Part shown: piece by piece, positions 1 through 64,000 of the stretch
Position numbering within the stretch: position 1 is the first letter of the stretch
How the letters are laid out: each line of letters begins with the position of its first letter
Origin: Candidatus Wirthbacteria bacterium
GTDB lineage: Bacteria; Patescibacteriota; CG2-30-54-11
Length of the DNA stretch: 64,000 nucleotides
Direction: 5' to 3'
Assembly: GCA_903889905.1 (NCBI GenBank)
Contig: CAISZI010000046.1
Coordinates: 64,853-128,852 of the forward strand
Translations under genes and position numbers: made by a program
Notes under the pieces: model-generated
What the model was told of the DNA's origin: nothing
Database searches by the model: none
Seen by the model: only the letters and a program-made list of their open reading frames with translations

Positions 1-246
1 GTATTTGAAACAGCCATAAACCAGGCGATCAGCGGACAACCCAATCTCCGCTACCATCTCCATGTCGCACAGGAAAACGGATTCCTGACGGCGGCCAAAG
101 TGATGCAGCAGACGGGTCAAGTCGAACGGGACACTTTGGTGATGCTGTGTGGCCCCTTACCCATGATGGAAGCGTTCAAAAAACAATTTATGGCGCTGGG
201 ATGCAAAAGTCGACAAATTATTTATGAAGACTTCAGCCTGCTATGA
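1..246 (+). CDS. C-terminal fragment, cut by the window edge, of a ferric-reductase/NOX-like flavoprotein (NAD-binding part); paralog of the 1360..2634 product
   Basis: Frame-1 translation ...NLRYHLHVAQENGFLTAAK..LCGPLPMMEAFK..IIYEDFSLL* is about 55% identical to the C-terminus of the 1360..2634 protein. The TGA at 244-246 overlaps the ATG of the next gene. Confidence 0.7.
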   Translation, partial: VFETAINQAISGQPNLRYHLHVAQENGFLTAAKVMQQTGQVERDTLVMLCGPLPMMEAFKKQFMALGCKSRQIIYEDFSLL

Positions 247-821
247 AAAAAACTCTCCGCACCATGGTCGCACTCGCAATTTTTTCACTCTTTTTCTGCT
301 TTGCTGCGGTTCAGGCCGGCACACTTTTGCCGGTGAAAAGCAGCAATCCAGCTTCAACGGATGCCACCACCTGGTCCAATCCCACCACTGCCAGCGACCA
401 AGCGGCTTCGCCTCCAGCAACATCCACCCCAGCAGCACCGGTGACACCAACCCCGCCTCCAGCGACAGCCGTTTCCCCACCGCCCGTCACCAAAACCCAA
501 CCGACAAACACCACCAAAACCACGACGACACCCAAACCGGCGACCAAGACGCCCACTCCCACGCCAAAACCCACTCCCACTCCAACACCTGCGCCAACGC
601 CCGCTCCTGCACCAACGCCCACACCGGCACCAGCGCCGACACCACCCCCACCAGTTAGCAATCGCTGCATTGTCACCGTGAATGGTTCGCAATATGATGT
701 AACCAATTTACGCCGAACCCACTCCGGTGGTGATATATTTACGTGTGGAACGGATATGACTTCGACTTTTATGTCCATGCATGGCACCAACTGGGGCCTG
801 ATCGCCCGCTACAAAGTCTAA
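243..821 (+). CDS. Secreted Pro/Thr-rich protein with a C-terminal mini cytochrome b5-like heme-binding domain
   Basis: Signal peptide MKKTLRTMVALAIFSLFFCFAAVQA; a long (TPxP)n/PAPTP linker; C-terminus VNGSQYDVT(5)HSGG..CGTDMTSTF..MHG follows the b5 spacing YDVT-x5-HPGG...GxDxT..F..H. The start overlaps the stop of the upstream reductase fragment (ATGA). Confidence 0.6.
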   Translation: MKKTLRTMVALAIFSLFFCFAAVQAGTLLPVKSSNPASTDATTWSNPTTASDQAASPPATSTPAAPVTPTPPPATAVSPPPVTKTQPTNTTKTTTTPKPATKTPTPTPKPTPTPTPAPTPAPAPTPTPAPAPTPPPPVSNRCIVTVNGSQYDVTNLRRTHSGGDIFTCGTDMTSTFMSMHGTNWGLIARYKV

Positions 822-846
822 TTTACACTACCCTCAGGTCATCAAT

Positions 847-1338
847 ATGCCACCCACTCTCAACCTCAACCTCAACACCAAAGCCAAAACTGGACTGACC
901 GTTTTCATAGTGCTTGCTGTGCTCCTGATCGCCGCGCTGAGTATTTACGTTGACTTGCGGCATCGTGCCCGCAACCGCTCGGCTGCCACAGCCACAGCCA
1001 CAACCTCGACACCCCCCACCAGTAACAAGACATTCAAAGCCATCGACCTGCTTGCCTTTAATGGCACAGACCCGGCCAAACCCATCTACATCGGCTACGA
1101 GGGTAAAGTCTACGACGTGACTGCCGGCAAAGATTTTTATGCGACAGGCGGGGATTATCACTGGCTGGCTGGCAAAGACGCCACCGATGCTTTACACTTG
1201 TTTGGCGGCGACATTATCAAAAATAAATATCCCCCCGTGGGAACAATTATTCCAGACCCGAGCGGCCAGACCAATACAGCGCAGGTTCCGGAGTCGTTGA
1301 CGTTGCTCCTGCAGCAGCAGGGCGCACCCGCCAAATAA
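847..1338 (+). CDS. Membrane-anchored MAPR/PGRMC-like cytochrome b5-family heme-binding protein
   Basis: N-terminal anchor TGLTVFIVLAVLLIAALSIYV after a Lys-rich segment. The domain DPAKPIYIGYEGKVYDVTAGKDFYATGGDYHWLAGKDATDALH closely parallels the MAPR motif [40 protein letters not shown]. Confidence 0.65.
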   Translation: MPPTLNLNLNTKAKTGLTVFIVLAVLLIAALSIYVDLRHRARNRSAATATATTSTPPTSNKTFKAIDLLAFNGTDPAKPIYIGYEGKVYDVTAGKDFYATGGDYHWLAGKDATDALHLFGGDIIKNKYPPVGTIIPDPSGQTNTAQVPESLTLLLQQQGAPAK

Positions 1339-1359
1339 TTTTAATAAGGATAAATCAGG

Positions 1360-2634
1360 ATGGGCAATCTGGTTGTTGTTGGCATGACGGTGATCACCGG
1401 GTTTCTCTGGCTGCTGACCAAGACCGGTTATTTTGCCATTGGAGCCGATCCACTGCGTGCCTTGAGCCAGATTCTGGCGCTCGTCGGGGCCACTCTGCTC
1501 GCCATCAATTTCATCCTTGCGGCTCGACTCAAAGTCGTCGAAGACCTGTTTAAAGGGCTCGATAAAGTTTATCACGCTCATCACTGGACAGGTGCGCTGG
1601 CTACGGTATTCCTGATCAACCACCCGATCTGGCTTGTCATCAATGCCATTCCGCAGTATCAGCTGGCCAAACTTTACCTGCTGCCCAGCGATTCCAAAGC
1701 CTACACCTTGGGCATTCTGGCGCTTTACAGCATGCTGCTTTTAATCCTGATCACCCTCTATGCCAAAATCAAATACGACACCTGGCTCAAAACGCACAAA
1801 CTCATGGGTTTCCCGCTGCTGCTGGCCAGTTTGCACATGCTGCTTATTACCAGCGACATTTCCCGCTCGCCTGCGCTGCGACTCTGGCTGTTTGCCCTCA
1901 CCGGCTGTGCGCTGGCGGCCTATTTTTACAAAGCGTTCCTCTACAAATCCTATGGCCCCCAGGGCCTCTACCGCGTTGCCAATGTCCAAAGCCAGGGTCC
2001 GTATACCTTGCTTAAACTCCGGCCCGTGGGTGAACGAATGAAATTTCGTGCTGGCCAGTTTGCCTTTCTTTCCACCGGCAACCAGACCATAGGCACAGAG
2101 CCGCATCCGTACTCCTTTGCCAGCAACCCCGGCGACAATATTGTGCAGTTTGCGATCAAAAATCTGGGTGACTACACCAAAAACATGCGCAAGTCCCAGG
2201 CCGGCGACGAAATCACACTGCAAGGGCCTTATGGCCGCTTTGGGGATGCTTTTTTAAACAGTGACCGCAATGCCATCTGGATCGGGGGTGGGGTTGGCAT
2301 TACGCCGTTTTTGAGCCTGATGCACAAAATCAAACCCAAACAACAAGTGGAATGGTTCTACAGTGTCAACAAGCCTGAAGAAGCCCTGTTTGAAAAAATC
2401 ATCCAGGAAGCTCTGCAGGACAAGCCCAACCTGCGCTACCGCCTGCATGTGGCCCAGAAAGACGGTTATCTGACGGCACACAAAATCCGGGAAAAACTTG
2501 GCGGGACCATCGATGTCGCTGCTATGATCATGCTGTGCGGGCCGCCTGCCATGATGGCAGCGATGAAGGCACAACTGCTGGAAATCGGCATCGCACCATC
2601 CAATATCATTTATGAGGATTTTAGCCTGAGATGA
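1360..2634 (+). CDS. Ferric reductase/NADPH-oxidase-like transmembrane flavocytochrome (FRE heme domain plus FAD and NAD(P)H domains)
   Basis: Six predicted TM helices with His pairs (HAHHW; HKLMGFPLLLASLH). FAD motif HPYSFAS, NAD(P) motif GGGVGITP, and CGPPAM near the C-terminus. RBS AAGGAT upstream. Confidence 0.8.
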   Translation: MGNLVVVGMTVITGFLWLLTKTGYFAIGADPLRALSQILALVGATLLAINFILAARLKVVEDLFKGLDKVYHAHHWTGALATVFLINHPIWLVINAIPQYQLAKLYLLPSDSKAYTLGILALYSMLLLILITLYAKIKYDTWLKTHKLMGFPLLLASLHMLLITSDISRSPALRLWLFALTGCALAAYFYKAFLYKSYGPQGLYRVANVQSQGPYTLLKLRPVGERMKFRAGQFAFLSTGNQTIGTEPHPYSFASNPGDNIVQFAIKNLGDYTKNMRKSQAGDEITLQGPYGRFGDAFLNSDRNAIWIGGGVGITPFLSLMHKIKPKQQVEWFYSVNKPEEALFEKIIQEALQDKPNLRYRLHVAQKDGYLTAHKIREKLGGTIDVAAMIMLCGPPAMMAAMKAQLLEIGIAPSNIIYEDFSLR

Positions 2635-3011
2635 AAAAAACAACGAAACTCCTGGTTTTTCTGTCCACCTGGGCCCTGGTCATCAGCTTTGTTGTCGTTG
2701 CCATCGGGATCAACTCCAGCAATTCTGCCAATACTCCCACAGCAGTCACGTCAACCAACTCGTCTGCTGCGACGACGACAAATACTCCCAGCGCCAATAC
2801 AAATTCCAGCTCAACCTCCACGACAGCCAACACCACGCAGACCAACAGCAATCGCTGCGTTGTCACCGTCAATGGTTCCCAATACGACGTCACACAACTG
2901 CAGTATACCCACTCCGGCGGCAATGTCTTTAGCTGTGGCACGGATATGACCGCGACCTTTGAATCCATGCATGGTACGCGTTGGAGCAAAATTGCCCGTT
3001 ATAAAATCTAA
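2631..3011 (+). CDS. Secreted Ser/Thr/Asn-rich protein with a C-terminal mini cytochrome b5-like domain (paralog of 243..821)
   Basis: Its ATG overlaps the reductase stop (ATGA). Signal/anchor MKKTTKLLVFLSTWALVISFVVVAIG. C-terminal 50 aa are about 75% identical to the 243..821 C-terminus (VNGSQYDVT..HSGG..CGTDMT..F..MHG). Confidence 0.6.
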   Translation: MKKTTKLLVFLSTWALVISFVVVAIGINSSNSANTPTAVTSTNSSAATTTNTPSANTNSSSTSTTANTTQTNSNRCVVTVNGSQYDVTQLQYTHSGGNVFSCGTDMTATFESMHGTRWSKIARYKI

Positions 3012-3088
3012 CCAGCGAAAACATACAAAGGTGGAAGTTGCTTAGAGGCAGTGGGTGTTAACTTTATCACTTTATCACTAAGTTTCCG

Positions 3089-3763
3089 ATGCGCATTCTG
3101 ATTGTTGAGGACGAAGAACGTATTGCCACGAATCTCCAGAAAATGCTGCAAAAACAAGCGTTTGCCGTTGATCTGGCTGCGACGGTGGCCATTGCCAAGC
3201 AAAAAATCAACACGGATTCTTATGACCTGGCCATTATTGACTGGATGTTACCAGATGGAACCGGAATCGACGTAATTACGGCCATCCGCACACTGGCGAC
3301 ATCAACGCTGATCCTGATGGTCACAGCCCGCAGCCAGGTGGAGGACAAAGTCGAAGGACTGGAAAACGGGGCCGACGATTACCTCACCAAACCATTTGCG
3401 ATGACGGAACTGATTGCCCGGGTCAAAGCACTGCTGCGGCGACTGCCCCATGCTCCGCAAGCACCCATTCTAAAAATCGCTGACCTGGAAATCAATACCA
3501 ACACACATAGCGTCATCCGCGCCGGCAAAACCATTACCCTGTCACCGCGGGAGTACGGTTTGCTGGAATATTTGGCCAAACATGTTGGCGTCGCCCAGGA
3601 ACGCCTTGATCTCCTGACCCATGTCTGGGATGAAAATGCTGACCCCTTTTCCAACACGGTGGATGTTCACATCCGTTATTTGCGCCACAAACTTGACGAT
3701 CCCTTTCGCGTTAAACTGATCAAGACCGTCAAAGGCAAAGGATACATGATATGTCCAGACTAA
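3089..3763 (+). CDS. OmpR-family response regulator (receiver plus winged-helix)
   Basis: MRILIVEDEERIA..DLAIIDWMLPDGTGIDV..VTAR..; C-terminal winged-helix motif. A TTTATCAC x2 direct repeat sits at 3063-3078 upstream. Confidence 0.85.
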   Translation: MRILIVEDEERIATNLQKMLQKQAFAVDLAATVAIAKQKINTDSYDLAIIDWMLPDGTGIDVITAIRTLATSTLILMVTARSQVEDKVEGLENGADDYLTKPFAMTELIARVKALLRRLPHAPQAPILKIADLEINTNTHSVIRAGKTITLSPREYGLLEYLAKHVGVAQERLDLLTHVWDENADPFSNTVDVHIRYLRHKLDDPFRVKLIKTVKGKGYMICPD

Positions 3764-5232
3764 AGGCACGCCACAAACTGACCTTGCAACTGGCTGTCAC
3801 GACTTTTGTGTTGATGGCCGCGATGGGCGCCTTATTCACGCTGGTGGCGTATCTGCATGCCACCCAAGCCTATCGCGATTCACTCAAAACCGAAGCCGAT
3901 GACATTGCTGAAGATTACCTCGGCAGTGACGGCAGCCGCATTATTTATCAGGACAAATCTGGCAACCAGACCACGCTCACCAACCATCTGCGCGAGAGCA
4001 ACAGTTCCGCTCTGGTGTTTAATATTAACCATCAGCTGCTGGGCGCTTTTGGCGCTTTTGAGACGGCTATCGAGAACAACCAGCTACCCATCGAGACGGA
4101 TACCAATGCCGTTTCCCTGACCTCACTCAACACGATTTTGGAGCGGGTCATCGCCACCGGCAAATACGAATTCAACAGCCACCTTTATGCCGGCCTGCAT
4201 GAACTGGTCGTGCTCTCCTATCCCATCCAGGCAAGTGGCAAAACCATTGGTGTGCTGCAACTTGGCAAATCATCAACCTTGCTTTCGCAAACACTGGTCA
4301 CGGAGTTGCTGATTTTGCTCTCAGCCCTGCCCTTGGCGCTTTTGCTGAGTGTGCTGGTGGCAGCCTGGCTGAGCCGTTCTGCCTTTGGTCCAATTCATCA
4401 GATGCGGCAGTCGATCAACCAGATCTCCAGTCTAAAAGTTAACAAACACCTGACCCCAAGTGGGCATGAGGATGACGATCTCACACAACTGGCACTGGCC
4501 TTTAATGCCATGATGGACCGATTAAAGCAAAGCAGTGCCAGACAAAAAGACTTTGTCGGTAATGCTTCACATGAACTCAAAACGCCACTGACCAAAGCCA
4601 TCTCCACGCTTGATTTGGCACTCAGCGAAACGCATCATCCCGAGCTGGAACTCGTCAAATCAGACCTGCTGGACATGAACCACCTGATCGAAGCACTCCT
4701 GTTCCTGGCCCACGCCGACGACCTGTCCCTGCAACAACAAAACGGTCCAACCGACCTCAGCAGTGCAATCGATAAAATTCTCCAACGCCTCGCACCAGAC
4801 ATCGAACCCAAACACCTGCAAATCATCACCACGAACATACCCCAGGTCAACATGGCCATGGGCAAGGTGCATCTTGACCTGCTCCTAAGCAATCTGCTTT
4901 CCAATGCCGTCAAATACAGCCTGGCACAAACCGCCATCACTGTCACGGCGATTGTCTCCGCAAACAAACTGCAACTTTCGGTCCAGGACCACGGCATCGG
5001 CATGGACAAAACCACGCTGGATCATGTTTTTGAGCGTTTTTATCGGGCTCCCAAAGCCAAACAGCAATCGGTAGGAAGTGGCCTGGGACTTTCTATTGTC
5101 CAGGCGATTGCCACCGTTTACGGCCTGACACTTCAGGTCGAGTCCACACTTGATCTTGGCACAACCATTACCGTCATGCATATTCCGCTGGCACCAGTTA
5201 CAGCACCCCAGAAAAGCACCCGTTCCACCTGA
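3751..5232 (+). CDS. Sensor histidine kinase (2 TM, HAMP, HisKA, HATPase_c)
   Basis: H-box ASHELKTPLT; HATPase motifs NAVKYS, DHGIGM, GSGLGLSIV. Overlaps the regulator stop by 13 nt. Confidence 0.85.
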   Translation: MSRLKARHKLTLQLAVTTFVLMAAMGALFTLVAYLHATQAYRDSLKTEADDIAEDYLGSDGSRIIYQDKSGNQTTLTNHLRESNSSALVFNINHQLLGAFGAFETAIENNQLPIETDTNAVSLTSLNTILERVIATGKYEFNSHLYAGLHELVVLSYPIQASGKTIGVLQLGKSSTLLSQTLVTELLILLSALPLALLLSVLVAAWLSRSAFGPIHQMRQSINQISSLKVNKHLTPSGHEDDDLTQLALAFNAMMDRLKQSSARQKDFVGNASHELKTPLTKAISTLDLALSETHHPELELVKSDLLDMNHLIEALLFLAHADDLSLQQQNGPTDLSSAIDKILQRLAPDIEPKHLQIITTNIPQVNMAMGKVHLDLLLSNLLSNAVKYSLAQTAITVTAIVSANKLQLSVQDHGIGMDKTTLDHVFERFYRAPKAKQQSVGSGLGLSIVQAIATVYGLTLQVESTLDLGTTITVMHIPLAPVTAPQKSTRST

Positions 5233-5288
5233 TTGTCGCGCGTCACAAATACCGTTATAGTTGGCAGGATTTACTTATCCAGGAAGCC

Positions 5289-7151
5289 ATGACCAACAGA
5301 ATTCGCCTCATCATCGCCCTGCTTATCGCCGTCATTCTGGCACTGGTGCCGCTCGTGTATTCCTCGAGTGTCTATCTCGTCTTTGATTTGCCCAAGCTGG
5401 TACTCCTGCAGGCCGGGGTAGAAATTGCGCTGGGCTTGTTTGTTTTTGTGCTGCTTGCTGAGTGGCTGCAGAACAAACCCTGGCAAAAGCCATGGCGTGC
5501 GCTTATCCCGCAAAGGATCGATCTGCTGTGGGTGACGCTGGCCTTTTTTGTGCTTTCCAATGTCTTGGCCGCACTGCTCGCTGCATCGCCGCACCAGGCC
5601 TGGTGGGGAACGTATTACCGCCGGCAGGGTTTATTTTTATTGCTCCACGACGTAGCGCTCATGAGCGTGGCACTAAATTTGGCACGCGACAAAAAGTTGC
5701 TCAAAATCATGCTCGGTGGTGTACTCGCGAGCGCCCTGGGTGTGGTTTTTTATGTTATTCTGGAAATCTTGAACATCCCTGATTACAGCCACTGGAAGTC
5801 CGCCGGTGCTTACGCTGGCAGACTGGTGAGCACGTTTGGCCAACCGGATTTCATGGCGGGCTACCTCGGCATGATCGTACCGCTTATGGCCGGCATCATC
5901 TGGAAAGGCAAGAGCTGGATCAACCTGGTGATCCTGCCTGCTTTAATTTTAACGCTGTATTCCATTTTTGGCAGCCAGTCGCGCGGCGCCTGGTTTTCAC
6001 TGCTGGCCGTGATTCTGATTGCCGGCATGGGTATCGCGCTCACCCGTCGCCAACTCTGGCAAAAAACAACGCTGCTGCTGACGATTGTTGTGCTGACGCT
6101 GGGCGGACTGTTGGGTTTTTATGAAATGTCCAAACGCAACGGCACTGCTTTCCGTGTTGAGGAACTGCTCAGCCCGGCGCGCTGGCAGATGATCGAGCGC
6201 TACCAGATCTGGGACCGCGCCATCGCACTCGTTGCCAACCGTCCGTGGTGGGGCTATGGCCAGGATAATTTTGAACTGGTTTTTCCCTCTATTTTGCGAG
6301 CATCGGATCAACATTTACAAACCGTCTACGTCGACCGCGCCCACAATCTGTTGCTGGACATGCTCGTTTCCAGTGGAGCATGGGGTACGCTGGCGTGGCT
6401 GCTGGTGGTGGGCATGGTGATGGCAACAACCATCAAAACCTGGCGCCGCAAACTATTAAGTGACCAAAACAAAATGCTGGTTGTCGCACTCGGTCTTGGC
6501 ATCTTGTTCTATATCTTTCAAGGCATGGTCAACCTCAACGCCATTGGTCTGGATGCGCTGTTCTGGGTGATGCTGGCACTGCTGGTGGGCATTTGCCATG
6601 CACCAGACGCTATGTTTAATACAACACCAATCGTTGCAGCCACGCCGACCAAACACATTGGCAAAAAGTCGTCCAAGCTAGTCAGGCCTCAACCTCAAAA
6701 AACACTGCCTCCCTGGGCGTTCGCCTTGCTTGCTTTGCTGATCGCCGTGCCGGCCGGTGCTGGCCTCATTCTCAACCTGCACCTTTACCAGGCTGACGCA
6801 GCCTACAAGAACGGACTGCGGGATGAACTTTCGGACAAAGCTGCGGCCGTGGCCGATTATCAGCAAGCCATCGCCCTCCATGCAGAGCAGCCGCTTTACC
6901 GCATCAAACTCGTCGACAACGCGCTGCAGCTTGGCTACAACGCAACCACCGCTGCCGACAAACAGCTTTGGTACCAGGCCGCATACCAAAGCCTCCAGGC
7001 AGGACTCGCCGCCGGTACTGCGCAAGCGGATTTTGATTATCGTTTGGGCGAAACTTATCAGTTTGGCCAGACGCTGGTTGCGGCGGACTGGCAAGCCAAA
7101 GCCAACCAATATTTGCAACAGGCGCACCAGGAAGCACCGTTCAAGTACTGA
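5289..7151 (+). CDS. O-antigen ligase/Wzy_C-family polytopic membrane protein with a C-terminal TPR-like region
   Basis: About 12 TM helices; motif WWGYGQDNFELVF...RAHNLLLDML typical of the O-antigen ligase family; A/Q/Y-rich helical repeats at the C-terminus. Confidence 0.6.
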   Translation: MTNRIRLIIALLIAVILALVPLVYSSSVYLVFDLPKLVLLQAGVEIALGLFVFVLLAEWLQNKPWQKPWRALIPQRIDLLWVTLAFFVLSNVLAALLAASPHQAWWGTYYRRQGLFLLLHDVALMSVALNLARDKKLLKIMLGGVLASALGVVFYVILEILNIPDYSHWKSAGAYAGRLVSTFGQPDFMAGYLGMIVPLMAGIIWKGKSWINLVILPALILTLYSIFGSQSRGAWFSLLAVILIAGMGIALTRRQLWQKTTLLLTIVVLTLGGLLGFYEMSKRNGTAFRVEELLSPARWQMIERYQIWDRAIALVANRPWWGYGQDNFELVFPSILRASDQHLQTVYVDRAHNLLLDMLVSSGAWGTLAWLLVVGMVMATTIKTWRRKLLSDQNKMLVVALGLGILFYIFQGMVNLNAIGLDALFWVMLALLVGICHAPDAMFNTTPIVAATPTKHIGKKSSKLVRPQPQKTLPPWAFALLALLIAVPAGAGLILNLHLYQADAAYKNGLRDELSDKAAAVADYQQAIALHAEQPLYRIKLVDNALQLGYNATTAADKQLWYQAAYQSLQAGLAAGTAQADFDYRLGETYQFGQTLVAADWQAKANQYLQQAHQEAPFKY

Positions 7152-7171
7152 AATTGAAGTAAACCACTTGC

Positions 7172-9163
7172 TTACTGTATGTCCTTATCACCAAACAGTA
7201 TTGCCAGCAAAGGACTCGCACGTTGTTCCTTTTGCAAATACATCCGCAAACTGTCCATGTCGTAGCGGCCATAAAAAATCTTTAGATTCTCAACAATGTC
7301 AGAATGCTTCCGGAGATAGTCAAAATCAACCCCAAGACTGCTGGGGGCCCGGGATCGGTACCAATCAGACCCATAATCTCGATCATGGGATGTTGCAACG
7401 AGTGCTTCACAGTACTTCATGATCGGTCCGAGATAATCTTTTTCCGCCGTCGCAGATTTCAGTTTTGGCTTTCCCATAAAATCCCACCAGCTACCTTCTG
7501 CTTCATCCGGTTCATTGCCATGGGCGTATTTACGGGCCAGCTTGGCCATCTCCAATTTCAGTTGTAATTGTTTTTTGACTTCGCCATCCGGAAGTAAATT
7601 GACATAAGGGGCTTCGCATATACTCTCAATATGACCGATTGACATAGATTCGTTATGGATAACCGGGAACCAGGCATTGATATGTTCGACACAAACCTGT
7701 TCCCAGACCTTTTTCCGATCACTGGCTTCGCCTTCAGCCATTCCCATGTAATTTCCAGCCAAATGGGCAAACGCCGTCTGCGCAATTTCCTGGACTTGAA
7801 AAAAATCGATGCGCTGCTGGGCGTGGAACCAGTCGCGCATATCATCCAGCGCCTGTCTGGCCTGGACCAGTTCATCCTGGTTGCGACAGCCCAGTTTCAT
7901 TTTTAGCCATTTATCCTCAGCTTCCTGCAATGTCACCCAGCCATGCTCATCATTGTAATGCGCTTTTCTGACCAGGTCCCCAATCTCGGCATTAATCCGA
8001 GGTAAGGGTTTTTCCTCCTGCCGGGCAGTGCGTGAATCCAGCCACTTGATTGTATTCAACCGATCCAGTTCAACAGCAGCGGCTTTGGTTTTGCGCAGCT
8101 CATGCTTGGCATCCTTGGCAAAATGTTCTGCCATCATTTTTGCAATCTGCCGCTTGCCACTTTCTTCGGACATCTTTCTCAATTCATCACGTTTTTGCAA
8201 AACTTCCCGCATTACTTCCAGCGCAATTTGGTAATTGTAACAAACATCCTCGGCCACCGATTCCGGCCCTACAAATGCAGCGGTCATGCCAAAGGACAAA
8301 TGTGCTTGCATTTCAACAATTCCCGTCCCCAAGCGGAGGTTGTTAAGAGCAGAAACGAGAAAATCATCCAGCTGACCTGGCAGCGGAACATGAAACATCT
8401 GCTTTTCGTGCGTCAGCTCATGCATGAGCACATCAAACCCTGTCTGATCCGTAACCTGACGATCTCCTCCAATTGCGTCAGCTGCAGGAACCTGAAAAGG
8501 TTTTGGGATCTCGGCTGTGAATAATCTTTTCAACCGTTCGGTCAAGTCCGGGAATTCACCTAAAATGCGCTGCTGGTGAGCAATGTTTATTCCAATAGCG
8601 CCTTCTCTGGCGTTCAGGAGAAAATCATAAGCATCATGGATTTCTCCCTGTCGGGTATATTTCACCCCCTTGCCAAGACTTTGTTCTTTGAGATCAGGAT
8701 CCAGCGGATCAAAGCCGAATTCCGTGCGTAACTGATACCAGTCCGGACAGTGTTCGCGCACGCTGGCACGGATTTCTTCCATGACTTTGGCTTCGTCTTT
8801 GACCAGTGGTTTCTCAAAACCGTGTAAAAGACTGTGGTCCGGGACATAGCCTTCGTGATGCACGATACACTGTTTGATGTCGTCCAGCTGGTCGGTAGTA
8901 AAGCGTTTCACCTGCCTGATCACCAGTTCCCGTTCACGCATCTCAAGCACGTCCAGTTTGGCCAGATCCAGCAAGCGCTCAAAAAAAGGATTAACCTGCT
9001 TGGGATCTGGCTGCTCAGATTCGATCTTGGCTTCGGCCTTGGTTTCCGGACCAAGTTCCGGCAGGGGATGTGCATCCATCTCACCAAGCATAGGCTGAAC
9101 GATCGCTTCAACCATCACTTCATCAAGATTTGGCATGAGTTTAAATCCAAATAGATTGGGCAA
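7172..9163 (-). CDS. Hypothetical 663-aa cytoplasmic protein with an HExxH motif (possible zincin-like metallopeptidase fold)
   Basis: Long ORF with coding-like composition; the motif FDVLMHELTHEKQMFH occurs once; no signal peptide or TM helix. No family recognised. Confidence 0.5.
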   Translation of the reverse strand: MPNLFGFKLMPNLDEVMVEAIVQPMLGEMDAHPLPELGPETKAEAKIESEQPDPKQVNPFFERLLDLAKLDVLEMRERELVIRQVKRFTTDQLDDIKQCIVHHEGYVPDHSLLHGFEKPLVKDEAKVMEEIRASVREHCPDWYQLRTEFGFDPLDPDLKEQSLGKGVKYTRQGEIHDAYDFLLNAREGAIGINIAHQQRILGEFPDLTERLKRLFTAEIPKPFQVPAADAIGGDRQVTDQTGFDVLMHELTHEKQMFHVPLPGQLDDFLVSALNNLRLGTGIVEMQAHLSFGMTAAFVGPESVAEDVCYNYQIALEVMREVLQKRDELRKMSEESGKRQIAKMMAEHFAKDAKHELRKTKAAAVELDRLNTIKWLDSRTARQEEKPLPRINAEIGDLVRKAHYNDEHGWVTLQEAEDKWLKMKLGCRNQDELVQARQALDDMRDWFHAQQRIDFFQVQEIAQTAFAHLAGNYMGMAEGEASDRKKVWEQVCVEHINAWFPVIHNESMSIGHIESICEAPYVNLLPDGEVKKQLQLKLEMAKLARKYAHGNEPDEAEGSWWDFMGKPKLKSATAEKDYLGPIMKYCEALVATSHDRDYGSDWYRSRAPSSLGVDFDYLRKHSDIVENLKIFYGRYDMDSLRMYLQKEQRASPLLAILFGDKDIQ

Positions 9164-9215
9164 ATCTATTTATTATACCCTAATTTCCACCAAATCTCAT
9201 GTTTGGTATGCCACG

Positions 9216-10007
9216 CTATACCTTAAGCTCCCGCACCAGTGCCTCAATTCCCTCAAGTTTTTTCCCCTCCGGCAAAGTGTCATACCGATCCAGCATGGCA
9301 CTGCCCACAATCGCCACTTCGGCCAGGGGAGCAATCTGCTCAACCTGCGACCGTTTCTTGATGCCAAACCCAACCGCCAGTGGCAACTGCAAGGTCAACT
9401 TTGTCCGCTCCAGATACGTCACCAATTCCGGATCCAGTGTTTCGCGTGCGCCGGTCACCCCATAAGTTGCAAAACAGTACACAAACCCACGGGCAAACTT
9501 GGCAATCTGCTCCAGTCGCGCTGACGTTGTGGCTGGTGACACAAAGCAGACATTGAGCAAACCGAAACGCTCGGCCGTGGCAAACAACTTTTCCGTCTCT
9601 TCCTCCTGAATCGGCATATCGGGAATCAATAAACCGCTGACACCCGTGGCCGCGGCCTCCGCACAAAACGCTTCCACGCCATAACTGTGCACCAGGTTGA
9701 AATAGCTCATCAGCAGCAGCGGTATCGCAACCGTTTCCCGCAATCTGCGCACCAACGCAAAAGCATCCGCCACTTTGGTCCCGCCAGAGAGCGATAAATC
9801 ATTAGCACGCATCATTGTCGGGCCATCCGCCACCGGATCGGAAAACGGCAGCTGCAGCTCGACAAAATCCGCCCCCGCCCGCGCCATGGCCTGCACAACA
9901 CTGACGTTTGCCTCGAGGCTTGGATAGCCGACAACGACATGGGTCATCAAGCCGGTACATTCGTTGTGTTGCAAGTCATTAAGTTTTTCAATTATCGCAT
10001 TCATCAA
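9216..10007 (-). CDS. trpA: Tryptophan synthase alpha subunit
   Basis: VVGYPSLEANVSVVQAMARAGADFVELQLPFSDPVADGPTMMRAN and the TIM-barrel TrpA core; last gene of the trp operon. Confidence 0.9.
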   Translation of the reverse strand: MMNAIIEKLNDLQHNECTGLMTHVVVGYPSLEANVSVVQAMARAGADFVELQLPFSDPVADGPTMMRANDLSLSGGTKVADAFALVRRLRETVAIPLLLMSYFNLVHSYGVEAFCAEAAATGVSGLLIPDMPIQEEETEKLFATAERFGLLNVCFVSPATTSARLEQIAKFARGFVYCFATYGVTGARETLDPELVTYLERTKLTLQLPLAVGFGIKKRSQVEQIAPLAEVAIVGSAMLDRYDTLPEGKKLEGIEALVRELKV

Positions 10008-10024
10008 TTTCCCTTTCTTAAATC

Positions 10025-10156
10025 ATTGATTGTGCCGGTTGCTTTTGCGCCGAAACAACCGACCGGAGCCATCTCCAAAACTGTCCCTTCGACCGCCTTA
10101 CATATTACTGAACTCAAGTCATTTGTGCAGGCGTAAAAGCAACCGGCACAATCAAT
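10025..10156. repeat. 132-bp element with perfect 22-bp terminal inverted repeats (ATTGATTGTGCCGGTTGCTTTT ... AAAAGCAACCGGCACAATCAAT) in the trpB-trpA spacer
   Basis: Perfect reverse-complement match between 10025-10046 and 10135-10156, extendable to about 27 bp with one mismatch. It occupies what is normally a near-zero trpB-trpA gap. Confidence 0.6.
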
Positions 10157-10170
10157 CCCTCTTGTAATCT

Positions 10171-11415
10171 TCATAAAGCCGCCCGCTTCAAAAATGCTTT
10201 CCATTTCTCATCCCCCAGCGCCTCGGCCACGATAAAAATGTCCTTATCCCCGCGGCCCGACAGGTTGACCACAATGCTTTGTGATGACGATAGCGTAGGC
10301 GCCAGTTTAATGGCTTCGGCCACCGCGTGCGCGGATTCAAGCGCCGGGATAATGCCTTCGGTTTTGATTAAAGTTTTCAGTGCAGCCAGAACTTCGATGT
10401 CCGTGGCATAATGCATAACCAGTCGTCCACGGCTGTGCATATAGGCAAGCTGCGGGCCAACTCCAGCATAATCCAGTCCTGCCGAGACACTGTGCGTGGG
10501 TTGAATCTGTCCTTCGCTGTCCTGCAAAAACAAAGATTTATAGCCCTCGACCACGCCTGGCCGGCCGGCCCCAAAACGAACCGCGTGCTCACCGACCTTG
10601 GTGACGCCGCGGCCACCGGCTTCCACCCCAATCAAGTGGACAGCGCTGTCGTCCAGAAAAGCATTGAACAAGCCCATGGCATTGCTGCCGCCGCCGACAC
10701 AAGCGACCAGATAGTCCGGTTTGTCGACGCCATACTCCTTGAGCTGCTCCCGTACCTCGAGCCCGACGATACTTTGGAAATCACGGTTCATGGAGGGAAA
10801 CGGATGTGGCCCAAGGCATGAGCCCAGCAGATAATGCGTGTCACGCACTGTGGCAATCCAGTCTTTAATCGCGGCGTTAACGGCGTCTTTGAGTGTGCGT
10901 GATCCAAATTCCACCGACCGCACCTCAGCCCCAAGCTGCTCCATCCAGAACACGTTGGGCCGTTGCCGCGCAATATCCACCTCACCCATAAAGATTGTGC
11001 ATTCAAACCCGAATTTAGCCGCCACCGTGGCTGTCGCTAGACCGTGTTGGCCCGCACCGGTTTCGGCGATCAGACGTTTTTTGCCCATGCGTTTGGCCAA
11101 GAGTGCCTGGCCCAGTGCATGGTTGATTTTGTGCGCACCGGTATGGTTGAGGCCTTCGTTTTTGATAAAAATTCTGGCACCACCCAGCTGTCGGGTTAAA
11201 TTCTCGGCAAAGTAGAGCGGCGTGGGCCGGCCGGAAAAATGCTGAAACAAATCCAACAATTCTCGCTCAAAATTCGCATCCTGTCGTGCCACGTTGTAAG
11301 CGCCATTCAATTCCTGCAACGCGGGATAAAGCATCTCGGGCACATACTGCCCGCCAAACGGTCCAAAGTGCCCGCCTGCATCCGCATCAAATGTCGTGGG
11401 GAAAAAAAGTTTCAT
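10171..11415 (-). CDS. trpB: Tryptophan synthase beta subunit (PLP-dependent)
   Basis: HTGAHKINHALGQALLAKRMGKKRLIAETGAGQHG and GGGSNAMGLF motifs; 414 aa. Confidence 0.95.
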   Translation of the reverse strand: MKLFFPTTFDADAGGHFGPFGGQYVPEMLYPALQELNGAYNVARQDANFERELLDLFQHFSGRPTPLYFAENLTRQLGGARIFIKNEGLNHTGAHKINHALGQALLAKRMGKKRLIAETGAGQHGLATATVAAKFGFECTIFMGEVDIARQRPNVFWMEQLGAEVRSVEFGSRTLKDAVNAAIKDWIATVRDTHYLLGSCLGPHPFPSMNRDFQSIVGLEVREQLKEYGVDKPDYLVACVGGGSNAMGLFNAFLDDSAVHLIGVEAGGRGVTKVGEHAVRFGAGRPGVVEGYKSLFLQDSEGQIQPTHSVSAGLDYAGVGPQLAYMHSRGRLVMHYATDIEVLAALKTLIKTEGIIPALESAHAVAEAIKLAPTLSSSQSIVVNLSGRGDKDIFIVAEALGDEKWKAFLKRAAL

Positions 11416-11429
11416 CCGGTCTCCTCTAG

Positions 11430-11855
11430 TTAAGTCAAATCCGTACTTGCAACCGACCGATAATCCAGTTGCGCCAAAACGCCTGCCAAAGCATTACCCT
11501 TGCTTACCATGACCACGATCGCCTTGTACAAATCTTTACCACTGGGGAACACCTGCAGGGCATCGTATTGGCCACCTGCCGCTTTGATGGCCTGCAAAAG
11601 TCGGGACAACGCGCCCGGCGAATCGTCAATTTCGACAGCTTCCACCTGATCTAGATGTGCCAGGTGTTTGGCGTCCTGTAAAGCGGTAAGCGCCACGTTG
11701 GGCTGGTCGACCAAAAACCTGATCGCGTCGCCCGCCGTTTGCATTTGGACGGTCATGGCCACACCATTCACGCCCGCTCGGCCGAGAATTCCCGTCACAT
11801 CAATTATCAATTCCGGGTCAGGCGTAATATAAATCGTCACTCGCGACAATGACAT
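11430..11855 (-). CDS. Small ACT-domain-like protein embedded in the trp operon
   Basis: 141 aa with a beta-alpha-beta-beta-alpha-beta ACT-like pattern (VTIYITPDPELIIDVTGILGRAGVNGVAM...); sits between trpF and trpB on the same strand with short gaps. Confidence 0.45.
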   Translation of the reverse strand: MSLSRVTIYITPDPELIIDVTGILGRAGVNGVAMTVQMQTAGDAIRFLVDQPNVALTALQDAKHLAHLDQVEAVEIDDSPGALSRLLQAIKAAGGQYDALQVFPSGKDLYKAIVVMVSKGNALAGVLAQLDYRSVASTDLT

Positions 11856-11875
11856 TTTTTCTCCTTGATCATGTT

Positions 11876-12520
11876 TTAAACAACCGCTTTGGCTGTCCGA
11901 ATGAACTGTCGAATAAGCTCGTTATCTTTAATCCCGCGACTGCTTTCCACGCCGCTCGAAACATCGACGATGTCCGGATGAATCGTTGCGATCGCCGCTT
12001 GCACATTGCCTGGGTTCAGGCCGCCCGCAAGGATAATGGGTTTGCCATAGCGTTTGATTCCGTGCGCCAAAGTCCAAGCAAACGTTGTGCCAGTGCCGCC
12101 GGTTTTTCCGTCAATTTGTGTGTCCAGATGGATGCCGTCAACTTCGTCAACAAAAGATTTCACGCGCTGCACAAGATCTTCACTCCCCACGCCAAATGAC
12201 TTCCAGACAAGCAGACCAGCAGCACGCAGCAGCCGACAATCTTCAGGACTTTGACGACCCTGAAGTTGAACTCCATCCAGATGAGCGCTCTGAGCAATGG
12301 CCAGAACTTCGGCAGCTTTTTGCTCCACAAAAACACCCATTAACTTGATGTTACTGCGATCCTCCTCCAACGCGTTCACTAGTGGAATCAATGCACACAC
12401 TTCCACTGATCGCGGCGACGATGGCACATTTACCACAAACCCAAGGAACTCTGCCCCCGCCGCTACCGCCGTTTGTGCCGTCACCAAATCCCGGATGCCA
12501 CAAATTTTTACTAGGGTCAT
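11876..12520 (-). CDS. trpF: Phosphoribosylanthranilate isomerase
   Basis: MTLVKICGIRDLVTAQTAVAAGAEFLGFVV...; start overlaps the trpD::trpC stop by 4 nt. Confidence 0.85.
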   Translation of the reverse strand: MTLVKICGIRDLVTAQTAVAAGAEFLGFVVNVPSSPRSVEVCALIPLVNALEEDRSNIKLMGVFVEQKAAEVLAIAQSAHLDGVQLQGRQSPEDCRLLRAAGLLVWKSFGVGSEDLVQRVKSFVDEVDGIHLDTQIDGKTGGTGTTFAWTLAHGIKRYGKPIILAGGLNPGNVQAAIATIHPDIVDVSSGVESSRGIKDNELIRQFIRTAKAVV

Positions 12521-14508
12521 TTCTTTTTCCTTTTACCTGTATCTTTTCCGTCATTCTGAGCGGAGCGAAGAATCCTTACTGCGCGCGGACCAAAAGTCAG
12601 TTGGTCATTGTGGTGTAGATCGCTCGCCAAGCCTCGGGATGACAATTGAGAAGACTTCTCTATCCCCATTAACTCCGCAATCTTCTCCCCCGCATCCCGA
12701 CTTACCATCAAACTCGTCCCCACCAGCACCGCCTTGGCGCCAGCCTTTTGTAAACGCACCACATCCTCCCGGCTTTCCACCGCTGACTCCGCCACCAATA
12801 AACAGTCGCTTGGCACCAATCCGGCCAATTTCTCAACGCTGGCCAAATCCGTTTGCATGGTGCTGAGATCACGCGCATTAATCCCGATTATTTTCGCCCC
12901 AAGTTTGACCGCGCGATCAATTTCTACAGCTGTATGTGTTTCGACCAGCACCTCCATGCTAAGCTGTACGGCCACGGCCATTAATTCCTTCAATGGGTCA
13001 TCTTCCAACATCGCCACGATCAACAAAATAGCATCCGCACCATACAGCCTGGCTTCATAAATCTGATAGGCATCAACCATGAAATCTTTTTGTAAAACCG
13101 GAAGTTGAACCGCCGCCCGCACTGCTTCAAGGTCTGCCAGGCTTCCCCCAAAGTAACGCCCATCCGTCAGAACAGAAATGGCCTCGGCACCGGCTTTGGC
13201 ATAGGTCTGTGCCAGCGCCGTCACGTCAAAAGTCTCCTGCAAGACGCCGCGCGATGGCGACTGCCGCTTGATCTCGGCAATCAGTGCCATCGCACTAGAC
13301 TGGCTCTGCAAGGCAGACAACAGGCTTCGTTTTACCAGCGGCAAATCTTTGACCTTTTCTTTGATCTGCGCCAAAGATACTTGCTGTTTACGAACCTCAA
13401 CTTCGACACGTTTATGAGCAAAAATTTCATTTAACAGATTTTCTCTTACCCCCTTTATAAAGGGGGCAGGGGGATTTTTCAGTTTTCCCGTCTTTATTCT
13501 TTGACTCTTCTCCCTCAACTCTTCCACTTTCTCCATCGCCTTACCACTTCCTATCATCTCCTCAGCCATTTTTACTCCTTCTACCAAACTGCTCACCTTA
13601 CCAGCCACCAACAGCCCCGCCGCTGCATTGGCGAGCACAAAGTCGCGTTTGGGGCCCGTTTCCGTACCATTCAAAATAGACCGCAAGATCGTGGCGTTCA
13701 TTTGTGCGTCACCACCAACAAGTGCATCAAGCGGTGCTTGAACCAGACCAAAATCAGCTGGTGAAACAGAATATGTCGTTACTTTTCCATCCTGCAATGC
13801 ACTCACCTGCGTTACACCATGCACCGCGACCTCATCAAGTCCACTCCCATGCACCACCATCGCTCGTTTGGTGCCAAGCTCCATAAGCACACGCGCTAAC
13901 GGCTCCGTCAGTTCAGGAGAATAGACACCGATCAACTGATATTCCGCCCCAGCCGGGTTGCTTAAGGGCCCCAGCACATTAAAAATCGTGCGCATGCCCA
14001 ATGCTTTCCGTGCTGGCATGACATGTTTGACGCCTGGGTGAAAGGCCGGTGCAAACATAAACCCAATCCCAACCTCCCGCAAACAGTCTTCGACTGCATC
14101 TGGTTTGAGGTCTACGGCAATACCCAACGCTTCCAGCACGTCAGCACTGCCCGAGCGGCTCGAAAGCGCCCGGTTCCCATGCTTGGCAACTTTCACGCCA
14201 GCGGCAGCCAGGATGAAGGCGGCGGTGGTCGAAACATTGAACGTTTGAGCTCCATCGCCACCCGTGCCACAGCAATCCAACACCGGAAAATCAACGTTAA
14301 CTTTTGCCGCATGTTCCCGCATCACCCGCGCCAAGGCAGCAATTTCTGCAATAGTTTCGCCCTTTTGTCTCAGTCCCATCAGCAGCGCCCCGATCTGGGC
14401 ATCGCTGCCTTCACCGTTCATCAGGCTGTGCATCATACCCTCGGCTTCTGCGCGCGACAAATCCTGACCAGCTCCAAGTTTGTGTAAAACCGATGTTATA
14501 TTATCCAT
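12517..14508 (-). CDS. trpD-trpC: Fused anthranilate phosphoribosyltransferase and indole-3-glycerol-phosphate synthase (TrpD::TrpC), with a linker and a 45-aa basic C-terminal tail encoded by hairpin repeats
   Basis: N-terminal half is TrpD (GTGGDG, KHGNRALSSRSGSADVLEALG). C-terminal half is TrpC (ENLLNEIFAHKRVEV..., IAEIKRQSPSRG). The linker KLKNPPAPFIKGV is encoded by the perfect palindrome CCCCCTTTATAAAGGGGG at 13449-13466. The tail ...RSAQNDGKDTGKRKKK is encoded by 12520-12660, including GTCATTCTGAGCGGAGCGAAGAATCC. Confidence 0.85.
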   Translation of the reverse strand: MDNITSVLHKLGAGQDLSRAEAEGMMHSLMNGEGSDAQIGALLMGLRQKGETIAEIAALARVMREHAAKVNVDFPVLDCCGTGGDGAQTFNVSTTAAFILAAAGVKVAKHGNRALSSRSGSADVLEALGIAVDLKPDAVEDCLREVGIGFMFAPAFHPGVKHVMPARKALGMRTIFNVLGPLSNPAGAEYQLIGVYSPELTEPLARVLMELGTKRAMVVHGSGLDEVAVHGVTQVSALQDGKVTTYSVSPADFGLVQAPLDALVGGDAQMNATILRSILNGTETGPKRDFVLANAAAGLLVAGKVSSLVEGVKMAEEMIGSGKAMEKVEELREKSQRIKTGKLKNPPAPFIKGVRENLLNEIFAHKRVEVEVRKQQVSLAQIKEKVKDLPLVKRSLLSALQSQSSAMALIAEIKRQSPSRGVLQETFDVTALAQTYAKAGAEAISVLTDGRYFGGSLADLEAVRAAVQLPVLQKDFMVDAYQIYEARLYGADAILLIVAMLEDDPLKELMAVAVQLSMEVLVETHTAVEIDRAVKLGAKIIGINARDLSTMQTDLASVEKLAGLVPSDCLLVAESAVESREDVVRLQKAGAKAVLVGTSLMVSRDAGEKIAELMGIEKSSQLSSRGLASDLHHNDQLTFGPRAVRILRSAQNDGKDTGKRKKK

Positions 14509-14509
14509 C

Positions 14510-15094
14510 TCATTTCCCCTTGCACTGCAAAAAATTCGTCACCATCTGTTTGCCCACTTCCGTGCCAATCGATTCGGGATGAAACTGGATGCCTTCGATC
14601 GGGAACTGCCGATGCCGCAGTCCCATGATCAATCCGTCCTCGGTTTCTGCCGAAACCTCCAGTACCCCCGGCAACGACGACCGCTCCACCAGGAGCGAAT
14701 GGTAGCGCATGCCCAAAAAAGGATTTTCAATGCCGGCAAAAATACCCTGGCCGTCGTGACGGATCAAACTCTGTTTGCCGTGCAGAGCAATTGGCGCGCG
14801 CACCACATTGCCCCCAAAAATCGCCCCAATCCCCTGATGCCCGAGGCAAACGCCCAGCAGTGGTATCGTTTTACCCATTGCCAAAATCACTTCGCGGCAC
14901 ACCCCAAAGTAATGCGCATCCCGCGGATCTCCGGGCCCTGGTGAAATCACAATATGCGAAGGCATCAATAGCTGCGCTTCCTCCAGGCTGATCTGGTCGT
15001 TACGAAAAACCACCGGATTCCCACCCAGCTCACCAATGATCTGATAGAGGTTGTAGGTAAACGAATCGTAGTTGTCGATGATAAGCGTTTTCAT
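14510..15094 (-). CDS. trpG: Anthranilate synthase component II (glutamine amidotransferase)
   Basis: MKTLIIDNYDSFTYNLYQ..; catalytic GVCLGHQ; start overlaps the trpE stop (ATGA). Confidence 0.9.
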   Translation of the reverse strand: MKTLIIDNYDSFTYNLYQIIGELGGNPVVFRNDQISLEEAQLLMPSHIVISPGPGDPRDAHYFGVCREVILAMGKTIPLLGVCLGHQGIGAIFGGNVVRAPIALHGKQSLIRHDGQGIFAGIENPFLGMRYHSLLVERSSLPGVLEVSAETEDGLIMGLRHRQFPIEGIQFHPESIGTEVGKQMVTNFLQCKGK

Positions 15095-16665
15095 GGTTTG
15101 TCCTTTCTGTCATCGCGAGAAAGAGAACTCACCCTACCCTCTCTTTGGTAAAGAGAGGGTAAATGCATTACCCCCTTCCCTTTACTATAGGCCTTAGTCC
15201 CGTAAGGGGGAAGGGCTGGGGATGAGTTCATCTTTGCCAACTTCAGCGCCGCCTCCATTCCCCTCGCCTTGCGTTCAATTTCCTCCGCTTCCTGCTCTGG
15301 CGTCGAATCCTGCACCACGCCACTACCGACCTGGCTATAGGCTTTATCTCCCACGATAAACAAACTGCGCAGGCCGACCGAAAAAATACATTCCCCATTT
15401 AAACCAAACCCGCCAATTTCCCCGGCATACGGTCCACGCGGTGCTTTTTCCAAAGCGTGGATAATTTTCATGGCTTCAATTTTGGGCGCTCCCGATACCG
15501 TTCCCATGGGCGAAGCTGCACTAACGCAGTCAAACTGATTGAGTTCACTCCGCAACGTTCCCTTGAGTTTGCTTTCCATGTGCTGGACATGTGAAAAACG
15601 TTTGGGCACCATCAGTTCATCCACTTTGACCGACCCGAATTCACACACGCGCCCGAGGTCATTGCGGCCCAGATCGACGAGCATCATATGTTCGGCGCGT
15701 TCCTTGGCATTGGCGCGCATCGCGTCAAACAGAACTTCGTCCTCAGATGGTATCTGCCCACGCAAGGTGGTGCCGGCGAGGGGGAAATTCTCTACCACAA
15801 ACTGCTTCTGCGCATTGCGTCGCACCCTTGAAACCAAGTCCACGCTCGAGGTGATGATTTCTCGCTGGCCGAATTTGATATAAGACAAATAGGGCGATGG
15901 ATTGACCTGCCGCAAGGCATCATAAATGCGGCGTTTGTCACCCTGCAGTTCATAACCATACTGCACGGCCAGCACTACCTGAAAGATATCGCCCGCCGCA
16001 ATATGCTCTTTGGCTGTGTGGATCATTTGCAGGTATTCGTCCTGGGTTGTATTGCTGCCCAGTGCAGTAAAACCAAAAGTTCCAAACGTGGCAGGTGGGC
16101 CTGCGATCAGCGCGTCAACCCGTTTTCGGCGGTCGGCGCCAACCGTGAAGTAGCTGAGTTCGTGAAGCTGTTTGTCATAGACAATTCCATCCAAAAACAG
16201 TCCCAACTCAAACGCCGGGAAGTCTGGATGCTCACCAAACTCAACCGCTGGCTCAAAGTACTCAGTTGCTTCATAACCCAGATAGCCATACAACCCACCG
16301 GCGTAACCACTCCTGGGCAAAAGATGTGTCTGGATTTCCCGCAACGCATCATAAGGGTTGGCGCACTCCATCGATTTACCATCAACGATCAGCTGCCTGC
16401 CGCGCGCACTGACCATCTGCTCAGGCTCAAACATCAGCACCGAATAGCGCGAAAAGTCACTGTACTCGCCCAGGGACTCCAGAAATATCACGTGCTCAAA
16501 CTGGGCATAAGCACGCAAGAAGAGTTCGTAGATATCAATCTCAGACGGAATAACCTGTGCATGAAACTTGAGTGGAGGAATGTGAAAATAAGACATGGCG
16601 TGCCTGGCTAATGAATAAATTGCTGCATTAGCGTCGCCAATAGTGCCTTTTGTTTGTTTTGACAA
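15091..16665 (-). CDS. trpE: Anthranilate synthase component I with a non-canonical 45-aa C-terminal extension
   Basis: Chorismate-binding core (FLESLG..., GAPK, SGVVQDS). TTG start at 16665 preceded by GGGGAG; alternative ATG at 16596. The last 45 aa (...KGKGVMHLPSLYQREGRVSSLSRDDRKDKP) are encoded by hairpin-rich DNA at 15100-15240. Confidence 0.9.
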   Translation of the reverse strand: MSKQTKGTIGDANAAIYSLARHAMSYFHIPPLKFHAQVIPSEIDIYELFLRAYAQFEHVIFLESLGEYSDFSRYSVLMFEPEQMVSARGRQLIVDGKSMECANPYDALREIQTHLLPRSGYAGGLYGYLGYEATEYFEPAVEFGEHPDFPAFELGLFLDGIVYDKQLHELSYFTVGADRRKRVDALIAGPPATFGTFGFTALGSNTTQDEYLQMIHTAKEHIAAGDIFQVVLAVQYGYELQGDKRRIYDALRQVNPSPYLSYIKFGQREIITSSVDLVSRVRRNAQKQFVVENFPLAGTTLRGQIPSEDEVLFDAMRANAKERAEHMMLVDLGRNDLGRVCEFGSVKVDELMVPKRFSHVQHMESKLKGTLRSELNQFDCVSAASPMGTVSGAPKIEAMKIIHALEKAPRGPYAGEIGGFGLNGECIFSVGLRSLFIVGDKAYSQVGSGVVQDSTPEQEAEEIERKARGMEAALKLAKMNSSPALPPYGTKAYSKGKGVMHLPSLYQREGRVSSLSRDDRKDKP

Positions 16666-16995
16666 AAATCATCGCTGCTCCCCAAAAATTTAGACAACAA
16701 AAAACCTCTCGCCCTGGGTCCACGCAAAATCGTGAATCCAAAGGACGAGAGGTTTCTCTCATGGTGCCACCTTGCTTTACTGCTTTGCTCGCAAAACAGT
16801 TACTCTTCTCGACAGCGCTCCGCCGATTCGGCGGATGAACTGTCTAGCCTGTGATAACGGAGGCGGCCGTTTCGGCATTTTGCCGAGGTTATCCTTGGTC
16901 CATTCATTTGCGGATTGTGATGAAGCTTTCAGTCCGGGGCTTCACTTCCTGTTTCTAACCCGATGCAAATTACTCTACCAAGGAAAAGAACAATT
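16666..16995 (-). promoter_or_regulatory. T-box riboswitch leader of the trp operon (Trp specifier UGG; T-box AGGUGGCACC; long terminator hairpin)
   Basis: Minus-strand RNA reads ...AAUGAAUGGACC (UGG at 16900-16902) ... AAGCAAGGUGGCACCAUGAGAGAAACCUCUCGUCC ... GGGCGAGAGGUUUUUUGUUGU. The T-box element is at 16763-16772 with UGGC complementary to a GCCA acceptor end. A 12+9 bp interrupted hairpin followed by a U-run lies at 16701-16760, just upstream of the trpE RBS. Confidence 0.55.
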
Positions 16996-16997
16996 CA

Positions 16998-17026
16998 ATT
17001 ATAGATTAGGAATGAGAATCGGTCAA
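16998..17026 (-). promoter_or_regulatory. Sigma70-type promoter of the trp operon (TTGACC, 17-nt spacer, TATAAT)
   Basis: Minus-strand TTGACC at 17026-17021 and TATAAT at 17003-16998 with an exact 17-nt spacer. Confidence 0.5.
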
Positions 17027-17030
17027 TCCA

Positions 17031-17897
17031 TTACATCACCACCAGCACCACGCCTACAATCATCCCCGCAATCCCTACCAACTTCCTCACGCTGAGCTGA
17101 TCCCCATACAAAACCGCCGATCCTATCGCAATCGCCCCGATCGACGCCGCATTCAGGGCGTTGATGTAACCAATATTGGGCGCCAGGTTATAACCCACCT
17201 GCATGAAGTAATTAAACGCTGCCGAGAGCACGCCAATACTGAGTAACACCAGCCACTGGCGTAGTTCAAACTGCTTCCAATCAGTGTTACGTTGATGGTG
17301 CATCTCCCCACCAATGATGACACTGACGATCGTCATCGAGAGCAGCAATCGTGCCAGGACATTGACCCCGATCGTAAGCAGATATTTGGAGCTGAGCGCC
17401 AGCATTCCCCAACAAATAAATGACCCAATCGCCAACCACAACCAACGTGAGTCCGACGCGTCCCTTTTGACTTTGGGTTGCTCGAGCAGCATCACCGCTG
17501 CAAACACAACAATGACGCCAATCCCGATCGCTGCCTGCAGACTCAGCCTGGAGTGAAACAGCCAAATCGCAGCGATAGAAGTCATCAGCACATAACTTTT
17601 GCCGATGATCAGGCTGTAACCCGGATTGGGTGCCAGCTCAATGCTGCGGAGCGACAAGCGGTTACCGAGGTAGCTGCAAAATATCGCCGCGATGATGATC
17701 ACTGCAGCTTGCCAGAGCGACACCTTGAGTACAGCCGGCTGTCCCAGAGCCATGAACCCAAACACCAGGACGGGCACCACAAACATGGCCAGATTGGTCC
17801 AGACCTGACCAACGCCCAGGCGACTGCTGTGACGAACCAGCAAGTACATGGCAACGGATGCAACAAACATGATAGCGGCAGGCAGAATCCAGGACAT
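17031..17897 (-). CDS. DMT-superfamily (EamA-like) membrane transporter
   Basis: 288 aa, about 10 TM helices in two halves; typical EamA hydrophobic profile. Confidence 0.7.
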   Translation of the reverse strand: MSWILPAAIMFVASVAMYLLVRHSSRLGVGQVWTNLAMFVVPVLVFGFMALGQPAVLKVSLWQAAVIIIAAIFCSYLGNRLSLRSIELAPNPGYSLIIGKSYVLMTSIAAIWLFHSRLSLQAAIGIGVIVVFAAVMLLEQPKVKRDASDSRWLWLAIGSFICWGMLALSSKYLLTIGVNVLARLLLSMTIVSVIIGGEMHHQRNTDWKQFELRQWLVLLSIGVLSAAFNYFMQVGYNLAPNIGYINALNAASIGAIAIGSAVLYGDQLSVRKLVGIAGMIVGVVLVVM

Positions 17898-17959
17898 TTT
17901 TCGCCTATGGTGTAAAAAACAGCTTAATTGTATTGCTTATTTAATAATATTGAAAAGGC

Positions 17960-18538
17960 TTACAATCCTTTGATTTTTCTTCTTACCCAACGATATAAAA
18001 CGTCAACACGACTGCGATGGGGTTGCCAGTCTTCAACTGCCACTGCCATCAAACGTTCCAGTTCACTCACCAATCTCTGCGTATCAGGGAAACTACTCAA
18101 ATCCATTTTTTGTAATTCATGGAGCATTATCTGGTTAGTTAGATCAGATAGCGAATAATGCCTTGTCAGGCACAGATCTAACAAAATACACAATTCGTGT
18201 GAGATGTTTTCCAACGTTTTGGAGCAGCCAGCATTGATTCTTTTTCTAGGCTCTTGTTCAACTAAAACATCAGGAAAAGGTAAAGGCTCATCCAGACTAA
18301 CCATTAGTACTTTCAAAGCTGCCATTAATGCCTGGACATGATTGTCGGCATCTGTGTCCAATCCTAAGCGAACCAAATTAGCGACAACTGCTTCAAACAC
18401 TGACTTGGCAAGCAGAATCAGAAAATCATGATTTTCTTCCCAAGGTCGCCTTTCTCCTCCCCAACCATTTACCCCTGCAGCAATTGGATGCTCTGATTCA
18501 GTCATATATCTCATAATTTTGGAATTAAGCCGGAACAT
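17960..18538 (-). CDS. Hypothetical protein (192 aa, helical, no confident family)
   Basis: Clean ORF with coding bias; no recognisable motifs. Confidence 0.45.
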   Translation of the reverse strand: MFRLNSKIMRYMTESEHPIAAGVNGWGGERRPWEENHDFLILLAKSVFEAVVANLVRLGLDTDADNHVQALMAALKVLMVSLDEPLPFPDVLVEQEPRKRINAGCSKTLENISHELCILLDLCLTRHYSLSDLTNQIMLHELQKMDLSSFPDTQRLVSELERLMAVAVEDWQPHRSRVDVLYRWVRRKIKGL

Positions 18539-18763
18539 AATTATAACAAATTACCCACAAAAAAGAACACTCCGATTCTTTGGAAAATCTTTGGTTAAAT
18601 TGTTTTTGAAATACGTTTTGATCACGAAGCCGATTGTTTCTGTCTTCTGCCACGAAGTTTCTGGGTCATCGGGTTAATCTTATCAAACCAGTTACCAAAA
18701 ACCGCCTGGATATGCGCCAGATTAGACGCTGCCTTAAACGGCACCATTAAATATCTTTATATT

Positions 18764-19324
18764 TTATTCAATCACCACCTCAACCGCCTTCAAGAGCGCC
18801 AGAGCTTCCGGCAACTGGAATTTTGCCTTTTTGAGCTTGTTTTTGGTCGGGTCGATGAAATAGTTACAGGCGCCGGTGAAATCGGCTTTGGACAGGTTAC
18901 AATTTTGAAAAACCGTACGGTTCAAATCTGTGCCGGCAAACGACGTTTCCAGCAAGTCGGTTTGTTCAAACACACCATCTTCAATGCGGCAGTCTTTGAA
19001 CAATGTGCCTTTGAGTTTCATGCCGGTAAAAGTGCACATGCTCAGCACGCAGCGTTCAAAGCCAAAGGAAAGGATGAGCGGATTGATCTCGTTGAAACCA
19101 ATACCGAGTAGCTTGCATTCGACAAAGCGGACATCGTGCAGACTGGCACCGCGCAGCCTGGCCATCGAAAAGTTGCAGCGCTCACACTCAATTTCTGTCA
19201 ATTTAACACTCGTCAAATTGGCCTGCGAAAAGTCACAATCGACAAATCGGGTTTGGCTAAATTCACGACTGGATAAATTTTGCCCAGCAAACGACAGACC
19301 GCTCACGACTTCATAAACTGCCAT
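18764..19324 (-). CDS. Pentapeptide-repeat protein
   Basis: Tandem A(D/N)LxX pentapeptides across 186 aa (FSQANLTSVKLTEIECERCNFSMARLRGASLHDVRFVECKL...). Confidence 0.8.
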   Translation of the reverse strand: MAVYEVVSGLSFAGQNLSSREFSQTRFVDCDFSQANLTSVKLTEIECERCNFSMARLRGASLHDVRFVECKLLGIGFNEINPLILSFGFERCVLSMCTFTGMKLKGTLFKDCRIEDGVFEQTDLLETSFAGTDLNRTVFQNCNLSKADFTGACNYFIDPTKNKLKKAKFQLPEALALLKAVEVVIE

Positions 19325-19530
19325 TTTATGCCCTTTGACTGTAATCCCGGCAAAGAACCAACTGGATTATACAACCCTTGCCATTGCTTCGCGAACAGAG
19401 ACCTACCCTTAAGCTAGCCTGTGGCTTGTTTAAATGTAATGCCAGTGTCTGATCAATACACTTAAACCCTTGACACGTTTTGCCTTTGGTTATATATTTA
19501 CTTGGTAAATTATTTACTATCTAAAGTATA

Positions 19531-20016
19531 TTGCTTAGAGGCGATCCCATGGACCAAGCTGCCATCAGTGCCCGTGCCGAAGAGTTTGAAGCCGCACTCA
19601 GCCAAATCCGGCGCACACATCTTGGTCACGATCAAACGACGGATCTGCGCCATTCCGAAATTCACTTCCTCATGCTGATTGCCAAAGTCAGCGATAAACA
19701 GGCTGTGACGCCCTCGGACATTGCCAAAAAAATGGAAATCTCCCTGAGCGCCATCACGCATCACCTCACCGCACTGGAAAACAAAGGCTACATCAGCCGT
19801 ACGCCCTCGCCAGACGATAAGCGCGTCACCCTGGTTACCCTTTCGGACAGGGGCAAACTGCTGGTGGACAAACTCCAGGCAGGATTTTGGAAAAAACTCT
19901 GTGGCCTGGTGGAATTTCTGGGTGACGATGACAGCCGCGAATTGATTCAATTGCTCACCAAAATGACGACTTATATCAACCAAATCAAAAGCGTTAATCC
20001 AAAAGAAGGAATATAA
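19531..20016 (+). CDS. MarR-family transcriptional regulator
   Basis: Winged-helix region ...SDIAKKMEISLSAITHHLTALENKGYISRTPSPDDKRVTLVTLSDRG; alternative start at 19549 (MDQ...). Confidence 0.8.
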   Translation: MLRGDPMDQAAISARAEEFEAALSQIRRTHLGHDQTTDLRHSEIHFLMLIAKVSDKQAVTPSDIAKKMEISLSAITHHLTALENKGYISRTPSPDDKRVTLVTLSDRGKLLVDKLQAGFWKKLCGLVEFLGDDDSRELIQLLTKMTTYINQIKSVNPKEGI

Positions 20017-20018
20017 GC

Positions 20019-21827
20019 ATGCTCAAACTCGCCAAGTACCTCAAACCCTACTGGCTACAGATCGTGGCCATCATCGCACTGGTGTATGTGCAGGTCCAAA
20101 CTGACCTCGCACTCCCCGACTATATGGCTCGTATCGTCAACCAGGGCATTGTGCTCAAAGACAACACCTACATCTGGAACACCGGCATTACCATGCTGCT
20201 GGTGGCGCTGCTGGGCGCGGTCTGTACCGTGATTGTCAGCTACTTTGCCTCGCGCGTGGCCGTGGGTTTTGCCAAAGACATCCGCGCCAAAACCTTTACC
20301 AAAGTCGAAAGTTTTTCACTTGTGGAATTTAATCGCTTTTCCACTGCATCCCTCATCACTCGTTCCACCAATGACATCCAGCAGATCCAAATGGTGATGG
20401 TGATGATCCTGCGCTTTGTGCTCTATGCCCCGATCCTCGGTTTTGGCGCCATTCTCAAAGCCAATCAGATGGCGCCCTCGATGACCTGGATTATGGGCCT
20501 GGCCGTTGCGACCCTGGTTAGCATTATCGTGCTGCTCTTTAGCATTGCTCTCCCCAAATTCCAGGCCTTGCAAAAACTCGTCGACAAACTCAACCTGGTG
20601 ACCCGCCAGATCCTGACCGGCATCCGCGTCATCCGGGCCTTTGATCGCGAACAAGTAGAAGCGGTGAACTTTGACAAAGCCAACCGTGACCTCACCGATG
20701 TCAATTTGTTTGTCAACCGCCTGATGGTCGTGATGCAACCTTTCATGATGCTGATTTTCAACGTCACCGCGCTAGCCGTCATCTGGGTTGGTTCGCATCT
20801 GATCAATACCGGCAACCTCCAGATCGGCGACATGGTGGCATTCTTGCAGTATTCCATGCAGGTGATCATGGCCTTCCTGATGATCTCAATCGTCTTCATC
20901 ATGGTGCCGCGCGCTTCGGTTTCGGGTGCTCGTGTCGCCGAAGTACTGGAATCAGAACCCACCATCAAAAACCCCACAAGTCCGATCAAGTCCGTTGCGG
21001 CGGGAACCGGCGTCGTCGAATTCAAAGATGTGAGTTTTGCTTATCCTGGCGCCAAAATGTCCGTACTCTGCAATGTGTCATTTGTAGCCAAACCAGGAGA
21101 AACGACAGCATTTATCGGCAGTACCGGCAGTGGCAAGTCCACCCTGATCAACCTGATCCCACGTTTTTATGACGTGACGGAGGGCCAGGTACTGATCGAT
21201 GGCGTCGATGTAAGACAGATGAACATGGAAGACCTTTATGCCAAACTCGGCTATGTTCCCCAAAAAGGCGTGCTGTTTTCTGGTACCGTCGATTCCAATA
21301 TCAAATACGGTGCCCCCCACGCCAGTGATGAACAGATTGCCAAAGCCGCCCGCATTGCCCAAGCCACAGAATTTGTCGAGCAATTAGAAGACAAATACAC
21401 TGCCCCCATTGCCCAGGGTGGAACCAATGTCTCAGGTGGCCAAAAACAGCGCCTCTCCATTGCCCGTGCGGTCGTACGCGACCCGGAAATTTTCATTTTT
21501 GATGACAGCTTCTCGGCTGTCGACTTCAAAACGGATGCAGCTCTACGCGCAGCGCTCAAAGCCGAAATCAACCACAAGACCGTCCTGATTGTGGCCCAGC
21601 GTATCAGCACGATTTTGGACGCTGACCAGATTGTCGTGCTCAACGAAGGCAATGTGGTGGGCAAGGGCCGCCACGCCGATCTGATGAAAACCTGCCCGGT
21701 CTACCAGGAAATCGCGCGCTCGCAACTGTCGGAAAAAGAATTAAGCACCTATGCCGAAAACCACACCCAGTCCCAAGCCAACACCACGCCGCTGCAATTT
21801 AAGCCCATTCTCGAAGGAGCCAAATAA
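20019..21827 (+). CDS. ABC exporter, fused 6-TM permease and ATPase half-transporter
   Basis: Walker A GSTGSGKST, signature VSGGQKQRLSIAR, Walker B IFIFDD. Confidence 0.85.
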   Translation: MLKLAKYLKPYWLQIVAIIALVYVQVQTDLALPDYMARIVNQGIVLKDNTYIWNTGITMLLVALLGAVCTVIVSYFASRVAVGFAKDIRAKTFTKVESFSLVEFNRFSTASLITRSTNDIQQIQMVMVMILRFVLYAPILGFGAILKANQMAPSMTWIMGLAVATLVSIIVLLFSIALPKFQALQKLVDKLNLVTRQILTGIRVIRAFDREQVEAVNFDKANRDLTDVNLFVNRLMVVMQPFMMLIFNVTALAVIWVGSHLINTGNLQIGDMVAFLQYSMQVIMAFLMISIVFIMVPRASVSGARVAEVLESEPTIKNPTSPIKSVAAGTGVVEFKDVSFAYPGAKMSVLCNVSFVAKPGETTAFIGSTGSGKSTLINLIPRFYDVTEGQVLIDGVDVRQMNMEDLYAKLGYVPQKGVLFSGTVDSNIKYGAPHASDEQIAKAARIAQATEFVEQLEDKYTAPIAQGGTNVSGGQKQRLSIARAVVRDPEIFIFDDSFSAVDFKTDAALRAALKAEINHKTVLIVAQRISTILDADQIVVLNEGNVVGKGRHADLMKTCPVYQEIARSQLSEKELSTYAENHTQSQANTTPLQFKPILEGAK

Positions 21828-23860
21828 TGAGTGATCAACCCAACAACGCGATTCCTCCCAAACAACCTCCTCGCCGCATGGGCGGTCCCATGGGTGGCAT
21901 GGGTGGCCCCATGGGCGGCATGATGGGCGGCGCCAAAGCCAAAAATTTCAAAGGAACTTTGGGCAAACTGGTGCAATACATGCGTCCTTTCTGGATCTCG
22001 ATTATCATCGTCATTGTTTTCGCCATCCTCAGCACTGTCTTCAGCATCATGAGCCCCAAAATCCTGGGCAACATGACCAACCAGGTCGTCAGTGACTACA
22101 TCAATATGACCGTCTATGACCAAACCATGGCCCGCCTGCCTGCAGGCACGACGCTTGCTCCCGGCACCACTGGCGCCCAGATTCTCAAAAGTGCACCCGC
22201 GGCGGCGTTGCAAAAAATCCCAGCTGATCAACTTGCCAAAATTCAATCCTTGGATTTTAGCCACCGTCCAGGCGTCAACTTTGACACCCTGGGCAAGACT
22301 GCCATGTTGCTCCTGTTCTTGTATGCCTTGAGTGCGATCTTCAGCTACATACAGGGTTGGATCATGACCAGTGTGTCGCAAAAAATCACCTACCAGTTCC
22401 GCACCGACATTGCCGCCAAAATCAACCGCCTGCCACTCAAATTCTATGATTCCAAAACCCATGGCGAAATCCTCAGTCGCGTCACCAACGACGTCGACAC
22501 CGTCAGCCAAACCCTCAACCAGAGCCTGTCGCAGATCGTCACTTCAGTGACCATGCTGGTCGGCATCCTGGTGATGATGTTCTCGATCAGTTTCTGGATG
22601 ACTCTGGTCGCGTTACTGGTGCTGCCACTTAGCATGGGTTTTATTACCACCATTGTCAAAAAGTCCCAGGGCTATTTCAAACAGCAACAGGAATCGCTGG
22701 GGAATATCAATGGCCATATCGAAGAAATGTATTCGGGCCATAATGTGATGAAAGTCTTTAACGGTGAAGCGCGCTCCATCGCCAAATTCAGCACGATCAA
22801 CGATGAACTCTTTGTCAGCGGCTGGAAATCACAGTTTCTCTCTGGCCTGATGTTCCCGATCATGAACTTCATTGGCAACCTCGGCTATATCGGGATTGCG
22901 GTACTGGGCGGTTACCTCGCTATCAACGGTAAACTGCAGATCGGCGATATCCAGGCTTTTATCCAGTACATGCGCCAGTTCAACCAGCCCATTGCCCAGA
23001 CCGCCAATATTGCCAACGTCATGCAATCCACCGCCGCTGCCGCCGAACATGTGTTTGAATTCCTGGCCGAAACCGATGAAATCCCCGAAGCTGCAAATCC
23101 TAAATCCTTGGGACAGGTTCAAGGAACCGTGGAATTCAACCACGTTGTCTTTGGCTACAATGCTGACAAGACCATCATCCACGACTTCACGGCCAAAGTC
23201 GCACCCGGCCAGCGTATCGCCATTGTCGGGCCCACCGGCGCTGGCAAAACCACCATGGTCAATCTGCTCATGCGTTTCTATGACGTCAGTAGCGGTGCAA
23301 TCAAAATTGACGGCATTGATATCCGCGACCTGAAGCGTGCCGATGTGCGCAAATGCTTTGGCATGGTGCTGCAGGACACCTGGCTGTTCAATGGCACCAT
23401 CCGCGACAACATTGCCTACGGCAAACCCGACGCCACCGAAGCCGAAATCCTGAGCGCCGCCAAGGCTGCCCAGGTCGACCACTTCGTCAACTCGCTTCCC
23501 AAAGGTTACGACCTCGAACTCAATGAAGAAGCCGATAATATCTCACAAGGTGAAAAACAGCTACTGACCATTGCTCGTGCCATGCTCGCCAAGACGCCCA
23601 TGCTTATCCTGGACGAAGCCACCAGTTCGGTCGACACCCGAACCGAAGTCCTCATCCAAAAAGCCATGGACAACCTGATGAAAGGCAAAACCTGCTTTGT
23701 CATTGCCCATCGTCTCAGCACCATCCGCGACGCCGACCTGATCCTGGTCATGGACCATGGCAACATCGTTGAACAGGGCTCACACACGCAACTCCTGGCC
23801 CAAAACGGCTTCTATGCCAATTTGTACAACAGCCAGTTCGCCGGTTCGGACGCAGCATAA
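21827..23860 (+). CDS. ABC exporter half-transporter (likely heterodimer partner) with an N-terminal (GGPMG)n Met/Gly repeat
   Basis: Walker A GPTGAGKTT, signature ISQGEKQLLTIAR, Walker B LILDEA. The N-terminus MGGPMGGMGGPMGGMMGG is encoded by a tandem DNA repeat at 21878-21933. Start overlaps the upstream stop by 1 nt. Confidence 0.85.
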   Translation: MSDQPNNAIPPKQPPRRMGGPMGGMGGPMGGMMGGAKAKNFKGTLGKLVQYMRPFWISIIIVIVFAILSTVFSIMSPKILGNMTNQVVSDYINMTVYDQTMARLPAGTTLAPGTTGAQILKSAPAAALQKIPADQLAKIQSLDFSHRPGVNFDTLGKTAMLLLFLYALSAIFSYIQGWIMTSVSQKITYQFRTDIAAKINRLPLKFYDSKTHGEILSRVTNDVDTVSQTLNQSLSQIVTSVTMLVGILVMMFSISFWMTLVALLVLPLSMGFITTIVKKSQGYFKQQQESLGNINGHIEEMYSGHNVMKVFNGEARSIAKFSTINDELFVSGWKSQFLSGLMFPIMNFIGNLGYIGIAVLGGYLAINGKLQIGDIQAFIQYMRQFNQPIAQTANIANVMQSTAAAAEHVFEFLAETDEIPEAANPKSLGQVQGTVEFNHVVFGYNADKTIIHDFTAKVAPGQRIAIVGPTGAGKTTMVNLLMRFYDVSSGAIKIDGIDIRDLKRADVRKCFGMVLQDTWLFNGTIRDNIAYGKPDATEAEILSAAKAAQVDHFVNSLPKGYDLELNEEADNISQGEKQLLTIARAMLAKTPMLILDEATSSVDTRTEVLIQKAMDNLMKGKTCFVIAHRLSTIRDADLILVMDHGNIVEQGSHTQLLAQNGFYANLYNSQFAGSDAA

Positions 23861-23885
23861 AAACAAGTCGCCAAAACCCTGACAT

Positions 23886-23922
23886 AAAATCCCGCGTTGC
23901 CTGCAACGCGGGATTTTATTGT
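23886..23922 (+). terminator. Rho-independent terminator after the ABC exporter pair
   Basis: ATCCCGCGTTGC-CTG-GCAACGCGGGAT 12-bp stem followed by TTTTATT. Confidence 0.7.
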
Positions 23923-24003
23923 GATTAATTTTCTTTAAATATTTTTTAATCATTGGGCTCTAGACTTCGCTTGCAATCAACCATTTCTTAAATCCTGAAA
24001 AAC

Positions 24004-24468
24004 ATGACCACCCGAACCGTTTCCCGCCTCCTCTCCATCACCCTGATGAGCTTGAGCTTTGGTGTCCTCACCCCATCTGCCACACAAGCTGCAACAAGGA
24101 TCTCGGGCCGCCAAAGTATAAAAATTGTTCATGAAGTTTCTCCCTGGCCCAGTGCCGACGAACGTCAACGTATCCAGAACTGGCTAAGTGAAGCACGGCA
24201 AAATTCCGACAATCTCCAAGTCAATCTGGCTCAGGACAGTCACCGGCTAACCATTACCATCAGTTCGTCCCAAGCAAATGTGAGCGCGTGGCTGCAAAAC
24301 TGGTTCAAGGAGCAGCAAACCGTGGTTATGGGAGATGCCAGTCAGACTTTTGGGGCTGACCACATTTCGTATGATATAAAAAACACAACCAGCGGCGTCC
24401 AGATCACCGTGATAAGTGACAACCTGCATTTTGTCACGGACTTGTATCAACGTTTGCTGTTAAGCTAA
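24004..24468 (+). CDS. Hypothetical secreted protein (154 aa)
   Basis: Signal peptide MTTRTVSRLLSITLMSLSFGVLTPSATQAA; no family recognised. Confidence 0.45.
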   Translation: MTTRTVSRLLSITLMSLSFGVLTPSATQAATRISGRQSIKIVHEVSPWPSADERQRIQNWLSEARQNSDNLQVNLAQDSHRLTITISSSQANVSAWLQNWFKEQQTVVMGDASQTFGADHISYDIKNTTSGVQITVISDNLHFVTDLYQRLLLS

Positions 24469-24514
24469 GTGTAAAAACACCGTTAAAGTAATCTTTTACT
24501 CTACTCCAACGGGC

Positions 24515-24678
24515 GGGTTGAAAATTTAGCAAGGAGTCACGCATGAGTCACCGCTTAGCCAGTGGCAATGAACCGCCAAGTTGAGCGAGCCAACTATCTA
24601 ACCAAGGTCGTGCCAAACGCAACTACCTTCGAGTCAAACCTCGGGATCGGATTTGACTCCTTGCTAATTTTTCAACCC
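24515..24678. repeat. 164-bp element bounded by 25-bp imperfect inverted repeats (GGGTTGAAAATTTAGCAAGGAGTCA ... TGACTCCTTGCTAATTTTTCAACCC); MITE-like or a structured RNA
   Basis: 24/25 reverse-complementary termini enclose about 112 bp with internal stems (AGTTG..CAACT). Lies between the hypothetical secreted gene and the response-regulator gene. Confidence 0.5.
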
Positions 24679-24731
24679 ACTCGTCCCAACCATTAAGTTT
24701 TTTCTAAGCATTTACGAGGTATACTCCATTC

Positions 24732-25406
24732 ATGAAAATACTCATTATCGAAGACGAACACAAGATCGCGCAAGCACTCAAGGAAGGCCTCGAGCAGGAA
24801 TCCTTCGCCGTGGACGTGCGCTTTGACGGCGAGGCCGGACTCCAGGCTGGGTTGTTTGACGACTACGACCTGATCCTGCTGGACGTGATGCTGCCCAAGC
24901 GCGATGGCATGGAAGTTTGCCGCGAGCTGCGCCAAAACAATATTCACACGCCAATTCTAATGCTCACTGCCCGCGACCAGAATCGCGACATCATCCAAGG
25001 CCTGAACCAGGGAGCCGACGATTATTTGCCCAAACCATTTTCCTTTGAAGTCCTGCTTGCCCGCATCCGGGCGCTCCTCCGCCGCCCGCACGAAGCCATC
25101 TCTACCGTACTCAAAGTGGCTGACCTCAGCCTCGATACCGTGACCAAGGAAGTGAAGCGCGCTGGCAAACCGATCAAACTGTCGGCCAAGGAATTTGCCT
25201 TGCTGGAGTACCTGATGCGTAGCCAAGGCAAAGTGCTGACCAAAAACAACATCCTCACCCACGTCTGGGATTTTGACGCCGATGTGCTGCCCAACAATCT
25301 AGAAGTGTTTATCTCTTACTTACGCGCCAAAGTGGATAAACCTTTTAAAAAATCACTCATCCACACCGTCCACGGCTTTGGTTACAAACTGGGAGAATCG
25401 GCATGA
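24732..25406 (+). CDS. OmpR-family response regulator
   Basis: MKILIIEDEHKIAQAL...DLILLDVMLPKRDGMEV...LTAR; winged-helix C-terminus. Confidence 0.85.
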   Translation: MKILIIEDEHKIAQALKEGLEQESFAVDVRFDGEAGLQAGLFDDYDLILLDVMLPKRDGMEVCRELRQNNIHTPILMLTARDQNRDIIQGLNQGADDYLPKPFSFEVLLARIRALLRRPHEAISTVLKVADLSLDTVTKEVKRAGKPIKLSAKEFALLEYLMRSQGKVLTKNNILTHVWDFDADVLPNNLEVFISYLRAKVDKPFKKSLIHTVHGFGYKLGESA

Positions 25407-26437
25407 ACTTGCCTCGTGTCATGCGTTTTTTGAAAACCGCCACGGCCAGACTCACCTTTTCCTATCTGGCCATTATCATGGCGATGAGCATTGGCTTTAG
25501 CTTTGTCCTGTTCAACACATCGGCGCACGAATTAAATCGCCAGCTCCCGCCAAGCTCGGTCTATGAAATGCAAATGGGCAACCCCAACATGCGACCGATC
25601 AAAAATCAGGTCGACCAATTTCTGCAGCAACGCATCCAGGATGGCCAAAACAATCTGGTTCTCAATTTGATTGTCCTCAATCTGCTCACTTTGTCAGCCG
25701 GCAGTTTAATCAGCTTTGCGCTCGCGCGCTACACCCTGCACCCGATCGAAGCCGCCATGGCCGCCCAGAGCCGATTTATTTCCGACGCCTCGCACGAACT
25801 TCGGACACCGCTCACTGCCATGCAAACCGCAAGTGAAGTCGCCCTACGCAAACCCAAACTGGAACTCAAGGATGCCAAAGCCTTGATCGCCTCCAATATC
25901 GAAGAAGTCGCCAAACTCAAAACCCTGTCCGATGGCTTGCTGACGCTGGCCAGACAGGAACAAACAGTTGCCGTACGACAACCGGTGGCGCTGCAGGCGG
26001 TGGTAAGTGAAGCATTGAACAAAGTCATCCCACTCGCGCAATCCAAAGCAATCACCGTCGATGACAAAGTACCCAACCTCATCGTCTTTGGCGAAGAACA
26101 GAGCTTGGTTCAACTGCTGGTGATCCTGCTCGATAACGCCATCAAATACAGTGACGCCCACACAACCATTCACCTCAGCGGACAGCACAAAAACGGGAAT
26201 GCCTGTTTGAGCATCCGCGACGAAGGGCTGGGTATCCGCGCCTCAGATCTACCCCATGTCTTTGACCGTTTCTACCGCGCCAACACGGCCCGGAGCAGGG
26301 ACGCCCACGACGGCTATGGCCTGGGTTTGTCGATTGCCAAAACCATCGTCGATGGCCTGCACGGCAAACTCTCCGTCGAAAGCAAACTCGGCGAAGGGTC
26401 AACTTTTACGATCAAACTACCCCCGGCCCAGGTTTAA
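25403..26437 (+). CDS. Sensor histidine kinase
   Basis: H-box ASHELRTPLT; HATPase DEGLGI, GYGLGLSIAK. Overlaps the regulator stop by 4 nt. Confidence 0.85.
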   Translation: MNLPRVMRFLKTATARLTFSYLAIIMAMSIGFSFVLFNTSAHELNRQLPPSSVYEMQMGNPNMRPIKNQVDQFLQQRIQDGQNNLVLNLIVLNLLTLSAGSLISFALARYTLHPIEAAMAAQSRFISDASHELRTPLTAMQTASEVALRKPKLELKDAKALIASNIEEVAKLKTLSDGLLTLARQEQTVAVRQPVALQAVVSEALNKVIPLAQSKAITVDDKVPNLIVFGEEQSLVQLLVILLDNAIKYSDAHTTIHLSGQHKNGNACLSIRDEGLGIRASDLPHVFDRFYRANTARSRDAHDGYGLGLSIAKTIVDGLHGKLSVESKLGEGSTFTIKLPPAQV

Positions 26438-26525
26438 GTTCTTTTTAAACTTTGCGACAGATAATGAATTGAGACTTTCACCAATCGAGTGAAAGGCTAA
26501 CCCCGTTATTAACATAAAGGAGCCT

Positions 26526-28259
26526 ATGTTCTACCTCAGTTATCTGCGTGCCGAATTGCTGCGCCGTTTTGGCAAGACGCTCACCATCGCGCTCGGCCTC
26601 TCAATCGCCAGCGCCATTATCATCGCCATCATCTCGGTCTCCAGCAGCCTGCAAACTTCGCAACAAACCGTGCTCGATCCCCTCTCCAGTGTTGGCACCG
26701 ACATGCTGGTGACGCGCACCGTGAGCCAGGACAATTTACAACAAATCGACCAGACCACCCGTGACGACCTGATGGCCGACAACAACGTCTTCACAGATTT
26801 GTCCAAACTGGGCAAAGCTGGCGATGCATTCAAAAGCGATACCTTTGCCGCAGGTAGTAATCTCACTTTCCCTGTGTCTTCCACGCTCGGGCTTGATACC
26901 AGTCTGGTCGCCAATTACTCCACCGGCCTGATCATGACCGTCACCCACCAGGAAGGCACGATTCCGACCATTACCGCGTCCTTTAGCTATGGTGGCGACC
27001 AGATTCAAGTCCGCCAGGATGTCCCACAACTTTCTGATGCCGACATGCAAGCTATGCAGGCAGCACAAACCAAAGCCATGGCTGATCTTAAAGCCCAGGG
27101 CATTGATCCCAATTCCCAGGAAGGCCGCCAGGCCATGCGCCAGGCACAAAGAGGTGCAATTCCCCAACGTCAAGTCACCTCCACCGTCACCACGGAAAAG
27201 AAAACCGTGACACAGAATGTCGACACACCCCAGACTAATATCAAAACCTCCAACTACACGATTGCCGGTGTTGATCTCTCCCAAAACAACATTGGTCTGA
27301 TTTTGCCCAGCCAGGTGATCCAGGGCTCCTATTTTTCCGCCATCCCCGCGGTCGCCACGACCAAGACCGACACAACGGCAACTCCAACGACGCCGAGCTC
27401 TCCGCTCGAGGCCATCGTTAGCCAAAGCTATGCCCAGAAACAAAACATCAAGGTCGGCGACAAACTAACCCTCAGCCAAAAAGACCTCACTGTCATCGGT
27501 ATCGTCGAACCCAAACTTTACACCAACACCGCCGACGTCTACGTCAGTCTGCCTTTGCTCCAACAGCTCTCAGGCAAAACCGACCGCGTCAACATCCTCC
27601 TGATCAAATCCACCAATGCCGCCAATGTCTCGGGTAGTGAAACTGCGCTCGCCGCCCTCTTTACCGGCGCTACCGTAACCAGTGCCGCCGACACCGCCAA
27701 ACAGGTGAGTGGCTCTCTCACCAGCGTCACCAGTTTGATGAACAAATTCGTTGGGGTGATCAGCCTGATCGTCCTGATCGCCGCCTTTATCATCGTTACC
27801 CTGATCACGCTGCTCTCGGTCAACAAACGGGTCAGAGAGATCGGCACACTCAAGGCCTTTGGCTGGAGCAATTACAAAATCATCCGCCAGATCCTGATGG
27901 AAAACTTTGTGCTTGGCCTGATCGGCGCCGCGCTCGGGATTGGCTTTGCCCTGATCGGGATCTACGTCCTCAATCACGCCAACATCACCCTCAACGCCGA
28001 CGTCTCCAGTCTCAACTCCTCCCTGGGTGGTATGATTGGCCGTTTCATGGGTGGACCCGGCCGAGGTGGCAACAATGCCGCGCAAACTGCTACCAGCAAT
28101 AATGTCTCAACCACTGTCGCACTCCATGTCACGCTGGCGACGTCAACATTGCTCGTGGGCACGCTCGTCTCGATTGTCGGTTCGCTCTTCGCCGGATTGG
28201 TTGCCTCGTTCAAGGCTTCCCGCATGCGCCCCCAGGTTGCGCTACGCAATTTGGAATAA
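26526..28259 (+). CDS. ABC transporter permease, FtsX/MacB-like with a large extracytoplasmic domain
   Basis: N-terminal TM helix, roughly 350-aa extracellular region, C-terminal FtsX-type 3-TM bundle. Confidence 0.75.
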   Translation: MFYLSYLRAELLRRFGKTLTIALGLSIASAIIIAIISVSSSLQTSQQTVLDPLSSVGTDMLVTRTVSQDNLQQIDQTTRDDLMADNNVFTDLSKLGKAGDAFKSDTFAAGSNLTFPVSSTLGLDTSLVANYSTGLIMTVTHQEGTIPTITASFSYGGDQIQVRQDVPQLSDADMQAMQAAQTKAMADLKAQGIDPNSQEGRQAMRQAQRGAIPQRQVTSTVTTEKKTVTQNVDTPQTNIKTSNYTIAGVDLSQNNIGLILPSQVIQGSYFSAIPAVATTKTDTTATPTTPSSPLEAIVSQSYAQKQNIKVGDKLTLSQKDLTVIGIVEPKLYTNTADVYVSLPLLQQLSGKTDRVNILLIKSTNAANVSGSETALAALFTGATVTSAADTAKQVSGSLTSVTSLMNKFVGVISLIVLIAAFIIVTLITLLSVNKRVREIGTLKAFGWSNYKIIRQILMENFVLGLIGAALGIGFALIGIYVLNHANITLNADVSSLNSSLGGMIGRFMGGPGRGGNNAAQTATSNNVSTTVALHVTLATSTLLVGTLVSIVGSLFAGLVASFKASRMRPQVALRNLE

Positions 28260-28292
28260 TGACGACTTAGTGATTCTGCGAACTTAGTCGGA

Positions 28293-28331
28293 ATTATCCC
28301 ATATGTCCGGCACCCGGACGTATGGGATAAT
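28293..28331. repeat. Intercistronic hairpin (ATTATCCCATATGTCCGG-CACC-CGGACGTATGGGATAAT) between the permease and ATPase genes
   Basis: An 11-bp perfect outer stem plus a 6/7 inner stem. Flanked upstream by a short direct repeat ACTTAGT x2 at 28265-28288. Confidence 0.5.
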
Positions 28332-28424
28332 GAAAAGAACCAACACCTTAACACAGCCCCATTTATCTTCGTCCCTGTTCCGCAAGCTCAGTCATTTGTT
28401 TTCCTCTACATAAGGATTCCTCCC

Positions 28425-29144
28425 ATGGCTCTCATTGAGATAGCTGATCTCTACAAAAAATTCAAACAAGGCTCCACCACCATCAACGCCGTGGACCATA
28501 TCAATCTCACCGTTAACGAAGGCGAATTCTGGGTCATCATCGGCCCGTCCGGCAGTGGCAAAAGCACCCTACTCCAGCTCCTCGGCGCGCTCGATCGTCC
28601 CACCACCGGCAAGATTACCATCGATGGCCACGACATGACCAAACAAAGCGACGGTTCTCTCGCCAAGTTGAGACAAACCATGCTGGGTTTCGTCTTCCAG
28701 AATTTCAATCTGATTCCAACCCTCACCGCAGCACAAAACGTCGAAGCCGCCATTGCCAAACGCTCCAGTACCGACAAGCAGAAAGTCAAAGAACTGCTCA
28801 CCCAGGTCGGTCTCGAAAGCCGCGGTAATCATCTGCCCAGTCTGCTCTCCGGTGGCGAACAACAGCGAGTCGCTCTCGTCCGCGCCTTGGTCAACCACCC
28901 CCGCATTATCCTGGCTGATGAACCTACCGGCAATCTGGATAGCAAATCCGGTGAGGAAATCATGAACCTCCTGCACAAACTAAACGAAGGCGGCCAGACC
29001 GTCATCGTCATCACCCACTCCGACTACGTCAAGCAATACGCCACACATGTGGCTGAGATCAAAGATGGAAAGCTGACCGTGATCCATGGCCACCAGCCCA
29101 CCAAACGCCAAACCCGGGAAAAGGCACACCAACCCTCCTCCTAA
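28425..29144 (+). CDS. ABC transporter ATP-binding protein (MacB/LolD-type)
   Basis: Walker [11 protein letters not shown]-loop, signature [15 protein letters not shown], Walker [12 protein letters not shown]. Confidence 0.9.
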
Positions 29145-29201
29145 CCCCCCAGCGCCCCAAAACCATCAAAAGCATGCCTCATCACCCCGTCGCGCAAAGA
29201 C

Positions 29202-29675
29202 TTAAACGGACGGGACAATATACCCCGAGGCATCCACGACAACTCCTTTGTCATCACCCAGATTGGTGTCGGTATCCTGTGCCGCGTGATCATCACCGCC
29301 CATGCGTTCTATGAAATACAGTTTCTCTCCCGTTTTGAGGGTAAAAACCTGCGTCTGGTAGCCAGGATTTTGGGCTGACAGCATGACCTGCGTCGCCCCA
29401 TCGGTCATGCTTTGGGTGGTCAAGGCAAAACCAGCCATGGCCGTCTTGGCCTGCGCCGATACAGTTCCCGGGAAAATCTGGTAAGAGAACTGGGCATCGC
29501 TGGAACTTTGGAACAGTTGTTTGGCGACTTCCGAGCCGGTGGTGGCGGCAGTGGAACTCTGAGCCGAGGGGGTATTGTTGCTCTGACTGGCACTGGTTTT
29601 GCCACTGACTGCCATATATCCCCCAATCAAGACCACAACCATTACGACTGCACCGACCAAGTACTTTGCTTTCAT
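29202..29675 (-). CDS. Hypothetical membrane-anchored or secreted protein (157 aa)
   Basis: N-terminal anchor MKAKYLVGAVVMVVVLIGGYMAV followed by a Ser/Thr-rich segment. Confidence 0.45.
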   Translation of the reverse strand: MKAKYLVGAVVMVVVLIGGYMAVSGKTSASQSNNTPSAQSSTAATTGSEVAKQLFQSSSDAQFSYQIFPGTVSAQAKTAMAGFALTTQSMTDGATQVMLSAQNPGYQTQVFTLKTGEKLYFIERMGGDDHAAQDTDTNLGDDKGVVVDASGYIVPSV

Positions 29676-30044
29676 TTTTTATCTCCAATTTGACAATAAA
29701 ACAGGGATATCGCTTTCGACGAACAGAACGCATACTAAAATTGTCTTAATAGTAACAGATTGATTTCCTTAAAATCAACTGATTAAGGCCATTTTTTTAC
29801 AACCAGATGCGCTCACAATGCCCAAAACCCGATATTGGGGATTAAAGCTGCTGACGCGAAAAAAACCAGCTCGTGGTAACCACTTTTACCTGCCTGGATC
29901 TGGCAGCGCTCCCTTGGTAATAAACCTGAACGGTCGATAATTTACAAAATTTGTCTTTCAAGGTCAACAGAAGGTTCGCCCTTTGTCTTATAGAAACATG
30001 CTTGGTATGTTTTATTCCCTTGGTTCGTGGCTGACTGGTGGCGC

Positions 30045-30242
30045 TTAACCCTTGATATCTTCCAAGCCGACAATCGAATAACCTGAGTTTGTTCTAGCCT
30101 GAATAGCCCAATCCCTTGCCTCCTCCATCGTAATCTCGCGGGCATCCGCAATGTGTTCTTTAGCAATCGCCTGTCCAAAATATATTTCAATCGGATCTGT
30201 GCTTGATCGCGGGAATATAAAATAACGCTTAATCATTGCCAC
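30045..30242 (-). CDS. Possible small protein (65 aa) just downstream of copA
   Basis: ORF only; no recognisable motif. Confidence 0.25.
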   Translation of the reverse strand: MAMIKRYFIFPRSSTDPIEIYFGQAIAKEHIADAREITMEEARDWAIQARTNSGYSIVGLEDIKG

Positions 30243-30291
30243 TTGATCGAATCTCCGAAACTATTTGTTTATCAAACCACGGGCTCGCATT

Positions 30292-32937
30292 TTACATCCC
30301 CGCACTTAAGCGCGCAAATTCCACAAACATGGCCGTAAACACCACCACCATCACCACCGGTGCAATAATCGAGAGCCAGTTGCGCTGCCGTGGACGAAAC
30401 GAACGAATCAACAAAGAATTACTGACCACCGAGATGGAACTGACGGCCATGGCGAGCCCGGCCAGTTCCGGCTTCAGCACAAGACCAAAACCAGCTAGTG
30501 CGCGCGCCGCGATCGGGATGCCAATGACGTTGTAAAACAGCGAAAAGAACATATTCTGTTTGATTTTGCCAAACGTTTCGTTCGATAGTTCCAGTGCCGT
30601 AACCACATCGCGCAAATCGTTTTTGATGATGACGATGCCGCCCGCTTCCATGGCCACATCCGTGCCGCTGCCCATGGCAATGCCCAGATCTGCCTGCGCC
30701 AGAGCGGGCGAATCATTGATCCCATCACCAACCATGGCCACGTGTTTACCCATTCCCTGCAGCCGTTTCACCTCGTTGGCTTTGTCCTGCGGCAAGACTT
30801 CCGCAATCACATTCGTAATCCCCAGCTGCTTGGCAATGGCCATAGCTGTGAGCTGGTTATCTCCGGTCAGCATAAAGACCTCGATCTTGCGCTGCTGCAA
30901 CATTTTAATAGCTTCCCGCGACGTGTCTTTGACCGTGTCCGCCACGGCAATCGCACCGAGGATTTCCTTGGAGGTAGCCAGCAACATGACAGTTTTGCCC
31001 TGGGTTTCGAAGTTTTGCAGTTTGGCATTCACTGCGGTGAGGAGAAGTCCCAACGTTTCAACAACCAGTCGCCGGTTCCCCAAAAAGTAAGTCATCTCGC
31101 CAATCTGGCCTTGCACGCCGTGCCCGGGAATCGCCTTAAACTGCTGAACTTCGCTAAGCTCAACCTTTTGGCCTTTGGCATGGTTCAAAATCGCTTCGGC
31201 TAGCGGATGCTCCGACGACAACTCCAGGCTCGCCGCCAAACGAACAACCTCTGTGACTGAAATTTGACCAAAAAATTCCACATCCGTCACTTCCGGCTTG
31301 CCGTTGGTCAATGTTCCAGTTTTGTCAAAAACAATCGTATCGATGCGAGTCGCTGCCTCCAAGGGCTCACCACCTTTGATCAGAATCCCCTGCTCGGCAC
31401 CTTTGCCGGTACCGACCATAATTGCGGTTGGCGTGGCCAGCCCCAAAGCACAGGGACAGGCAATCACAATCACAGCGGTGAAGGCCATCAAGGCAAAGGA
31501 TAGTGTCGCACCAAGGACAAAAAACCAAACCAGAAAAGTCAGCAGTGCTATACCAATCACGCCCGGCACGAACACCGCCGCGATCCGATCAGCAAAACCC
31601 TGAATCGGTGCCTTGCTCCCCTGCGCATCTTCGATCAGTCGGATGATCTGTGACAGCGTTGTTTCGCTACCCACGCGTTCAGCAGCAAATTCAAAACTCC
31701 CGTGTTTGTTGAGCGTTGCGCCGATCACTTTGTCACCCACATTTTTTTCCACCGGCAGGCTTTCACCCGTCAGCATCGACTCGTCAACGGACGAATTGCC
31801 TTTCACGATGCGGCCATCCACCGGGATTTTTTCACCTGGTCGCACCAGCACAATGTCGCCTGCAACAACCTGCTCAATCGGGATGTCCACCATTTCACTG
31901 CCACGCACCACGCGCGCTGTCTTGGCTTGCAAACCCATGAGCTTGGTAATGGCTGACGAGGTCTGCCCTTTGGCGCGCATTTCGAGCCATTTACCCAGCA
32001 GCACAAAAGTAATCAAAAACGCGGCGGTTTCAAAATACAATTCCGGCACCATCTCGCCATTCAAGCCAAGTAGCGAGTGCTGCGTCAAAGCAAAATTGAT
32101 AAAATTAACCAGGCTGTACCCAAACGCCGTACTGGTGCCAATCGCAATCAGGCTGTCCATATTGAAAGTCCGCATCCGCAAAGCTGCCCAGAACCCTTTG
32201 TAAAACCCCACCCCGATCACAAACTGCACCGGTGTTGCCAGGATCAAGGAAGCTAAGCCAAAATAGGGCATCAAACTGGCACCCGGCAAAAATTTCAACC
32301 AGTTGAGCAGCATAAAATACAGCATCGGCAAACTCAAAACAGCCGCAACCCAGAAACGGTTCCAATAGGATTTGATTTCCTTGGCTCGCTTTTTGCGATC
32401 ATGGTCAGTATCACGACTATCGACAAGCGCAGCACCATAACCGGCCATTTTGACAGCGTTTTGCAGGACATCTGTTGCAACTCCGGCGCTGACAGTAACC
32501 AGTGCTTTTTCGGCGGCAAAGTTAACATTCGCCATTTGTACTCCCGGCACTTTGCGCAGTGATTTTTCGATCAGCAGCGCGCACGAGGCGCAGTGCATGC
32601 CCGAAAGGGAAAGAGAAACACGCTCGCTGCCAGTACTTGTCGCAGCCGGAGCCACAGACGGCTTTGCTGCAGACACAACAGACGTAGTCGCATGCGGTTG
32701 TTCTGAGGTTATCTCCTTTTCGCTGACGACAACAGCCTCATAACCATCCGCTTTGATGGTCTCTAAAACGCGCGCCAGGTCAACGGTGTCATCTGCAGTT
32801 ACTGTTCCACTACCGGTTTTGAAATCAGCCAAAACCGAATGAACTCCAGTCATTTCCCCAACGTCTTCCTTGATCAGCATTTCACACGATGCACAATGCA
32901 TACCGGTGATTTTGAGATTTACGATCTTCATGCTCAT
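30292..32937 (-). CDS. copA: Copper-translocating P1B-type ATPase with two N-terminal HMA domains
   Basis: GMHCASC x2, CPC transmembrane motif, DKTGTLT phosphorylation site, [10 protein letters not shown]. Preferred start MSMKIV at 32937; an in-frame upstream ATG exists at 33048. Confidence 0.9.
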
Positions 32938-32953
32938 TTTCCGGTTGAAAAGA

Positions 32954-33156
32954 TTAAACTTCGGCGACACTGTAATGAGTGTCCACCAGGGCCTGCGATA
33001 TCTCGTCTTTGCCAATGGCGCGAGCCGCCTCAATTTGGGTCGTGCCATCCAGGTTCACTTCCACTTTGGTCACACCTTCAATTTTGCCAATCCGCTTGCT
33101 GGCCATTTTGACACAACCTTCGCAGGTGATGCCATTTAACTTGATTGTTGTGCTCA
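32954..33156 (-). CDS. copZ: Copper chaperone (HMA domain)
   Basis: [18 protein letters not shown]...; RBS AAGGAAAG; 66 aa. Confidence 0.75.
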
Positions 33157-33185
33157 TACGTCTTTCCTTGTTGATGATAATAAAA

Positions 33186-34556
33186 CTAGGATCCTGCGGC
33201 GCTCTCCACCACGACAAACTTGCCCGGGTACATACCCATCGTGCAGTTAAACCGGATTTCTCCCACCTGCTGCGGCGTAAATTCGATCACATTGTCGCCC
33301 TGGGTTAAATTCTGACGAACGCCAAGCGTGGCAGCGATGATACCACTCGAACAGGAATAGGGATCAGTGCCGGTCACGATCCACCGTACCGGAATGCCTT
33401 TTTGGACAGTGAATTTGTTGGGCGTATACCCTGACGCCGATTGCCGCATGTGCACGACCTGAACTCCGTTTTCCAGCTTGACGTTGGCGTCACCGGGAGC
33501 TGCTGCGGTGGAACTGCCGGCGTCAAAAATCGAACTCCAGCCCGTCAGATTAAACCCATTGTTGAGGTTGAACAGAGCCAGTGCCACCACCAGCACACCC
33601 GCGAACTTATAAAATCGTTTGGCCCAGATGCCTTTGAATGCCGTAGACAAACCGCCCACGCTCAGCAGACCAGGAGCCGTCCCCAACGCAAACGTTGCCA
33701 TAATCAAGCCACCGGACAAAAAGTTGCCGGTCGTCATGGCATAAAGCTGCATCGATTGCGTAAATCCGCACGGCAGAAAAAACGTGAGAGCACCAAGAAT
33801 CATGGCATTGCGGTTGCTGTACTCGCGGTCTTTTTTCTCCTGCACACCCAACTTGCGACCCAACCACGACGGCAGCGCAAATGACCAGTTGGTGAGTCGA
33901 GGGAACAGATTGGTGAGCTGCAAACCCAGCGTGAGCATCACGACCGCCGCCCCGATCGTGAGCACCCCGAGCATCATGCCCGTGAGTTGGAACGCCTTGC
34001 CCAGCATGCCAATGATGCCGCCCAGCATAAAATACGAGGCAATACGTCCGATGTTAAATAAAAGATGTGGTGTGAACTTCTTCTGCCAGGTCGCGTCCAT
34101 ATTCGCTTCCGCAAAACGCGTCGATAGTCCCAGAATCAATCCGCCCACCAGTGCCATGCAGGTCGAGATTCCGGCCGTAAGCCCAACCAGAAACACTACC
34201 GCCAGACTGGATGGATTACCGCCACTGCCAATGCTTAAATTCATCAATCCCAGGGCCCGTGCCAAAACAACAACAAGGGCCACAAGTGCGGCGGCAAGCC
34301 CAAGTTCGACAAGCTCGGTGGAATCACGATTGATCAGAGCCTGTGGATCATCACGACCCACACTGTAGCCAGCTTCCTGCACCGCCTGTTTGAGCTGTTT
34401 CATGGCAAGCGGTTTGGCAGATACGATCTCGACCAAATTTTTCTTGTTACTGGCTTTGACTTTTTTGACACCCGGCAATTCCTGCAGCTTTTCTTCGACC
34501 AACATTTCGCAGGCTTTGCAGTGCATACCTTTGATCGGGACGATTATTTTTTCCAT
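33186..34556 (-). CDS. Three-part fusion: N-terminal HMA metal-binding domain, CcdA/DsbD-like polytopic membrane domain, and C-terminal cupredoxin-like extracytoplasmic domain
   Basis: GMHCKACEM at the N-terminus; about 8 TM helices with conserved Cys (LPCGFTQS); C-terminal beta-rich about 100 aa (...NCTMGMYPGKFVVVE) resembling a cupredoxin fold. Confidence 0.6.
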   Translation of the reverse strand: MEKIIVPIKGMHCKACEMLVEEKLQELPGVKKVKASNKKNLVEIVSAKPLAMKQLKQAVQEAGYSVGRDDPQALINRDSTELVELGLAAALVALVVVLARALGLMNLSIGSGGNPSSLAVVFLVGLTAGISTCMALVGGLILGLSTRFAEANMDATWQKKFTPHLLFNIGRIASYFMLGGIIGMLGKAFQLTGMMLGVLTIGAAVVMLTLGLQLTNLFPRLTNWSFALPSWLGRKLGVQEKKDREYSNRNAMILGALTFFLPCGFTQSMQLYAMTTGNFLSGGLIMATFALGTAPGLLSVGGLSTAFKGIWAKRFYKFAGVLVVALALFNLNNGFNLTGWSSIFDAGSSTAAAPGDANVKLENGVQVVHMRQSASGYTPNKFTVQKGIPVRWIVTGTDPYSCSSGIIAATLGVRQNLTQGDNVIEFTPQQVGEIRFNCTMGMYPGKFVVVESAAGS

Positions 34557-34570
34557 GCGAGTCCTTTTGT

Positions 34571-34846
34571 TTAGGTTTTGCTCACGAGCTTGGAAACAGT
34601 CAGGATTTCCTGCACCATTTTCTGTTTGCGTTCTTCGTTGGTCGTTTTCATGGCATTACTGAAACAGCTATTCAGGTGGCCTTCCATCATCATCTGGTGT
34701 GCGGACTTCAAAAGACCTATGACTGCCAGGTTCTGTTGCATGATGTCGATGCAGTACTCGCCGTCCTCGGTCATTTTGACGATGCGGTCGAGGTGGGAGC
34801 GAGCTTTTTTTAGGTTGACGAGTGTGGCTTGGTTTTTGGCATCCAT
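34571..34846 (-). CDS. csoR: CsoR/RcnR-family metal-sensing repressor
   Basis: 91 aa helical protein with ...GEYCIDIMQQ...H...C... ligand spacing; first gene of the copper operon. Confidence 0.7.
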   Translation of the reverse strand: MDAKNQATLVNLKKARSHLDRIVKMTEDGEYCIDIMQQNLAVIGLLKSAHQMMMEGHLNSCFSNAMKTTNEERKQKMVQEILTVSKLVSKT

Positions 34847-34866
34847 CCTTTTCTCCCATTAGATTA

Positions 34867-34889
34867 TACACCCACCTGGGGTGGAGGTA
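34867..34889. promoter_or_regulatory. Candidate CsoR operator (GC-rich pseudo-palindrome TACACCCACC-TGG-GGTGGAGGTA)
   Basis: The halves are 8/10 reverse-complementary; located 21-43 bp upstream of the csoR start. Confidence 0.45.
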
Positions 34890-35116
34890 ATACGAAACAA
34901 GAATAGCACCAAAACGCCAACATAGCTGTATAAAACTTGACATTATAGCTTTAAGTAAATTTTATCCCCGTGCCGTTAAAGTAGTGTTGTCATCGGGAGT
35001 GGTCGAACGATGGCACCATCAATCAACTCTCGCGCTAAAAGATGGATTTTAACCACTTAATCAGCAGGCAGTACTCGTCAGTTCATTCCTTTAACTATTA
35101 TTCTAAGGTGAAATCA

Positions 35117-35719
35117 ATGAAAAAATCGCTCAAAACCTATCTAACCGCCGGCGCCATTGTCGCCGTTGTCGGACTCGTCGGGACAGCGGGTGCGCTCACC
35201 GTCGCCCATGCGGCCACGACGACCAATTCCACTGTCTCCAATTTCATCTCCCAGGTAGCCACCAAAATCGGCATCAGCAGCGACAAGCTGCAGGCCGCGG
35301 TGGATTCGACCCGGACTGACATTCAGACGCAAACCCTGAGCACGGCTGTCACTAGTGGCAAAATGACTCAGGCCCAGGCCGACGTCTTGCAAAAAATTGA
35401 AACCTATCGCCAGACCGAACAGTCGACTGAAACTGCCGCTGCGCGTCAGACCGAAATGACTGCCCGCAAAACCGCCATGGATGCTTTGCCGAGCACGGCC
35501 ACACCAACGGAACGCCAGGCAGCCATGCAAAAAATCGAGGATCAAAACAACCAGACCATGGCAACAGCCCTGGGCATTGATATTTCAACCATTAACGATG
35601 CGCTCACAGCAGCCAAAACGGCTGGTATCGGCGGCCCAGGCATGGGTGGTCGCGGCATGGGCGGTGGGCGTGGTGGCATGCACGAAGGCGGCATGGGCAT
35701 GAGGGGTGGTGGATTCTAA
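35117..35719 (+). CDS. Secreted protein with a Q/T/A-rich helical region and a Met/Gly-rich C-terminus (GGPGMGGRGMGGGRGGMHEGGMGMRGGGF); possible Cu(I)/metal-binding periplasmic protein
   Basis: RBS AAGGTG then ATG at 35117; signal peptide MKKSLKTYLTAGAIVAVVGLVGTAGALTVAHA; Met-rich tail next to the copper operon. Confidence 0.5.
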   Translation: MKKSLKTYLTAGAIVAVVGLVGTAGALTVAHAATTTNSTVSNFISQVATKIGISSDKLQAAVDSTRTDIQTQTLSTAVTSGKMTQAQADVLQKIETYRQTEQSTETAAARQTEMTARKTAMDALPSTATPTERQAAMQKIEDQNNQTMATALGIDISTINDALTAAKTAGIGGPGMGGRGMGGGRGGMHEGGMGMRGGGF

Positions 35720-35819
35720 ACTCAAACGAAATTAACCAGCAAAGCCATCCTGGCCCGGAGTCAGAATGGCTTTGCTGCAAGCATTGGTCACTTGACCAAA
35801 TCCCGTTAAGGCCTATAAT

Positions 35820-36085
35820 CAAAGCACAATTAAATACAGCTCGTGCCACTTTTAGTAATTGTTGCCATGTTGAAACGTTAGCGATCGGGGAAAAACCAGG
35901 TGCAAGCCCCGACAACCCAGCCACAATGAAACGCAATTGGCATACAGCGAGCGACCAATGAGCCCGCCAGATTCTGGGTCAAAATTTTGATCCCATGATC
36001 ACCACGGGGAACCAGGGTGGTACCACGAAGTGAATAACTCCTTCGTCCCGACAATTTTGTCGTGATGGCGGAGTTTTTTGTTGTC
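35820..36085 (+). promoter_or_regulatory. T-box-like riboswitch leader upstream of argCBD (specifier region AAUGAAACGCAA; T-box AGGGUGGUACC; terminator)
   Basis: Promoter TTGACC (35792-97), 16 nt, TATAAT (35814-19). Stem I base GCUCGUGCCA/UGGCAUACAGCGAGC. T-box consensus at 36014-36024. Terminator ACUCCUUCGUCCCGAC-AAUUUU-GUCGUGAUGGCGGAG followed by UUUUUU (36038-36079). Confidence 0.55.
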
Positions 36086-36109
36086 TTAATTTTCATCAGG
36101 GAGGACGTC

Positions 36110-37117
36110 ATGCTTAACATCGGTATTTACGGCGCCTGCAGCTACACCGGATTGGAACTGGTGCGCTTGCTAAATCGTCATCCCCATGTACGTATCGTCT
36201 TCATGACTTCCGATACTTTTGCCGGGAAAAAACTCTGTGACGTAGCCCCCGTGCCATTCGACCATATGCTGCACCCGCATCACCACGTCCCGTCCGCACC
36301 GATCGACCTGGCTTTTCTGGCACTGCCTTCTGACAAAGCGGCATTACTGGCTGGACCAATGCTGTCAAAAGGTACAAGAGTTATTGACCTGTCAGCTGCC
36401 TTTCGCCTGCATGATCCGAATCTTTACGAGCGCACCTACCACAGGGTGCACCCAGCACCGCAGCTGTTGTCCTCCGCGGTCTATGGGTTACCGGAACTGC
36501 ATCGCAACCCAATCCAACAAGCCCAACTGGTCGCCAATCCCGGCTGCTATCCGACCAGCGTATTACTCGCCCTTGATCCACTGGCCAGAGCACATGCAAT
36601 CGCCGGGACGGTCATCATCGACGCCAAATCCGGCGTTTCCGGCACAGGTAAAACACCAGCAGCCAACAATCACTTTGTGGCTGTTAACGAAAACGTTCTG
36701 CCTTACGCTCTGGGCAACCAGCATCGCCATGTGCCAGAAATGGAACAGGAATTGCAGGCTATTGATCCGGGCTTTGCGCTGATCTTTTCACCTCACCTGG
36801 TACCCGTAAGTCGCGGTATTTTGTCCACACTGTATGTGCCTCTGCAGAACAGTTGGGACGAAGCCATGGTGCGGTTCCTGCTGGAGGATTTTTACCGGCA
36901 CGAGCCGTTTGTCCGCATGTTGCCCGCCGGTCAAACCGCGACCATGGCCCACAGCCAGGGCAGCAATGTCTGCGTGCTGTCGCTGCATTTTATTCCCTCA
37001 CCGCGGCAACTCGTGCTCTGTTCGTCAATCGACAATCTGATCAAAGGCGCGAGTGGCCAGGCAATCCAGAACATGAACCTGATGTTTGGCCTGGACGAAA
37101 CCACGGCCCTGCTTTAA
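36110..37117 (+). CDS. argC: N-acetyl-gamma-glutamyl-phosphate reductase
   Basis: MLNIGIYGACSYTGLELVRLL...; catalytic Cys in PGCYPTS; RBS GGGAGG. Confidence 0.9.
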   Translation: MLNIGIYGACSYTGLELVRLLNRHPHVRIVFMTSDTFAGKKLCDVAPVPFDHMLHPHHHVPSAPIDLAFLALPSDKAALLAGPMLSKGTRVIDLSAAFRLHDPNLYERTYHRVHPAPQLLSSAVYGLPELHRNPIQQAQLVANPGCYPTSVLLALDPLARAHAIAGTVIIDAKSGVSGTGKTPAANNHFVAVNENVLPYALGNQHRHVPEMEQELQAIDPGFALIFSPHLVPVSRGILSTLYVPLQNSWDEAMVRFLLEDFYRHEPFVRMLPAGQTATMAHSQGSNVCVLSLHFIPSPRQLVLCSSIDNLIKGASGQAIQNMNLMFGLDETTALL

Positions 37118-37131
37118 TCCAAGGAAAAACC

Positions 37132-37905
37132 ATGCTCATTATTAAAATCGGTGGCAATGACATTGATGACCCGCCGTTTCTCGTCCGTTTTACCCAAGCC
37201 GTAGTCAAGCTGCCCGACATTCCCGTCATCGTCCACGGCGGTGGCAAGGAAATCGCCGCACTGCAGACCCTACTTGGACTCAAGCCACAGTTCATCAACG
37301 GCCTGAGGGTAACCGATGAAGAGTCTCTCCAGGTTGCCCAGATGGTACTTTGCGGCCGCATCAACCAGCGCCTCGTGGCCGCATTCGAACATGCCGGTGG
37401 CGACGCCATGGGATTAAGTGGAGCAGATCGCGGACTGCTTGCGGCACGCAAACTAAAAATTAAAAATGGCGATCTCGGTTTTGTTGGCCTGATCACCCGC
37501 GTCAAAGCGACGGTGCTGCTGGAACTTACCCAACAAACTATCATCCCGGTCGTCGCGCCCATCGCCTGGTCTCGAACCCACGCCTTCAATATCAATGCCG
37601 ATAGCTGCGCCTGTGCCATTGCCAAGGCGTTAATGGCGGACGAACTGATGTTCGTGACCAACGTCCCAGGAGTTATGCGGGACAAGCTGACAATCCCATC
37701 CCTCACGCCAAAACAAGCTCAAACGCTGATCCACAAAAACATTATCACCGGTGGCATGCTTCCCAAAGTCCGCTCTGCGATCAAAGCGGTACAAAGCGGC
37801 GTACCCAAAGTCCGCATCACCAGTCTCGACGGACTTGGCCAAAACAAAGGCACGATATTCACACCAGACAAAACCCATGTGTCCACTGACAAGGAGTTGC
37901 GATGA
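37132..37905 (+). CDS. argB: Acetylglutamate kinase
   Basis: MLIIKIGGNDI...VIVHGGG..; amino-acid kinase fold. Confidence 0.9.
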   Translation: MLIIKIGGNDIDDPPFLVRFTQAVVKLPDIPVIVHGGGKEIAALQTLLGLKPQFINGLRVTDEESLQVAQMVLCGRINQRLVAAFEHAGGDAMGLSGADRGLLAARKLKIKNGDLGFVGLITRVKATVLLELTQQTIIPVVAPIAWSRTHAFNINADSCACAIAKALMADELMFVTNVPGVMRDKLTIPSLTPKQAQTLIHKNIITGGMLPKVRSAIKAVQSGVPKVRITSLDGLGQNKGTIFTPDKTHVSTDKELR

Positions 37906-39119
37906 ACACCGCTCAAATCATCCAGGCTGAACACGATTTTCTCGCCCCGACCTATACCCGTCCGCCCTTTGTGCTCAATAGCGGCAAAGGCTGCTATCTG
38001 GAGGACACGGATGGCAAGCGCTACCTCGACACCGGTGCCGGCATAGCGGTCAACGCGCTCGGCTATGGTGACGACAGTCTTGCACGAGCCATGCAACAGA
38101 GCGCCATCGGACTGATCCACACCTCCAATTTGTACTACAACGAACCCCAAATACAGCTCGCCCAAATGCTTGTCAAGAATTCCTTCGCCGACAAAGTCTT
38201 CTTCGCCAATTCCGGCACCGAAGCCAACGAAGCCGCAATCAAATTTGCCCGCAAATTTCAGGTTGAAAATGGCAACCCTGACCGCAAAGACATCATCGCC
38301 TTTTACGGCAGCTTCCACGGCCGCACCATGGGCGCTCTGGCGCTTACGGACAGCGAAAAATACCAAGCTCCCTTTCGCCCGCTCATGCCCGGCGTCACCT
38401 TTGCCGAGTTCAACGACATGGCCTCTGTGCGACACAAAATCAGCAAGCATACCGCCGCAATAATCATCGAACCCATCCAGGGCGAGAGTGGCATTCACCT
38501 CGCCACCACCGCGTTTCTCCAAAACCTGCGCCAGCTTTGCACGGACCAAGGCATCTTGCTCATCTGCGATGAAGTCCAATGTGGCCTGGGCCGTACCGGC
38601 AAGCTCTGGGCTCACCAGCACGCCAGCATCACACCCGACCTCATGACCATTGCCAAACCGCTCGCGGCCGGACTTCCGCTTGGCGCCGTGCTCATGATCG
38701 ACCAGGTTGCGAGCGCCATGCATACAAGCGAACACGGAACGACCTTTGGCGGAGGTCCTTTTGTCTGCAGTGTCGCGTTGCATGTTCTCCAAAGATTATG
38801 CGACCCAAAATTCCTGTCCCACGTCCAAACAACTGGCGAAGATCTCATGACCAAACTCAAACAGCTCCAGTCTCCACTGCTCAAGGAAGTTCGGGGGATG
38901 GGGCTGATGATCGGCGTAGAACTTACCATCGACGTGGGCAAAGTCAAAAAATTGGCCTACGAGCAAGGCTTGATCCTGATTCAAGCCAGGGACAATGTGC
39001 TCCGACTGATCCCCCCGCTGATTTGGGGAAAAGCGGAAACCGAAGCACTCCTCAATCGATTGACCGGATTACTTATTCCAGAACTCATCGCTATCGAGCA
39101 AAATGGACGTCAGCCGTAA
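37902..39119 (+). CDS. argD: Acetylornithine aminotransferase (class III PLP aminotransferase)
   Basis: GSFHGRT...; LICDEVQCGLGRTGK PLP-lysine motif; start overlaps the argB stop. Confidence 0.9.
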   Translation: MNTAQIIQAEHDFLAPTYTRPPFVLNSGKGCYLEDTDGKRYLDTGAGIAVNALGYGDDSLARAMQQSAIGLIHTSNLYYNEPQIQLAQMLVKNSFADKVFFANSGTEANEAAIKFARKFQVENGNPDRKDIIAFYGSFHGRTMGALALTDSEKYQAPFRPLMPGVTFAEFNDMASVRHKISKHTAAIIIEPIQGESGIHLATTAFLQNLRQLCTDQGILLICDEVQCGLGRTGKLWAHQHASITPDLMTIAKPLAAGLPLGAVLMIDQVASAMHTSEHGTTFGGGPFVCSVALHVLQRLCDPKFLSHVQTTGEDLMTKLKQLQSPLLKEVRGMGLMIGVELTIDVGKVKKLAYEQGLILIQARDNVLRLIPPLIWGKAETEALLNRLTGLLIPELIAIEQNGRQP

Positions 39120-42100
39120 ACGATCCATGCCTTGCTGCAACAAACTGACAAAATACTGTTCACCGGCGCTGTCTGTACCGCGCTCCAAAATTTGCTGGTA
39201 CTGCTCCTGCACATATTTGGCATTAAATTCATATGAAATAAAAAAGTCACGGATCACCTGCTGCTTGGTTTTGACACCATCATTGATGACACTGGTCCAG
39301 TACGCCATACCATTGGGCTCACCGGCCCGATTCATGAAATTCAAGTAAAGCGCCTGCATAAAACTTGTCGTATTCTGATCTAAAAACTCCGGTGCATCGA
39401 CAAAGTTGGCGATCAGGTCTGTTTTGCTAAGCCCCTGCAACATTTGGGTGGTCCAGTAACTTAGTCCAGCTGGATCGGCATCACGCTGCATAAAAGTATG
39501 ATAAATATTCTGCACATAATTGCGGTAATCCTCTTCTGTATTGAGATAAGCACGGATGATACCCAGTTTCGTTGCCTGACCACTTAACAACCGGTTTTCC
39601 CAGTAGGACAATCCATTGGGATCCGCATTGCGGCCAAGCACCCGGGTATACATGCGTTTGACAAAACTGTACGCACGCACCTCGCCAAGCGGTTTGATAT
39701 TGCTGACAATCACGGTAATGTCATTACTATTCCCGGCCACGTCCATCATGCTAAAAGTAAAATTCCCGTTTTGCGTAAAGCTGTAGCTAAAACTACCACC
39801 GTTATTCGTCATCGTCACGGGTTCATTGGCCGTCACTGTTACCACGACCGGGCCCAATGTCGGCTCGGTGGTGGAGTACATCGTATTGAGCAGTTGCGGA
39901 CGGGTATAATCAATACCGCTGATTTCCGCTGACGGCAGATAGTCACTGTTCCCATTGCCATCCGTCGCGCGAAAACAAACGACTTTTCCATTATCCGATT
40001 CTGCGGTAAAAACGATTGCGTGCTGATCGATAAAGCCACTACCGCTGCAATCTTCCTGCTTGTTCGCCAGGACTTTAAGCATCAAAGTACCGTAGTTGAC
40101 GACGGCAGAAACCACCTTGCCATGCGCGGGAGTCAGTGTTGGGTCCGTGATCTGGATGACTGGCAAGGCAGCGGCGATTCCCGCGATCGCGACGGAAAGT
40201 TGATAATCATGATTGCCGAGACTATCGAAGGCGTAATAACAGACCCGCTTGCCATTATCGGCGACATTGCTGAAAGTCAGGCTTTGATAGGTACCAAAGG
40301 TTAATGTTGCGTCACAGACCGCACCTGTCGTCACCGCTTGCGTCAAAGTGCCTTTATTGGCACTGGCTGTGATTGTTTTGGTCGTGGCAAGGGAGCTATC
40401 CGGAGCATGAATGGTGATGACTGGTTTGGTGATGTCGATGTTAATGGGATAAGCCGACGCCAGCTCGCTCGCATTATGTGAAGCATCTTCACCATACAGG
40501 CAAAGATACTGGCCATCGTGCGTTTGATCGGTTTGATTCATGCTGTCGCTGTCGACATGATCGTAATCGCTGGCGCTGACTGAACAGGTCGTATTGATGT
40601 TATATTTCCATTTTTTTACACTGGCGTCGCCCCAGCTTGCCGCGATCGTGTCACTGAGAACTGGTCCCTGCGCCACATTGTCGGTAAAGCTCAAAGTGGG
40701 CGGGATCACGTCCATATTTTGTGCTGCCACCACCGCCTGATAGGCATTCAGCCGTTTGCCGCCAATCACTTTGCTGGACAGGCTGGCAAGCACGTCGCCA
40801 GTCTGCAGTAGAGCCGTTTTGATATTGCTGGCCGAAAGGTCCGGTCGCATACCCATCATCATGGCGACTGTGCCCGCAACATAGGGCGTGGCCATCGAGG
40901 TGCCATCTTTAAAAACATAAGACCCCACTGCAGCGGCGGTGTCATAAAGGTTGAGATTGTCGATGTAGCAGGCATCGTTGGGCTTGTCTCCGCCAGCGGC
41001 ATCGGTATGCCAGACAAAGCGGACCCGAAAAGCAGACCCGGCATAATTGCTCAAATCAAACGTGGTGGTACCAGAACCATAGCTGGGTGCAAAACCCAGG
41101 ACTCCCCAGGTTGTCCCATTGGCCGACGCTTGCATTTCAAGGTAATCGGGACTGGTATGGGTAGCGCTGATCAGGGCAATGTCACAACGGTAATCAAATT
41201 TAATATACCCGCCCCCATAACTCATGGCATTGGAAGTCAGGATTGAGTCCACTCCAGCACGGTAGTTGGGATAGCTAGCATCACTATAAAGCACCGTGTT
41301 GTTGGTAATGTTAGAGTGATACGTGGCCCATGTACCACTTCCCGTTTGGGTGAAATACGTACCCAGTCCCGGGGGTGTTACCGATTCAAAATTTTCAGTC
41401 ACTGCAATATCCGGCACTGTACTCAAAATCGTTTGACCAGGCGCAGCCAGATCCACCGTGGTGGCGCCATAATCGGAAAAGGAACTGAGTTGATCGCTGG
41501 AATTTGATGCGGCAACAACGATTACGTTACCCAAACCTGGCCCCGCCGGAGAGGTGGACTTGAAGCCAGCCGGATAGTCGACATAAGCACCGCCCAGATC
41601 ATGATTATAAGCTGAATTTCCGGCTGCTGCCACAAACAATCCCGGGAATCCCGCAATCGCGTTATACATGGCCTGGTCGATGGAGACATCACCATAGCCA
41701 CCAAAACTGGCATTGATCACCTTGGCGCCATTGACACCGGCAAAATGAATGGCCTGCACAATTTGAGCGGTAGACAGGTCGGTCTTGAGCGCCATGATTC
41801 TGGCATTGGACGCTATGCCGGCCACACCAATGCTATTGTTAATTTGCGCGGCAATAATCCCGGCCACATGTGTCCCATGATCACTGCTGGTGGGTAAAGG
41901 AATCTTGTCATTGTCTTCAAAGTCATAACCATGCTGGCAACCTCCTAATGCAGCGCCTTGATCATCCAGACAGCTACTACCATCCCACATACTGGCAAGT
42001 AAATCCGGATGATTGTAAGCAACGCCAAGGTCAATCACAGCCACAGTCACTGCCGGAATGCTATTGCCTGCCTGACTCCATGCCTGCGGCCCATCAATAT

Positions 42101-42560
42101 CAGCATCGTTCGTGCCAGCAGTGCCATTCACACTTTGGCCCGTGTTATCCAGTCCCCACAGTGAACTGGCATAGGTATCGTTGGTGCCCAACGCGGATTC
42201 ACGATATTGATAATTGGGTTGGGCATATTCAACCAGCGGATCGTTTTGCAGTTCTTTGACTTTATCAGCCACCGATTTGCCATCATCAATTTTAGCAACA
42301 CTCATCTGGGTGCTGACCTGATCAAGACGGATCAGTTTGTGCCAGTTTTCACTACTCATGGCCTGCGCGGAATCGACCGTAACACCTTGACCGGATTTGT
42401 ATTTGATCAGTACTTCGCCGTCTTTGTAGGGAGGCAGAGATTGTGTCGTTGTCGTAAAAGTCGAAAAACCCGTTTTTTGCTCACCCTGCACCGGCAAGAC
42501 AAAGAGAAAAAGACTGAGCAAACCTGCAATAAAACACGTCAAACCCTTTTTGGTACCCAT
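39069..42560 (-). CDS. Large secreted subtilisin-like (S8) serine protease with a long beta-rich middle region and C-terminal DUF4214 repeats
   Basis: Signal peptide; catalytic triad contexts VIDLGV(D), HGTHVAGII(H), GTSMATPYVAG(S); three C-terminal repeats of the ...DADPAGLSYW... type. 1163 aa. Convergently overlaps the argD 3' end by 51 nt. Confidence 0.85.
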   Translation of the reverse strand: MGTKKGLTCFIAGLLSLFLFVLPVQGEQKTGFSTFTTTTQSLPPYKDGEVLIKYKSGQGVTVDSAQAMSSENWHKLIRLDQVSTQMSVAKIDDGKSVADKVKELQNDPLVEYAQPNYQYRESALGTNDTYASSLWGLDNTGQSVNGTAGTNDADIDGPQAWSQAGNSIPAVTVAVIDLGVAYNHPDLLASMWDGSSCLDDQGAALGGCQHGYDFEDNDKIPLPTSSDHGTHVAGIIAAQINNSIGVAGIASNARIMALKTDLSTAQIVQAIHFAGVNGAKVINASFGGYGDVSIDQAMYNAIAGFPGLFVAAAGNSAYNHDLGGAYVDYPAGFKSTSPAGPGLGNVIVVAASNSSDQLSSFSDYGATTVDLAAPGQTILSTVPDIAVTENFESVTPPGLGTYFTQTGSGTWATYHSNITNNTVLYSDASYPNYRAGVDSILTSNAMSYGGGYIKFDYRCDIALISATHTSPDYLEMQASANGTTWGVLGFAPSYGSGTTTFDLSNYAGSAFRVRFVWHTDAAGGDKPNDACYIDNLNLYDTAAAVGSYVFKDGTSMATPYVAGTVAMMMGMRPDLSASNIKTALLQTGDVLASLSSKVIGGKRLNAYQAVVAAQNMDVIPPTLSFTDNVAQGPVLSDTIAASWGDASVKKWKYNINTTCSVSASDYDHVDSDSMNQTDQTHDGQYLCLYGEDASHNASELASAYPINIDITKPVITIHAPDSSLATTKTITASANKGTLTQAVTTGAVCDATLTFGTYQSLTFSNVADNGKRVCYYAFDSLGNHDYQLSVAIAGIAAALPVIQITDPTLTPAHGKVVSAVVNYGTLMLKVLANKQEDCSGSGFIDQHAIVFTAESDNGKVVCFRATDGNGNSDYLPSAEISGIDYTRPQLLNTMYSTTEPTLGPVVVTVTANEPVTMTNNGGSFSYSFTQNGNFTFSMMDVAGNSNDITVIVSNIKPLGEVRAYSFVKRMYTRVLGRNADPNGLSYWENRLLSGQATKLGIIRAYLNTEEDYRNYVQNIYHTFMQRDADPAGLSYWTTQMLQGLSKTDLIANFVDAPEFLDQNTTSFMQALYLNFMNRAGEPNGMAYWTSVINDGVKTKQQVIRDFFISYEFNAKYVQEQYQQILERGTDSAGEQYFVSLLQQGMDRLRLTSILLDSDEFWNK

Positions 42561-42779
42561 CTTTTCTCATTTTTGTTTTTAAGCCTTCATTTAATTATAC
42601 CGCAACCTCCATTATTTCTCCATCTAATCATCGCTGTCCCACACAGTGACAATGCTGAGCACAACAGCAAAATCAAGTTGTCGGTTACCACTCCAGTACC
42701 TAACCCAGTCATACTAAATAGTTTTGTTCATTTATACACAAAAACCACTCATCAAAGAAAGTTTGAGCCTTCCCCTGCT

Positions 42780-45700
42780 TTACTCGCCAGGAGTAATCAC
42801 CTTGCCTGCTTGACTCAACACCGTCCCGACGATTTGGCCATACTGCACTACCATTTCCGGAGAAAAATGCAATGCTGACAGGGTAGAATTGAGGGAATTG
42901 AGCATGCTCACTAATGATTCGATGCCTCCTTCAATCCGATTGCGATGGCTCCAGCTCAGCAAATCGGCCAGCAACCCGTCCAGCGAAACATTCTCACTGG
43001 TATATCGATCCGGTTCTTGCACCTTGAATTTTTCATCCAATAAGTTGGCCATCATCTCCACGTTCCTGCTGACCACGGCTAACATCAACCCAAAGTACAA
43101 ATCCCAGTCTTCTGCCTTGAACTCAACAATTTCGCCAAAATCAAGCAAAGATGTCTGCTCTCCATTGACCATTAAATTTCCGGGATGTAAATCGCGCGGA
43201 TAGCGGTGTCCCTGTTTCATGACTTCCACCATCTGCCCAAGTGCTTTCATGATTTGTAGGGCCAGGGTCGGATTGTTTTCAACATCCTCTCCCACCATTG
43301 ACGGTTGCTTCACTGCATCACTGCTTATCTGTGCCAACGTCTTGCCTGCTATTTTTTGCATAATCAAAACGCGTTTGTCTGGCACACTGTTCACCGCAGG
43401 GATACCGAGATCAAGGCCAAGCGCTCTTACCTGATTGGCATACCACTGCATATTAGTCGCTTCATGTCGCATATCGATCGACCCTTCCAACTCCCGGAAC
43501 AGATCCTGCAGTAAACTGTCAATATCCACTTTCACAATGCCCTGTTGGTGTAACTTGGCAAAAATGGTGGTGGCGTAATTCTTGAGTTTTCCTAGATGAC
43601 GTTTGGTTAAATGCAAACGCACAATTTTGGCAACTTTGGTCACCTTATCCTCTTGTCCGTGAGCGGATTTGGGTAGCAATTCCACAACCGTGGCCTTACT
43701 GGCACTGCCCAATACCTTGCCAAATCCATCGAACTGCCCAGTCAATCCCAACTGCCGGAATAAATCCATCAAAGCTGATTTGGATATATCAGGTAAGTCA
43801 TCATAGAACGTCTGCAACTCACCCCGCAGGCCGGCGTCCTGTATCAAACTGGCATTCTGTCCCGCGATCCGTCCCAACAAGTCGCCGGCGGAAAGCATCA
43901 TGGCAATCAATTCCGACTTCGTCGGTCGACGCTCACTTTCTGCATCGAACCGGATCACCAACTCGACAAATTGCGCCAGGAGCTCGGCCCGATCTTCGGG
44001 CGTGACACTGCCAAAGACTGTCTCCAACACCGTCTGCAGTGTTTGCTTTTCTGTTGCACTCCATGTCTCAGATGTCGCAGCTTCGCCAGAATCCGTTGGC
44101 GATGGTGTTGTGTAATAATCGACGATATCGTGCAACCATTTCAACCCCGCTGTGGCAAAGTTTTCGGCTGTCATAAAGCCATTGTTGCTGACTGCCAGTC
44201 GATAGACAATCTCGCGCACTTCACTGTGACTGGCAGTGCGAAACAATTTACCCAGGGAATTAAAACTGAGCGTTTTGATCTCACCCGAAACTCCGCTCAG
44301 GCTATCTGCCAGAAACGAAACAGTACCTGTTTCATCATCTGAGGGAATCACAAAAACCAGATTGAGAAAATCCACTGCATAAATTTCCCCATTTTTACTA
44401 CTTTTGCCGGAACCTCTTTGCAATGATGCCCCTAACTGTTTTCCAAGACGCTCATGGTGCTTAGTAAACTCTGTCAGCCGCTGTTCAAAAGTGGAAACTC
44501 TCGACCGCCTGCGTTGCAGTTCTGGTTCGTTATTGGGATGCAGAAACACGAGCAACAGTTCGATGATTTCATCCAAAGCTACGGCGATTTCTGCAGCAGT
44601 GAATTTGGGATTATTTTTGTTAATATCCCGAACCCCATCTGAAAGACGCTTCTGCAACAATCCTGCCAAATTGGATCGGACGCGCGGAGTAAAAAAATCT
44701 TTTGTAATATCCTGCGGACACAACACGTGCTCACGTCGATCCAACAAAAATGTCATCATGTCCGCATTGTTCTGAGGAGGCTGATGGTCAGCCAATCCCG
44801 AAAGCAATCCCAGCCCATACCCCCGTGCTGCCAAGGTGTCGATATTCGTTGCATAATTATAACCAATTTGCAGTTGTCGCGCCTTTTGAATTTGTTCCCA
44901 GGTGGCAGAATGGGTTCGCAATAACTGTTCAATTATATTGTCTCTCGCAGAGTTCGGCTCAGGTAAATATTTTTCGACAATCGCCATCAGCTGCATTAAA
45001 TCATTGCTGGCGTTGTGGTCCAATTCCAGCATGGTCAATTTCACACCCAGATGGGCTTTTAATTCAGGTCCATGGCTCAAATCCCAAGCTGCTTTGCATA
45101 CCGCCAAGGAATCTTCGTCCGCGGCCAACGGTTGGTTGCGATAAAGATAATCAAACAGAAGTTGTCCAATCAATAAATCCCGATACAAAGAAGACGGCAT
45201 GTATGCTTCAATCTGAGCCATTGTCTCAAACAAATCCCAACCCTGTTCGATCTGTTTGTTAAAAAAATCAGTATAAACATTTTTTCTTCTGATGCCATAG
45301 ACAAGCGATTTTCGCGCAACTTGTTTGAGGGCATCTTCCTTTGCAAGCTTTTCAACTTCGTGCTGGAAGCGGTAATGTAGTGAGTCATCATATTCAACCA
45401 ACATGCGCTCCTGCTGCAACGCTATGCGTTCGGACCAATCTGAAGAGCGCAAGGCAATATCGTATCGGAAACCGTCCAGGACAGGCATCAGCTTAATCAT
45501 ATCCGCAGAATCTCCCTCCTGCCTGTCAACCGCCGCATAATATGCCGGACTGAGTTGTCGCAACACGAAACGAGTTAGATCCAATCCCACTTCATCATCA
45601 TAACCCAAGAAATCGACCAGTTGATTGTCTTTATAGGCACAGGCTGGATAACGCTCCAATTGACGCATGCGAGTGATTGTATACACTTTCTTAGCGATTT

Positions 45701-48677
45701 TTTGTACCAGAGCAACCAGAGGTTTCCCCTCTTCCACGGTAATGATTTTTTGTCTCAATCCTGCCAATACCTTTAAGGGATCGTCCACGTCATCCAAAAT
45801 AGCGAGTATGCCGGCAACAATCTCAGGATCAAGCTCAGCAACTGGCAAAAAGCGCTCTTCAAACAGAGTACTAAGCCTATTGTATATGGCTGAAATTGCT
45901 TTCGAGTGCTCGTCACCACCTGGAACAAGGTCCAAAAATTGGCAAGCATGCGACAACATGTGTTCCCGCTGTGCAGCAGTCATCCCCTGTTTGTCCTGTA
46001 TTGTTTGTAAAATTGTCCCGGCTAAGCGCGCCGCCCATTCAGGGGTCATTTCGGCACGGGGGACATCTTTTAATTCCTTTGGCAGGCGATCTCCCCCGTC
46101 GGACCAAATCAACCCGAAATCCACCTCCTGATAACTTTCGGCATGTTTATTCCTGATGAGGTAAAGTTTGCTTTGTTTACCGTCAGATCGAGATGTACGG
46201 AACTGTTGTAATAAATCCCCTTTGTATCCCAACCAACCGCCAGCGGCGATGTAAGCATTCAGCTTTTCCAAATCGAGTTGACGGTTGTCACCATCCAGAC
46301 CAAGCGCCTGCTGCATCCAGTCATGATAGAACCGCTCGTCCAGATGCGCCCCAATCAGGGGCAAATACTGCTCGTACAATTCAATCCGACCCGCCGATTG
46401 CAAAATGGTAAATATCTGTTCCGTATCCAAACTGTGCTGACCTATCCCCAGATCAATGATTTGCCGGTAGGTGTCGACGGGCAGGGAAAGGCGATCACCC
46501 CGCTCTATGTTTTTCCCTTTGGAAGCAGGAAAAAAGCGCCGTATGAAACGATCCTGATTTGCTTTGCCCAGGGCCATACTTCCAGCTACCAGAGTGGCTA
46601 AATCCTCATTTCCCAAGTAAGCACCAGGAGCATCTGAATAGGTATCTGTCAACGTAACTGAGGTCGGATAACTGCCAGTATCCACCAGAATTCCACCCTC
46701 GCCTTCCAATTTCAGAACATTCGCCATGGGCAAAAGTTCAGATTCAAACCCCACAAATTGACTCAAATAATTTCCCAACGCTTGACCAAAACGACTAAAT
46801 CGTTTACCCGCAATCAGACGTTTGGAGTTGGCGTCCCCACGTTGAAATGCCAAAACGCGACGCTTTACAAGTTGTTGCAAATCCGCTGCTGCCAACGCAT
46901 CCATATCCGGGGAGCCCTTTAGCGCAGGCAAGTCCAGACCAGCCTCACGGCCGATTAGCTCCGTCAGATGATTGCGAATTGCCTCTGATTGCACTCCTTG
47001 ACGCTCCAGTGCAGCTATTAACGCTTGTTGAACACGCTGCCAATCCAGATCATGTTGCGACCGCAGCGTTGCATTGATCAAAGCCGTCGGCTTTCCTCTC
47101 TGGGCAGCCGCCTGCAACATATTCAAAGCGATCAAATCCTCAAATTGATCCAGCATCACCGTCAGATTGTCCCAGTTGATATCATATTTTTGATTGGCAA
47201 TCCTGGCTTGCCGTCTACCATAAGGATTCTCGTCATCTTCTTCATCGTCTGCTGACTTACTGCCCATACTTTCAGTCAAAATGTTAAAAATCTGTTCAGG
47301 TTCTCCCTGAATACCCAAAACATCCCACAATTCGCGATCGTAAGTTATTTTTTTTTGATCATAATGAAAAGTATCCCTCAGTGTACTCTGCCAGGTCCGC
47401 AGTCGGCTGAGCAAATCCTCTCTGCCAAACAGAAGCAGTTCTCCACCATCGATCGCCCGCATCCAGTCCACCAGACTACGATTCCCCAAACGGTTGCAGA
47501 CCTCTCTCGCCCGCATGAAATTATTCTCAAATCGGGTCCACCCACGCGCGTTCGGTTTTTCTTTGGACAATGGTTGAGTCATCACCTCGATACCCTGCGC
47601 ACGCATTTCCCGTAATTTGCGAAACAAATGCAAGCCATCGCGCTGCAACGGTAAATCCTCCCAATTAGCAAAATCGACATTATCTTGGTCAAACAGTTCA
47701 TCCCCTCTCTGGAGATGCTCAAACGCATGCCAACCGCTGATAAACAGCGCTCCAAAATCTGGCCGGTTGCTAAGTTCCAATGCAGCTTCCGCCTGATGCC
47801 AATCACCAATACCATAAGCCGCTTCCACTAGCTGGCTCAAACTGCCGGACTGGTCCAGCGTCGCTTCCGCATCCGGCAACGAACCAATGTGATAAACAGC
47901 TTCGTTTTGTTGGCGTTGGTGTTGTTCGACTTTGGCTAACTGCTGTAAAGCTTCTGCCGGCACTCGTATTGATCGCAAATCCCGACCATGCAGATAGAGT
48001 TGCGGATCTTGAGTAATCACCATTGCAGAATTCAAACGGTCAGATGTTCCCGGATGTGTTGGATTCAAATCCAGCTCGTCCTCACTGCCTGTTTGTTCCC
48101 GTTCTTGCTGAGATCGCTCACGCAGGAAACGGAAAGCCTTTTCCGCATCTTGGGCATTAAAAAACTGGGCACAACGCAGTAATGCTTCCACATCACAAAA
48201 CCGTTCACCAATAAACTGTCGCTCGGCACCCTCGTCACTATGAAAAAATTCATGCAGCTGCAACAATGCCAACATCCCATGGTTCAACTCAACCTTATGC
48301 GTACGTCTGACTTGTCCAAATTCACTCAGCTCCCGGATTGCTCCCGCCGACAGTACAATAAGCCGAGCCGAGGACACCGTCTCACAAACAAAAGCATCAT
48401 CCGCAACTACAACTAACTTGTAATGCTCTCCTGGCAAAACTTTTTCCATAATGCCCTGCAAAACAGCATAAATTGGTTGTTCTGCCGGAACCAGTTGCCC
48501 TTTTTCCCGATATTTTTCAAGTTCGCGCAGCGCTTGAAGCTCACTGACGGCTACGTTTCTTTTGTCATCAACAACCCGATCGAAGGCTTCCGCATCCAGG
48601 CTCAGTGGCTGTGAACGTTCCGACGTTGGCGCTAATTCTGCTATATTCTCCTGTTGGCGTGCTGGCTTACTCGGCAT
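42780..48677 (-). CDS. Giant 1965-aa cytoplasmic protein with an N-terminal HExxH (zincin/M48-like) region and a C-terminal ABC1/UbiB-type atypical kinase domain
   Basis: Uninterrupted ORF. N-terminus ...RLIVLSAGAIREL...LNHGMLALLQLHEFFHSDEG. The C-terminal 450 aa carry UbiB/ADCK motifs LGSASKATVVEL, (K)VAKIVRLH, EATNMQWY, DLHPGNLMV, LLDFGEI. No signal peptide or TM helix. Confidence 0.75.
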   Translation of the reverse strand: MPSKPARQQENIAELAPTSERSQPLSLDAEAFDRVVDDKRNVAVSELQALRELEKYREKGQLVPAEQPIYAVLQGIMEKVLPGEHYKLVVVADDAFVCETVSSARLIVLSAGAIRELSEFGQVRRTHKVELNHGMLALLQLHEFFHSDEGAERQFIGERFCDVEALLRCAQFFNAQDAEKAFRFLRERSQQEREQTGSEDELDLNPTHPGTSDRLNSAMVITQDPQLYLHGRDLRSIRVPAEALQQLAKVEQHQRQQNEAVYHIGSLPDAEATLDQSGSLSQLVEAAYGIGDWHQAEAALELSNRPDFGALFISGWHAFEHLQRGDELFDQDNVDFANWEDLPLQRDGLHLFRKLREMRAQGIEVMTQPLSKEKPNARGWTRFENNFMRAREVCNRLGNRSLVDWMRAIDGGELLLFGREDLLSRLRTWQSTLRDTFHYDQKKITYDRELWDVLGIQGEPEQIFNILTESMGSKSADDEEDDENPYGRRQARIANQKYDINWDNLTVMLDQFEDLIALNMLQAAAQRGKPTALINATLRSQHDLDWQRVQQALIAALERQGVQSEAIRNHLTELIGREAGLDLPALKGSPDMDALAAADLQQLVKRRVLAFQRGDANSKRLIAGKRFSRFGQALGNYLSQFVGFESELLPMANVLKLEGEGGILVDTGSYPTSVTLTDTYSDAPGAYLGNEDLATLVAGSMALGKANQDRFIRRFFPASKGKNIERGDRLSLPVDTYRQIIDLGIGQHSLDTEQIFTILQSAGRIELYEQYLPLIGAHLDERFYHDWMQQALGLDGDNRQLDLEKLNAYIAAGGWLGYKGDLLQQFRTSRSDGKQSKLYLIRNKHAESYQEVDFGLIWSDGGDRLPKELKDVPRAEMTPEWAARLAGTILQTIQDKQGMTAAQREHMLSHACQFLDLVPGGDEHSKAISAIYNRLSTLFEERFLPVAELDPEIVAGILAILDDVDDPLKVLAGLRQKIITVEEGKPLVALVQKIAKKVYTITRMRQLERYPACAYKDNQLVDFLGYDDEVGLDLTRFVLRQLSPAYYAAVDRQEGDSADMIKLMPVLDGFRYDIALRSSDWSERIALQQERMLVEYDDSLHYRFQHEVEKLAKEDALKQVARKSLVYGIRRKNVYTDFFNKQIEQGWDLFETMAQIEAYMPSSLYRDLLIGQLLFDYLYRNQPLAADEDSLAVCKAAWDLSHGPELKAHLGVKLTMLELDHNASNDLMQLMAIVEKYLPEPNSARDNIIEQLLRTHSATWEQIQKARQLQIGYNYATNIDTLAARGYGLGLLSGLADHQPPQNNADMMTFLLDRREHVLCPQDITKDFFTPRVRSNLAGLLQKRLSDGVRDINKNNPKFTAAEIAVALDEIIELLLVFLHPNNEPELQRRRSRVSTFEQRLTEFTKHHERLGKQLGASLQRGSGKSSKNGEIYAVDFLNLVFVIPSDDETGTVSFLADSLSGVSGEIKTLSFNSLGKLFRTASHSEVREIVYRLAVSNNGFMTAENFATAGLKWLHDIVDYYTTPSPTDSGEAATSETWSATEKQTLQTVLETVFGSVTPEDRAELLAQFVELVIRFDAESERRPTKSELIAMMLSAGDLLGRIAGQNASLIQDAGLRGELQTFYDDLPDISKSALMDLFRQLGLTGQFDGFGKVLGSASKATVVELLPKSAHGQEDKVTKVAKIVRLHLTKRHLGKLKNYATTIFAKLHQQGIVKVDIDSLLQDLFRELEGSIDMRHEATNMQWYANQVRALGLDLGIPAVNSVPDKRVLIMQKIAGKTLAQISSDAVKQPSMVGEDVENNPTLALQIMKALGQMVEVMKQGHRYPRDLHPGNLMVNGEQTSLLDFGEIVEFKAEDWDLYFGLMLAVVSRNVEMMANLLDEKFKVQEPDRYTSENVSLDGLLADLLSWSHRNRIEGGIESLVSMLNSLNSTLSALHFSPEMVVQYGQIVGTVLSQAGKVITPGE

Positions 48678-48776
48678 TCACCCTACCTGGGTACAAAATT
48701 AACTACAGAATTATATTTTACTACAACACGCTATCCCCAACAACACGCCCAAAACGAGCGCGCAGTCGTCTGGCTT

Positions 48777-49028
48777 TCAATCCCCGTCTACAGGATGGTG
48801 TGAAAAGGCTAGAATACGGGCAATGCCCACGACCAGAGATACAAAGATCAAGGCAATACCAATTTTTCGCTTAAAAAGAAAAACCACCAGCGCGATCAGC
48901 ATCGTCAGCAGCCTGTGATCCGAAAGGGAACCCATTGTCCGCGGTGAAAGGGATAAGTGGCGCCACTTGGCGGGCTGAGGTAAAAGCCAATAAACAATAC
49001 CAGCTGCCACAAGACTTACCCCAAACAA
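48777..49028 (-). CDS. Small membrane ORF ending in a PAP2-like motif-3 (ARILAFSHHPVDGD); possible gene remnant
   Basis: ORF only; the C-terminal R-x5-H-x3-D spacing resembles the PAP2 phosphatase motif, but the other motifs are missing. Confidence 0.25.
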   Translation of the reverse strand: MFGVSLVAAGIVYWLLPQPAKWRHLSLSPRTMGSLSDHRLLTMLIALVVFLFKRKIGIALIFVSLVVGIARILAFSHHPVDGD

Positions 49029-49080
49029 CCACTACGCACAAAAAAAGATACCGTCGTTGAGCAAAATTCACTCGCCAAAA

Positions 49081-50241
49081 TTAGAGGAATAGAAACACCC
49101 CGATCGCGACCAACGTGCACACTACCGCGAAACCAAATGTGGCTGCCGGCGCAAGCAGGGACCACAAAAAACCGCCGATGATCGAGGACAGCAGTGTCGC
49201 CAGACTGGTTATGGTATAAAACGTGCCATAGGCCGTGCCGGCTTTGTCCTGCGTCGTGAGCGAGCCAATCATAGCTTTGGAAATGCCGTCGGTAAAAGCG
49301 ATATAAAACCCGTAAATTCCAAACAATGCCCAAACCAGCAGTGGATTCGTATTAAACGCAAATCCGGCGTACACCAGAGCAAAGATCGCCAGGCCGATGA
49401 CCAGCACTTTGCGCGCCCCGATCCGGTCCGCCAGCCGTCCGGCCGGCGTGGAGGCCAGTGAATAAACCAGATTATAGAGAATGTAGGCCGAAATCACCGC
49501 GACCAGACTGAGCCCCAGCCCTTGGGAACGCAGGATCAAAAACGAGTCGGAACTGTTACCGAGCGCAAAAATTGTCATGCCCACCAGAAACAGTTTGAAC
49601 TCACGTGGCATTCCCCACAGTGACAGGCTGAGTTAAACTTTGCTCGAAAGAATTTTTGTGCGCGTATCCTGAATAAAAACAAAAAACAGCAAGCTGAGCA
49701 CCGCCGGAATCGTTGCCAGATAAAGCACTGTACGAAAATTATTATGCAGTAAATAAAGCAAAACCAGCGCAATCGTCGGCCCAATCACCGCGCCCAGCGA
49801 ATCCATGGAGCGGTGAAAGCCAAAGATAAAACCTTTGTTGGTGGCGTCGGTTTCTTCCAGCAGCAAGGCGTCACGCGCCCCAGTACGTGCACCTTTGCCC
49901 AGCCGGTCCACCGTCCTCGCCAGCAACACCATGGGCCAACTGCTGGCAAGCGCGATCAGTACTTTGGACAAAGCCGCAGCGCCATAACCGGAGACGACAA
50001 AAATTTTACGTTTCTGCAATTTGTCCGACCAGTAGCCAAAGATCGCCTTAAAAAAAGCCGCCATCCCTTCGGCAACACCTTCGATGATGCCCACCACAAA
50101 CACCGGAGCGCCCAACACCTGGGTTAAAAAAATAGGCATAATCGGATAGAGCATCTCCGACGCGGTGTCGTTGAACAGGCTGACCAGGCTGAGATACCAG
50201 ACGCGGCGAGGGATTTTGAGCTTGGATGCAGGCATGGGCAA
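49081..50241 (-). pseudogene. MFS transporter interrupted by a single in-frame TAA (minus-strand stop at 49635-49633); halves 49633..50241 and 49081..49611
   Basis: The two ORFs are in the same frame, separated by ...SSKV*LSLSLWGMPREFKL. Together they give a 386-aa, about 12-TM MFS-like protein. Confidence 0.6.
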
Positions 50242-50328
50242 AACCGACTAAGAACCAGTCGGGTGGAGTATACGGCCATTTAGCAATCCTGTTAACTCCC
50301 TTGCTTTTATAAAAAATAAGACTATTAT

Positions 50329-50655
50329 ATGAATATGCGTTCATATAATTGTTCCAACCCAAACCACGCCACCTTTAAACAAATCCAGAAACTCTCCGCG
50401 TTGCTGAAAATCGTCGGCGACACGAGTCGACTGCAACTGCTCTGTATCCTGAGCCAGGGAACACATTGCGTCTGTGAATTGATACAAAATGCTACTCTCT
50501 CTCAAAGCCTGATCTCTCACCATCTGCACGACCTCAAGGCTGCCGGTCTTGTCACTAGCAGCAGACAAGGGCAAAAAATCTTCTATTCCCTGACCGCCTC
50601 CGGCCAACAAATCACCGCCTCGCTTTTTTCTCTCACTACCAAGGAATATGCATGA
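50329..50655 (+). CDS. arsR: ArsR/SmtB-family metalloregulator
   Basis: HTH LLKIVGDTSRLQLLCILSQGTHCVCELIQNATLSQSLISHHLHDLKAAGLV with the CVC metal(loid)-binding motif. Confidence 0.75.
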   Translation: MNMRSYNCSNPNHATFKQIQKLSALLKIVGDTSRLQLLCILSQGTHCVCELIQNATLSQSLISHHLHDLKAAGLVTSSRQGQKIFYSLTASGQQITASLFSLTTKEYA

Positions 50656-50891
50656 AAATTGAAGTCTTCGGTTCCGGTTGCGCCAACTGCAGAAAGCTGT
50701 ACGAAATTACCAAGCAGGCTGCTGCCGAGCTTGGGCTCCAAGACGACGTAACCTACGTAACCGATGTCGGTAAAATCGTAGAAATGGGCCTGATGAGCAG
50801 TCCGGTTCTGGCCATCAATGGCAAACCGGTTTTGGTCGGGTCGCTGGCCGGAATCGACAAGATCAAAACCCTGCTGAGCGAGACCCAATAA
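50652..50891 (+). CDS. Thioredoxin-fold small redox-active disulfide protein (CxxC)
   Basis: MKIEVFGSGCANCRKLYE... 79 aa; overlaps the arsR stop (ATGA). Confidence 0.65.
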   Translation: MKIEVFGSGCANCRKLYEITKQAAAELGLQDDVTYVTDVGKIVEMGLMSSPVLAINGKPVLVGSLAGIDKIKTLLSETQ

Positions 50892-50892
50892 C

Positions 50893-51861
50893 ATGGACCC
50901 TTTTTATCCGGTACAACTGCTTGCCGATTTTCTGGCTTACCAGGTCATTCACCTGACCAAAGGCAGTGTTTTGGGCGACGCCATCAATTATTTCATCTAC
51001 GACAGCATCAAAATTTTCCTACTGCTGGCGCTCATCATTTTCGTCGTGTCCATCCTCCGTTCCTACCTGCCACCCGAAAAGACCAAAAAATTACTGACTA
51101 ATCGCTTCCAGATCGTCGGCAACTTGCTGGCTGCGTTGCTGGGCATCGTCACGCCGTTTTGTTCGTGTTCGGCTGTGCCGCTGTTCATCGGCCTGGTGGA
51201 ATCAGGCGTACCTCTCGGCGTCACCTTTTCCTACCTCATCGCCGCACCCATGATCAATGAAGTGGCGGCCGTGTTATTGTTGGGCCTGTTTGGCCCCTCG
51301 GTCGCCCTCTTGTATATTGCTTGGGGTGTGATCATTGCCGTCGTGGTTGGATTTGTGCTGGGCCGGATGAAACTGGAACACCTCGTCGAGGATTACGTCT
51401 GGAAGATCAAGGTACAAAACGCCAACATTTCCATCAAAAACACTTTCTCTGACCGGCTCCGGGAATCGTACCACTACACGGCCGCTCTGGTTCAAAAAGT
51501 TTTCCCCTATGTTCTGATTGGTGTTGCTGTTGGTGCCTTGGTCCACGGCTATGCCCCGGAGAATTTCCTGGCCCGCATTGCCGGAAAAAACAATCCATTT
51601 GCCGTACTGGCTGCTGTGGTCATCGGTGTGCCGCTCTATTCCAATGCTGCCGGCACCATCCCGATTGTGACTTCCCTGATCGGCAAAGGCCTGCCTATTG
51701 GCACGGCGCTTGCCTTCATGATGTCAGTCACGGCGCTTTCATTTCCGGAAATGATCATTCTGCGCAAAGTCCTCAAGCCAAAACTACTGATTATTTATAT
51801 CACCGTCCTGACGCTGGGGATCGTTTTTACGGGGTATCTGTTCAATCTCGTGATACGATAA
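50893..51861 (+). CDS. arsP: ArsP-like (DUF318) permease with the TPFCSCS motif
   Basis: LLGIVTPFCSCSAVPLF signature; about 8 TM helices; adjacent to arsR and the thioredoxin-like gene. Confidence 0.6.
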   Translation: MDPFYPVQLLADFLAYQVIHLTKGSVLGDAINYFIYDSIKIFLLLALIIFVVSILRSYLPPEKTKKLLTNRFQIVGNLLAALLGIVTPFCSCSAVPLFIGLVESGVPLGVTFSYLIAAPMINEVAAVLLLGLFGPSVALLYIAWGVIIAVVVGFVLGRMKLEHLVEDYVWKIKVQNANISIKNTFSDRLRESYHYTAALVQKVFPYVLIGVAVGALVHGYAPENFLARIAGKNNPFAVLAAVVIGVPLYSNAAGTIPIVTSLIGKGLPIGTALAFMMSVTALSFPEMIILRKVLKPKLLIIYITVLTLGIVFTGYLFNLVIR

Positions 51862-51963
51862 TTTTTTGCTCCGTCGCCGATGTTCTGCGCCAGTCTGGAG
51901 CGGTTAAATCGACAAATCCGCCTTCGACACCGTCGTAATCGATTCGAGGCATCGCCATGCCCA

Positions 51964-52063
51964 AGCATCCCGATCTGCGGACAAATTACTCCCTATTTAC
52001 TTTGGCATCACAACAATTGGCATCATGATCATGGGTTTTGTCTTCAACGCTATCCCAAGGTAA
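51964..52063 (+). repeat. Copy 1 of a roughly 100-bp repeat: start-less 3' remnant of an arsP-like permease gene (...LPIYFGITTIGIMIMGFVFNAIPR*)
   Basis: About 80% identical to 52958..53057. In-frame with no start codon back to a stop at 51905. The C-terminal helix pattern resembles the ArsP C-terminus ...GIVFTGYLFNLVIR*. Confidence 0.5.
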
Positions 52064-52188
52064 ACATCCAAAGTTTGGCCCATGAACATCAATGAATGGC
52101 ATTTTTCCGCCATTCTTTTTTTATACTGATGATTTAAACTGACAGGCTTAGGTAATAGAAAGAAGTATTAACTCTATGGTAAAATGAC

Positions 52189-52848
52189 ATGATAATTACT
52201 TTCACCAAGGACAAATCCATGCCCGAAATCCTGGCAGTCATCGATAAACGACTCCCCAAACAATGGCGGCAATGGAGCATTTTGGGACTACACAAAAGGA
52301 AACCCTTTAAGCATATTTGGCGTTTTCGCAACCTGATTCTGGCCGCGCTGAGCATTTATGTCGCTCTGATGGTGACCGAAATGGCATGGTTTCAATCCTT
52401 TATGAATCTGATCAAAAGCCTGAAACTATTTGGCGTATTCCTAGGCGGGATGTTTTTTGCCTCCAGTTTCACCGTTACCACAGGCATCATCATCCTGGTT
52501 GCTTTGTCCCCATCGTATCCGCTATGGGCGTTGGCGACAGTCGCTGGACTCGGGGCGTCATTTTCGGATCTGACCATTTTTGAACTGGTCAGAAGCGGCA
52601 TCTCCAACGAGATCAAAGACCTTTTTGCCATCTTCGACAAAAAACTCAAAATCAGCCGGCATTTTGATAAAAAGCTGGTAAGGCGAGCCATCCCACTACT
52701 CGGTGCCGCCATTATCGCCTCGCCGCTGCCGGATGAACTAGGTGTCGGTTTGATGGGACTTTCTACGATTCCGACCTACCTGTTTGTCATTTTATCCATG
52801 GTACTCAATACCATTGGCATTTTCACTCTGATCGCCATGATTCGTTGA
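52189..52848 (+). CDS. Hypothetical polytopic membrane protein (219 aa), possibly a half-size permease related to the DUF318 family
   Basis: 5-6 TM helices; C-terminus ...NTIGIFTLIAMIR* resembles the arsP-like C-termini nearby. Confidence 0.4.
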   Translation: MIITFTKDKSMPEILAVIDKRLPKQWRQWSILGLHKRKPFKHIWRFRNLILAALSIYVALMVTEMAWFQSFMNLIKSLKLFGVFLGGMFFASSFTVTTGIIILVALSPSYPLWALATVAGLGASFSDLTIFELVRSGISNEIKDLFAIFDKKLKISRHFDKKLVRRAIPLLGAAIIASPLPDELGVGLMGLSTIPTYLFVILSMVLNTIGIFTLIAMIR

Positions 52849-52957
52849 TTTAGCTAGGCTGTAACTCCGATCATCTGTGCCAATCGAGCCAGGTCAAAAC
52901 CGACCCAAAACCCACTTTCGCTTCCATTATAAACAATCTCAGTCACAGGTACACCCA

Positions 52958-53057
52958 AACATCCCGATCTACGAATAAACTTCTGGACACTTTCTTTGGC
53001 ATCACCACTATTGGTATCATGATCATGGGTTATGTGTTCAATGCGCTACCGCGATAG
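52958..53057 (+). repeat. Copy 2 of the arsP-like 3' remnant repeat (...FGITTIGIMIMGYVFNALPR*)
   Basis: See copy 1; stop TAG at 53055-53057. Confidence 0.5.
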
Positions 53058-53127
53058 ACGAATTATGCAAACCACATCCGTCAATCTATAATCCAACTGC
53101 TTGCTTCAAGCTTCAATAAGGGCATCC

Positions 53128-53871
53128 ATGGACATTACTCTGCTTTGTGAAAACAGCTCCAGTGACATCGGGGTTTGGGCAAAGTGAGGTTTGTCGCTAT
53201 GGATCCAAAAACAAAATACGAAAATTCTATTTGACTCCGGATTCTCTGACGTATTTACTCGCAACGCCGAGAAACTAAATATTGACCTCAATCAAACCGA
53301 TTACATCGTTCTCTCCCACCATCACGACGACCATGCGTCGGGTTTGCAAAACCATCCTTTCACGAGCTCCAAACCGCTTATTGTTCATCCTCAAATTCTT
53401 CCCAAACTCGCTCCTTCACATGCCCACAAACTGCAGACCGATTTTCACATTACCCAGTCCAAAGATCCCCTGGAATTCAGCCCTGACATATACTATCTTG
53501 GCCAGATTCCCCGCGTCACAGCATTTGAAAAAGGGGTTTACAAATCAGATGACATGCTCGACGATTCCGCCCTGGCAATCAAAACTCCTCAAGGTACGGT
53601 TGTCATCTCCGGCTGTTCCCACGCCGGCATCTGCAATATCTGCGAATACGCCAAACAAGTGACCGGCCAAAATCTTTACGCTGTGCTCGGCGGTTTTCAC
53701 TTATTTGCCACCGACAAATCAACCGTGGAAGCCACAATCCTCTATTTTCAACAACAAAAGCCAGCCTACCTCTATCCCATGCATTGCGTGGATTTTTCGA
53801 CGCTGACAAGGTTTTACAAAACCTTCGGCATCCGCAAGCTGATGAGCGGGGAAACCATCAAGATCAACTGA
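53128..53871 (+). pseudogene. MBL-fold metallo-hydrolase interrupted by an in-frame TGA at 53185-53187
   Basis: The ATG at 53128 gives MDITLLCENSSSDIGVWAK, then TGA, then the same frame continues GLSLWIQKQNTKILFDSG...SHHHDDHASGL (the HxHxDH zinc motif). The stop replaces the usual EH of the EHGLS strand motif. Confidence 0.6.
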
Positions 53872-53956
53872 TCATCTGACTAGTCTTGGTCTTTCAAACC
53901 CGCCCGCAAACTCGCTTCCGGCACTGCCACGATAAATCATCAACTCAAGGCCACCC

Positions 53957-54574
53957 ATGAAAACCGACTTCAAAAAAGACCTCAAACACCTCTACAACCC
54001 TTCGGCCAAAACAGTTTCAGAAGTGGTAGTCCCGGCCATAAACTTCCTCATGATCGACGGCCAGGGCAGCCCCGGCGAGTGCCAGGCCTACACCGACGCC
54101 ATCCAGACCATTTTCCCGGTGGCTTATGCCCTCAAGTTCGCCATCAGGAAATCCGCCGGCTTTGACTTCGGCGTCCTGCCGCTGGAGGGCCTGTGGTGGG
54201 CTGACGATATGAACGATTTCGTAAACGGCAACCGCGACAACTGGCTCTGGACGATCATGATCATGCAGCCAGACGTGGTGACCAAAGAACTCTTTATCCA
54301 AACGCTGGCAGAAGTGAAGACCAAAAAGAAACTGGCCGCCGTGGACAGAATCCGTTTCGAATCCTACAGCGAAGTCCGCTCCGCTCAGCTCATGCACCTC
54401 GGCCCCTTTGCTGCCGAAGGCCCCAACATTGCCAGAATCCACCAGTTCATCCAGGACCAAGGTGGTAAACCTAGTGGCAAGCACCACGAAATTTACCTCT
54501 CCGACATCCGTAAAGTGGCGCCGGAAAAGATGAAAACAGTCCTCAGACAGCCGTTTACTGGAAACAAAAAATAG
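53957..54574 (+). CDS. GyrI-like small-molecule-binding domain protein
   Basis: 205 aa; C-terminus ...HLGPFAAEGPNIARIHQFIQDQG...HHEIYLSDIRKVAPEKMKTVLRQPF typical of GyrI-like/effector-binding domains. Confidence 0.55.
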   Translation: MKTDFKKDLKHLYNPSAKTVSEVVVPAINFLMIDGQGSPGECQAYTDAIQTIFPVAYALKFAIRKSAGFDFGVLPLEGLWWADDMNDFVNGNRDNWLWTIMIMQPDVVTKELFIQTLAEVKTKKKLAAVDRIRFESYSEVRSAQLMHLGPFAAEGPNIARIHQFIQDQGGKPSGKHHEIYLSDIRKVAPEKMKTVLRQPFTGNKK

Positions 54575-54584
54575 AAAACAAAAG

Positions 54585-55811
54585 CTAATTTCCCCAGATC
54601 GCATCCAGAATCTTGATCTTGATCGCCCGCCAGGTGGGAATGGCCGAGGAGATCACGGCGATGGTAAACAAGACGCCAAATACCTGCACGAGGTAAGAGC
54701 CATTGACCTCTAAAAAGACGATGCCAAAAGGAAATTTGAACGGATGCAGTCGCTCCCAGGGAACCAGGACGAACAAATAAGCAACCAACCCGAACAAATT
54801 GCCGATCACGGCATAAACAATGCCACGAATAACATAATTGACCACAAGCGTTGCCGACGAGATGCCAATCGCCCGCTGGATACCAATTTGTTTGCGTTTG
54901 TTATTGAGGTCAACAAAGGTCACAATATAAATTGTGATTGAGCCCACAATCAGGGCAATCAACTGCAACAGTATGATTACCACGTCAAAAGTCTTGGTGA
55001 CGCTGCGCAGGACACCGGCCTGATTTTGCCATTTGTCGACCACCACGCCCAGATTGAGGGAATTAAAACTGGCCATCACCTGATCTTCGCTATAGCCCTT
55101 TTTCAGTTTGACGTTGATGATCGATGTTTGTGCGGCGGCAGTGGGATTGATCCGCGCATAATCCTCACGCGAGATAAACGACCGGGTATCACCCTGCGAA
55201 AAATCAGAATCAAAAATCCCCTTGACCGTAAATTCCGCCGCCTTGCCGTTGTTGAAACTCACCGTGACTTTGTCCCCCACCTGCACTGTCCTGAGCGATG
55301 TGGCATAGAAGTCCAGATTGGCATTGTTGTCGCCTGCCACCTGCACGCCAAGCACGATTTTGTTCTGGTCGTCAGCTGCCAAAAAACTGCCCTGTTTCAT
55401 GTATTTCTGGATTTCAAAAACCTGTGTATATTCCGCCGGTTCCACCACTTGTGTGCCATAGGTGGTGCTATTGCCATCGGCGCTGATCTGGACTGCGATT
55501 TTTTGCTGTGCGGTAACGCTGTCGACTCCGTCAGTTGCCCGCGCGGCGGCTTCGATCGTGTCCACATCAGCAAACACTGCCTGTGACTTGGGTGGCGCAA
55601 TCGTCACGTTGGAAGTCATCAGCGTCACGAGTTTGCCATTCACGGTATTGATCAAACCCCGCAGTAGCGCCCGTGGCAGCACGAGGTTAAGAAAAACCAG
55701 CAGCAACATACTCACGGTGAGAATCTGGATGGTTTTATTGCCCCGTCGAATGCCGCGAAAAGCCAGAAACAAACCGGTTTTCAAGGAATGGATCCAATTA
55801 GAGATACGCAT
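54585..55811 (-). CDS. ABC transporter permease, FtsX/MacB-like
   Basis: Start MRISNWIHSLKTGLFLAFRGIRR (TM1), extracytoplasmic domain, C-terminal FtsX 3-TM bundle. The start overlaps the upstream ATPase stop by 14 nt. Confidence 0.75.
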   Translation of the reverse strand: MRISNWIHSLKTGLFLAFRGIRRGNKTIQILTVSMLLLVFLNLVLPRALLRGLINTVNGKLVTLMTSNVTIAPPKSQAVFADVDTIEAAARATDGVDSVTAQQKIAVQISADGNSTTYGTQVVEPAEYTQVFEIQKYMKQGSFLAADDQNKIVLGVQVAGDNNANLDFYATSLRTVQVGDKVTVSFNNGKAAEFTVKGIFDSDFSQGDTRSFISREDYARINPTAAAQTSIINVKLKKGYSEDQVMASFNSLNLGVVVDKWQNQAGVLRSVTKTFDVVIILLQLIALIVGSITIYIVTFVDLNNKRKQIGIQRAIGISSATLVVNYVIRGIVYAVIGNLFGLVAYLFVLVPWERLHPFKFPFGIVFLEVNGSYLVQVFGVLFTIAVISSAIPTWRAIKIKILDAIWGN

Positions 55812-56472
55812 TGGTGACCTCGCCGTCTTTGAGAAAAACATGTTCGGTGGCGTACTGCTTGTCATCCGGGTCGTGCGAGACAAACAACACAGTCACACCC
55901 AGTTCACGATTCAAACGGACCAGTGTCTCCATCACCGTACGCGAAGACAACGTGTCCAAATTGGCGGTCGGTTCGTCGGCAAAGATATATTTGGGTTGAT
56001 TAATGAGCGCCCGCGCAATCGCCACCCGCTGCTGTTCACCGCCCGACAGTTCCCGCGGCAGATGCGTCTTGCGGTCACCCAGGCCGACCACCTCCAGCAA
56101 CTCCCCGGCGCGCTCACGAAAATCCGCCCCATTTTTCCCGAGCATCATGCCCGGAAGATAAACATTTTCTTCAGCCGTGAGCTCCGTGAGCAGCGCGTAT
56201 TCCTGAAAGACGTACCCCAGCAGCGACAGGCGAAAACGACCGCGTTTGGCATCGTCCAGTTTTTGCACAGGTTTCCCATCAATCAGGATTTCTCCGCTCG
56301 TCGGATAATCCAGCAACCCCAGCTGCCGCAGCAGCGTTGATTTACCGGAGCCGCTTTTGCCCATGATGCTGGTGACAGTTTTGTCACGAATCACGAGATT
56401 GATCCCCCGCAGGGCGTTGACCTTGATTTTGCCAAGATTGTAAATACGACTGAGGTTTTTAACTTCGATCAT
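55798..56472 (-). CDS. ABC transporter ATP-binding protein
   Basis: MIEVKNLSRIY...; GKSGSGKST; [15 protein letters not shown]; IFADEPTANLD; RBS AGGAT 9 nt upstream of the ATG at 56472. Confidence 0.85.
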   Translation of the reverse strand: MIEVKNLSRIYNLGKIKVNALRGINLVIRDKTVTSIMGKSGSGKSTLLRQLGLLDYPTSGEILIDGKPVQKLDDAKRGRFRLSLLGYVFQEYALLTELTAEENVYLPGMMLGKNGADFRERAGELLEVVGLGDRKTHLPRELSGGEQQRVAIARALINQPKYIFADEPTANLDTLSSRTVMETLVRLNRELGVTVLFVSHDPDDKQYATEHVFLKDGEVTNAYL

Positions 56473-56574
56473 TGGTTTTATCCTGACAAACGAATTCTGC
56501 CCCACAGAATACCCACAAACAAGCGCGATTACAATTGTTGTCTAGCCAATTTATGCATCGCGCACAGACACTAG

Positions 56575-56835
56575 TCAGACGTCGACAAATTGCGCCAACT
56601 GGTTGGCCATAGCACCAACCTGCTCATTTTTGAGTTCGTATATGATGACCTTGCCCACGCGTGTAGTGTTCACCAGCCCGACCGTTTTCAACCTGGCCAA
56701 ATGCTGGGAAACAGCCGACTGCGACAGGCTGCAATTCTCGATCAGCTGCGTCACGTTCTTGGCGCCGCGGCTGAGGCAACAGAGCAGTTTGAGGCGGATG
56801 GGATTGGCGAGAGTTGACAACAGTTGCTTGTTCAT
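56575..56835 (-). CDS. ArsR-family transcriptional regulator (likely controls the downstream ABC pair)
   Basis: LANPIRLKLLCCLSRGAKNVTQLIENCSLSQSAVSQHLARLKTVGLV. Confidence 0.75.
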   Translation of the reverse strand: MNKQLLSTLANPIRLKLLCCLSRGAKNVTQLIENCSLSQSAVSQHLARLKTVGLVNTTRVGKVIIYELKNEQVGAMANQLAQFVDV

Positions 56836-56889
56836 GTCATCATATTAGCAGTTGCTAATATATTTATCAAGTCATAACTGGAGTCAATC

Positions 56890-57078
56890 GTGAAAGCTAA
56901 TGTTGGCGGCATCGACCGCGCCATCCGTATTCTTCTCGGTATTGCACTGATCGGTGTCGGTATTTACGCCAAGCTCTTGATTTTGGACGTACTTGGCGTC
57001 GTTGCTCTCGGCACCGGACTGATGAGTCATTGCCTGCTTTATCGACTTTTTGGCTTCTCTACAGCTGGCAAGAAATAA
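56890..57078 (+). CDS. DUF2892/YgaP-like small membrane protein
   Basis: 62 aa, two TM helices, motif GGIDRAIRILLGIALI typical of the family; divergent from the ArsR gene. Confidence 0.5.
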   Translation: MKANVGGIDRAIRILLGIALIGVGIYAKLLILDVLGVVALGTGLMSHCLLYRLFGFSTAGKK

Positions 57079-57079
57079 C

Positions 57080-57266
57080 CATGGCCATCCAAGTCAACCA
57101 AGCACGTTGCCCCCAAAACCATCCCTGCCCCGCCATGCGCCATTGCCCGGTCAATGCCATTGTGCAGCAGGGCAATAAAGCGCCCACGATCAATCAGGAT
57201 CTGTGCATTAAATGCGGCAAATGTATCCAGGTCTGCCCCATGGGGGCGTTTTACCAGACAGCCTAA
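57080..57266 (+). CDS. Small ferredoxin-like protein with one canonical CxxCxxCxxxCP 4Fe-4S motif
   Basis: MAIQVNQARCPQNHPCPAMRHCP...CIKCGKCIQVCPMGA. Confidence 0.45.
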
Positions 57267-57289
57267 CAAACCGTTGCTGAAGATTGGGT

Positions 57290-57715
57290 TCAGTCCCACA
57301 ACTTCAACAACCTGCCCAGCCAACCGAGCAGAACAAAAAAGAAAACATAATAACCAACCGCCGCCACAATCGTAGCCAGCAATACTTGGTTGATGATCTC
57401 ATTGCGGTGCCGCCGCGCCTGATCCAGCGTACAAATGCCCCGGCGACGAAAGTACACGACCAGACCAACCGCCAGCAATCCAACCCCTGCCAGATCAAAC
57501 AGCCAGCGATATTGCCCGTCCAACACATTGGTAAGTGACACAGCAAAAGACACGGTCGACAAGCCAAGCGCCACCAGCACAATCGGCGCCAGACAGCACA
57601 AGGACGCGACAAAAACAGGGAGACCAGCCAGCTGGATAAGTTTTTGAATTTTATGCAATTGCATCACCTTCGCTACAAATACTCCAATCGCAACTCCCTT
57701 TTCTCTACCGGTCAT
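57290..57715 (-). CDS. Small membrane protein with a Cys-Cys pair in TM1 (MerT-like)
   Basis: VFVASLCCLAPIVLVALGLS resembles the MerT first-helix CC motif; 3-4 TM helices. Weak call. Confidence 0.3.
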   Translation of the reverse strand: MTGREKGVAIGVFVAKVMQLHKIQKLIQLAGLPVFVASLCCLAPIVLVALGLSTVSFAVSLTNVLDGQYRWLFDLAGVGLLAVGLVVYFRRRGICTLDQARRHRNEIINQVLLATIVAAVGYYVFFFVLLGWLGRLLKLWD

Positions 57716-58295
57716 TCAATCCCTTGCCCTTAAGAACCAGTGGCACATATTTTTCAATTCTTGCCACCCTGGTTTTGGCTTGTTTGGGAGCAGCGAAAAA
57801 GAGCAGATAGGCTCTTTGCCGCCCTGGTGTCAGGGCTTCAAACGCCTCTTGCAGGCCAGGTGTTTGCTCGAACTGATTGGTCAATTCTTCCGGTGTACTG
57901 AATTCTTCTGTCTTTTTGAGAGGCACTTTCAACCCGGCCTTTTCAACGGCAATGGCGTTCTCTATATATTTTTTCAAAATTAGCTCCAGCTCCACGATTT
58001 CCTGCGCACTGGTAAACCGGATCTGGCGTCCCGCCTGCACATTTTCCGTTTGCTGGATCAAGATGCCCTTCGGATCGTCCATCAGCACGCCTTTGACAAA
58101 CAACATCGCGCAATATTCCTTGAAACCATGGATGATGATGACGTTTTTACCCTCGATTGTGTAACAGGGTTGCCCCCATTTCAAGTCTTCGGTCAGTCCA
58201 GAGTCGAGGAGGATGGTTCTCAATTTAGATAATTCTTCCTGCCACTTTTTTGTTTTGCTCAAAAAGCCATCTACCTTGGGATTGGAATTATTCAT
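57705..58295 (-). CDS. DUF1801/YdeI(OmdA)-family protein
   Basis: C-terminus LTPGRQRAYLLFFAAPKQAKTRVARIEK matches the YdeI/OmpD-associated family signature. Confidence 0.5.
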   Translation of the reverse strand: MNNSNPKVDGFLSKTKKWQEELSKLRTILLDSGLTEDLKWGQPCYTIEGKNVIIIHGFKEYCAMLFVKGVLMDDPKGILIQQTENVQAGRQIRFTSAQEIVELELILKKYIENAIAVEKAGLKVPLKKTEEFSTPEELTNQFEQTPGLQEAFEALTPGRQRAYLLFFAAPKQAKTRVARIEKYVPLVLKGKGLNDR

Positions 58296-58395
58296 TGACT
58301 GAGCCTCCTAAAATAGTGAACGCAACACAGCCCGTGTCAGTATAAGTACTTGCGCAAGGATTATAGCACCCGAGCAATAAAAAATGCAGCCAGAG

Positions 58396-59592
58396 TTAGA
58401 TACTCAATCTCTCCAATACGGTCCGGACAAGGACCTCTCTGTCCTGCAAATGCAAAACGAGGTGGTCGTTACTCAATTGCACTGAGAACAAACCGGGATC
58501 GGTAAGGTACATCACCCAAACCAAATCCCATGGGCACATGTCGGCCCCACGAACCATTTTGTTTTCCTGATTCCACAACGGCAAATCCTTGCCAATAAAT
58601 TGAGTCATCGGCGTACGAATACTAGAAATTGCTGCTATTGTCCCATCACTAAGCCCGACTTTGAATACCTCTGTACCCATGGCGATTTGGTTGGCGCCCA
58701 TTTCATAGAGAGCAATGGCCGCATTATAATCCTGCAGTGCGTTAAACGAATACAAAAACCACCTGTCTTGATTGAGGTACGGACCTGACCGCACCACCAG
58801 GAAATCCCCGACTTTTTGTTTGAGCTCCGGATATTTACTGAATACTGCCGCAAAGTCAGTGACCGGTCCAAGCGCCACCAAGGTGACCCTCTGGTCACTG
58901 TTGCGAAGGGTCTTGGCAATATACTCAACCGCTTGTGAATTCTTCTGGCCAGCATATGACGCACCCTTGACCACAGGAATAGGGAGACCACTCAGGGCGA
59001 CCTGTTTCAGAGTAACCCGATAGGCTGTCTCTCCATCGATATTGCCAAACGTGGAGGTAATGCCAAGGATACTGAGTTGTCCGGCCTTTTCTGCCTGCAA
59101 CAGGACGGCCAATGCCAGACCGTCATCCTGTTCCGGCGCAATGAATGAAAATAGCCGGGCCGTTGTGGCATTGTCAGTGGAGATCAGGATCGGTTGTTTC
59201 GCAATGTTGGAGATGTCCGTGTTGATAACCGGTTGCCGAATATGAAGCCACGGATTAGAACGAGGATCTATCCATGCATTGAAAACCACAAACAAAACGA
59301 AAACAACGCATTCAATACCAATCAATCGACCAACAAAATGATTCTTTTTCTTTCGCTGCAACGCTATGATCAGCAATAAAAGGCCTGTCCCTGATATCAA
59401 CAAGGCATAATAAACTATCGCAAAGACAATACGCGCAGGCAACGAGTAAACTGCAAATATTTGACTGGTATTACCCAAGAAATTCAAAATCGTCCAAACA
59501 TGAAGAACCTGACAGACTTCCTTTAGACAGAATATGACAAAAAAGAGTAGAAAAAGACTAACAATCAACCACTTCAAAATTCTTCTTATCAT
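58396..59592 (-). CDS. Membrane-anchored nucleoside-hydrolase (IUNH)-like protein with a degenerate N-terminal Asp cluster
   Basis: 3 N-terminal TM helices; then ILISTDNATT...EQDDGLALAVLL and an IUNH-like alpha/beta core. Low certainty. Confidence 0.35.
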   Translation of the reverse strand: MIRRILKWLIVSLFLLFFVIFCLKEVCQVLHVWTILNFLGNTSQIFAVYSLPARIVFAIVYYALLISGTGLLLLIIALQRKKKNHFVGRLIGIECVVFVLFVVFNAWIDPRSNPWLHIRQPVINTDISNIAKQPILISTDNATTARLFSFIAPEQDDGLALAVLLQAEKAGQLSILGITSTFGNIDGETAYRVTLKQVALSGLPIPVVKGASYAGQKNSQAVEYIAKTLRNSDQRVTLVALGPVTDFAAVFSKYPELKQKVGDFLVVRSGPYLNQDRWFLYSFNALQDYNAAIALYEMGANQIAMGTEVFKVGLSDGTIAAISSIRTPMTQFIGKDLPLWNQENKMVRGADMCPWDLVWVMYLTDPGLFSVQLSNDHLVLHLQDREVLVRTVLERLSI

Positions 59593-59723
59593 GATGCCTT
59601 AGTTATTAAAAAGGGCGAAAGAAATGGAATCATGACGACAGACTACACAACTTTGCAATTCACAAGTGCTCTATTTGTCAGCGCCCTGACATATTTAATA
59701 CTAATTCTGTCAATCAATTCATT

Positions 59724-60863
59724 CTACTTCGCTACTGGCATCAGAAAAGTCGACAAATTATCTCTCGTCACCACAGAACTCACGCTTCCCGTATAGGTCT
59801 CCAAAAAAATCTTGGGAGTGTTATCTCTGACTTTTGAATTCCATTTACATTCGAACGCTGCCAATTTACCCTGACTTTCTTCAATCAGATCGATTTCCTG
59901 CTGGTCATACGTCCGCCAAAAGTAATAATTGGCGACCTTTTGGTGGTGATAGCCCGATTTGAGCCGTTCCGCGATGCAATAATTCTCCCAGATCGCTCCA
60001 ATATCGCCACGCACCGAGAGCGGATTGAAATTCTGGATCAGTGCGTTGCGAATTCCCAAGTCCCAAAAATAAATCTTGGTTGACTTACTGATCTCCTTGC
60101 GCAGGTTACGGCTAAAGGCGGACAGGTGGAAAATGACGAACGTCTTTTTGAGCAATTCCACATAACGTTGCACCGTGACGGTATTGAGTCCCAGTTGCTT
60201 CCCGATCTCCGCAAACGACACCTCACTCCCAACTTGCAGCGCAAGCAGCTGGAGAATTTTGAGTAGTTGTTCTGGTTTTTTGAGTTGTTCGTACTCCAGG
60301 ATGTCTTTATAAAGATAATTATTGGCGAGTTTTTGCAGATACAAGTCTTTGTCGCTGTCACTCAGATTGACAATGTCAGGATAGCTACCATACCTCAACA
60401 CTGCATCCAGCTGACTTTGCATATCAATCGGATTGCTTTGCGAGAGCAGCTCCTCATAAGAAAGAGGCAGGAGCAGATAGTCCAGAACGCGCCCCGTGAG
60501 CGGCTCATTGATCGTATTCGCCAGCTCAAAACTACTCGATCCCGTGGCGATGATCTGGGTATCCGGCAGATAAGTGTGCAATATTTTGAGCACCAAGCCG
60601 ATATCTCGAACTCTCTGCGCCTCATCCAGGATCAAGAGAGAAATATTGCCCAAAAACTGCTTCAGTTTGATCTCATCCTGCTGCTCCAGAGCTTCACGAT
60701 TGCGCAGAAGGTCGCAATCAATATAGCGAGATCCTTGTGGGTTATGATCTAGCATAGAACGCACCAGCGTCGTCTTGCCCACCTGCCGCGCACCATAAAT
60801 GACGATCACTTTCCCTTTGTGAAGTTGCTGCTCGATGATCGGTTGCAGGGTTCGTTGATACAT
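59724..60863 (-). CDS. COG1373-type AAA ATPase with a C-terminal DUF4143 (restriction-endonuclease-like) domain
   Basis: VIVIYGARQVGKTTLVRSML Walker A; Walker B LLILDEAQ; C-terminal DUF4143-like region; AT-rich codon usage. Confidence 0.75.
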   Translation of the reverse strand: MYQRTLQPIIEQQLHKGKVIVIYGARQVGKTTLVRSMLDHNPQGSRYIDCDLLRNREALEQQDEIKLKQFLGNISLLILDEAQRVRDIGLVLKILHTYLPDTQIIATGSSSFELANTINEPLTGRVLDYLLLPLSYEELLSQSNPIDMQSQLDAVLRYGSYPDIVNLSDSDKDLYLQKLANNYLYKDILEYEQLKKPEQLLKILQLLALQVGSEVSFAEIGKQLGLNTVTVQRYVELLKKTFVIFHLSAFSRNLRKEISKSTKIYFWDLGIRNALIQNFNPLSVRGDIGAIWENYCIAERLKSGYHHQKVANYYFWRTYDQQEIDLIEESQGKLAAFECKWNSKVRDNTPKIFLETYTGSVSSVVTRDNLSTFLMPVAK

Positions 60864-61018
60864 AAATCAACCTACTTAAATATTTATTTTTAGCTAAATT
60901 CATTTACTATGATAACAAAAATTAAGTACAAAACAACTGGCATCTTCCTCAAACACCCTTTCTACCGCTTTCTCGATAATGAACGGAATGAATGGTTTAA
61001 AACTCACGAATACAGAAA

Positions 61019-61042
61019 AAGATGGCGTCATGACGCCATCTT
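61019..61042. repeat. Copy A of a repeat family containing the perfect 24-bp palindrome AAGATGGCGTCATGACGCCATCTT
   Basis: Exact palindrome. About 30 bp of its upstream flank (GGTTTAAAACTCACGAATACAGAAAAA) and a downstream block GGTGGGCCATCTGTCCCAAAACTGGAACACCGTG (61118-61151) are shared with copy B. Lies about 156 bp upstream of the 60863 gene start. Confidence 0.7.
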
Positions 61043-61520
61043 GAGTTTACATTCTTATTTGGCGCAGCCATCCGTAGCTTGGCTACTTTTTTTAAAAAGG
61101 GAGCCTTCCCGAAGCGAAGGATGGTGGGCCATCTGTCCCAAAACTGGAACACCGTGGTGACCAAACTTAAATCAATTTACGACTTACAATCACTTATTTA
61201 TTACCCAAAATCCCCAATAACGGAAATCAAACTATATTTTGGATCTTTTAACTGTCATCATCGTTGCTATTATGCCTGAGAACAAGTTTGATAAGTCTTA
61301 GTAATGCCCTCATCCTTATGCCATGCTTCCAAATCAGACAGTTCTTCATTGAACTACTTCTTGTATATTTATTTGTAGTCCAATACCGCCTTGTCGTTCA
61401 GAGTAAACAATACTTTTATGCAACAAACACCAAAATTGTTTTGCTCTAATCACGAACTTAAAACTATACCTTTATTGGTCGCTGTATCTTCTTGATTGTT
61501 GAAAGAACCTCTTTAATCCC

Positions 61521-62183
61521 CTATTTACCCCCCAATTCTGAGCCCTGAATTACCTCACTCATTGGATCCACTTCCTTAGCTGCTTCTTGACTATTTTTAG
61601 CATAAGAATCAAATGCCTCAGTTATAACTTCAAAAGGCTTCTCTGTATTACAATTACTATAATCATATGTTTTCCTCATTGAACGTTTGATATCACTCGG
61701 TATATCAAGTGGAAACAATTCCTCTGTCTCTGAAGTCAATCGTCCATCAGGTCCGTATTGATATTCACATTTTGTCTCCGCTCGCACCAAGACGCCTTTA
61801 TCGATAATTCTCCAATAAGAATGTCTCTCAACTAATCTCCCGTCCTGATCGTAAACCCAAGCACGAATTGGTTCGTGATTTGGGTTACGCTTATGAAATT
61901 TTTCTTCAACACGGAGTCGCCCATCAGGATTATGACGTAATCTATACTTGAAATGATTTATCAATCCAGGATCAATATCAGGATAACATTTTTTGTTTGC
62001 TTCCCAACTAAAATGGCCAACCCATGCCCAAAACATTTCTACTTCTCTAAGGTTGACTCCAGGATAGCGAACACCGGGCTCTACATTAGTAGTTGTAATA
62101 GCATCAGAGTCGACACCAATAGCATTCATTTTTTGTCTAAAAACTTGATCAAATTTACTATCTGATAATGTAGACGCCATCAT
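61521..62183 (-). CDS. Small protein (220 aa) with three YD/RHS-like repeats (Y.YD.DGRL), in an AT-rich island
   Basis: NPDGRLRVEE, WVYDQDGRLVERHSY, EYQYGPDGRLTSE match the YD-repeat core (YDxxGRL). Followed by about 480 bp of AT-rich non-coding DNA. Confidence 0.5.
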   Translation of the reverse strand: MMASTLSDSKFDQVFRQKMNAIGVDSDAITTTNVEPGVRYPGVNLREVEMFWAWVGHFSWEANKKCYPDIDPGLINHFKYRLRHNPDGRLRVEEKFHKRNPNHEPIRAWVYDQDGRLVERHSYWRIIDKGVLVRAETKCEYQYGPDGRLTSETEELFPLDIPSDIKRSMRKTYDYSNCNTEKPFEVITEAFDSYAKNSQEAAKEVDPMSEVIQGSELGGK

Positions 62184-62356
62184 TTATTCCTATAAATAAG
62201 AAGAATATTTAGTCTTTAATTATATAATAAAATATTTATTTATCAATACCGGAAGTTAAAAAAACTAGTACAAAAAACCTCGCCCACCCTTTGATGGCTT
62301 TAATACGCCATTTCGTCTAGACTTTGGACAAGTGGCTTAAATTCTCAAAAACAAAA

Positions 62357-62380
62357 AAGATGGCGTCATGACGCCATCTT
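62357..62380. repeat. Copy B of the 24-bp palindrome repeat family
   Basis: Same exact palindrome. About 110 bp from 62300 are similar to copy C. The downstream block GGTGGACCAGCTGTCCCAAAACTGGAACACCGTG lies at 62527-62560. Lies about 174 bp upstream of the 62183 gene start. Confidence 0.7.
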
Positions 62381-62622
62381 TTGCCAATGTACTGCTTTCC
62401 CTTCCGTTCCGAGGACGGAACTTCAGGGACCCCAATGAATAAGTACTTCTAAACGCGAGGACTTGTTAAGCAGTACTTTATAAATTTCATCTAAGTTCGA
62501 AGACTCACTAAGATTCTCTTTATGGTGGACCAGCTGTCCCAAAACTGGAACACCGTGCTAACCTGTTTATCCCGATTATCCAACACAATTAGTTACTGTT
62601 TGCCTGGAATGACGGAATCGCG

Positions 62623-63798
62623 CTAAATGTATTTCCATACATTTTCTTTGGTAATGCAGTGATAACTTTCTATTCTGTCGGCATAAGCAGTCTGAAAAGC
62701 CCTGGTGAGCGGAACAGGAGTGGAATACTTCACTTCAACAGGAATCAATTTTTCTCCCTGCGTATTTGTCACCACAAAATCAACCTCAAAGGAATTCTTG
62801 CTCTGCCAATAATAGAGCATTTGATTGGTTGAATAGTACGTCATATTCGTCTGTAGTAGATTGTGGACGAAATTTTCAAATAAACCACCGCTACTCTGGC
62901 CACTTCGAGCAGTTATTGGCCGGAAATCTTTGGCCAATGTATTCAGTATGCCCAGATCTGTGAAGTACACCTTGAATGGCTTATTTAATTCTTTTCTGGG
63001 ATTCTGACTAAAGGCGGAAACGATTGAAATCAGATTGAATTTCTGCAATAAATCAATGTAACTGATAACCGTATTCCTGCTCATTTCGAGTTGTTGTGCG
63101 AGTTCATTGGGATTGACCAGACTTCCCACCTGCAACGCCAGCAGTTGGGCTAATTTTTTGATCTTCTGAGGGTTCTTGATGCCTTCGATTTCAAAAACAT
63201 CCTTGAACAGCAAAGAGTTAACGTAATCTGCCAAGATATCCATTTTGTACTGCGGAGTTTCCTGCGCCAGAACTTCCGGTAAACTACCATAAGTCAGCAA
63301 TGGCTCAACCAGATGAGTAACTTTGGCCTGTTGCAGCAGATTGTCATAAGCACCAAAAGCATAGGGTTTGTCTGTTTCGCCAACGATCTCCCTGACGCTA
63401 AGTGGATACATTTCCAGAATAACCTTTCTGCCCAAGGCGCTGTCACCAAGCTTCTGTAGCATCAGGAAACTCGCCGATCCACTGGCCAGGACACGGATAT
63501 GTGGAAAATGATCATGAACCAGTTTAAGCGTGCTGCCGATCTGATCGACATATTGGATTTCGTCCAGCAGCAGAATCTTGGGTTCTGTTCCCAGGATATT
63601 CTGCAAGTTGGCCAAAGAAGGCTGGCGAAACAATTCCTGATTGTCCGTATCTTCGAAATCAAAATACAGATGGGGCTCATCAAAGTATCGTTTCAGTTCA
63701 ACGGTTTTACCCACACGGCGCTGCCCAATCAAAATGACAACACGGAAACCATCTTGAAAATACTGCTTGATTTTATGGGTGATAAGTCGAGTGATCAT
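62623..63798 (-). CDS. COG1373-type AAA ATPase with DUF4143 C-terminal domain (paralog of 59724..60863)
   Basis: VVILIGQRRVGKTVELKRYF Walker A; LLLDEIQY Walker B; the TATAAT at 63808-63813 lies only 6 nt from the ATG (leaderless-like). Confidence 0.75.
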   Translation of the reverse strand: MITRLITHKIKQYFQDGFRVVILIGQRRVGKTVELKRYFDEPHLYFDFEDTDNQELFRQPSLANLQNILGTEPKILLLDEIQYVDQIGSTLKLVHDHFPHIRVLASGSASFLMLQKLGDSALGRKVILEMYPLSVREIVGETDKPYAFGAYDNLLQQAKVTHLVEPLLTYGSLPEVLAQETPQYKMDILADYVNSLLFKDVFEIEGIKNPQKIKKLAQLLALQVGSLVNPNELAQQLEMSRNTVISYIDLLQKFNLISIVSAFSQNPRKELNKPFKVYFTDLGILNTLAKDFRPITARSGQSSGGLFENFVHNLLQTNMTYYSTNQMLYYWQSKNSFEVDFVVTNTQGEKLIPVEVKYSTPVPLTRAFQTAYADRIESYHCITKENVWKYI

Positions 63799-63830
63799 GG
63801 TGATATTATAGCATCTGAAGTATTTATTTT

Positions 63831-63876
63831 GTCAATCAATTGACATATAAAGTACTTTATATGTCAATTGATTGAC
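63831..63876. promoter_or_regulatory. Perfect 46-bp palindrome (GTCAATCAATTGACATATAAAGTAC|GTACTTTATATGTCAATTGATTGAC) overlapping the -35 region of the DUF4143 ATPase gene
   Basis: Exact reverse-complement symmetry over 46 nt; contains TTGACA on both strands. Positioned 33-78 bp upstream of the ATG at 63798. Confidence 0.8.
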
Positions 63877-63968
63877 GGCCTCCTAAAAAACTCGAACACC
63901 ATATCATGGCTTCACAACGCCATTCTGATACAATTTCGGACAGGTGGTTAAAATCCCTCAAACACAAA

Positions 63969-63992
63969 AAGATGGCGTCATGACGCCATCTT
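63969..63992. repeat. Copy C of the 24-bp palindrome repeat family (at the window edge)
   Basis: Same palindrome plus a roughly 70 bp upstream flank similar to copy B. About 171 bp upstream of the 63798 gene start. Confidence 0.7.
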
Positions 63993-64000
63993 ATGCCAAT

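Follow-up and report, generated by a model that had tools for sequence, protein, structure and literature searches.

A tandemly duplicated flavocytochrome and mini cytochrome b5 cassette in a CPR-type operon, with a candidate outward electron path

Which acceptor bacterial NOX homologues use physiologically has been in question since their description in 2017, and a locus in which two flavocytochromes of this kind (FRE-A and FRE-B) are each coupled to a gene for a small cytochrome b5 raises the question of where their electrons go. The two pairs lie at positions 1-3011 of the 64-kb stretch of DNA analysed here (the window). The explanation that we favour, with moderate confidence, is a CPR-type operon with a duplicated cassette, in which FRE would reduce a tethered extracytoplasmic b5 and the b5 would reduce an external acceptor. 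The nearest relatives of the FRE proteins belong to named Patescibacteria (CPR), and no rRNA or tRNA was found in the 64-kb window.

Gene layout and a previously reported CPR operon

Each FRE gene overlaps the following b5 gene through an ATGA stop/start, at 243-246 for FRE-A/b5-A and at 2631-2634 for FRE-B/b5-B; gene positions, the plus strand and both overlaps are as an earlier, sequence-only reading of this DNA had them (Table 1). The full FRE-A protein (P0002), as seen in locus L001, has 424 aa, and the same locus shows, just upstream of the window, a 237-aa protein with a TM segment, a linker and a Cyt-b5-like domain.

Table 1. Features of the locus, in window coordinates
Feature	Position	Strand	Basis
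FRE-A 3' end, C-terminal 81 codons	1-246	+	ORF translation; window edge cuts gene
b5-A, mini cytochrome b5, 192 aa	243-821	+	ORF call, PF00173
MAPR-like b5, membrane-anchored, cytb5MY type, 163 aa	847-1338	+	PF00173, PDB matches
FRE-B, full-length SpNOX-type flavocytochrome b, 424 aa	1360-2634	+	Pfam, SpNOX structure match
b5-B, mini cytochrome b5, 126 aa	2631-3011	+	PF00173, AF2 model
OmpR-family response regulator	3089-3763	+	Response_reg + Trans_reg_C
Sensor histidine kinase, HAMP-HisKA-HATPase_c	3751-5232	+	Pfam; overlaps response-regulator gene

The sequence-only reading took this gene combination to be undescribed. However, an operon of this type, consisting of cytb5MY, pFre, CBLA, CBLB and two-component genes in CPR bacteria, is already on record in a preprint of November 2021 (bioRxiv 10.1101/2021.11.17.468889), and the claim of discovery is therefore weaker than it had seemed. 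In that preprint, the function of the operon is given as unknown, the operon is given as CPR-specific, and no colocalisation outside CPR was seen in IMG. Judging from its genes, the present locus is an instance of this cytb5MY/pFre/cytb5-like/two-component operon, with all components present and two mini-b5 genes: it shares with the operon described there a PF01794 flavocytochrome, a Tyr-ligand b5 without the MIHIR insert, and further b5-like membrane proteins of atypical form, with genes for a response regulator and a kinase alongside. We infer that the mini-b5 corresponds to ‘CBLB’ and the upstream 237-aa protein to ‘CBLA’. Compared with the accessible part of the preprint, our analysis adds the tandem duplication of the FRE + mini-b5 cassette, the conserved translational coupling, the finding of the FRE-b5 pair also in DPANN-titled loci, and the link to the SpNOX protein-acceptor question. 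The organism studied here also differs in having a full trp operon, which is encoded in the window and is not typical of CPR.

The flavocytochromes and the b5 proteins

FRE-B matches the Pfam families Ferric_reduct PF01794 (1e-12), FAD_binding_8 (5e-7) and NAD_binding_1 (1e-11) and carries the motifs HPYSFAS (249), GGGVGITP (309) and CGP (393). Its six hydrophobic segments match six TM helices, with one His pair, H74/H88, on TM3 (13 residues between) and another, H146/H159, on TM5 (12 between). The assignment to NOX/FRE-type flavocytochromes is confirmed. Residues 43-422 match the SpNOX structures 8qt6/8qq7 (E 4e-40). The four histidines are invariant in 36 FRE homologues and align to the haem ligands of SpNOX, and the C-terminal Phe, F421, aligns to SpNOX F397. 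The likeness to SpNOX (8qq7, 8qt6) spans the full length and takes in the six TM helices, the four haem histidines, the HPxS motif for FAD, the motifs for NAD(P)H and the Phe at the C-terminus; the identity is roughly 28%, a value from tblastn of FRE-B against Streptococcus mitis-group loci (L082-L086) and not against the SpNOX chain itself. The predicted outer loops of FRE-B are short, which implies an exposed outer haem, and b5 reductases are weak matches to its dehydrogenase domain (7rom, 4e-8). FRE-A (P0002) is 56% identical to FRE-B, its C-terminal piece in the window matches the FRE HMM (E 3e-23), and the two proteins are sisters in a neighbour-joining tree.

In b5-A, an N-terminal signal or anchor segment precedes a Pro/Thr-rich linker (109 aa; P 31%, T 28%) and a C-terminal bis-His b5 domain of ~55 aa. 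The b5-B protein has an N-terminal TM helix, a Ser/Thr/Asn-rich linker (42 aa; T 36%, S 21%, N 19%) and a C-terminal b5 domain that is 68% identical to that of b5-A. The low-complexity linkers and the b5-like nature of the C-terminal domains, both proposed in the sequence-only reading, are confirmed, the latter by fold and by HMM scores at the gathering threshold. In the Pfam search, PF00173 scored 22.8 bits for b5-A and 24.0 for b5-B (cut-off 23.7). In the AF2 model of b5-B, the domain has a pLDDT of 93-97 and residues 3-30 are helical. A Foldseek search of this model against the PDB returned, as the top 50 listed, only cytochrome b5 or b5-domain proteins (probability 0.99-1.0), with a target TM-score of 0.5-0.56 for stand-alone b5 chains and an rmsd of 2.3-2.9 Å over 57-60 columns to the top-ranked cytochrome b5 chains. 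The fold is trimmed, with about 55 residues versus about 82 in classical b5.

Four residues of b5-B, C76, H94, C102 and H114, are invariant across 42 sequences. The mini-b5 aligns best to the haem domain of flavocytochrome b2, with H94 and H114 aligned to the His of its HPGG and FEPLH motifs, which we take to be the axial ligands His43/His66, and the trimmed domain is predicted from its sequence to bind haem. Classical b5 lacks the cysteines C76 and C102, and the mini-b5 domain is probably disulfide-stabilised. Like the NADH-cytochrome b5 reductase/b5 couple and flavocytochrome b2, the FRE-b5 pair combines an FNR-type flavoprotein with a bis-His b5 domain. In contrast to these systems, donor and acceptor would here lie on opposite sides of the membrane, bridged by two transmembrane haems, and the b5 domain is shortened and has the two extra invariant cysteines.

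In all 35 mini-b5 homologues, the N-terminus is rich in K/R and leads into a hydrophobic segment, a pattern that points to an N-in/C-out topology; in b5-A, the anchor has MKK on its N-flank and few positive charges on its C-flank. Of the earlier description of the b5 proteins as secreted, this topology is the part that is shown, and b5-B looks anchored rather than released. Related proteins carry 2-8 tandem copies of the mini-b5-type (disulfide-type) b5 domain.

The third b5 protein, encoded between the two pairs, matches PF00173 with 33.2 bits and, in the PDB, Arabidopsis MAPR (1t0g/1j03, E 1e-15), 6nzx (2e-6) and PGRMC1 (4x8y, 7e-6). Its Y98/Y104 align to PGRMC1 Y107/Y113, and its K127-Y128 (NKYPPVG) align to the KY of AKYPVVG in Arabidopsis MAPR 1j03. 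The MIHIR inter-helical insert is absent, with ~9 residues from ALH117 to K127 versus ~33 in MAPRs. The protein thus combines equivalents of PGRMC1 Y107, Y113 and K163/Y164 with the lack of the insert, the features by which we recognised cytb5MY, and the missing MIHIR makes it cytb5MY-type and not a eukaryotic MAPR (PGRMC1/NENF) proper. The PDB matches and the Tyr ligand equivalents uphold its description as a MAPR-like, membrane-anchored protein. Its placement outside the cytoplasm is not upheld, because the charges on either side of the anchor give no clear sign and here, with RHRARNR after the helix, favour a cytoplasmic domain.

Conservation of the pairing and its genomic neighbourhood

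The adjacency of FRE and b5 is kept in other genomes: a b5 gene directly follows FRE in 25/80 related genomic loci. These b5-bearing loci belong to Patescibacteria (CPR), to DPANN archaea, or to MAGs without a name or with a doubtful label, and a directly downstream b5 was found in none of the loci from other named taxa (0/33), a taxon restriction of the association that is significant (17/31 versus 0/33, Fisher p = 2e-7). Among ORFs directly downstream of related FREs, 28/29 match PF00173 (best 7.5e-44), and the FRE/b5 junction is a 4-nt overlap in 17/29, archaea among them. Together, the PF00173 matches, the overlaps and the taxon restriction place the FRE-b5 pairing beyond chance. The loci titled DPANN archaea that have the pair are L017, L033 and L054. 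Among the FRE loci with CPR names, about half are without b5, which suggests that FRE can work alone. As for the two copies in the window, the sister FREs, the identity between the b5 domains and the ATGA overlaps sustain both the duplication and the translational coupling proposed earlier, and the FRE + mini-b5 cassette is, on this sequence evidence, a lineage-specific tandem duplication.

In L003, L009 and L015, the FRE-b5 pair is immediately followed by an orthologue of the response regulator and then by one of the histidine kinase, and in L031 a response-regulator orthologue is found nearby on the opposite strand. This synteny and the two-component system counted in 22/36 genomes in the preprint (bioRxiv 10.1101/2021.11.17.468889) support the suspected link to the OmpR/HK pair, and the OmpR response regulator is, from its position and domains, the probable regulator of the cluster. 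Orthologues of the MAPR-like b5 occur upstream of FRE in 8 other loci. Beyond the MAPR-like b5 and the RR/HK genes, comparison of the neighbourhoods of related loci revealed no further conserved family around FRE-b5 pairs, and no terminal acceptor or additional conduit conserved near the pair. Genes related to oxidative stress neighbour some pairs, namely, glutaredoxin and Fe/Mn SOD in L004 and rubrerythrin in L054.

These neighbourhoods bear on the alternative that the locus serves haem acquisition or handling, in which the b5-like domains and the MAPR-like protein would relay host haem and FRE would reduce Fe(III)-haem for release or import. Long wall-spanning linkers resemble those in Gram-positive haem relay proteins, which counts for such a role. 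CPR bacteria are not generally known to synthesise haem, yet FRE needs two haems, a point that also favours haem acquisition and makes haem supply a difficulty for the outward electron path that we prefer. Furthermore, the MAPR-like protein has Tyr ligand equivalents, and Tyr ligation is described, in the preprint, as tight for ferric and weak for ferrous haem, with release upon reduction as a speculation (bioRxiv 10.1101/2021.11.17.468889). However, the partner coupled to FRE is the bis-His mini-b5, of the six-coordinate, electron-carrier type, rather than the protein with Tyr ligands; only 8/25 genomic loci with a directly downstream b5 have the MAPR-like gene; and the genes conserved around the pair include no haem transporter. 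We thus regard haem acquisition as quite improbable.

A candidate path for electrons

In the outward path that we favour, the FAD of FRE would accept a hydride from NAD(P)H in the cytoplasm, and single electrons would cross the membrane via the inner haem (H74/H146) and then the outer haem (H88/H159). The solvent-exposed outer haem would reduce the co-translated mini-b5, held outside the cell on its flexible low-complexity tether, and the mini-b5 could in turn reduce an extracellular acceptor encoded outside the cluster, whether O2, Fe(III), a quinone, or the surface of a host or partner. With such a system, largely fermentative organisms without a respiratory chain might shed reducing equivalents or have a reductase at their surface. 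The OmpR/HK pair would make the system inducible, and the Tyr-ligated MAPR-like protein would play an accessory part, perhaps in chaperoning or sensing haem.

By analogy, an outward path through FRE and b5 is plausible and fits the biochemistry of SpNOX, which has a highly exposed outer haem and, under anaerobic conditions, reduces cytochrome c directly and faster than O2, and for which a possible protein acceptor has been proposed (PMC11564096). In FRE-B, a candidate protein acceptor is translationally coupled, whereas the Streptococcus loci are without a b5 neighbour. In vitro, SpNOX can also use O2 to oxidise NAD(P)H (PMC11564096), and FRE-B, as its full-length homologue, may likewise be a candidate for the reduction of O2 to superoxide or H2O2. 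FRE would then be an O2-reducing NADPH oxidase, producing superoxide at the surface or removing O2 to protect an anaerobe, with b5 as an accessory scavenger, stabiliser or modulator. The many related FREs without a b5 partner would suit this reading, as would the glutaredoxin, SOD and rubrerythrin neighbours, which hint at a role in oxygen or ROS metabolism rather than electron export; these neighbours vary across loci, however, and the tight, conserved coupling to a bis-His carrier domain is hard to square with a mere accessory. Furthermore, SpNOX has no canonical O2-binding site, and its authors could not exclude that O2 is a non-physiological acceptor (PMC11564096). On balance, an oxidase function appears rather unlikely.

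An assimilatory ferric reductase would be a special case of the outward path with the acceptor named: FRE and b5 would reduce extracellular Fe(III) chelates for uptake under two-component control. The Ferric_reduct domain, membership of the FRD superfamily and an RR/HK pair that would make the cluster inducible are compatible with this role, and Fe(III) is among the possible substrates listed in the preprint (bioRxiv 10.1101/2021.11.17.468889). SpNOX, however, is very poor on ferric iron, with a kcat of 0.05 per s judged not physiologically relevant (PMC11564096), and transporters for ferrous iron or siderophores are not among the genes conserved next to the pair, so that we hold iron assimilation to be very unlikely.

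A precedent for a membrane flavocytochrome relative with a dedicated extracytoplasmic partner is MsrPQ (E. coli YedYZ), in which a dihaem FRD protein passes electrons from its exposed outer haem to a partner encoded adjacent to it (PMC11564096). The arrangement of the FRE-b5 pair, an FRD-family membrane protein with two predicted haems beside the gene of an extracytoplasmic partner, is alike. Unlike FRE-B, with its fused dehydrogenase, MsrQ carries no FAD/NAD(P)H domain of its own and takes electrons from quinol or Fre, and the protein that it reduces, a molybdoenzyme, acts on a defined substrate, whereas the FRE partner is a small b5 of the haem-carrier type. The neighbourhood comparison revealed no MsrP-like gene at the locus, nor another conserved partner.

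Apart from haem supply and the stress-related neighbours, the outward path has to contend with the CPR-named FRE loci that are without b5, the absence of a conserved acceptor nearby, and the trp operon atypical of CPR. If it is correct, minimal, mostly fermentative symbionts would gain a sink for reducing power or a surface redox chemistry, which bears on how CPR and DPANN symbionts live on their hosts. Moreover, an outward-facing b5 coupled to FRE in these lineages makes the protein-acceptor hypothesis for NOX testable with two small recombinant proteins.

To our knowledge, CPR bacteria and DPANN archaea lack respiratory chains and cytochrome c maturation. A tentative extension, which we consider unlikely as it stands, is that FRE, the mini-b5 and the 2-8-copy b5 proteins form an extracellular conduit based on haem b that discharges NAD(P)H electrons in CPR and DPANN to the surroundings or onto the surface of the host; such a conduit would serve episymbionts specifically as a sink akin to respiration and would contain the natural ‘protein acceptor’ whose existence has long been suspected for bacterial NOX homologues. 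The MAPR-like member of the cluster bears, in addition, on the debate over where eukaryotic PGRMC-type proteins came from, a subject raised in the preprint (bioRxiv 10.1101/2021.11.17.468889).

Organization and components of the cluster

The sequence-only reading had described two flavocytochrome genes at 1-3011, each translationally coupled to a small exported b5-like protein, and the genes, ATGA couplings and domains were all recovered from ORFs, Pfam matches and motifs, confirming the observation. All genes in the region 1-7151 share the + strand, each one separated from the next by a short gap or overlapping it slightly, and the stop codon of each ferric-reductase-type flavocytochrome (FRE) overlaps the start of the following gene in an ATGA (FRE-A/b5-A and FRE-B/b5-B). 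A promoter and terminator scan gave no signal over background that would divide the cluster, and no Rfam matches were detected in the window. The linkers are of low complexity as proposed, Pro/Thr-rich in b5-A and Ser/Thr/Asn-rich in b5-B. Directly upstream of window position 1, in the locus of the same genome (L001:1082-1993), there are two further cluster genes, encoding a hydrophobic peptide of 45 aa and a 237-aa protein that consists of a TM segment, a Pro-rich linker and a Cyt-b5-like domain (PF00173, 22.2 bits). This domain, which contains …GTVYDVSTNPFWVGCQHHSAHGGTDITAIFPHP…, is cytb5M-like, and in locus L009 it is fused behind a mini-b5 domain.

Genes of the flavocytochrome-b5 cluster and its downstream neighbours
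Feature	Position	Strand	Basis
FRE-A, last 81 codons, ferric-reductase-type	1-246	+	translation
b5-A, 192 aa	243-821	+	
MAPR-like b5, 163 aa	847-1338	+	
FRE-B, 424 aa	1360-2634	+	
b5-B, 126 aa	2631-3011	+	
OmpR-type response regulator (RR)	3089-3763	+	
HAMP/HisKA/HATPase kinase (HK)	3751-5232	+	
Wzy_C protein	5289-7151	+	

FRE-B matches the Pfam families Ferric_reduct, FAD_binding_8 and NAD_binding_1, and contains the previously named motifs and six hydrophobic segments. Over residues 43-422, it aligns with the structures of Streptococcus pneumoniae NOX (SpNOX; 8qt6 and 8qq7, E 4e-40), with H74, H88, H146 and H159 corresponding to the SpNOX haem ligands (numbering from PMC11564096) and F421 to the C-terminal Phe; the four histidines are invariant among 36 FRE homologues. 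Given this match and the conserved haem His and Phe, FRE-B has all the parts for transmembrane electron transfer and, by homology, would move electrons from cytoplasmic NAD(P)H over the membrane. The outer loops of FRE-B are predicted to be short.

The Cyt-b5 Pfam scores are 22.8 bits for b5-A, 24.0 for b5-B and 33.2 for the MAPR-like b5, against a gathering score of 23.7. When the b5-A and b5-B domains are aligned as a profile with the yeast flavocytochrome b2 haem domain, H94 and H114 (in the numbering of b5-B) match the histidines in the HPGG and FEPLH motifs of the latter, which we take to be its axial ligands. AlphaFold2 modeling of b5-B from a 42-sequence alignment yielded a domain with pLDDT 93-97, with residues 3-30 forming a helix and the linker disordered (a model from a two-sequence alignment, pLDDT 60, was discarded in its favor), and the top Foldseek matches listed against the PDB were all cytochrome b5 or b5 domains (probability 0.99-1.0, target TM-score 0.5-0.56). 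Thus, the b5-like nature of the C-terminal domains holds by HMM, predicted fold and structural search.

Searched exhaustively with HMMER, a set of 1.84 billion representatives contained 787 mini-b5 relatives at E <= 1e-3; a word-index search retrieved no matches for the domain and only the query itself for full-length b5-B, the index being too coarse for a short domain. C76, G82, Y85, H94, G96, G97, C102 and H114 are invariant in the alignment of 42 relatives. Unlike the mini-b5 proteins, classical b5 lacks the two cysteines (C76 and C102), which may form a disulfide, as would suit an extracytoplasmic protein. In all 35 of the 35 b5 homologues examined, a K/R-rich N-terminus precedes a hydrophobic segment followed by few positive charges, which indicates a predicted N-in/C-out topology. 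By sequence, b5-A looks cleavable at an AVQA/G site, and b5-B looks membrane-anchored. The disulfide-type domain is also found in secreted proteins with 4-8 tandem copies (P0122, P0143, P0148, P0160 and P0232), each copy retaining both Cys and both His; several of these proteins are Ala/Gly/Pro-rich and actinobacteria-like in sequence. Among the best relatives scored, 27/149 have at least two b5 domains.

The third b5 protein is similar to Arabidopsis MAPR (1t0g/1j03, 1e-15), Hadesarchaea cytb5M (6nzx, 2e-6) and PGRMC1 (4x8y, 7e-6). Its Y98 and Y104 align with Y107 and Y113 of PGRMC1, and K127-Y128 with the KY of AKYPVVG in Arabidopsis MAPR 1j03; judged from these residues, it is exactly of the ‘cytb5MY’ type. 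Membership in MAPR was ruled out, given that the protein lacks MIHIR, the long insert of that family. In nine MAPR-like homologues, the anchor is flanked by similar amounts of positive charge before and after it, and the protein in the window carries more of it after the helix than before.

Conservation and duplication of the FRE-b5 pair

The nearest relatives of FRE-B are ~42% identical, and those that are named come mostly from Patescibacteria. We surveyed 80 FRE loci, one genome per species, using HMMs derived from the domains in the window, and found a mini-b5 directly downstream of the FRE in 25/80, so the adjacency is conserved in other genomes. Independently of these HMMs, 28/29 ORFs directly downstream of an FRE match Pfam Cyt-b5, and the FRE/b5 junctions show a 4-nt overlap in 17/29 cases and lie at -1 to +15 nt in another 8/29. 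With taxon groups assigned from record titles, b5 is directly downstream in 14/25 Patescibacteria-named loci, 3/6 from DPANN-named archaea (L017, L033, L054), 5/11 from MAGs titled ‘uncultured Gammaproteobacteria/Pseudomonadales’, 3/5 from unnamed bacteria, and 0/33 from other named taxa (Streptococcus, Actinomycetota, Rhodobacterales, Chloroflexota and others). The taxon restriction (Patescibacteria plus DPANN, 17/31, vs other named taxa, 0/33; Fisher p 2e-7), the junction overlaps and the Cyt-b5 matches rule out chance adjacency and show the feature to be real and strongly non-random.

The archaeal record titles are plausibly correct, judging from the sequences; an aIF5B-type factor is encoded in L033 and a TrmB regulator in L017. 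The ‘Gammaproteobacteria’ and ‘Pseudomonadales’ titles, in contrast, are probably wrong because the FRE of one such locus (L061) is 85% identical to FREs of MAGs titled Uhrbacteria (L066) and Patescibacteria group, and FREs from the proteobacteria-titled MAGs interleave with CPR sequences in a rough distance tree. The latter MAGs were therefore not accepted as evidence of spread outside CPR. In seven loci with such titles (L015, L018, L022, L042, L058, L061 and L076), the FRE/b5 clusters are CPR-like, with a GC content of 39-51%.

The order in related loci is [TM-linker-b5-like] - b5MY - FRE - mini-b5 - RR - HK, with b5MY - FRE - mini-b5 - RR - HK in L003 and b5MY - FRE - mini-b5 in L004. The L003 mini-b5, which overlaps the FRE stop, was found by the window-domain HMM at a place where the source gene caller had a minus-strand ORF. 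Neighbour clustering across loci revealed no recurring gene except the MAPR-like b5 and the orthologous RR/HK pair. In the genome of the window, the order is [237-aa b5-like] - FRE-A - b5-A - b5MY - FRE-B - b5-B - RR - HK. FRE-A and FRE-B are sisters in the distance tree with 56% identity, and the b5-A and b5-B domains are 68% identical, bearing out the proposal of two diverged copies. This gene order and these identities fit a scenario in which a copy of the FRE + b5 cassette was inserted, and the duplicated arrangement is absent from every other scanned locus (80 loci). A Saccharimonadales locus (L040:3345-6242) contains two FRE genes in divergent orientation and no b5, an FRE duplication unlike that of the window.

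Relation to known systems and possible function

The sequence-only reading regarded the combination as undescribed, which is wrong because a 2021 preprint already reports the operon (bioRxiv 10.1101/2021.11.17.468889). According to this preprint, cytb5MY is colocalised with a putative ferric reductase in 29/36 CPR genomes, and also with two atypical cytb5-like proteins (CBLA and CBLB) and a two-component system; PF00173 occurs <=10 kb from PF01794 in 185/1427 PF01794-bearing CPR genomes, with no such colocalisation outside CPR in IMG, and in November 2021 the function was given as unknown, CPR-specific and possibly a membrane-complex process. Our literature search found no functional work on the operon later than this preprint. 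The window cluster thus adds a new, duplicated example to an operon type described before but uncharacterised.

The mechanistic idea of the sequence-only reading is a reasonable proposal. Electrons from NAD(P)H would pass through FRE to the external b5 on its tether, and from there to an onward acceptor that the cluster does not encode, a route that we consider fairly probable. SpNOX directly supports this idea by analogy: it reduces cytochrome c anaerobically, faster than O2, cryo-EM revealed a highly exposed outer haem and no canonical O2 site, and its authors raise the possibility of a protein acceptor, comparable to MsrP in the case of MsrQ (PMC11564096). The poor ferric activity of SpNOX (PMC11564096) weakens the case for assimilatory Fe(III) reduction, which we regard as very unlikely. 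Glutaredoxin and Fe/Mn SOD genes close to the FRE-b5 pair in L004 (GCA_021814545.1; 7699-7932 and 9957-10580) and a rubrerythrin gene close to the pair in a Woesearchaeota locus (L054:1616-2194) hint at a true NOX that reduces oxygen, with the b5 proteins as accessories, but such oxidative-stress neighbours are not conserved across loci, and we regard this role as unlikely. Haem capture and relay, to which a Tyr-ligated MAPR-like protein and wall-spanning linkers would lend themselves, seems quite improbable. MsrPQ membership was ruled out, given the lack of MsrP and the fused dehydrogenase domain. Nor did we assign the locus to Listeria-type flavin-based EET or a multihaem cytochrome c conduit, because no further gene family is conserved around the pair, where only b5, RR/HK and unrelated housekeeping genes recur. 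The duplicated FRE-b5 cluster lends itself to a clean test of whether bacterial NOX homologues have a ‘protein acceptor’.

Other features of the window

Immediately beyond the Wzy_C/TPR-like gene is an ORF of 663 aa (7172-9163, - strand) with zero Pfam matches. A complete trp operon (9216-16665, - strand) comprises trpA, trpB, trpF, a trpD-trpC fusion (663 aa), trpG and trpE, an unusual possession for a reduced CPR bacterium, should the organism be one; EPSP synthase is likewise encoded in the relative at L004. Two ABC exporters (20019-23860) lie upstream of a second OmpR/histidine-kinase pair; after this pair come genes for an FtsX/MacB-type permease and an ABC ATPase (24732-29144). The stretch 30292-34556 (- strand) encodes a P1B ATPase of the copper type that contains HMA domains and, next to it, an unusual fusion of HMA, a DsbD_2 (CcdA-like) membrane domain and cupredoxin. 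Two very large proteins are encoded at 39069-48677 (- strand): a subtilase of 1163 aa in which DUF4214 is repeated four times, and a 1965-aa protein matched by Pfam only near the C-terminus, to an ABC1 atypical kinase domain. Paralogous AAA_14 + DUF4143 ATPase genes are located close together at 59724-60863 and 62623-63798 (- strand).

Follow-up and report, generated by a model that had tools for sequence, protein, structure and literature searches.

Small repeats of two families within open reading frames at the cistron junctions of a trp operon

Our results showed that the trp operon of the window (the whole 64-kb stretch of DNA analyzed) carries inserts from two separate repeat families, in frame and exactly at the ancestral gene ends, as defined by PDB chains and by the ends of stand-alone homologues. 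Insert (c), in the C-terminal tail of TrpC, is made of GTCAT hairpin modules, and inserts (a), after the TrpE core, and (b), between TrpD and TrpC, are class II intrastrand triplexes of the BoxC/PIT/TM kind (Table 1). No homologue carries these inserts, and their repeat modules recur in hundreds of unrelated contigs, which bears out the proposal of the initial annotation that they are lineage-specific additions of repeat modules; its treatment of them as one family did not hold. The sequences that it quoted were all found on the minus (coding) strand. We consider it likely that the cistron junctions were colonized by repeats of an intergenic type that were later taken into the ORFs, and that only copies preserving translational coupling would have survived.

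Table 1. Features of the trp operon and its inserts (positions in the window)
Feature	Position	Strand	Remarks
Relay ORF, 56 codons	10004..10174	-	over the trpB-trpA hairpin
Near-perfect hairpin, 132 nt	10025..10156	both	trpB-trpA spacer
trpD-trpC fused ORF, 663 aa	12517..14508	-	TrpD ~1-340, TrpC ~356-618
TrpC C-terminal tail, 45 codons	12520..12654	-	residues 619-663; pLDDT <50 throughout
GTCAT-module doublet, inverted, 94 nt	12550..12643	both	
Interdomain linker (KLKNPPAPFIKGVR...)	13444..13488	-	residues 341-355
Triplex motif b, 28 nt, CCCCCTTTA-TAAAGGGGG-CA-GGGGGATT	13449..13476	+	antisense; codes residues 345-354
trpE ORF	15091..16665	-	taken from the first possible start (TTG)
TrpE C-terminal extension, 46 codons (MNSSPALPPY...RKDKP)	15094..15231	-	
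GTCATCGCGAG, isolated 11-nt GTCAT-module foot	15109..15119	+	3' edge of insert (a)
Triplex motif a2, CCCTCTCTTT-ACC-AAAGAGAGGG-TA-GGGTGAGTT	15126..15159	-	sense
Triplex motif a1, CCCTTCCCTTTAC...GTAAGGGGGAAGGG-CT-GGGGATGAG	15173..15226	+	antisense to trpE
Trp-specific T-box leader, specifier GAA-UGG-A	16738..16995	-	controls the trp operon

The ends of the ancestral proteins were located by comparison with homologues. The catalytic core of TrpE ends at residues 474-479 in NCBIfam and Pfam profiles and at residues 474-478 in PDB chains, and therefore the extension comprises 46 codons; the extension described earlier is real, but its length of 45 codons had to be corrected. Stand-alone TrpD homologues (n = 109) end at residue 340 (median), and stand-alone TrpC homologues (n = 113) start at 356/357 and end at 618 (median), in TrpD-TrpC numbering. 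Motif b occupies the exact gap between these ends and starts, so that the palindrome reported at the junction does fill the space from residue ~340 to 356/357, and the reported 45-aa TrpC tail begins directly after the median homologue end. The tails of TrpE and TrpC were absent from all homologues compared, and Pfam gave no match within them. AlphaFold2 modeling of TrpD-TrpC gave pLDDT <50 at residues 343-356 and 619-663 only. The tails and the linker are predicted protein sequence, deduced from the open frames. No close relative was present in the collections searched, the best being 49-54% identical.

A promoter-like TTGACC-17-TATAAT lies at 17026-16998 of the window. All four inserts, including the trpB-trpA hairpin, leave the frame open as far as the start of the next cistron (ATGA or TGATG). 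The trpE/trpG stop/start overlap (ATGA, 15091-15094) directly follows the TrpE extension, and the trpC/trpF overlap (ATGA, 12517-12520) stands at the end of the TrpC tail. The relay ORF is coupled at both ends: it starts in an ATGA shared with the trpB stop and ends in a TGATG shared with the trpA start. The hairpin that it crosses has a 22-bp perfect outer stem and folds at -66.5 kcal/mol (z = -7.4); no relatives of the hairpin and no homologues of the relay ORF were found. In E. coli, trpE-trpD and trpB-trpA are translationally coupled at UGAUG overlaps. The ATGA/TGATG overlaps at trpE/trpG, at trpC/trpF and at the trpA start are similar to these, but here the upstream frames cross a repeat of 94-138 nt before reaching the overlap, and trpB-trpA is crossed by a 56-codon ORF.

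Insert (a) folds at -55 kcal/mol (z = -3.5) and contains the perfectly paired hairpin TACCCTCTCTTT-ACC-AAAGAGAGGGTA. The frame used is its only stop-free frame on the coding strand, a post hoc statistic reached by 7.9% of shuffles. Class II triads are valid at 7/10 positions in a1, which has a long first loop (24 nt), and at 9/10 in a2, whose third strand covaries with its duplex and which has the 16-mer GAGAGGGTAGGGTGAG in common with the BoxC/PIT/TM family. The two motifs form an inverted pair, with GAACTCATCC/GGGTGAGTTC as its closing outer stem. In insert (b), the palindrome CCCCCTTTATAAAGGGGG lies at 13449-13466 with AATCCCCCTG before it, and the linker segment has z = -3.1. Motif b has valid class II triads at 8/8 positions and is a member of the AAATCCCCCTNCCCCCTTT-loop-AAAGGGGG family; GGGGGATT is kept in 9/10 of its relatives, even though ATT was absent from the search pattern. 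Motifs a1, a2 and b are the only triplex motifs in the window, and none occurred among 30 random sequences. The "hairpins" first seen in (a) and (b), of which that in (a) has a perfect stem, classify as intrastrand triplexes of the BoxC/PIT/TM type. The kinship claimed between (a) and (c) shrinks to a weak 11-nt likeness, GTCATnnnGAG, and the foot at the edge of (a) is possibly a half-module of the GTCAT family.

The intrastrand triplex motifs BoxC, PIT and TMECO were described by Holder et al. (2015; PMC4666352), and the family has been tied to variable junction DNA (PMC4666352). The trp motifs share with them the order of a C-rich stem, a loop, a G-rich stem, a short loop and a second G-rich strand, as well as valid purine-motif triads and inverted pairs, as in insert (a). 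In contrast, a2 and b carry A/T extensions, with AAA added to the duplex and TT to the third strand, and the 24-nt first loop of a1 exceeds the 3-6 nt allowed by the published pattern. In the published survey TMECO was confined to Proteobacteria, and the E. coli K-12 triplex motifs were reported to be always intergenic (PMC4666352), whereas all three motifs here lie within predicted ORFs.

The GTCAT module is a 25-nt hairpin with a covarying stem and a GCGNAGC apex. The doublet of insert (c) consists of an intact module (12550-12574, plus strand) that matches the family pattern at 25/25 positions, with GTCATTCTGAGCGGAGCGAAGAATCC at 12550-12575, and of a degenerate inverted arm, GTCATCCCGAG-GCTTGG-CGAGCGATC (12618-12643, minus strand). 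The hairpin of (c) is degraded (z = -0.3) and therefore may no longer count as a structure. The frame used is again the sole stop-free one on the coding strand (6.2% of shuffles, post hoc). No additional copy of the GTCAT or the triplex family was found in the window, where the 22- and 26-nt motifs occur once each; their non-randomness is seen from other genomes. The 25-nt pattern was found at at least 120 loci in IMG/VR viral contigs and at at least 120 loci in GTDB genomes, which span at least 20 phylum-level groups, with an estimated chance expectation far below 1 in both collections. Rfam contains no family for it.

Among the 162 distinct GTCAT matches listed, the triplets that the search pattern did not constrain were complementary in 153, with 10 types. 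In the matches listed, stem pairing reached 97.7% of cells versus 87.4% after shuffling (0/500 shuffles as high), and the covariation score was 0.322 versus 0.106. An inverted partner stood 43-220 nt away in 41 of the 137 matches listed. About two-thirds of the matches listed were intergenic, with divergent spacers depleted and no bias relative to gene direction (58 vs. 56). The family is not intrinsically stop-poor (2.0 of 6 frames open vs. 1.9 in shuffles). Related phage contigs differ at one and the same junction, some having an ATGA overlap there and others a module, and in-frame module tails also occur on other real proteins (loci L013 and L110). The peptides HSERSEES and SAQNDG, which the initial annotation associated with spurious ORFs, proved to be translations of the GTCAT module, which long ORFs, both spurious and real, cross in other contigs.

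The GTCAT module looks like a single-strand hairpin of the REP/REPIN type; REP/BIME/REPIN elements are mobilized by RAYT transposases (Nunvar et al., 2010; PMC2817692). The module is an imperfect palindrome, 25 nt long, in which the 5' tetranucleotide is conserved and the stem covaries; enterobacterial REPs have the same apex, AGCGNAGCG. It occurs as singlets and inverted doublets, mostly extragenic at gene 3' ends. The tetranucleotide is GTCA instead of GT[AG]G, and the module varies very little between viral contigs and genomes from at least 20 phylum-level groups, whereas REPs are species-specific.

The comparison with Rickettsia palindromic elements (RPEs), which are in-frame palindromic repeats (PMC10969869; Ogata et al., 2000, cited therein), was apt as regards the phenomenon. 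RPEs and other MITE-like repeats within genes, among them ERIC and BOX, are likewise short palindromes in frame in unrelated metabolic genes, and by description they add peptide segments that the fold tolerates (PMC10969869). However, RPEs are ~100-150 bp long and restricted to Rickettsia, with a conserved peptide per family, whereas the trp inserts belong to pan-bacterial, mostly intergenic families that are not intrinsically stop-free, and they lie at gene ends or linkers only, never inside domains.

It had been suggested that an insertion fused trpD and trpC. A stop-free insert of 3n+1 nt just before an ATGA overlap would put trpD in frame with trpC and skip the TGA, so that motif b itself could have produced the fusion. 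By the boundaries set in this analysis, motif b is 28 nt (3n+1) and fills the gap exactly; the adjoining junctions are ATGA or TGAnATG, the top TrpD matches are mostly unfused, and the TrpC domain scores higher against stand-alone TrpC (median 230 bits, 48% identity) than against TrpC domains from other fusions (median 188 bits, 43%). However, TrpD-TrpC fusions with widely varying linker lengths are common without motif b, no leftover ATG or stop was seen at the junction, and the reverse order, fusion followed by entry of motif b into the linker, fits equally well. A fusion made by insertion is compatible with these data rather than demonstrated by them, and we regard it as possible but doubtful.

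The inserts could also be kept for a cis action on the operon, through RNA or DNA structures at cistron boundaries that make neighboring cistrons differ in mRNA stability, processing or ribosome pausing, or through triplex or hairpin DNA that promotes recombination. REP elements can stabilize upstream mRNA. Four or five structured elements stand at the junctions of one 7.5-kb operon, and the other ~56 kb lack both families; very stable folds were kept in (a) (z = -3.5) and in the trpB-trpA hairpin (z = -7.4), the third strand of a2 covaries, and in E. coli the TM loci show hypervariability (PMC4666352). Nevertheless, neither family shows a gene-orientation bias (this analysis; PMC4666352), promoter or terminator activity of PIT/TM elements was absent in earlier work cited in PMC4666352, of the triplex motifs, both a1 and b are antisense to the mRNA, and the structure of the (c) doublet has decayed, which makes this explanation rather unlikely. 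An assembly or sequencing artefact, in which mis-joined repeats or indels mimic read-through, is conceivable in a 129-kb metagenome-assembled contig with palindromic repeats, which assemble in an error-prone way; but errors are expected to break frames, and frame and stop/start overlaps with intact downstream genes are precise at four independent sites, so we hold it very improbable. It is scarcely credible that the tails and the linker are normal protein segments of this lineage, perhaps with a function, which resemble repeats by coincidence. Variable linkers and short tails do occur in homologues, and the basic KRKKK end may have a function, but the match to a module present in hundreds of unrelated contigs is complete, the only three triplex motifs of the window lie inside these segments and random controls had none, and the segments combine pLDDT <50 with tails blank in Pfam.

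In the colonization that we favor, small repeats that form structures, normally reside between genes and probably spread as selfish or neutral DNA would have invaded the junctions of a trp operon that is tightly packed, translationally coupled and under T-box control. The set comprises an inverted triplex pair after trpE, a single triplex motif at the trpD-trpC junction, an inverted GTCAT doublet after trpC and, in the trpB-trpA spacer, an unrelated hairpin of 132 nt. An insert with an in-frame stop, or one that placed a stable structure outside translation ahead of the next cistron, would have broken coupling and been lost, and the survivors would therefore be those through which ribosomes could continue to the old ATGA/TGATG overlap; for this operon, the coupling argument draws on general knowledge of trp operons. 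Disordered TrpE and TrpC tails and a relay mini-ORF between trpB and trpA would be by-products, as would, upon loss or bypass of the trpD stop, a fusion of TrpD to TrpC with the motif as its linker. The trp inserts are a clear example, though one with precedents, of repeats of a selfish or neutral kind turned into predicted protein sequence.

The tryptophan genes lie on the minus strand, packed tightly behind a promoter-like sequence and a leader (see the table), with ATGA overlaps at trpE/trpG and trpC/trpF and a TGAgATG junction at trpG/trpD. The leader carries the specifier GAA-UGG-A (Trp) and a terminator stem at 16702-16755, and the operon is probably controlled by uncharged tRNA-Trp. The small ORF between trpF and trpB could encode a regulatory or ligand-binding subunit.

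Features of the trp operon and of its structured inserts
Feature	Position	Strand	Remarks
Promoter-like TTGACC-17-TATAAT	17026-16998	minus	strong; precedes the T-box leader
Trp T-box leader	16995-16738	minus	68 bits vs gathering score 93, E = 9e-15, full model length
trpE	16665-15091	minus	
Triplex motif a1	15173-15226	antisense	7/10 triads valid over 10 positions; long first loop
Triplex motif a2	15126-15159	sense	CCCTCTCTTT-ACC-AAAGAGAGGG-TA-GGGTGAGTT; 9/10 triads valid
trpG	15094-14510	minus	
trpD-trpC fusion	14508-12517	minus	
Triplex motif b	13449-13476	antisense	CCCCCTTTA-TAAAGGGGG-CA-GGGGGATT; 8/8 triads valid
trpF	12520-11876	minus	
Small ORF, 141 aa, between trpF and trpB	11855-11430	minus	weak ACT-domain match (PF19571, E = 7e-4)
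trpB	11415-10171	minus	
Relay ORF, 56 codons, across the trpB-trpA hairpin	10004-10174	minus	
trpB-trpA hairpin, 132 nt, near-perfect	arms 10025-10068 / 10113-10156		z = -7.4
trpA	10007/10004-9216	minus	

The initial annotation had proposed in-frame repeat insertions at three places, and all the sequences that it quoted are present in the window. The TrpE product is 524 aa long from the first possible start, and the TrpD-TrpC product 663 aa. TrpE profiles (NCBIfam, Pfam) end at residues 474-479 and solved TrpE and PabB chains at 474-478; the C-terminal extension of TrpE therefore exists, with 46 residues (15231-15094) by these profile and structure ends and not the 45 codons given at first. 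Mapped onto the TrpD-TrpC fusion, stand-alone TrpD proteins typically end at residue 340 (range 334-347, n = 109 homologues), and stand-alone TrpC proteins start at 356/357 and have a median end of 618 (n = 113 homologues). The 18-nt palindrome said to span the junction encodes residues 345-354 and thus fills exactly the gap between the two; the 45-aa tail of the fusion protein was recovered as residues 619-663, beginning where TrpC homologues normally stop. This tail was absent in 19 of 19 aligned fused homologues and was covered by none of the best 120 TrpC-domain matches, and a Pfam search of the tail peptides gave no match. The AlphaFold2 model of the fusion (20 sequences) had a mean pLDDT of 87, with values below 50 only at 343-356 and 619-663. 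Insertion in frame without disruption of the fold, as expected of Rickettsia palindromic elements (RPE), is thus seen here: the frames are open, low pLDDT is confined to the inserts and the domains are intact. Empty and filled sites for the trp operon inserts were not found in the data searched, where the only analogous pair was in phage contigs.

The DNA encoding the TrpC tail, insert (c), has a right arm, GTCATTCTGAGCGGAGCGAAGAATC (12550-12574), that agrees at every position with a 25-nt module, here called the GTCAT module. The search pattern GTCATYCYGAGCGNAGCGARGRATC occurred at at least 120 loci in IMG/VR and at at least 120 loci in GTDB contigs (one genome per species) from at least 20 phylum-level groups, where by our own estimate the chance expectation for a 25-nt pattern is far below one. 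The GTDB matches listed belong to Acidobacteriota, Chloroflexota, Nitrospirota, Planctomycetota, Gemmatimonadota, Bacteroidota, Firmicutes, several proteobacterial classes, Verrucomicrobiota, Omnitrophota, Ignavibacteria, Bdellovibrionota, three CPR lineages, and one Nanoarchaeota MAG. When six positions were left free (pattern GTCATNNNGAGCGNAGCGANNNATC), the triplets were complementary in 153 of the 162 distinct matches listed, in ten combinations, and the apex varied freely at its middle base. In a formal count, 97.7% of stem cells were paired versus 87.4% in shuffles, and the covariation score was 0.322 versus 0.106; none of 500 shuffles was as high in either measure. One stem pair was seen as UA, CG, GC, and AU. 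Because its stem covaries, the module is a hairpin, with the consensus GTC-ATNNN-GA-GC-GNA-GC-GA-N'N'N'AT-C: five Watson-Crick pairs, tandem G.A/A.G, and two G-C pairs closing a GNA triloop. The module's apex, GCGNAGC, has been described as an "extraordinarily stable mini-hairpin" of DNA (PMC13037366), and the apex AGCGNAGCG also occurs in enterobacterial REP sequences (PMC2817692).

The window holds a single module doublet, the 94-nt copy in insert (c), whose left arm is GTCATCCCGAG-GCTTGG-CGAGCGATC; this arm has decayed, so the copy folds no better than shuffles (z = -0.3). Doublets elsewhere form long palindromes or three-way structures. Among the matches listed, about two thirds of the modules were intergenic; their orientation relative to flanking genes was unbiased (58 vs 56), and divergent spacers had few of them (8), convergent and tandem spacers many. 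Rfam gave no gathering-level match in the window, nor in 12 loci that carry good doublets, the sub-threshold matches on a doublet-holding locus being mostly to miRNA-precursor models, and the searchable literature, queried by DNA sequence and by peptide, returned only unrelated primers or nothing. Two further ideas were set aside: by inspection, the three-way variants have junction strands that do not suit a hammerhead ribozyme core, and a GIY-YIG-like motif, sought because a homing endonuclease was considered as a general neighbor of the module, lay within 600 nt in only 1 of 308 loci.

In architecture and arrangement, the module is like REP/REPIN, the RAYT-associated palindromes. It is a short imperfect palindrome that forms a hairpin with compensatory stem changes, and it occurs both as inverted doublets (an inverted partner 43-220 nt away in 41 of the 137 matches listed) and as singlets (96). 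It differs in its 5' end, where REP sequences have the tetranucleotide GT[AG]G (GTAG or TGTGG in the published table; PMC2817692) and the module has an invariant GTCA; its presence in so many phylum-level groups argues against the species specificity of REP. In a comparison with MITEs (terminal inverted repeats, target-site duplication, a parent IS with like ends), inverted arms are present in insert (c) and in the trpB-trpA hairpin, and a target duplication is visible at neither.

The likeness to RPE suggested at first holds for the phenomenon and not for the elements. In-frame insertion of repeats into genes is known for RPE and ERIC (PMC10969869). Each RPE family encodes a conserved stop-free peptide, which the GTCAT module does not; the elements found here come from pan-bacterial, mostly intergenic families and occur only at gene ends and in the linker.

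The inserts, moreover, are not of one repeat type, as had been supposed. Insert (c) is the GTCAT module, and inserts (a) (the DNA of the TrpE extension) and (b) (the linker palindrome) contain triplex motifs. The 16-mer GAGAGGGTAGGGTGAG of insert (a) led to the BoxC/PIT/"TMECO" family, class II (purine-motif) intrastrand triplex motifs with 3610 copies in 262 proteobacterial genomes and the TMECO pattern CCCTCNCCC N3-6 GGGNGAGGG N3 GGGNGAGGG (Holder et al. 2015, PMC4666352). We took as class II a pyrimidine stem, a loop, a purine stem, a short loop, and a third strand, with triads G.G:C, A.A:T, or T.A:T and at most one mismatch. A finder using 8-nt stems with one mismatch allowed returned only a1, a2, and b in the 64-kb window, and no motif in 30 Markov-random sequences; together with the triads of a2 and b, this result gives the inserts the class II architecture. 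In a2, the duplex AAA in place of GGG is matched by TT in place of GGG in the third strand. Against TMECO, a2 agrees in CCCTCTC...GAGAGGG-TA-GGGTGAG and has outer triplets TTT/AAA/TT and a second loop of 2 nt, and both b and a1 represent other sequence variants. Relatives of b were found in ten IMG/VR contigs, nine of which retain GGGGGATT, its ATT being outside the search pattern. The 16-mer of a2 occurred in 42 IMG/VR contigs versus about 30 expected by chance (own estimate), and a matching CCCTCTCCC hairpin stood upstream of it in about 36 of the 42 (own count from the listing).

By its sequence, insert (a) is an inverted pair of predicted triplex motifs with GAACTCATCC/GGGTGAGTTC as the closing outer stem (fold of -55 kcal/mol, z = -3.5); after the pair comes an isolated GTCATCGCGAG foot. 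For this insert, a possible 5' foot of degenerate sequence, CTCATCCCCAG, was not counted, its bases being identical with those of the third strand of a1. Of the motif reported to be shared by inserts (a) and (c), only this 11-nt foot is common to both, and the similarity is weak. In E. coli K-12, triplex motifs are reported to be always intergenic, show no strand bias, include five inverted pairs, and lie at hypervariable loci (PMC4666352), whereas a1, a2, and b lie inside ORFs at ancestral gene ends.

Through inserts (a) and (c), the coding strand has a single stop-free frame, the one in use; each of the others contains 2-5 stops. Composition-matched shuffles were stop-free in 7.9% of trials for (a) and 6.2% for (c), these statistics being post hoc. 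An intrinsically stop-free module family, as in RPE, was rejected: GTCAT doublets have 2.0 open frames of 6 versus 1.9 in shuffles. The frame used in insert (c), G/TCA/TYC/YGA, is rarely open in the module family, where it is usually closed by TGA; the CCC type of the left arm leaves it open in this copy.

Between trpB and trpA, the relay ORF crosses the hairpin with its ATG overlapping the trpB stop (ATGA) and its TGA overlapping the trpA start (TGATG). A homologue search with its peptide matched only the relay ORF itself. The hairpin was discarded as a repeat family; it had no IMG/VR matches, and its three metagenome matches lacked the partner arm and are chance hits. Since the inserts and the hairpin are all open to the next start, each structured insert of the operon would deliver ribosomes to the following start codon. 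The open-frame pattern is consistent across all of them, with the statistics post hoc.

Other structured elements were seen elsewhere in the window. A strongly structured intergenic element at 24509-24684 immediately precedes the gene at 24732. Its 31-nt arms are separated by 114 nt (-75.6 kcal/mol, z = -7.1), and it has no gathering-level Rfam match; a MITE-like element and a structured RNA are both conceivable. The perfect palindrome AAAAGATGGCGTCATGACGCCATCTTTT occurs three times (61017-61042, 62355-62382, and 63967-63992), within repeated segments of 43-116 nt spaced 1338 and 1612 nt apart; the copies look like shared terminators of tandem paralogous genes. A perfect 46-nt palindrome at 63831-63876 (GTCAATCAATTGACATATAAAGT / ACTTTATATGTCAATTGATTGAC) has relatives at 59690 and 63812; an operator-like role is possible. 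Short repeats of the GGCATGGGCGG type lie in two separate genes (21871-21934 and 35650-35680), where they would encode a Gly/Met-rich peptide.

TrpD-TrpC fusions are common, and linker lengths differ greatly among the fused homologues. Inheritance of this fusion from the widespread fused family was considered and dropped after searches with each domain. All of the best 120 TrpC-domain matches were proteins other than TrpD-TrpC fusions; the domain's median score was 230 bits (48% identity) with stand-alone TrpC and 188 bits (43% identity) with the TrpC domains of other fusions. The best TrpD-domain matches among 1.84 billion representatives were mostly stand-alone TrpD or TrpG-TrpD. As the best matches of both domains are mostly not TrpD-TrpC fusions, the fusion is likely lineage-specific. 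If a stop-free insert of 3n+1 nt had landed immediately before an ATGA overlap, the trpD frame would have shifted into the trpC frame; by the boundaries drawn here, motif b is 28 nt long. With relatives as distant as these (the closest anywhere are 44-54% identical), the reverse order, in which fusion came first and motif b later, would be compatible as well.

In the IMG/VR phage contigs, one orthologous junction between two conserved genes varies in form. It is a bare ATGA overlap in L114 and is occupied by a singlet or doublet, with a new ribosome-binding site downstream, in L022, L063, L078, L090, and L030; elsewhere in the set it has quite different, unrelated repeat filler. The whole empty/filled series for the module compares L114 with L022, L063, L078, L090, L023, L030, L084, L017, and L115. 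Module ends of the form ...CTCAGGATGAC can supply an ATGA stop/start overlap (L208, ~5459-5484; L235, ~4351-4376), the upstream frame ending in ...DPSLRSG* and the ORF beginning at the ATG, although several of these upstream "ORFs" are probably spurious. Modules also lie beside triplex motifs, and triplex motifs stand in tandem pairs (L044, ~6937-7010; L152; L168), as BIME-like mosaic arrays.

Module-derived tails occur in real proteins elsewhere, namely a phage portal-like protein ending in ...EILRFAQNDGENEEDES and a protease-like protein with ...KIPRFARND... (L013, L110), so the window exemplifies a general phenomenon. ORFs were called crudely in the fetched loci, and several module-crossing "ORFs" were clearly spurious high-GC frames. 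For the HSERSEES/SAQNDG-type peptides, said at first to appear as spurious ORFs in metagenome assemblies, there is an explanation: the modules account for the recurrent ...RILRSAQNDG... and ...HSERSEES... of both real and spurious metagenome proteins.

The inserts belong to repeat families, stand at ancestral gene ends, are absent from homologues, and remain open to the next start, and low model confidence is limited to them. We propose that the repeats reached intercistronic junctions, where they are usually found. A copy that put a stop or an untranslated stable structure before the next cistron would break translational coupling and be selected against, and the surviving copies would be translated, giving the tails, the relay ORF, and the linker.

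That the tails and linker are ordinary protein segments is most improbable, and an assembly artefact is very unlikely. An adaptive cis-regulatory role of the inserts is the most plausible of these alternatives, though still rather unlikely; the stable folds of insert (a) and of the trpB-trpA hairpin are in keeping with it and the decayed fold of insert (c) is not, and such a role could exist alongside the proposed capture of repeats by translation.

In a broader reading, which we offer tentatively as a joint proposition, the GTCAT module would be an undescribed, pan-prokaryotic and phage-borne structured element, spread by a mechanism of very broad range. Together with the triplex motifs, it would prefer cistron junctions, where selection for coupling would force frames open; such elements would then quite generally give rise to protein tails, relay mini-ORFs, interdomain linkers, and gene fusions, TrpD-TrpC being the case in this operon. 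The module, very widespread and clearly covarying but without an Rfam entry, is the main lead for novelty. The open frames imply that triplex-forming BoxC/PIT/TM motifs can be translated, in contrast to their reportedly always intergenic location in E. coli K-12. The operon is a well-delimited example of intergenic repeats entering protein sequence, where they form disordered tails and a linker and may have caused a gene fusion, and it suggests preserved translational coupling as a simple selective filter.

Follow-up and report, generated by a model that had tools for sequence, protein, structure and literature searches.

How is the argC-argB-argD operon controlled in a bacterium whose arg leader, the interval 35792-36109 of a 64,000-nucleotide stretch of DNA (referred to here as the window, i.e. 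the whole stretch that was analysed), resembles a T-box? A preliminary description of this DNA had proposed that the leader carries a T-box motif, a terminator and a specifier codon for arginine. Judged by its sequence, the leader is a genuine, unusually trimmed T-box, and, on the combined weight of motif searches and structural models, it probably operates as a transcriptional T-box riboswitch that is specific for tRNA-Arg and controls argC-argB-argD. The sections below consider the build of the leader, the register in which its specifier is read, the strength of its resemblance to known T-boxes, and the quite different leader that is found before the same operon in the nearest relatives.

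The arg operon and the build of its leader

The leader interval is bounded on its 5' side by the hairpin that closes an ORF at 35042-35719 and on its 3' side by the start of argC. The genes argC, argB and argD, each identified with an NCBIfam model (Table 1), are co-directional, and, as the preliminary description had reported, argJ is missing from the operon. The start of argB was taken from the called gene in an identical metagenome copy of the locus (L081). The operon ends with argD, which is followed by a convergent gene for a subtilisin-like protease (39069-42560, minus strand, 1163 aa). A sigma-70-like promoter at the 5' edge of the interval is the sole promoter-like site within 35600-36300, and it would place the transcription start of the arg leader near 35826. 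At the other end, the ribosome-binding site and the argC ATG lie 20-30 nt 3' of the terminator's U-tract. Because that ribosome-binding site falls outside both the terminator and the antiterminator, control is expected to be exerted at the level of transcription.

Other features of the window are included in Table 1. A copper- or metal-resistance cluster (30292-35719) directly precedes the arg leader. On the far side of the operon, the first 1680 residues of a 1965-aa ORF gave no match to any Pfam family at E values up to 1e-5, and the matches of two adjacent ORFs to the MFS_1 transporter profile are both confined to its first half (positions 3-172 and 1-176 of 347); this pair may be what is left of a transporter gene that was duplicated or disrupted, or else an assembly error. 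Near the end of the window, just past the start of an ORF at 62623-63798 (minus strand), there is a near-perfect, AT-rich palindrome of ~74 nt (63819-63892; ...GTCAATCAATTGACATATAAAGT/ACTTTATATGTCAATTGATTGAC...), the match of which to a miRNA, seen on both strands, was rejected as spurious.

Table 1. Positions of the features discussed in the text, in window coordinates except for the leaders of the relatives, which are given by locus.
Feature	Position	Strand	Evidence or remark
Promoter, sigma-70-like, TTGACC / 16-nt spacer / TATAAT	35792-35819	+	11/12 consensus positions
Stem I	35839-35952	+	Rfam alignment and minimum-free-energy folds
Stem I, basal helix	35839-44 / 35947-52	+	GCUCGU / GCGAGC
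Stem I, lower helix	35845-48 / 35938-41	+	GCCA / UGGC
Stem I, upper helix	35858-62 / 35923-27	+	AUUGU / ACAAU
Specifier loop, 5' side (half of S-turn)	35854-35857	+	AGUA, aligned to conserved AGUA of RF00230
Distal Stem I platform motifs	35880-35905	+	Aligned to AGAGA and GGUGaaA consensus
AG-bulge variant AGCGA	35880-84	+	RF00230 alignment
GGUGCAA in enlarged distal loop	35899-35905	+	RF00230 alignment
Specifier loop, 3' side	35928-35935	+	GAA (35928-30), A (35931), CGC (35932-34), conserved purine A (35935)
Single long hairpin replacing Stem II, Stem IIA/B and Stem III	35963-36008	+	-18 kcal/mol
T-box sequence AGGGUGGUACC (also written AGGGTGGTACC)	36014-36024	+	Exact match to GGGTGGNACCNCG
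Antiterminator helix	36015-36049	+	7-nt bulge UGGUACC; -9.6 kcal/mol, weaker than terminator
Intrinsic terminator	36036-36079	+	16-bp interrupted stem 36036-36075, U6 at 36074-79
Ribosome-binding site GGGAGG	36099-36104	+	5 nt before argC ATG (36110), from sequence
argC, N-acetyl-gamma-glutamyl-phosphate reductase	36110-37117	+	NCBIfam TIGR01850, 360 bits (cut-off 233.6)
argB, acetylglutamate kinase	37132-37905	+	NCBIfam TIGR00761, 227.6 bits
argD, acetylornithine aminotransferase	37902-39119	+	NCBIfam TIGR00707, 464 bits
trp T-box leader	16738-16995	-	RF00230, 68.2 bits; specifier UGG; T-box bulge UGGC
trpE	15091-16665	-	Downstream of trp T-box
194-aa ORF, taken for trpG (putative)	14510-15094	-	
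Fused trpD-trpC, 663 aa	12517-14508	-	Glycos_transf_3 and IGPS domains
P-type ATPase	30292-33048	-	HMA domains
456-aa protein with N-terminal HMA/CopZ-like domain	33186-34556	-	Weak match to C-terminal part of nitrous-oxide reductase model (L-NosZ)
CsoR-type repressor	34571-34846	-	
225-aa ORF	35042-35719		No family match; Gly/Met-rich tail GMGGRGMGGGRGGMHEGGMGMRGGGF
1965-aa ORF	42780-48677	-	Sole domain C-terminal, ABC1 atypical kinase-like, residues 1682-1878
Two adjacent ORFs, 176 and 202 aa	49081-50241	-	21 nt apart
argC leaders of nearest relatives	L084:88-292; L086:2264-2492; L088:2224-2430; L210:1284-1496		
argC leaders of nearest relatives, further	L211:1290-1496; L212:1240-1458; L213:10-212		

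The Rfam T-box model, RF00230, aligns over its whole length (positions 1-219) with 35839-36053 of the leader (plus strand), scoring 26.7 bits, and the alignment together with the predicted folds gives a consistent picture of the element. Above its basal, lower and upper helices, Stem I ends in a distal helix in which UCGGGG pairs with CCCCGA, and there are 4-nt insertions in both the AG bulge and the distal loop. Stem I is without a K-turn (GA motif) at its base; the alignment has deletions at the UGA and GA positions of the model, and in the fold a 5-nt bulge, AUACA (35942-46), occupies that place. Neither Stem II nor the Stem IIA/B pseudoknot is recognisable, as RF00230 skips the former and deletes the latter. 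The hairpin found in their stead, which spans the 46 nt before the T-box and is followed by AA (36010-11), is no better than shuffled sequences (z = -1.6).

The T-box sequence extends into a longer core that reads AGGGUGGUACCACG at 36014-36027, or GGGUGGUACCACG at 36015-27, and its UGGU (36018-21) has the tRNA 3' end, ACCA, as its predicted partner. In the antiterminator fold, this tetranucleotide is part of the bulge, the elements following one another as GGG / UGGUACC bulge / ACGAAG...CUUCGU / CCC. The terminator, at -20 kcal/mol, is the stronger of the two structures (z = -4.8, with 0 of 200 shuffles as good), and the strand 36039-49 is common to its 5' arm and to the 3' arm of the antiterminator, making the two pairings mutually exclusive. 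The three elements singled out in the preliminary description, i.e. the T-box motif with its UGGU, the hairpin followed by six U residues and the motif AATGAAACGCAA on the 3' side of Stem I, were all recovered, the last of these at 35925-35936 on the 3' side of the long stem.

From this architecture, the binding of a tRNA, the identity of that tRNA and the regulatory outcome can be predicted. Transcription would start at the promoter and Stem I would form first, offering CGC in the specifier loop as well as a distal platform for the elbow of the tRNA. When arginine is scarce, the anticodon of uncharged tRNA-Arg (ICG or GCG) would pair with CGC while its 3' ACCA pairs with the UGGU in the antiterminator bulge, and this pairing would stabilise the weak antiterminator and let polymerase read through into argC. 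When tRNA-Arg is charged, on the other hand, its acceptor end would be unable to pair, the stronger terminator would form and transcription would stop before the operon.

Specifier register and strength of the T-box match

The assignment of the specifier depends on the register in which the 3' side of the specifier loop is read. RF00230 puts A-CGC-A on model positions 90-94, with CGC at 91-93 and with high posterior probability, whereas the alternative register gives ACG (35931-33, Thr) followed by C. That positions 91-93 are the ones to be read is borne out by six independent leaders with known downstream genes, all of which carry the expected codon there: UGG in the window's own trp leader (before trpE) and in a trpS leader, UUC in a pheS leader, and CUC in each of the ilvB, ilvD and leuA leaders. 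In all six, the codon is followed by one nucleotide and then by the lower helix. The CGC specifier put forward in the preliminary description was thus both assigned by the model and upheld by the register seen in other leaders. The window contains no tRNA genes, and the sole tRNA-Arg among the loci examined came from an unrelated spirochaete.

The threonine codon had been named from the start as the alternative: a functional T-box might be read in another register, mainly as ACG by tRNA-Thr or as both overlapping codons, ACG and CGC, by two tRNAs. In four of five high-scoring leaders, as well as in the window's trp leader, the codon comes directly after GAA, position 90 being deleted; unlike most leaders checked, the arg leader has one extra A between GAA and CGC, and the common geometry would make it GAA-ACG-C. 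The lower helix that fixes the CGC register is weak, requiring a C x U mismatch and a single A-U pair, and a further A-U pair (A35935-U35851) would shift the loop to the Thr register, closing a 6 x 7 loop like that of the trp leader. There are leaders in which a pyrimidine follows the codon (C in L206 and L092), and, according to TBDB, many leaders permit more than one frame (PMC7778990). Yet the three genes downstream are all specific to arginine, the conserved purine A comes directly after CGC where ACG has a C, and the covariance model selects CGC with a full-length, consensus-like 7 x 8 loop. Usage points the same way: of the Arg T-boxes in TBDB, 52% have CGC as their specifier, more than have any other codon, and 1% of the Thr T-boxes have ACG (PMC7778990). 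Among the Arg codons in the genes of the window, too, CGC ranks first (34%), and the chance of finding the right amino acid at the specifier is about 6/64. The Thr register is therefore geometrically viable and nonetheless improbable, being disfavoured by the genes downstream, the purine after CGC, the usage of specifiers and the loop geometry of the model, and a T-box that is answered by both tRNA-Thr and tRNA-Arg through the overlapping codons is the less likely option as well. If the element is functional, its specifier is very likely that for arginine.

How securely, then, is the leader identified as a T-box at all? At gathering thresholds, an Rfam scan of the window returned no match whatever, and the RF00230 search that had been suggested at the outset gave a T-box match that, at 26.7 bits, is well below the gathering score of 93. 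The match is detectable in the E-value mode of Rfam and not in its default mode; its E value is 6e-4 when 701 nt are searched and 0.056 when all 4227 families are run against the whole window, and by simple arithmetic the latter corresponds to about 1e-5 for one family alone. The window's trp leader (68.2 bits) and the pheS (88.5), lysA (52.2) and leuS (38.8) leaders also score below 93, and, because these plain T-boxes fail too, the failure is best regarded as a property of the model and not of the mechanism. The low score of the arg leader is explained by the deleted K-turn positions, the skipped Stem II, the deleted Stem IIA/B, and the insertions in the AG bulge and distal loop. At the same time, AGUA, AGCGA, GGUGCAA, GAA and GGGUGGUACCACG all occupy their expected positions in the model. 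Single features carry less weight, i.e. the 13-nt core motif by itself is expected to occur about once per window with up to one mismatch, which is chance level, and the Stem I fold is no better than that of shuffled sequence (z = -0.1). The ensemble of T-box features in the arg leader exceeds chance.

These figures also bear on a second alternative, likewise improbable and ranked just beneath the first, in which the leader is a decayed T-box or a chance look-alike and the terminator is either constitutive or governed by another regulator, such as a protein, or ArgR bound elsewhere. Such a reading would account for the sub-threshold score, for the missing K-turn and Stem II and for a core 13-mer of the kind expected by chance, and it is compatible with leader copies that are all identical. 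It fits poorly with the intactness of the S-turn halves, the codon with its purine and the distal motifs, all in the correct order and at the correct spacing, and with a 7-nt bulge, an AA after the pre-T-box hairpin and an overlapping terminator that are likewise intact. Moreover, T-boxes of the glyQS type work without Stem II, the codon of the arg leader fits the operon that it precedes, and a score below 93 bits is shared by other plain T-boxes.

The presence in the window of a second T-box, with 68 bits and a UGG specifier, before a trp operon indicates that the organism uses the mechanism. In that operon (Table 1), the ORFs that come after trpD-trpC are presumably trpF, trpB and trpA. A recent origin of the arg leader by duplication of the trp leader was considered and rejected, as an alignment of the two shows only the core motifs of the family to be alike.

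Leaders of related arg operons

An ArgC identical to that of the window occurs in three ENA metagenome assemblies (L081-L083), and, since the leaders there are identical too, they provide no covariation signal. The next ArgC in a collection of 5.8 billion proteins is 61% identical, and all of the named top matches belong to Chloroflexota or Anaerolineales metagenome-assembled genomes; on this basis, the host is read as a rather isolated Chloroflexota-like lineage. A T-box before argC was found in none of the 80 loci retrieved when 185,579 species genomes were scanned with ArgC (best identity, 52%), and in none of the seven closest ArgC relatives (56-61% identity), all of which were subjected to a motif search and three of which (L084, L086 and L088) were additionally scanned with Rfam at E values up to 1. 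A pattern scan of metagenomes with TGAANCGNAN{55,85}AGGGTGGTACCRCG matched 120 loci, none of them near argC, argB or argD. The seven that were checked with Rfam all proved to be T-boxes of other specificities, in which the opening half of the pattern had picked up Stem II instead of the specifier; representative genes downstream of the pattern loci look like leuA, leuS, pheS, lysA, trpS, ilvB and ilvD. In a short-word blastn comparison of the arg leader with the 120 T-box loci, only the T-box core of 14-22 nt was matched. As a separate observation, a tRNA-Glu(UUC) gene lies about 30-250 nt 3' of argC in six loci (L017, L035, L040, L042, L047 and L052), most of which are labelled Dehalococcoidia.

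The seven nearest ArgC relatives, all from Chloroflexota metagenome-assembled genomes, share one strongly conserved leader that is not a T-box (Table 1). It comprises a TTGACA/TATATT promoter, a ribosome-binding site and an ORF of 25-33 codons, and in six of the seven this ORF contains the invariant or near-invariant run CCU-CGC-CCG-CGU (P-R-P-R), as in MTCNTFSPRPRPTPAHRSGAFVVAR, along with further Arg codons. The leader peptide of L086 is divergent, with the clustered Arg codons and the downstream segments kept. Four segments, CACCAG / GGTCTGGTG / CCCAGACC / GGTCTGGG, are followed by a U-run; segment 2 is complementary to segment 3, and the segments can form 1:2, 2:3 and 3:4 hairpins; two of these, the 1:2 hairpin and the 3:4 terminator, also emerge from RNAalifold, with a small number of compensatory changes. 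The layout of this leader suggests a ribosome-mediated attenuator of the trpL type in which the regulatory codons are those for arginine. In the three loci scanned (L084, L086 and L088), it matched no Rfam family, and a limited literature search found no published description of it.

Some further observations were made on the relatives. In L084 (3299-3851), L086 (5487-5939) and L088 (5641-6008), a gene for a GNAT acetyltransferase comes after argD and possibly encodes a short N-acetylglutamate synthase; the L084 operon additionally carries argG after argD, whereas that of the window ends at argD. Among more distant Chloroflexota, Arg-rich short ORFs (e.g. ...LRRVRRRRLQV, VLNSRRRRGS... and ...ALRSRRSRRL...), each followed by a terminator-like hairpin, occur within about 450 nt before argC in Roseiflexus (L001) and in Anaerolineae (L002, L004, L005, L006 and L021); attenuation by Arg leader peptides may be common across the phylum.

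The comparison with related genomes that had been recommended in the preliminary description furnished no second Arg T-box, the nearest argC loci being without one, and revealed a putative Arg leader-peptide attenuator in its place. Like the T-box of the window, the attenuator of the relatives would act on the argC-argB-argD operon through a choice between termination and antitermination, and would sense the charging of tRNA-Arg. Unlike the T-box, it would use as its sensor a ribosome stalled at CGC/CGU, with no direct pairing between tRNA and leader RNA, and the two leaders have no sequence similarity. The comparison suggests that two different RNA devices sense tRNA-Arg charging on the same operon.

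The remaining possibility is that the window's operon is itself under leader-peptide attenuation or ArgR repression, with the T-box not in control. ArgR/AhrC, a protein that responds to free arginine, represses arg operons by attaching to ARG boxes in the DNA, and so resembles an Arg T-box in providing feedback control of the genes for arginine biosynthesis. A computed scan of 35720-36110 for the ARG box (TNTGAATWWWWATTCANW, usually tandem), allowing up to four mismatches, found no match in the promoter and leader region, in keeping with what had first been judged by eye; across the whole window, there were 11 matches against 10.2 expected, i.e. the number due to chance. No Arg_repressor (ArgR) domain was detected among the 36 window ORFs scanned, and no Arg-rich short ORF in 35820-36112. 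Hence, although ArgR is the classical regulator of the pathway and the putative Arg leader-peptide attenuator is conserved ahead of argC at seven related loci, control by either is very improbable here, as the leader has neither a short ORF with clustered Arg codons, nor the GGTCTGG/CCAGACC segments, nor an ARG box, and the scanned ORFs include no Arg_repressor domain.

Relation to known systems and significance

The tRNA-Arg-specific T-box that is favoured here for the window can be compared with several known systems. Arg T-boxes were reportedly described by Vitreschak et al. in 2008 as an expansion of the T-box regulon after the loss of ArgR. In Clostridioides difficile 630 they precede argCJBDF, argG, argH and artPQM (Sun et al. 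2013, PMC3766115, Additional file 2), and in C. bartlettii there is one before argCJBD (PMC3766115, Additional file 2). Thus, the view first taken of the locus, that T-box control of an arg operon is in itself notable, was overstated, because such elements before argCJBD(F) were already catalogued. The Peptostreptococcaceae Arg T-boxes and that of the window are alike in being transcriptional, in having an Arg specifier, in lying directly before an operon that begins with argC, and in filling the usual role of ArgR. However, the former belong to Firmicutes, whereas the window comes from a Chloroflexota-like lineage and its operon has neither argJ nor argF; the window leader is also reduced, with a low score against a model that is dominated by Firmicutes, and only one Arg T-box is visible in the window, as compared with the several of C. 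difficile.

As to the reduction, leaders of the glyQS type in Bacillus subtilis, Geobacillus and Oceanobacillus work without Stem II and have no Stem IIA/B. They share with the arg leader the succession of Stem I, linker, one hairpin, antiterminator and terminator, and even the AG-bulge variant AGCGA. Differences are that the arg leader is probably specific for Arg and not Gly, that its basal K-turn is gone as well, that its AG bulge and its distal loop are larger, and that its pre-T-box hairpin is much longer.

Within Chloroflexi, T-boxes have been catalogued for glyS, ileS, pheS, serS, thrS, trpB/trpS and valS (PMC3766115, Additional file 2). The specificities in the catalogue's five Chloroflexi genomes are Gly, Ile, Phe, Ser, Thr, Trp and Val, with none for Arg and none on arg genes (PMC3766115), and Dehalococcoides has T-boxes only for ileS and trp (trpE/trpB) (PMC2494555). 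These elements resemble the window's in being transcriptional and in including a biosynthetic operon, trp, among their targets, and the trp leader of the window belongs with them. An Arg T-box is apparently unreported in Chloroflexota.

Since both the mechanism and the type of operon targeted are already known from C. difficile, what is new lies in the phylum of the host and in the reduced architecture; the arg leader reveals no new mechanism. A bolder proposition, held tentatively and at somewhat less than even confidence, is that this is the first Arg T-box outside Firmicutes, that it arose in a deep-branching Chloroflexota lineage whose relatives use an undescribed attenuator on the orthologous operon, and that one sensor of tRNA-Arg charging was thereby replaced by a mechanistically different one, in a group that seemingly makes no use of ArgR there. 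With the arg leader, Arg T-box control of arginine biosynthesis would no longer be confined to one family of Firmicutes and would include a Chloroflexota-like lineage. A strongly reduced T-box such as this, without K-turn and Stem II, is missed at the Rfam default, and leaders of the kind are probably under-annotated in metagenome-assembled genomes. Together, the window and its relatives offer a compact natural example for studying the exchange of regulatory RNAs in evolution.

Follow-up and report, generated by a model that had tools for sequence, protein, structure and literature searches.

A rare family of giant proteins with a predicted M48-type protease head and a C-terminal UbiB/ABC1-type domain

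The activation of latent M48 proteases is under active study, and there is continuing debate over what UbiB/ABC1 proteins do biochemically, with ATPase, lipid kinase and protein kinase functions all having been proposed. In the M48 protease BepA, the zinc ligands and an auto-inhibitory histidine switch have been defined experimentally, and a histidine of the H246 type is conserved across M48 (bioRxiv 10.1101/2020.07.07.192476). Lipids and phenols activate the ATPase of the UbiB family (bioRxiv 10.1101/149823), an A-to-G change in the nucleotide-loop triad gave COQ8A protein-kinase activity (PMC8956952; bioRxiv 10.1101/149823), and soluble mycobacterial ABC1 proteins are ATPases that also bind macrolides (PMC6208485, PMC8696161). 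On plastoglobules (ABC1K1/3/6/7 with PGM48) and on Synechocystis lipid droplets (sll1280 with three ABC1Ks), an M48 protease resides together with ABC1 kinases (PMC8956952, PMC12223511). These plastoglobule and cyanoglobule enzymes are separate proteins on a lipid droplet, and are likened to the domains described below by enzyme class.

The stretch of Candidatus Wirthbacteria DNA analysed here (the window, 64,000 nucleotides) carries on its minus strand, as do all features given below, a gene at 42780..48677 whose product unites an M48-type protease, a helical middle of about 1200 aa and a UbiB/ABC1 module. This combination is well supported as a new architecture built from known kinds of domain, and the domain identities together with the three-part arrangement are held with high confidence. 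The gene is one uninterrupted ORF of 1965 codons plus stop, beginning with ATG and directly preceded on its 5' side by a Shine-Dalgarno-like stretch (AGGTAGGG). A first-pass annotation, made from the sequence alone, had described it as a single cytoplasmic ORF with no transmembrane helix, and had raised the possibility of several genes hidden by a frameshift. The reading frame is intact and full-length relatives are collinear with it, leaving the product a single protein. No transmembrane helix was found in the 1965-aa protein (Kyte-Doolittle scores over 19 aa peak at 1.94, in a segment with D/E residues) and no signal peptide, in agreement with the cytoplasmic location. That it is a soluble, cytoplasmic protein from one genuine gene is well supported. 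The GC content of the gene, 48.0%, is slightly lower than the window mean of 50.3%.

An exhaustive phmmer search for orthologues, as the first-pass annotation had advised, recovered 13 relatives, giving with the window protein 14 cluster representatives among the 1.84 billion searched, so that the fusion is as unusual as had been claimed. Nine of the relatives are full-length (1771-1924 aa), share the architecture and align end to end with the window protein, with an ABC1 domain in 9/9. The relatives were recovered by exhaustive phmmer only: a word-index homology search returned the query alone for the whole protein, nothing for aa 1200-1965 and, with the family alignment, only the query and one 535-aa UbiB. 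A scan of genome contigs with the window protein as query gave no homologous locus, and a pattern-limited scan of 185,579 species genomes with a closer five-sequence alignment gave one MAG locus; the metagenome scan with the same alignment returned the same DNA as the MAG locus and one partial locus. One full-length homologue was thus read twice independently, from a 34-kb MAG contig and a 37.5-kb metagenome contig. Family members sit in genomes of 34%, 44% and 50% GC, and overall identity among the 14 N-terminal sequences is about 22%. At the motifs the window protein is the most divergent member, reading HEFFHSD against the consensus HELSHWD. No prior description of the family was found in the literature searched.

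The conserved N-terminal module (aa 25-330; 47688..48605), delimited by phmmer coverage of the 13 relatives, comprises an M48-like core and a helical extension, and its AF2 model has a pLDDT of 79.7 and a pTM of 0.70. The compact M48-type zincin core (aa ~60-225; 48003..48500), placed by hhalign to BepA, Foldseek and Pfam M48 matches in relatives, is modelled as a three-strand sheet (87-110) followed by the HExxH helix (133-147) and a Glu helix (157-172). HEFFH (aa 142-146; 48240..48254) would provide two zinc-binding histidines and the catalytic glutamate, and its HExxH pattern is invariant in 14/14 sequences. E158 of GERFCD (aa 157-162; 48192..48209) is the predicted third zinc ligand, and H208 of NPTHPG (aa 205-210; 48048..48065) the predicted M48 histidine switch, with R214 after it. 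G112, A137, H142, E143, H146, E158, D162, H208 and R214 do not vary across the 14 sequences, and T207 is conserved in at least 90% of them. HEFFH is the only HExxH in the protein, and a lone HExxH occurs by chance in 7.3% of its shuffles, so that by itself the motif is weak evidence; it is the family that lends support.

The first-pass annotation had proposed an M48-like head, and the HMM and AlphaFold checks that it suggested found M48 similarity through the relatives and through profile and fold comparison. The head is detected at the level of the family and not from the window sequence taken alone, which has no peptidase match in Pfam (even at E <= 10), NCBIfam or the PDB; NCBIfam likewise gave nothing relevant for the N-terminal domains of the family. 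Against the gathering threshold of Pfam Peptidase_M48 (PF01435; 20.3 bits), 7/13 relatives pass at the equivalent position: P0013 (39.7 bits, E 5.8e-10, the best), P0011 (33.8), P0007 (26.9), P0014 (24.7), P0010 (21.9), P0005 (20.8) and P0006 (20.5), with P0003 (19.6) and P0008 (19.8) just below; the matches span only profile positions ~12-81 of 186. In hhalign, BepA is matched at 93% probability (E 3.5e-7), pairing H142/E143/H146 with BepA H136/E137/H140, E158 with E201, D162 with D205, H208 with H246 and the THP of NPTHPG with T245-H246-P247. The top Foldseek match in the PDB is BepA (6ait_E, probability 0.97, E 0.018), and BFVD gives phage M48 peptidases (probability 1.00 and 0.97, best E 1.8e-3), matches whose E-values are weak and whose TM-scores are modest. 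It is well supported that the head is a compact M48-type gluzincin with a complete predicted zinc site (H142, H146, E158) and catalytic E143.

The family shares with BepA an edge strand ahead of the HExxH helix, an N-E-x-x-x-D pattern bearing the third-ligand Glu (N200-E201-Q-E-A-D205 in BepA) and a T-H-P-x-x-x-x-R pattern whose His corresponds to H246, the auto-inhibitory fourth ligand. Behind its protease domain the window protein has a helical region, as BepA has its TPR domain. The spacer from HExxH to the Glu helix is 11 residues here against about 60 in BepA, and the lid and plug elements of that stretch are absent, making this a stripped-down rather than a typical M48. Unlike the M48 proteases BepA, YcaL, LoiP, HtpX, OMA1, Ste24 and PGM48, which are periplasmic or membrane-embedded, the window protein is cytoplasmic and soluble; its sequence also falls below every M48 HMM threshold, and its head is fused to about 1600 further residues that include the kinase. 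A small soluble M48/M56-type core is likewise seen in the minigluzincins (proabylysin 4jiu, projannalysin 4jix, selecase 4qhi) and in BlaR1 (M56), which appear in the Foldseek list with weak matches (target-normalised TM-scores 0.35-0.54, E about 1). However, the minigluzincins are stand-alone archaeal proteins of about 100 aa and BlaR1 is a membrane sensor, and the motifs of the window head agree better with BepA-type M48.

At the other end of the chain, a UbiB/ABC1 domain with its N-terminal KxGQ domain (aa 1548-1879; 43041..44036) was placed by Pfam, hhalign and PDB profile search. PF03109 matches aa 1682-1878 of the window protein at 50.9 bits (E 1.5e-13; gathering score 22.9), the C-terminal fragment alone at 54.0 bits, and the full-length relatives for which scores are listed at 68-104 bits. 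E. coli UbiB residues 14-343 align by hhalign over 304 columns, KxGQ domain included, at 99.1% probability (E 1.5e-18), and the nearest solved relatives of the family profile in the PDB are 5yjz (7e-11) and 7cy2 (5e-9). All the strings that the first-pass annotation had quoted as a UbiB kinase signature are present, and these searches bear it out. The predicted nucleotide-binding loop, LGSASKATV (aa 1656-1664; 43686..43712), is followed by VAKIVRL (aa 1682-1688; 43614..43634), with invariant K1684, the predicted ATP-binding Lys, and R1687, by HEATNM (aa 1738-1743; 43449..43466), with the invariant alpha-C Glu E1739, and by the catalytic loop RDLHPGNLMV (aa 1828-1837) with LDFGE (aa 1845-1849; together 43131..43196), containing D1829, N1834 and D1846. 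K1684, E1739, D1829, N1834 and D1846 are identical in 10/10 full-length members and align to their UbiB equivalents, the window catalytic loop being aligned by hhalign to HADMHPGN and IDCG of UbiB. It is well supported that the C-terminus is a UbiB/ABC1 atypical kinase/ATPase-type domain with a full predicted catalytic set and a KxGQ-type lid.

With UbiB, COQ8 (ADCK3) and plant ABC1Ks the module has in common the ABC1 domain with a KxGQ lid ahead of the kinase core, the VxK..RP Lys, E..N, HxDxHPGN and DFG-type motifs, and the lack of an activation loop (PMC8956952). Several features set it apart. At the KxGQ position the window protein reads GRIAGQ (aa 1602-1607; 43857..43874), keeping the Gln, with Ile in place of the Lys that is considered invariant in the UbiB/COQ8 family and an Arg one residue earlier; the relatives have K-x-G-Q (five) or K-x-A-Q (four). 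The nucleotide loop is G-S-A-S in the window protein and G-G-G-S-like in the family consensus and most relatives, against the Ala-rich A-[AS]-A-S of the UbiB family (ASAS in UbiB), and the third position of the triad is Gly in 6/10 members; as read from the alignment, this Gly-richer loop is a departure toward the canonical Gly-rich loop. The C-terminal tail (aa 1880-1965; 42783..43040) is soluble and without the transmembrane helices of E. coli UbiB, leaving the protein with no membrane anchor there, and the ABC1 module forms the last ~420 aa of the chain, whereas typical members are stand-alone proteins of about 500 aa. On the TIGR01982 equivalog model the protein reaches 28 bits where the cut-off is 487.55, and by sequence it is not a UbiB orthologue. 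The structures 5yjz and 7cy2 are taken, going by the names that the PDB table gives and by two papers, to be Rv3197/MABP-1 and MSMEG_1954. The mycobacterial ABC1 ATPases resemble the window module in being soluble and ABC1-type, and they bind a small hydrophobic ligand, but they are single-domain proteins of about 450 aa, linked to macrolide resistance, with neither a protease nor a giant helical region.

Between the two modules lies a central region (aa 331-1544; 44046..47687) that is predicted to be all-alpha and in which, as the first-pass annotation had stated, no domain could be recognised. Pfam gave no match in 350-aa windows and the PDB profile search nothing credible; the AF2 model from 10 sequences is nearly all helix at low confidence (pLDDT 55), and Foldseek returned generic solenoid matches only (TM <= 0.14). 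The impression from the model is of an all-alpha, solenoid-like region. Conserved islands lie at about aa 500-600, 750-800, 1000-1050, 1150-1350 and 1450-1544. Matches to TALE repeats and to a Kdo transferase were weak and were rejected as noise, and on visual inspection GSGKSS near aa 1415 was dismissed as a Walker-A motif, having the wrong spacing and lying in a poorly conserved segment. The claim that the protein has no repeats stood in so far as self-BLAST found none, but family profiles disclosed a short motif of about 30 aa, [YF][LM]PxxSxxRDxxI, in three copies (aa 1010-1020, 1159-1169 and 1237-1248; 44934..45650). In hhalign, aa 1120-1215 match aa 1216-1345 at 92% probability (E 5.6e-7), and the match to the first motif copy is weak (32%).

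A possible, tentatively favoured function is that of a latent M48 protease which the helical scaffold couples to a UbiB module driven by ligand or ATP; when this coupling and the domain identities are taken together, confidence is evenly balanced. The protease would be held latent as in BepA, with H208 at the position of the catalytic water on zinc. The UbiB module would bind ATP and probably a small hydrophobic ligand, acting as an ATPase or, given its Gly-richer loop, as an autophosphorylating kinase. A nucleotide- or ligand-dependent conformational change of this module could then pass through the scaffold, which may also offer a substrate-binding surface, and thereby release or position the protease, giving gated cleavage of a target in the cytoplasm. 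The neighbours in the window and at the homologous loci L002 and L004 revealed no conserved operon, partner, substrate or ligand for the protein.

It is improbable that the fusion acts as a 'Rosetta stone' and that UbiB/ABC1 domains, driven by ligand or ATP, directly regulate M48 proteases of the histidine-switch type. If so, the same partnership would operate in trans, for example between ABC1Ks and PGM48 on plastoglobules and on cyanobacterial lipid droplets, and possibly also between COQ8-type proteins and OMA1 in mitochondria. The UbiB family, long an enigma, would gain a concrete biochemical output in protease gating, M48 proteases would gain an activation mechanism, and the Gly-richer loop would make the domain an autophosphorylating kinase and not only an ATPase. 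The link between ABC1 kinases and M48 proteases has hitherto come from co-localisation alone, on plastoglobules and cyanobacterial lipid droplets, with its mechanism not known, and the fusion provides independent genomic support for it. As a natural, conserved fusion, it offers a single polypeptide in which M48/UbiB coupling is directly testable, with both predicted catalytic sites intact and a loop moved in the direction of the Gly-rich form with which COQ8A becomes a protein kinase. The conserved helical middle of about 1200 aa represents sequence space with no recognisable domain. Should coupling be absent, the protein would still found a new and very rare multidomain family, of modest general importance.

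Somewhat less probable than the gated protease is a protein with both ends active and independent, in which a scaffold or assembly platform in lipid or quinone metabolism, comparable to COQ8 and the plastoglobule ABC1Ks, is joined to a housekeeping protease and neither domain gates the other allosterically. The two catalytic sites are each conserved but nothing links them, the middle resembles a generic helical scaffold, and UbiB proteins are thought to organise lipid-biosynthetic complexes rather than to signal (bioRxiv 10.1101/149823). However, all full-length members keep strictly to one order and length of the three parts, which speaks for selection on the combination itself. The neighbours in the window, L002 and L004 include no quinone or isoprenoid genes, and the protein has no membrane anchor.

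It is unlikely that the protein is a translocated effector or toxin, exported into a eukaryotic host or a competitor, in which protease and kinase modify targets independently and the middle serves targeting or translocation. Such a role would suit its very large size, the rarity of the family and its single locus among the species genomes scanned; the varied GC of the member genomes and their unconserved neighbourhoods suggest a patchy or horizontal distribution. The slightly low GC of the gene and a weak match of one relative to a chlamydial CT360-family model (E 4e-4) point the same way. However, the protein lacks a signal peptide and has no secretion signal or chaperone that could be recognised, the scanned window ORFs include no recognised secretion-system gene, and the trp and arg biosynthesis and metal-resistance genes among those ORFs are typical of a free-living chromosome. 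UbiB-type domains are not known to act as effector kinases. A plasmid or phage origin of the gene was dropped, as tblastn gave no match on plasmids or phages.

This lack of a plasmid or phage match also weighs against a single-gene anti-phage or conflict system, a very unlikely reading in which a helical sensor would act through a kinase/ATPase switch on a protease serving as abortive-infection effector, in a layout like that of STAND/Avs-type proteins. A protease, a long helical region and a nucleotide-dependent module do resemble defence proteins, the distribution is patchy, and the kinase region (aa 1721-1849) weakly matches PADLOC PD-T4-6 (E 2.2e-5). However, this match (21.8 bits) covers the generic kinase core only and no model matches the whole protein, PADLOC-DB returning nothing else apart from MkoA (10.1 bits). 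Pfam detected no P-loop or STAND NTPase, and the scanned neighbours are housekeeping and transport genes, with no defence island. Scarcely credible, and largely refuted, is a chance or degenerate HExxH in an oversized UbiB-like protein, or an ORF that is an assembly or fusion artefact: the shuffle frequency, the lack of a peptidase HMM match for the window sequence and a broken neighbouring gene would fit it, but the four zinc-site residues, D162 and R214 are invariant at an overall identity of about 22%, some relatives score above the M48 cut-off, M48 emerges from profile as well as fold comparison, and nine independent full-length homologues from other samples share the architecture, one of them read from two independent contigs.

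The scanned neighbours of the gene are arg genes, a split MFS gene, ArsP and an S8 protease. The search for a conserved neighbourhood, also advised in the first-pass annotation, came out negative, with nothing shared among the window, L002 and L004. A stop codon breaks the adjoining MFS gene, a possible sign of decay or error nearby. The S8 protease gene (39069..42560; 1163 aa) does adjoin on the same strand, downstream, as had been reported, but the implied link fell away, since no S8 gene lies beside the homologue at L002, the one complete homologous locus. An operon with it was rejected on this ground and because the spacer of 219 nt (42561..42779) has its own promoter-like site (TGGAGA-17-TATAAT; 42622..42594), and the adjacency looks incidental. 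The S8 protease itself looks secreted, with a fervidolysin-type prodomain and four DUF4214 repeats; a subtilisin-like protease is also found in the cyanoglobule proteome (PMC12223511).

The giant gene (42780..48677, minus strand) is one unbroken reading frame of 1965 codons with an ATG start and a purine-rich AGGTAGGG stretch immediately 5' of it, and its GC content of 48.0% is slightly low, most of the window lying at ~51%. The encoded protein has a hydrophilic N-terminus and lacks a transmembrane segment by hydropathy (the top 19-residue window scores 1.94 and has acidic residues inside), so it should be cytoplasmic. Reading frame and hydropathy agree with the first-pass annotation, which had described a single uninterrupted 1965-aa ORF without a transmembrane helix, and all of the sequence strings that it quoted were located where it had placed them.

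A word-indexed homologue search returned the query alone, and the family is visible only to exhaustive phmmer, in which residues 1-1200 were compared with 1.84 billion cluster representatives. This search gave 13 relatives (E 1.8e-28 to 3e-4), matching residues ~25-330 at 22-29% identity. Nine of them are 1771-1924 aa long and collinear with the window protein end to end, all nine carrying a C-terminal ABC1 domain; the architecture, as judged from these alignments, is therefore conserved and not an assembly artefact.

The giant protein contains a single HExxH motif (HEFFH, residues 142-146), which is weak evidence by itself because one is present in 7.3% of composition-preserving shuffles of the protein. 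The relatives provide further evidence, as the Pfam Peptidase_M48 gathering score is exceeded at the equivalent N-terminal position by seven of them (P0013 at 39.7 bits, P0011 at 33.8, P0007 at 26.9, P0014 at 24.7, P0010 at 21.9, P0005 at 20.8 and P0006 at 20.5), with two more falling just below it. Invariant in the alignment of the window protein with its 13 relatives are G112, A137, H142, E143, H146, E158, D162, H208 and R214. Alignment of this profile to E. coli BepA by hhalign (93% probability, E 3.5e-7) pairs H142/E143/H146 with BepA H136/E137/H140, E158 with the third zinc ligand E201, D162 with D205, and H208 with H246, the fourth zinc ligand of BepA, which keeps out the catalytic water in a reversible 'histidine switch' and is of a type conserved across M48, including OMA1 and ZMPSTE24 (bioRxiv 10.1101/2020.07.07.192476). 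An AlphaFold2 model of residues 1-343, built from the 14 sequences, is confident (pLDDT 79.7, pTM 0.70), and Foldseek ranks BepA first for it in the PDB (6ait_E, probability 0.97, E 0.018), followed by BlaR1 and minigluzincins; in the viral models a phage 'Peptidase M48' comes out on top (probability 1.00, E 1.8e-3). In this domain the HExxH helix and the Glu helix are just 11 residues apart, in contrast to ~60 in BepA, and alignment and model together support a stripped-down, minimal M48-type zincin. The M48-like head proposed in the first-pass annotation is thus recovered through the relatives, the invariant residues and the BepA and Foldseek comparisons, but not from the window sequence alone, which has no peptidase match in Pfam (even at E <= 10), NCBIfam or PDB sequences. 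The N-terminal domain of one of the relatives (P0002-P0014) also gives a weak NCBIfam match to a chlamydial 'CT360 family protein' model (E 4e-4).

At the opposite end, residues 1682-1878 match Pfam ABC1 (PF03109) at 50.9 bits, above the gathering score of 22.9. A profile of residues 1545-1965 from ten full-length family members aligns with E. coli UbiB residues 14-343 (99.1% probability, E 1.5e-18, 304 columns), a range that takes in the family-specific KxGQ lid domain. The whole-family profile also matches two ABC1 proteins of solved structure, 5yjz (E 7e-11) and 7cy2 (E 5e-9). From their molecule names and two papers they are taken to be Rv3197/MABP-1 and MSMEG_1954, soluble ATPases of mycobacteria for which ATP hydrolysis and macrolide binding have been reported (PMC6208485, PMC8696161). 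All ten full-length members share K1684, R1687, E1739, D1829, N1834 and D1846 without exception, so the domain looks competent for catalysis. In the window protein the 'invariant' KxGQ is R-I-A-G-Q, its relatives having KxGQ or KxAQ, and where E. coli has ASAS in the Ala-rich loop the window protein has G-S-A-S and most relatives a G-G-G-S-like sequence. In COQ8A, an A-to-G change in the Ala-rich-loop triad is reported to shift the protein toward protein-kinase activity, a gain that costs ATPase activity in the A-to-G/K-to-H double mutant (PMC8956952; bioRxiv 10.1101/149823). By its loop sequences the giant-protein family could be a UbiB variant of more kinase-like character. An orthologue of UbiB was ruled out, the TIGR01982 equivalog reaching 28 bits where its cut-off is 487.55 and the protein lacking a membrane anchor, and no quinone genes were recognised among the scanned neighbours of the giant gene. 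The UbiB-type kinase domain of the first-pass annotation accordingly stands by Pfam, hhalign and motifs as a divergent ABC1 domain, and not as UbiB itself.

The comparisons show that one conserved soluble polypeptide has at its opposite ends two catalytic sites, both intact and both of a known type. The earlier proposal of a metalloprotease-like head and a kinase end in one protein is supported, with a minimal M48 and a divergent ABC1. For the region between them (residues ~331-1544), said to have no identifiable domain, the same conclusion was reached: 350-aa windows match no Pfam family, nothing credible came from a profile search of the PDB, and Foldseek of the modelled middle returned only generic HEAT/TPR-like solenoids (TM-scores <= 0.14). 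The AlphaFold2 model from ten sequences is of low confidence (pLDDT 55, pTM 0.41) and nearly all helix, with better-modelled islands near residues 733-813, 873-923, 993-1043, 1143-1343 and 1473-1523, and family conservation peaks at residues ~500-600, 750-800, 1000-1050, 1150-1350 and 1450-1544. Self-BLAST finds no internal repeats, as first annotated, but a short family motif, [YF][LM]PxxSxxRDxxI, recurs three times, at residues 1010, 1159 and 1237 (44934..45650, minus strand, for residues 1010-1248), two copies aligning at 92% probability (hhalign). No more can be said of this region than that it is a conserved helical scaffold.

By analogy with BepA, the M48 protease could be held latent via H208, and the UbiB module, by analogy with macrolide-binding MABP-1 and with the activation of COQ8/UbiB by lipids and phenols (bioRxiv 10.1101/149823), could act as an ATP-driven switch, probably responsive to small molecules or lipids. 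The helical middle would link the two ends and also bind substrate. A scaffold that carries two independent activities is an unlikely alternative to such coupling, and a translocated effector or toxin is a decidedly improbable one; both are compatible with the rarity and patchy distribution of the family and have nothing positive beyond these. A single-gene defence system, for which the same two features are all that speaks, has the slimmest chance of the three, as PADLOC gives only a 21.8-bit match to the generic kinase core.

M48 proteases and ABC1 proteins co-reside in plastoglobules, which hold PGM48 together with several ABC1Ks, and in Synechocystis lipid droplets, which hold sll1280, three ABC1Ks and a subtilisin-like protease (PMC8956952, PMC12223511), whereas in the giant-protein family both are in one fused chain. 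An early survey of kinase architectures in prokaryotes listed ABC1 fusions with Usp and RIO1 only (PMC1262709), and no description of a fused M48-ABC1 protein came up in full-text searches of one literature library, which covered papers and not domain-architecture databases. The protein is classed as a new architecture and family assembled from known kinds, M48 proteases and ABC1 kinases. As a fusion it is rare, clean and open to testing, and it touches two open questions; it is very doubtful that it reveals a general UbiB-M48 regulatory partnership.

The window is an ordinary piece of chromosome, with trp genes, argC/B/D, CopA, ABC exporters and a two-component kinase. It includes a 663-aa TrpD-TrpC fusion of anthranilate phosphoribosyltransferase and indole-3-glycerol-phosphate synthase (12517..14508, minus strand) adjoined by TrpE (15091..16665), and another 663-aa ORF (7172..9163, minus strand) for which neither Pfam nor NCBIfam gave a match at the thresholds used. 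Across 58001..64000 the GC content is down at 41-45%, compared with ~51% over most of the window.

Downstream of the giant gene lies an 1163-aa S8 protease gene (39069..42560, minus strand), whose product looks secreted. Its N-terminus is signal-peptide-like, and the chain further contains a fervidolysin-type prodomain, an S8 domain that is matched in two pieces and, C-terminally, four DUF4214 repeats. The same-strand adjacency reported in the first-pass annotation is present, but the two genes are separated by a 219-nt gap with a promoter-like site of its own, and the link is not kept at the only complete homologous locus (L002/L003, holding P0003, from the MAG 'bacterium isolate ELA345', 44% GC), where L002 lacks an S8 gene and its scanned neighbours are unlike the scanned ones in the window. 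A partial locus (L004, 34% GC) has different neighbours again. As no operon partner is conserved, the adjacency looks incidental and the S8 protease does not appear to be part of the system. No tblastn match to the giant protein was found in plasmids or phages.

Just upstream of the giant gene, an MFS transporter gene (49081..50241, minus strand) consists of two same-frame ORFs of 202 and 176 aa, parted by a single in-frame TAA with the next ATG 7 codons on. Both halves match the first half of the MFS_1 profile, and the gene may be a pseudogene or a genuine split 6+6 TM transporter, or the split may come from a sequencing error. Between it and the giant gene is a small hydrophobic 83-aa ORF (48777..49028, minus strand; C-terminus ...ARILAFSHHPVDGD), which may be a gene remnant, its end resembling by eye a PAP2-type phosphatase C-terminal motif. 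An identical ArgD is present on short contigs of other metagenome assemblies (L001, ENA ERZ18626762 scaffold_13851, and ERZ1426681), on which argC-argB-argD are arranged in the same way, with part of a minus-strand gene after them where the contig ends; repeated sampling of the source organism is therefore probable.
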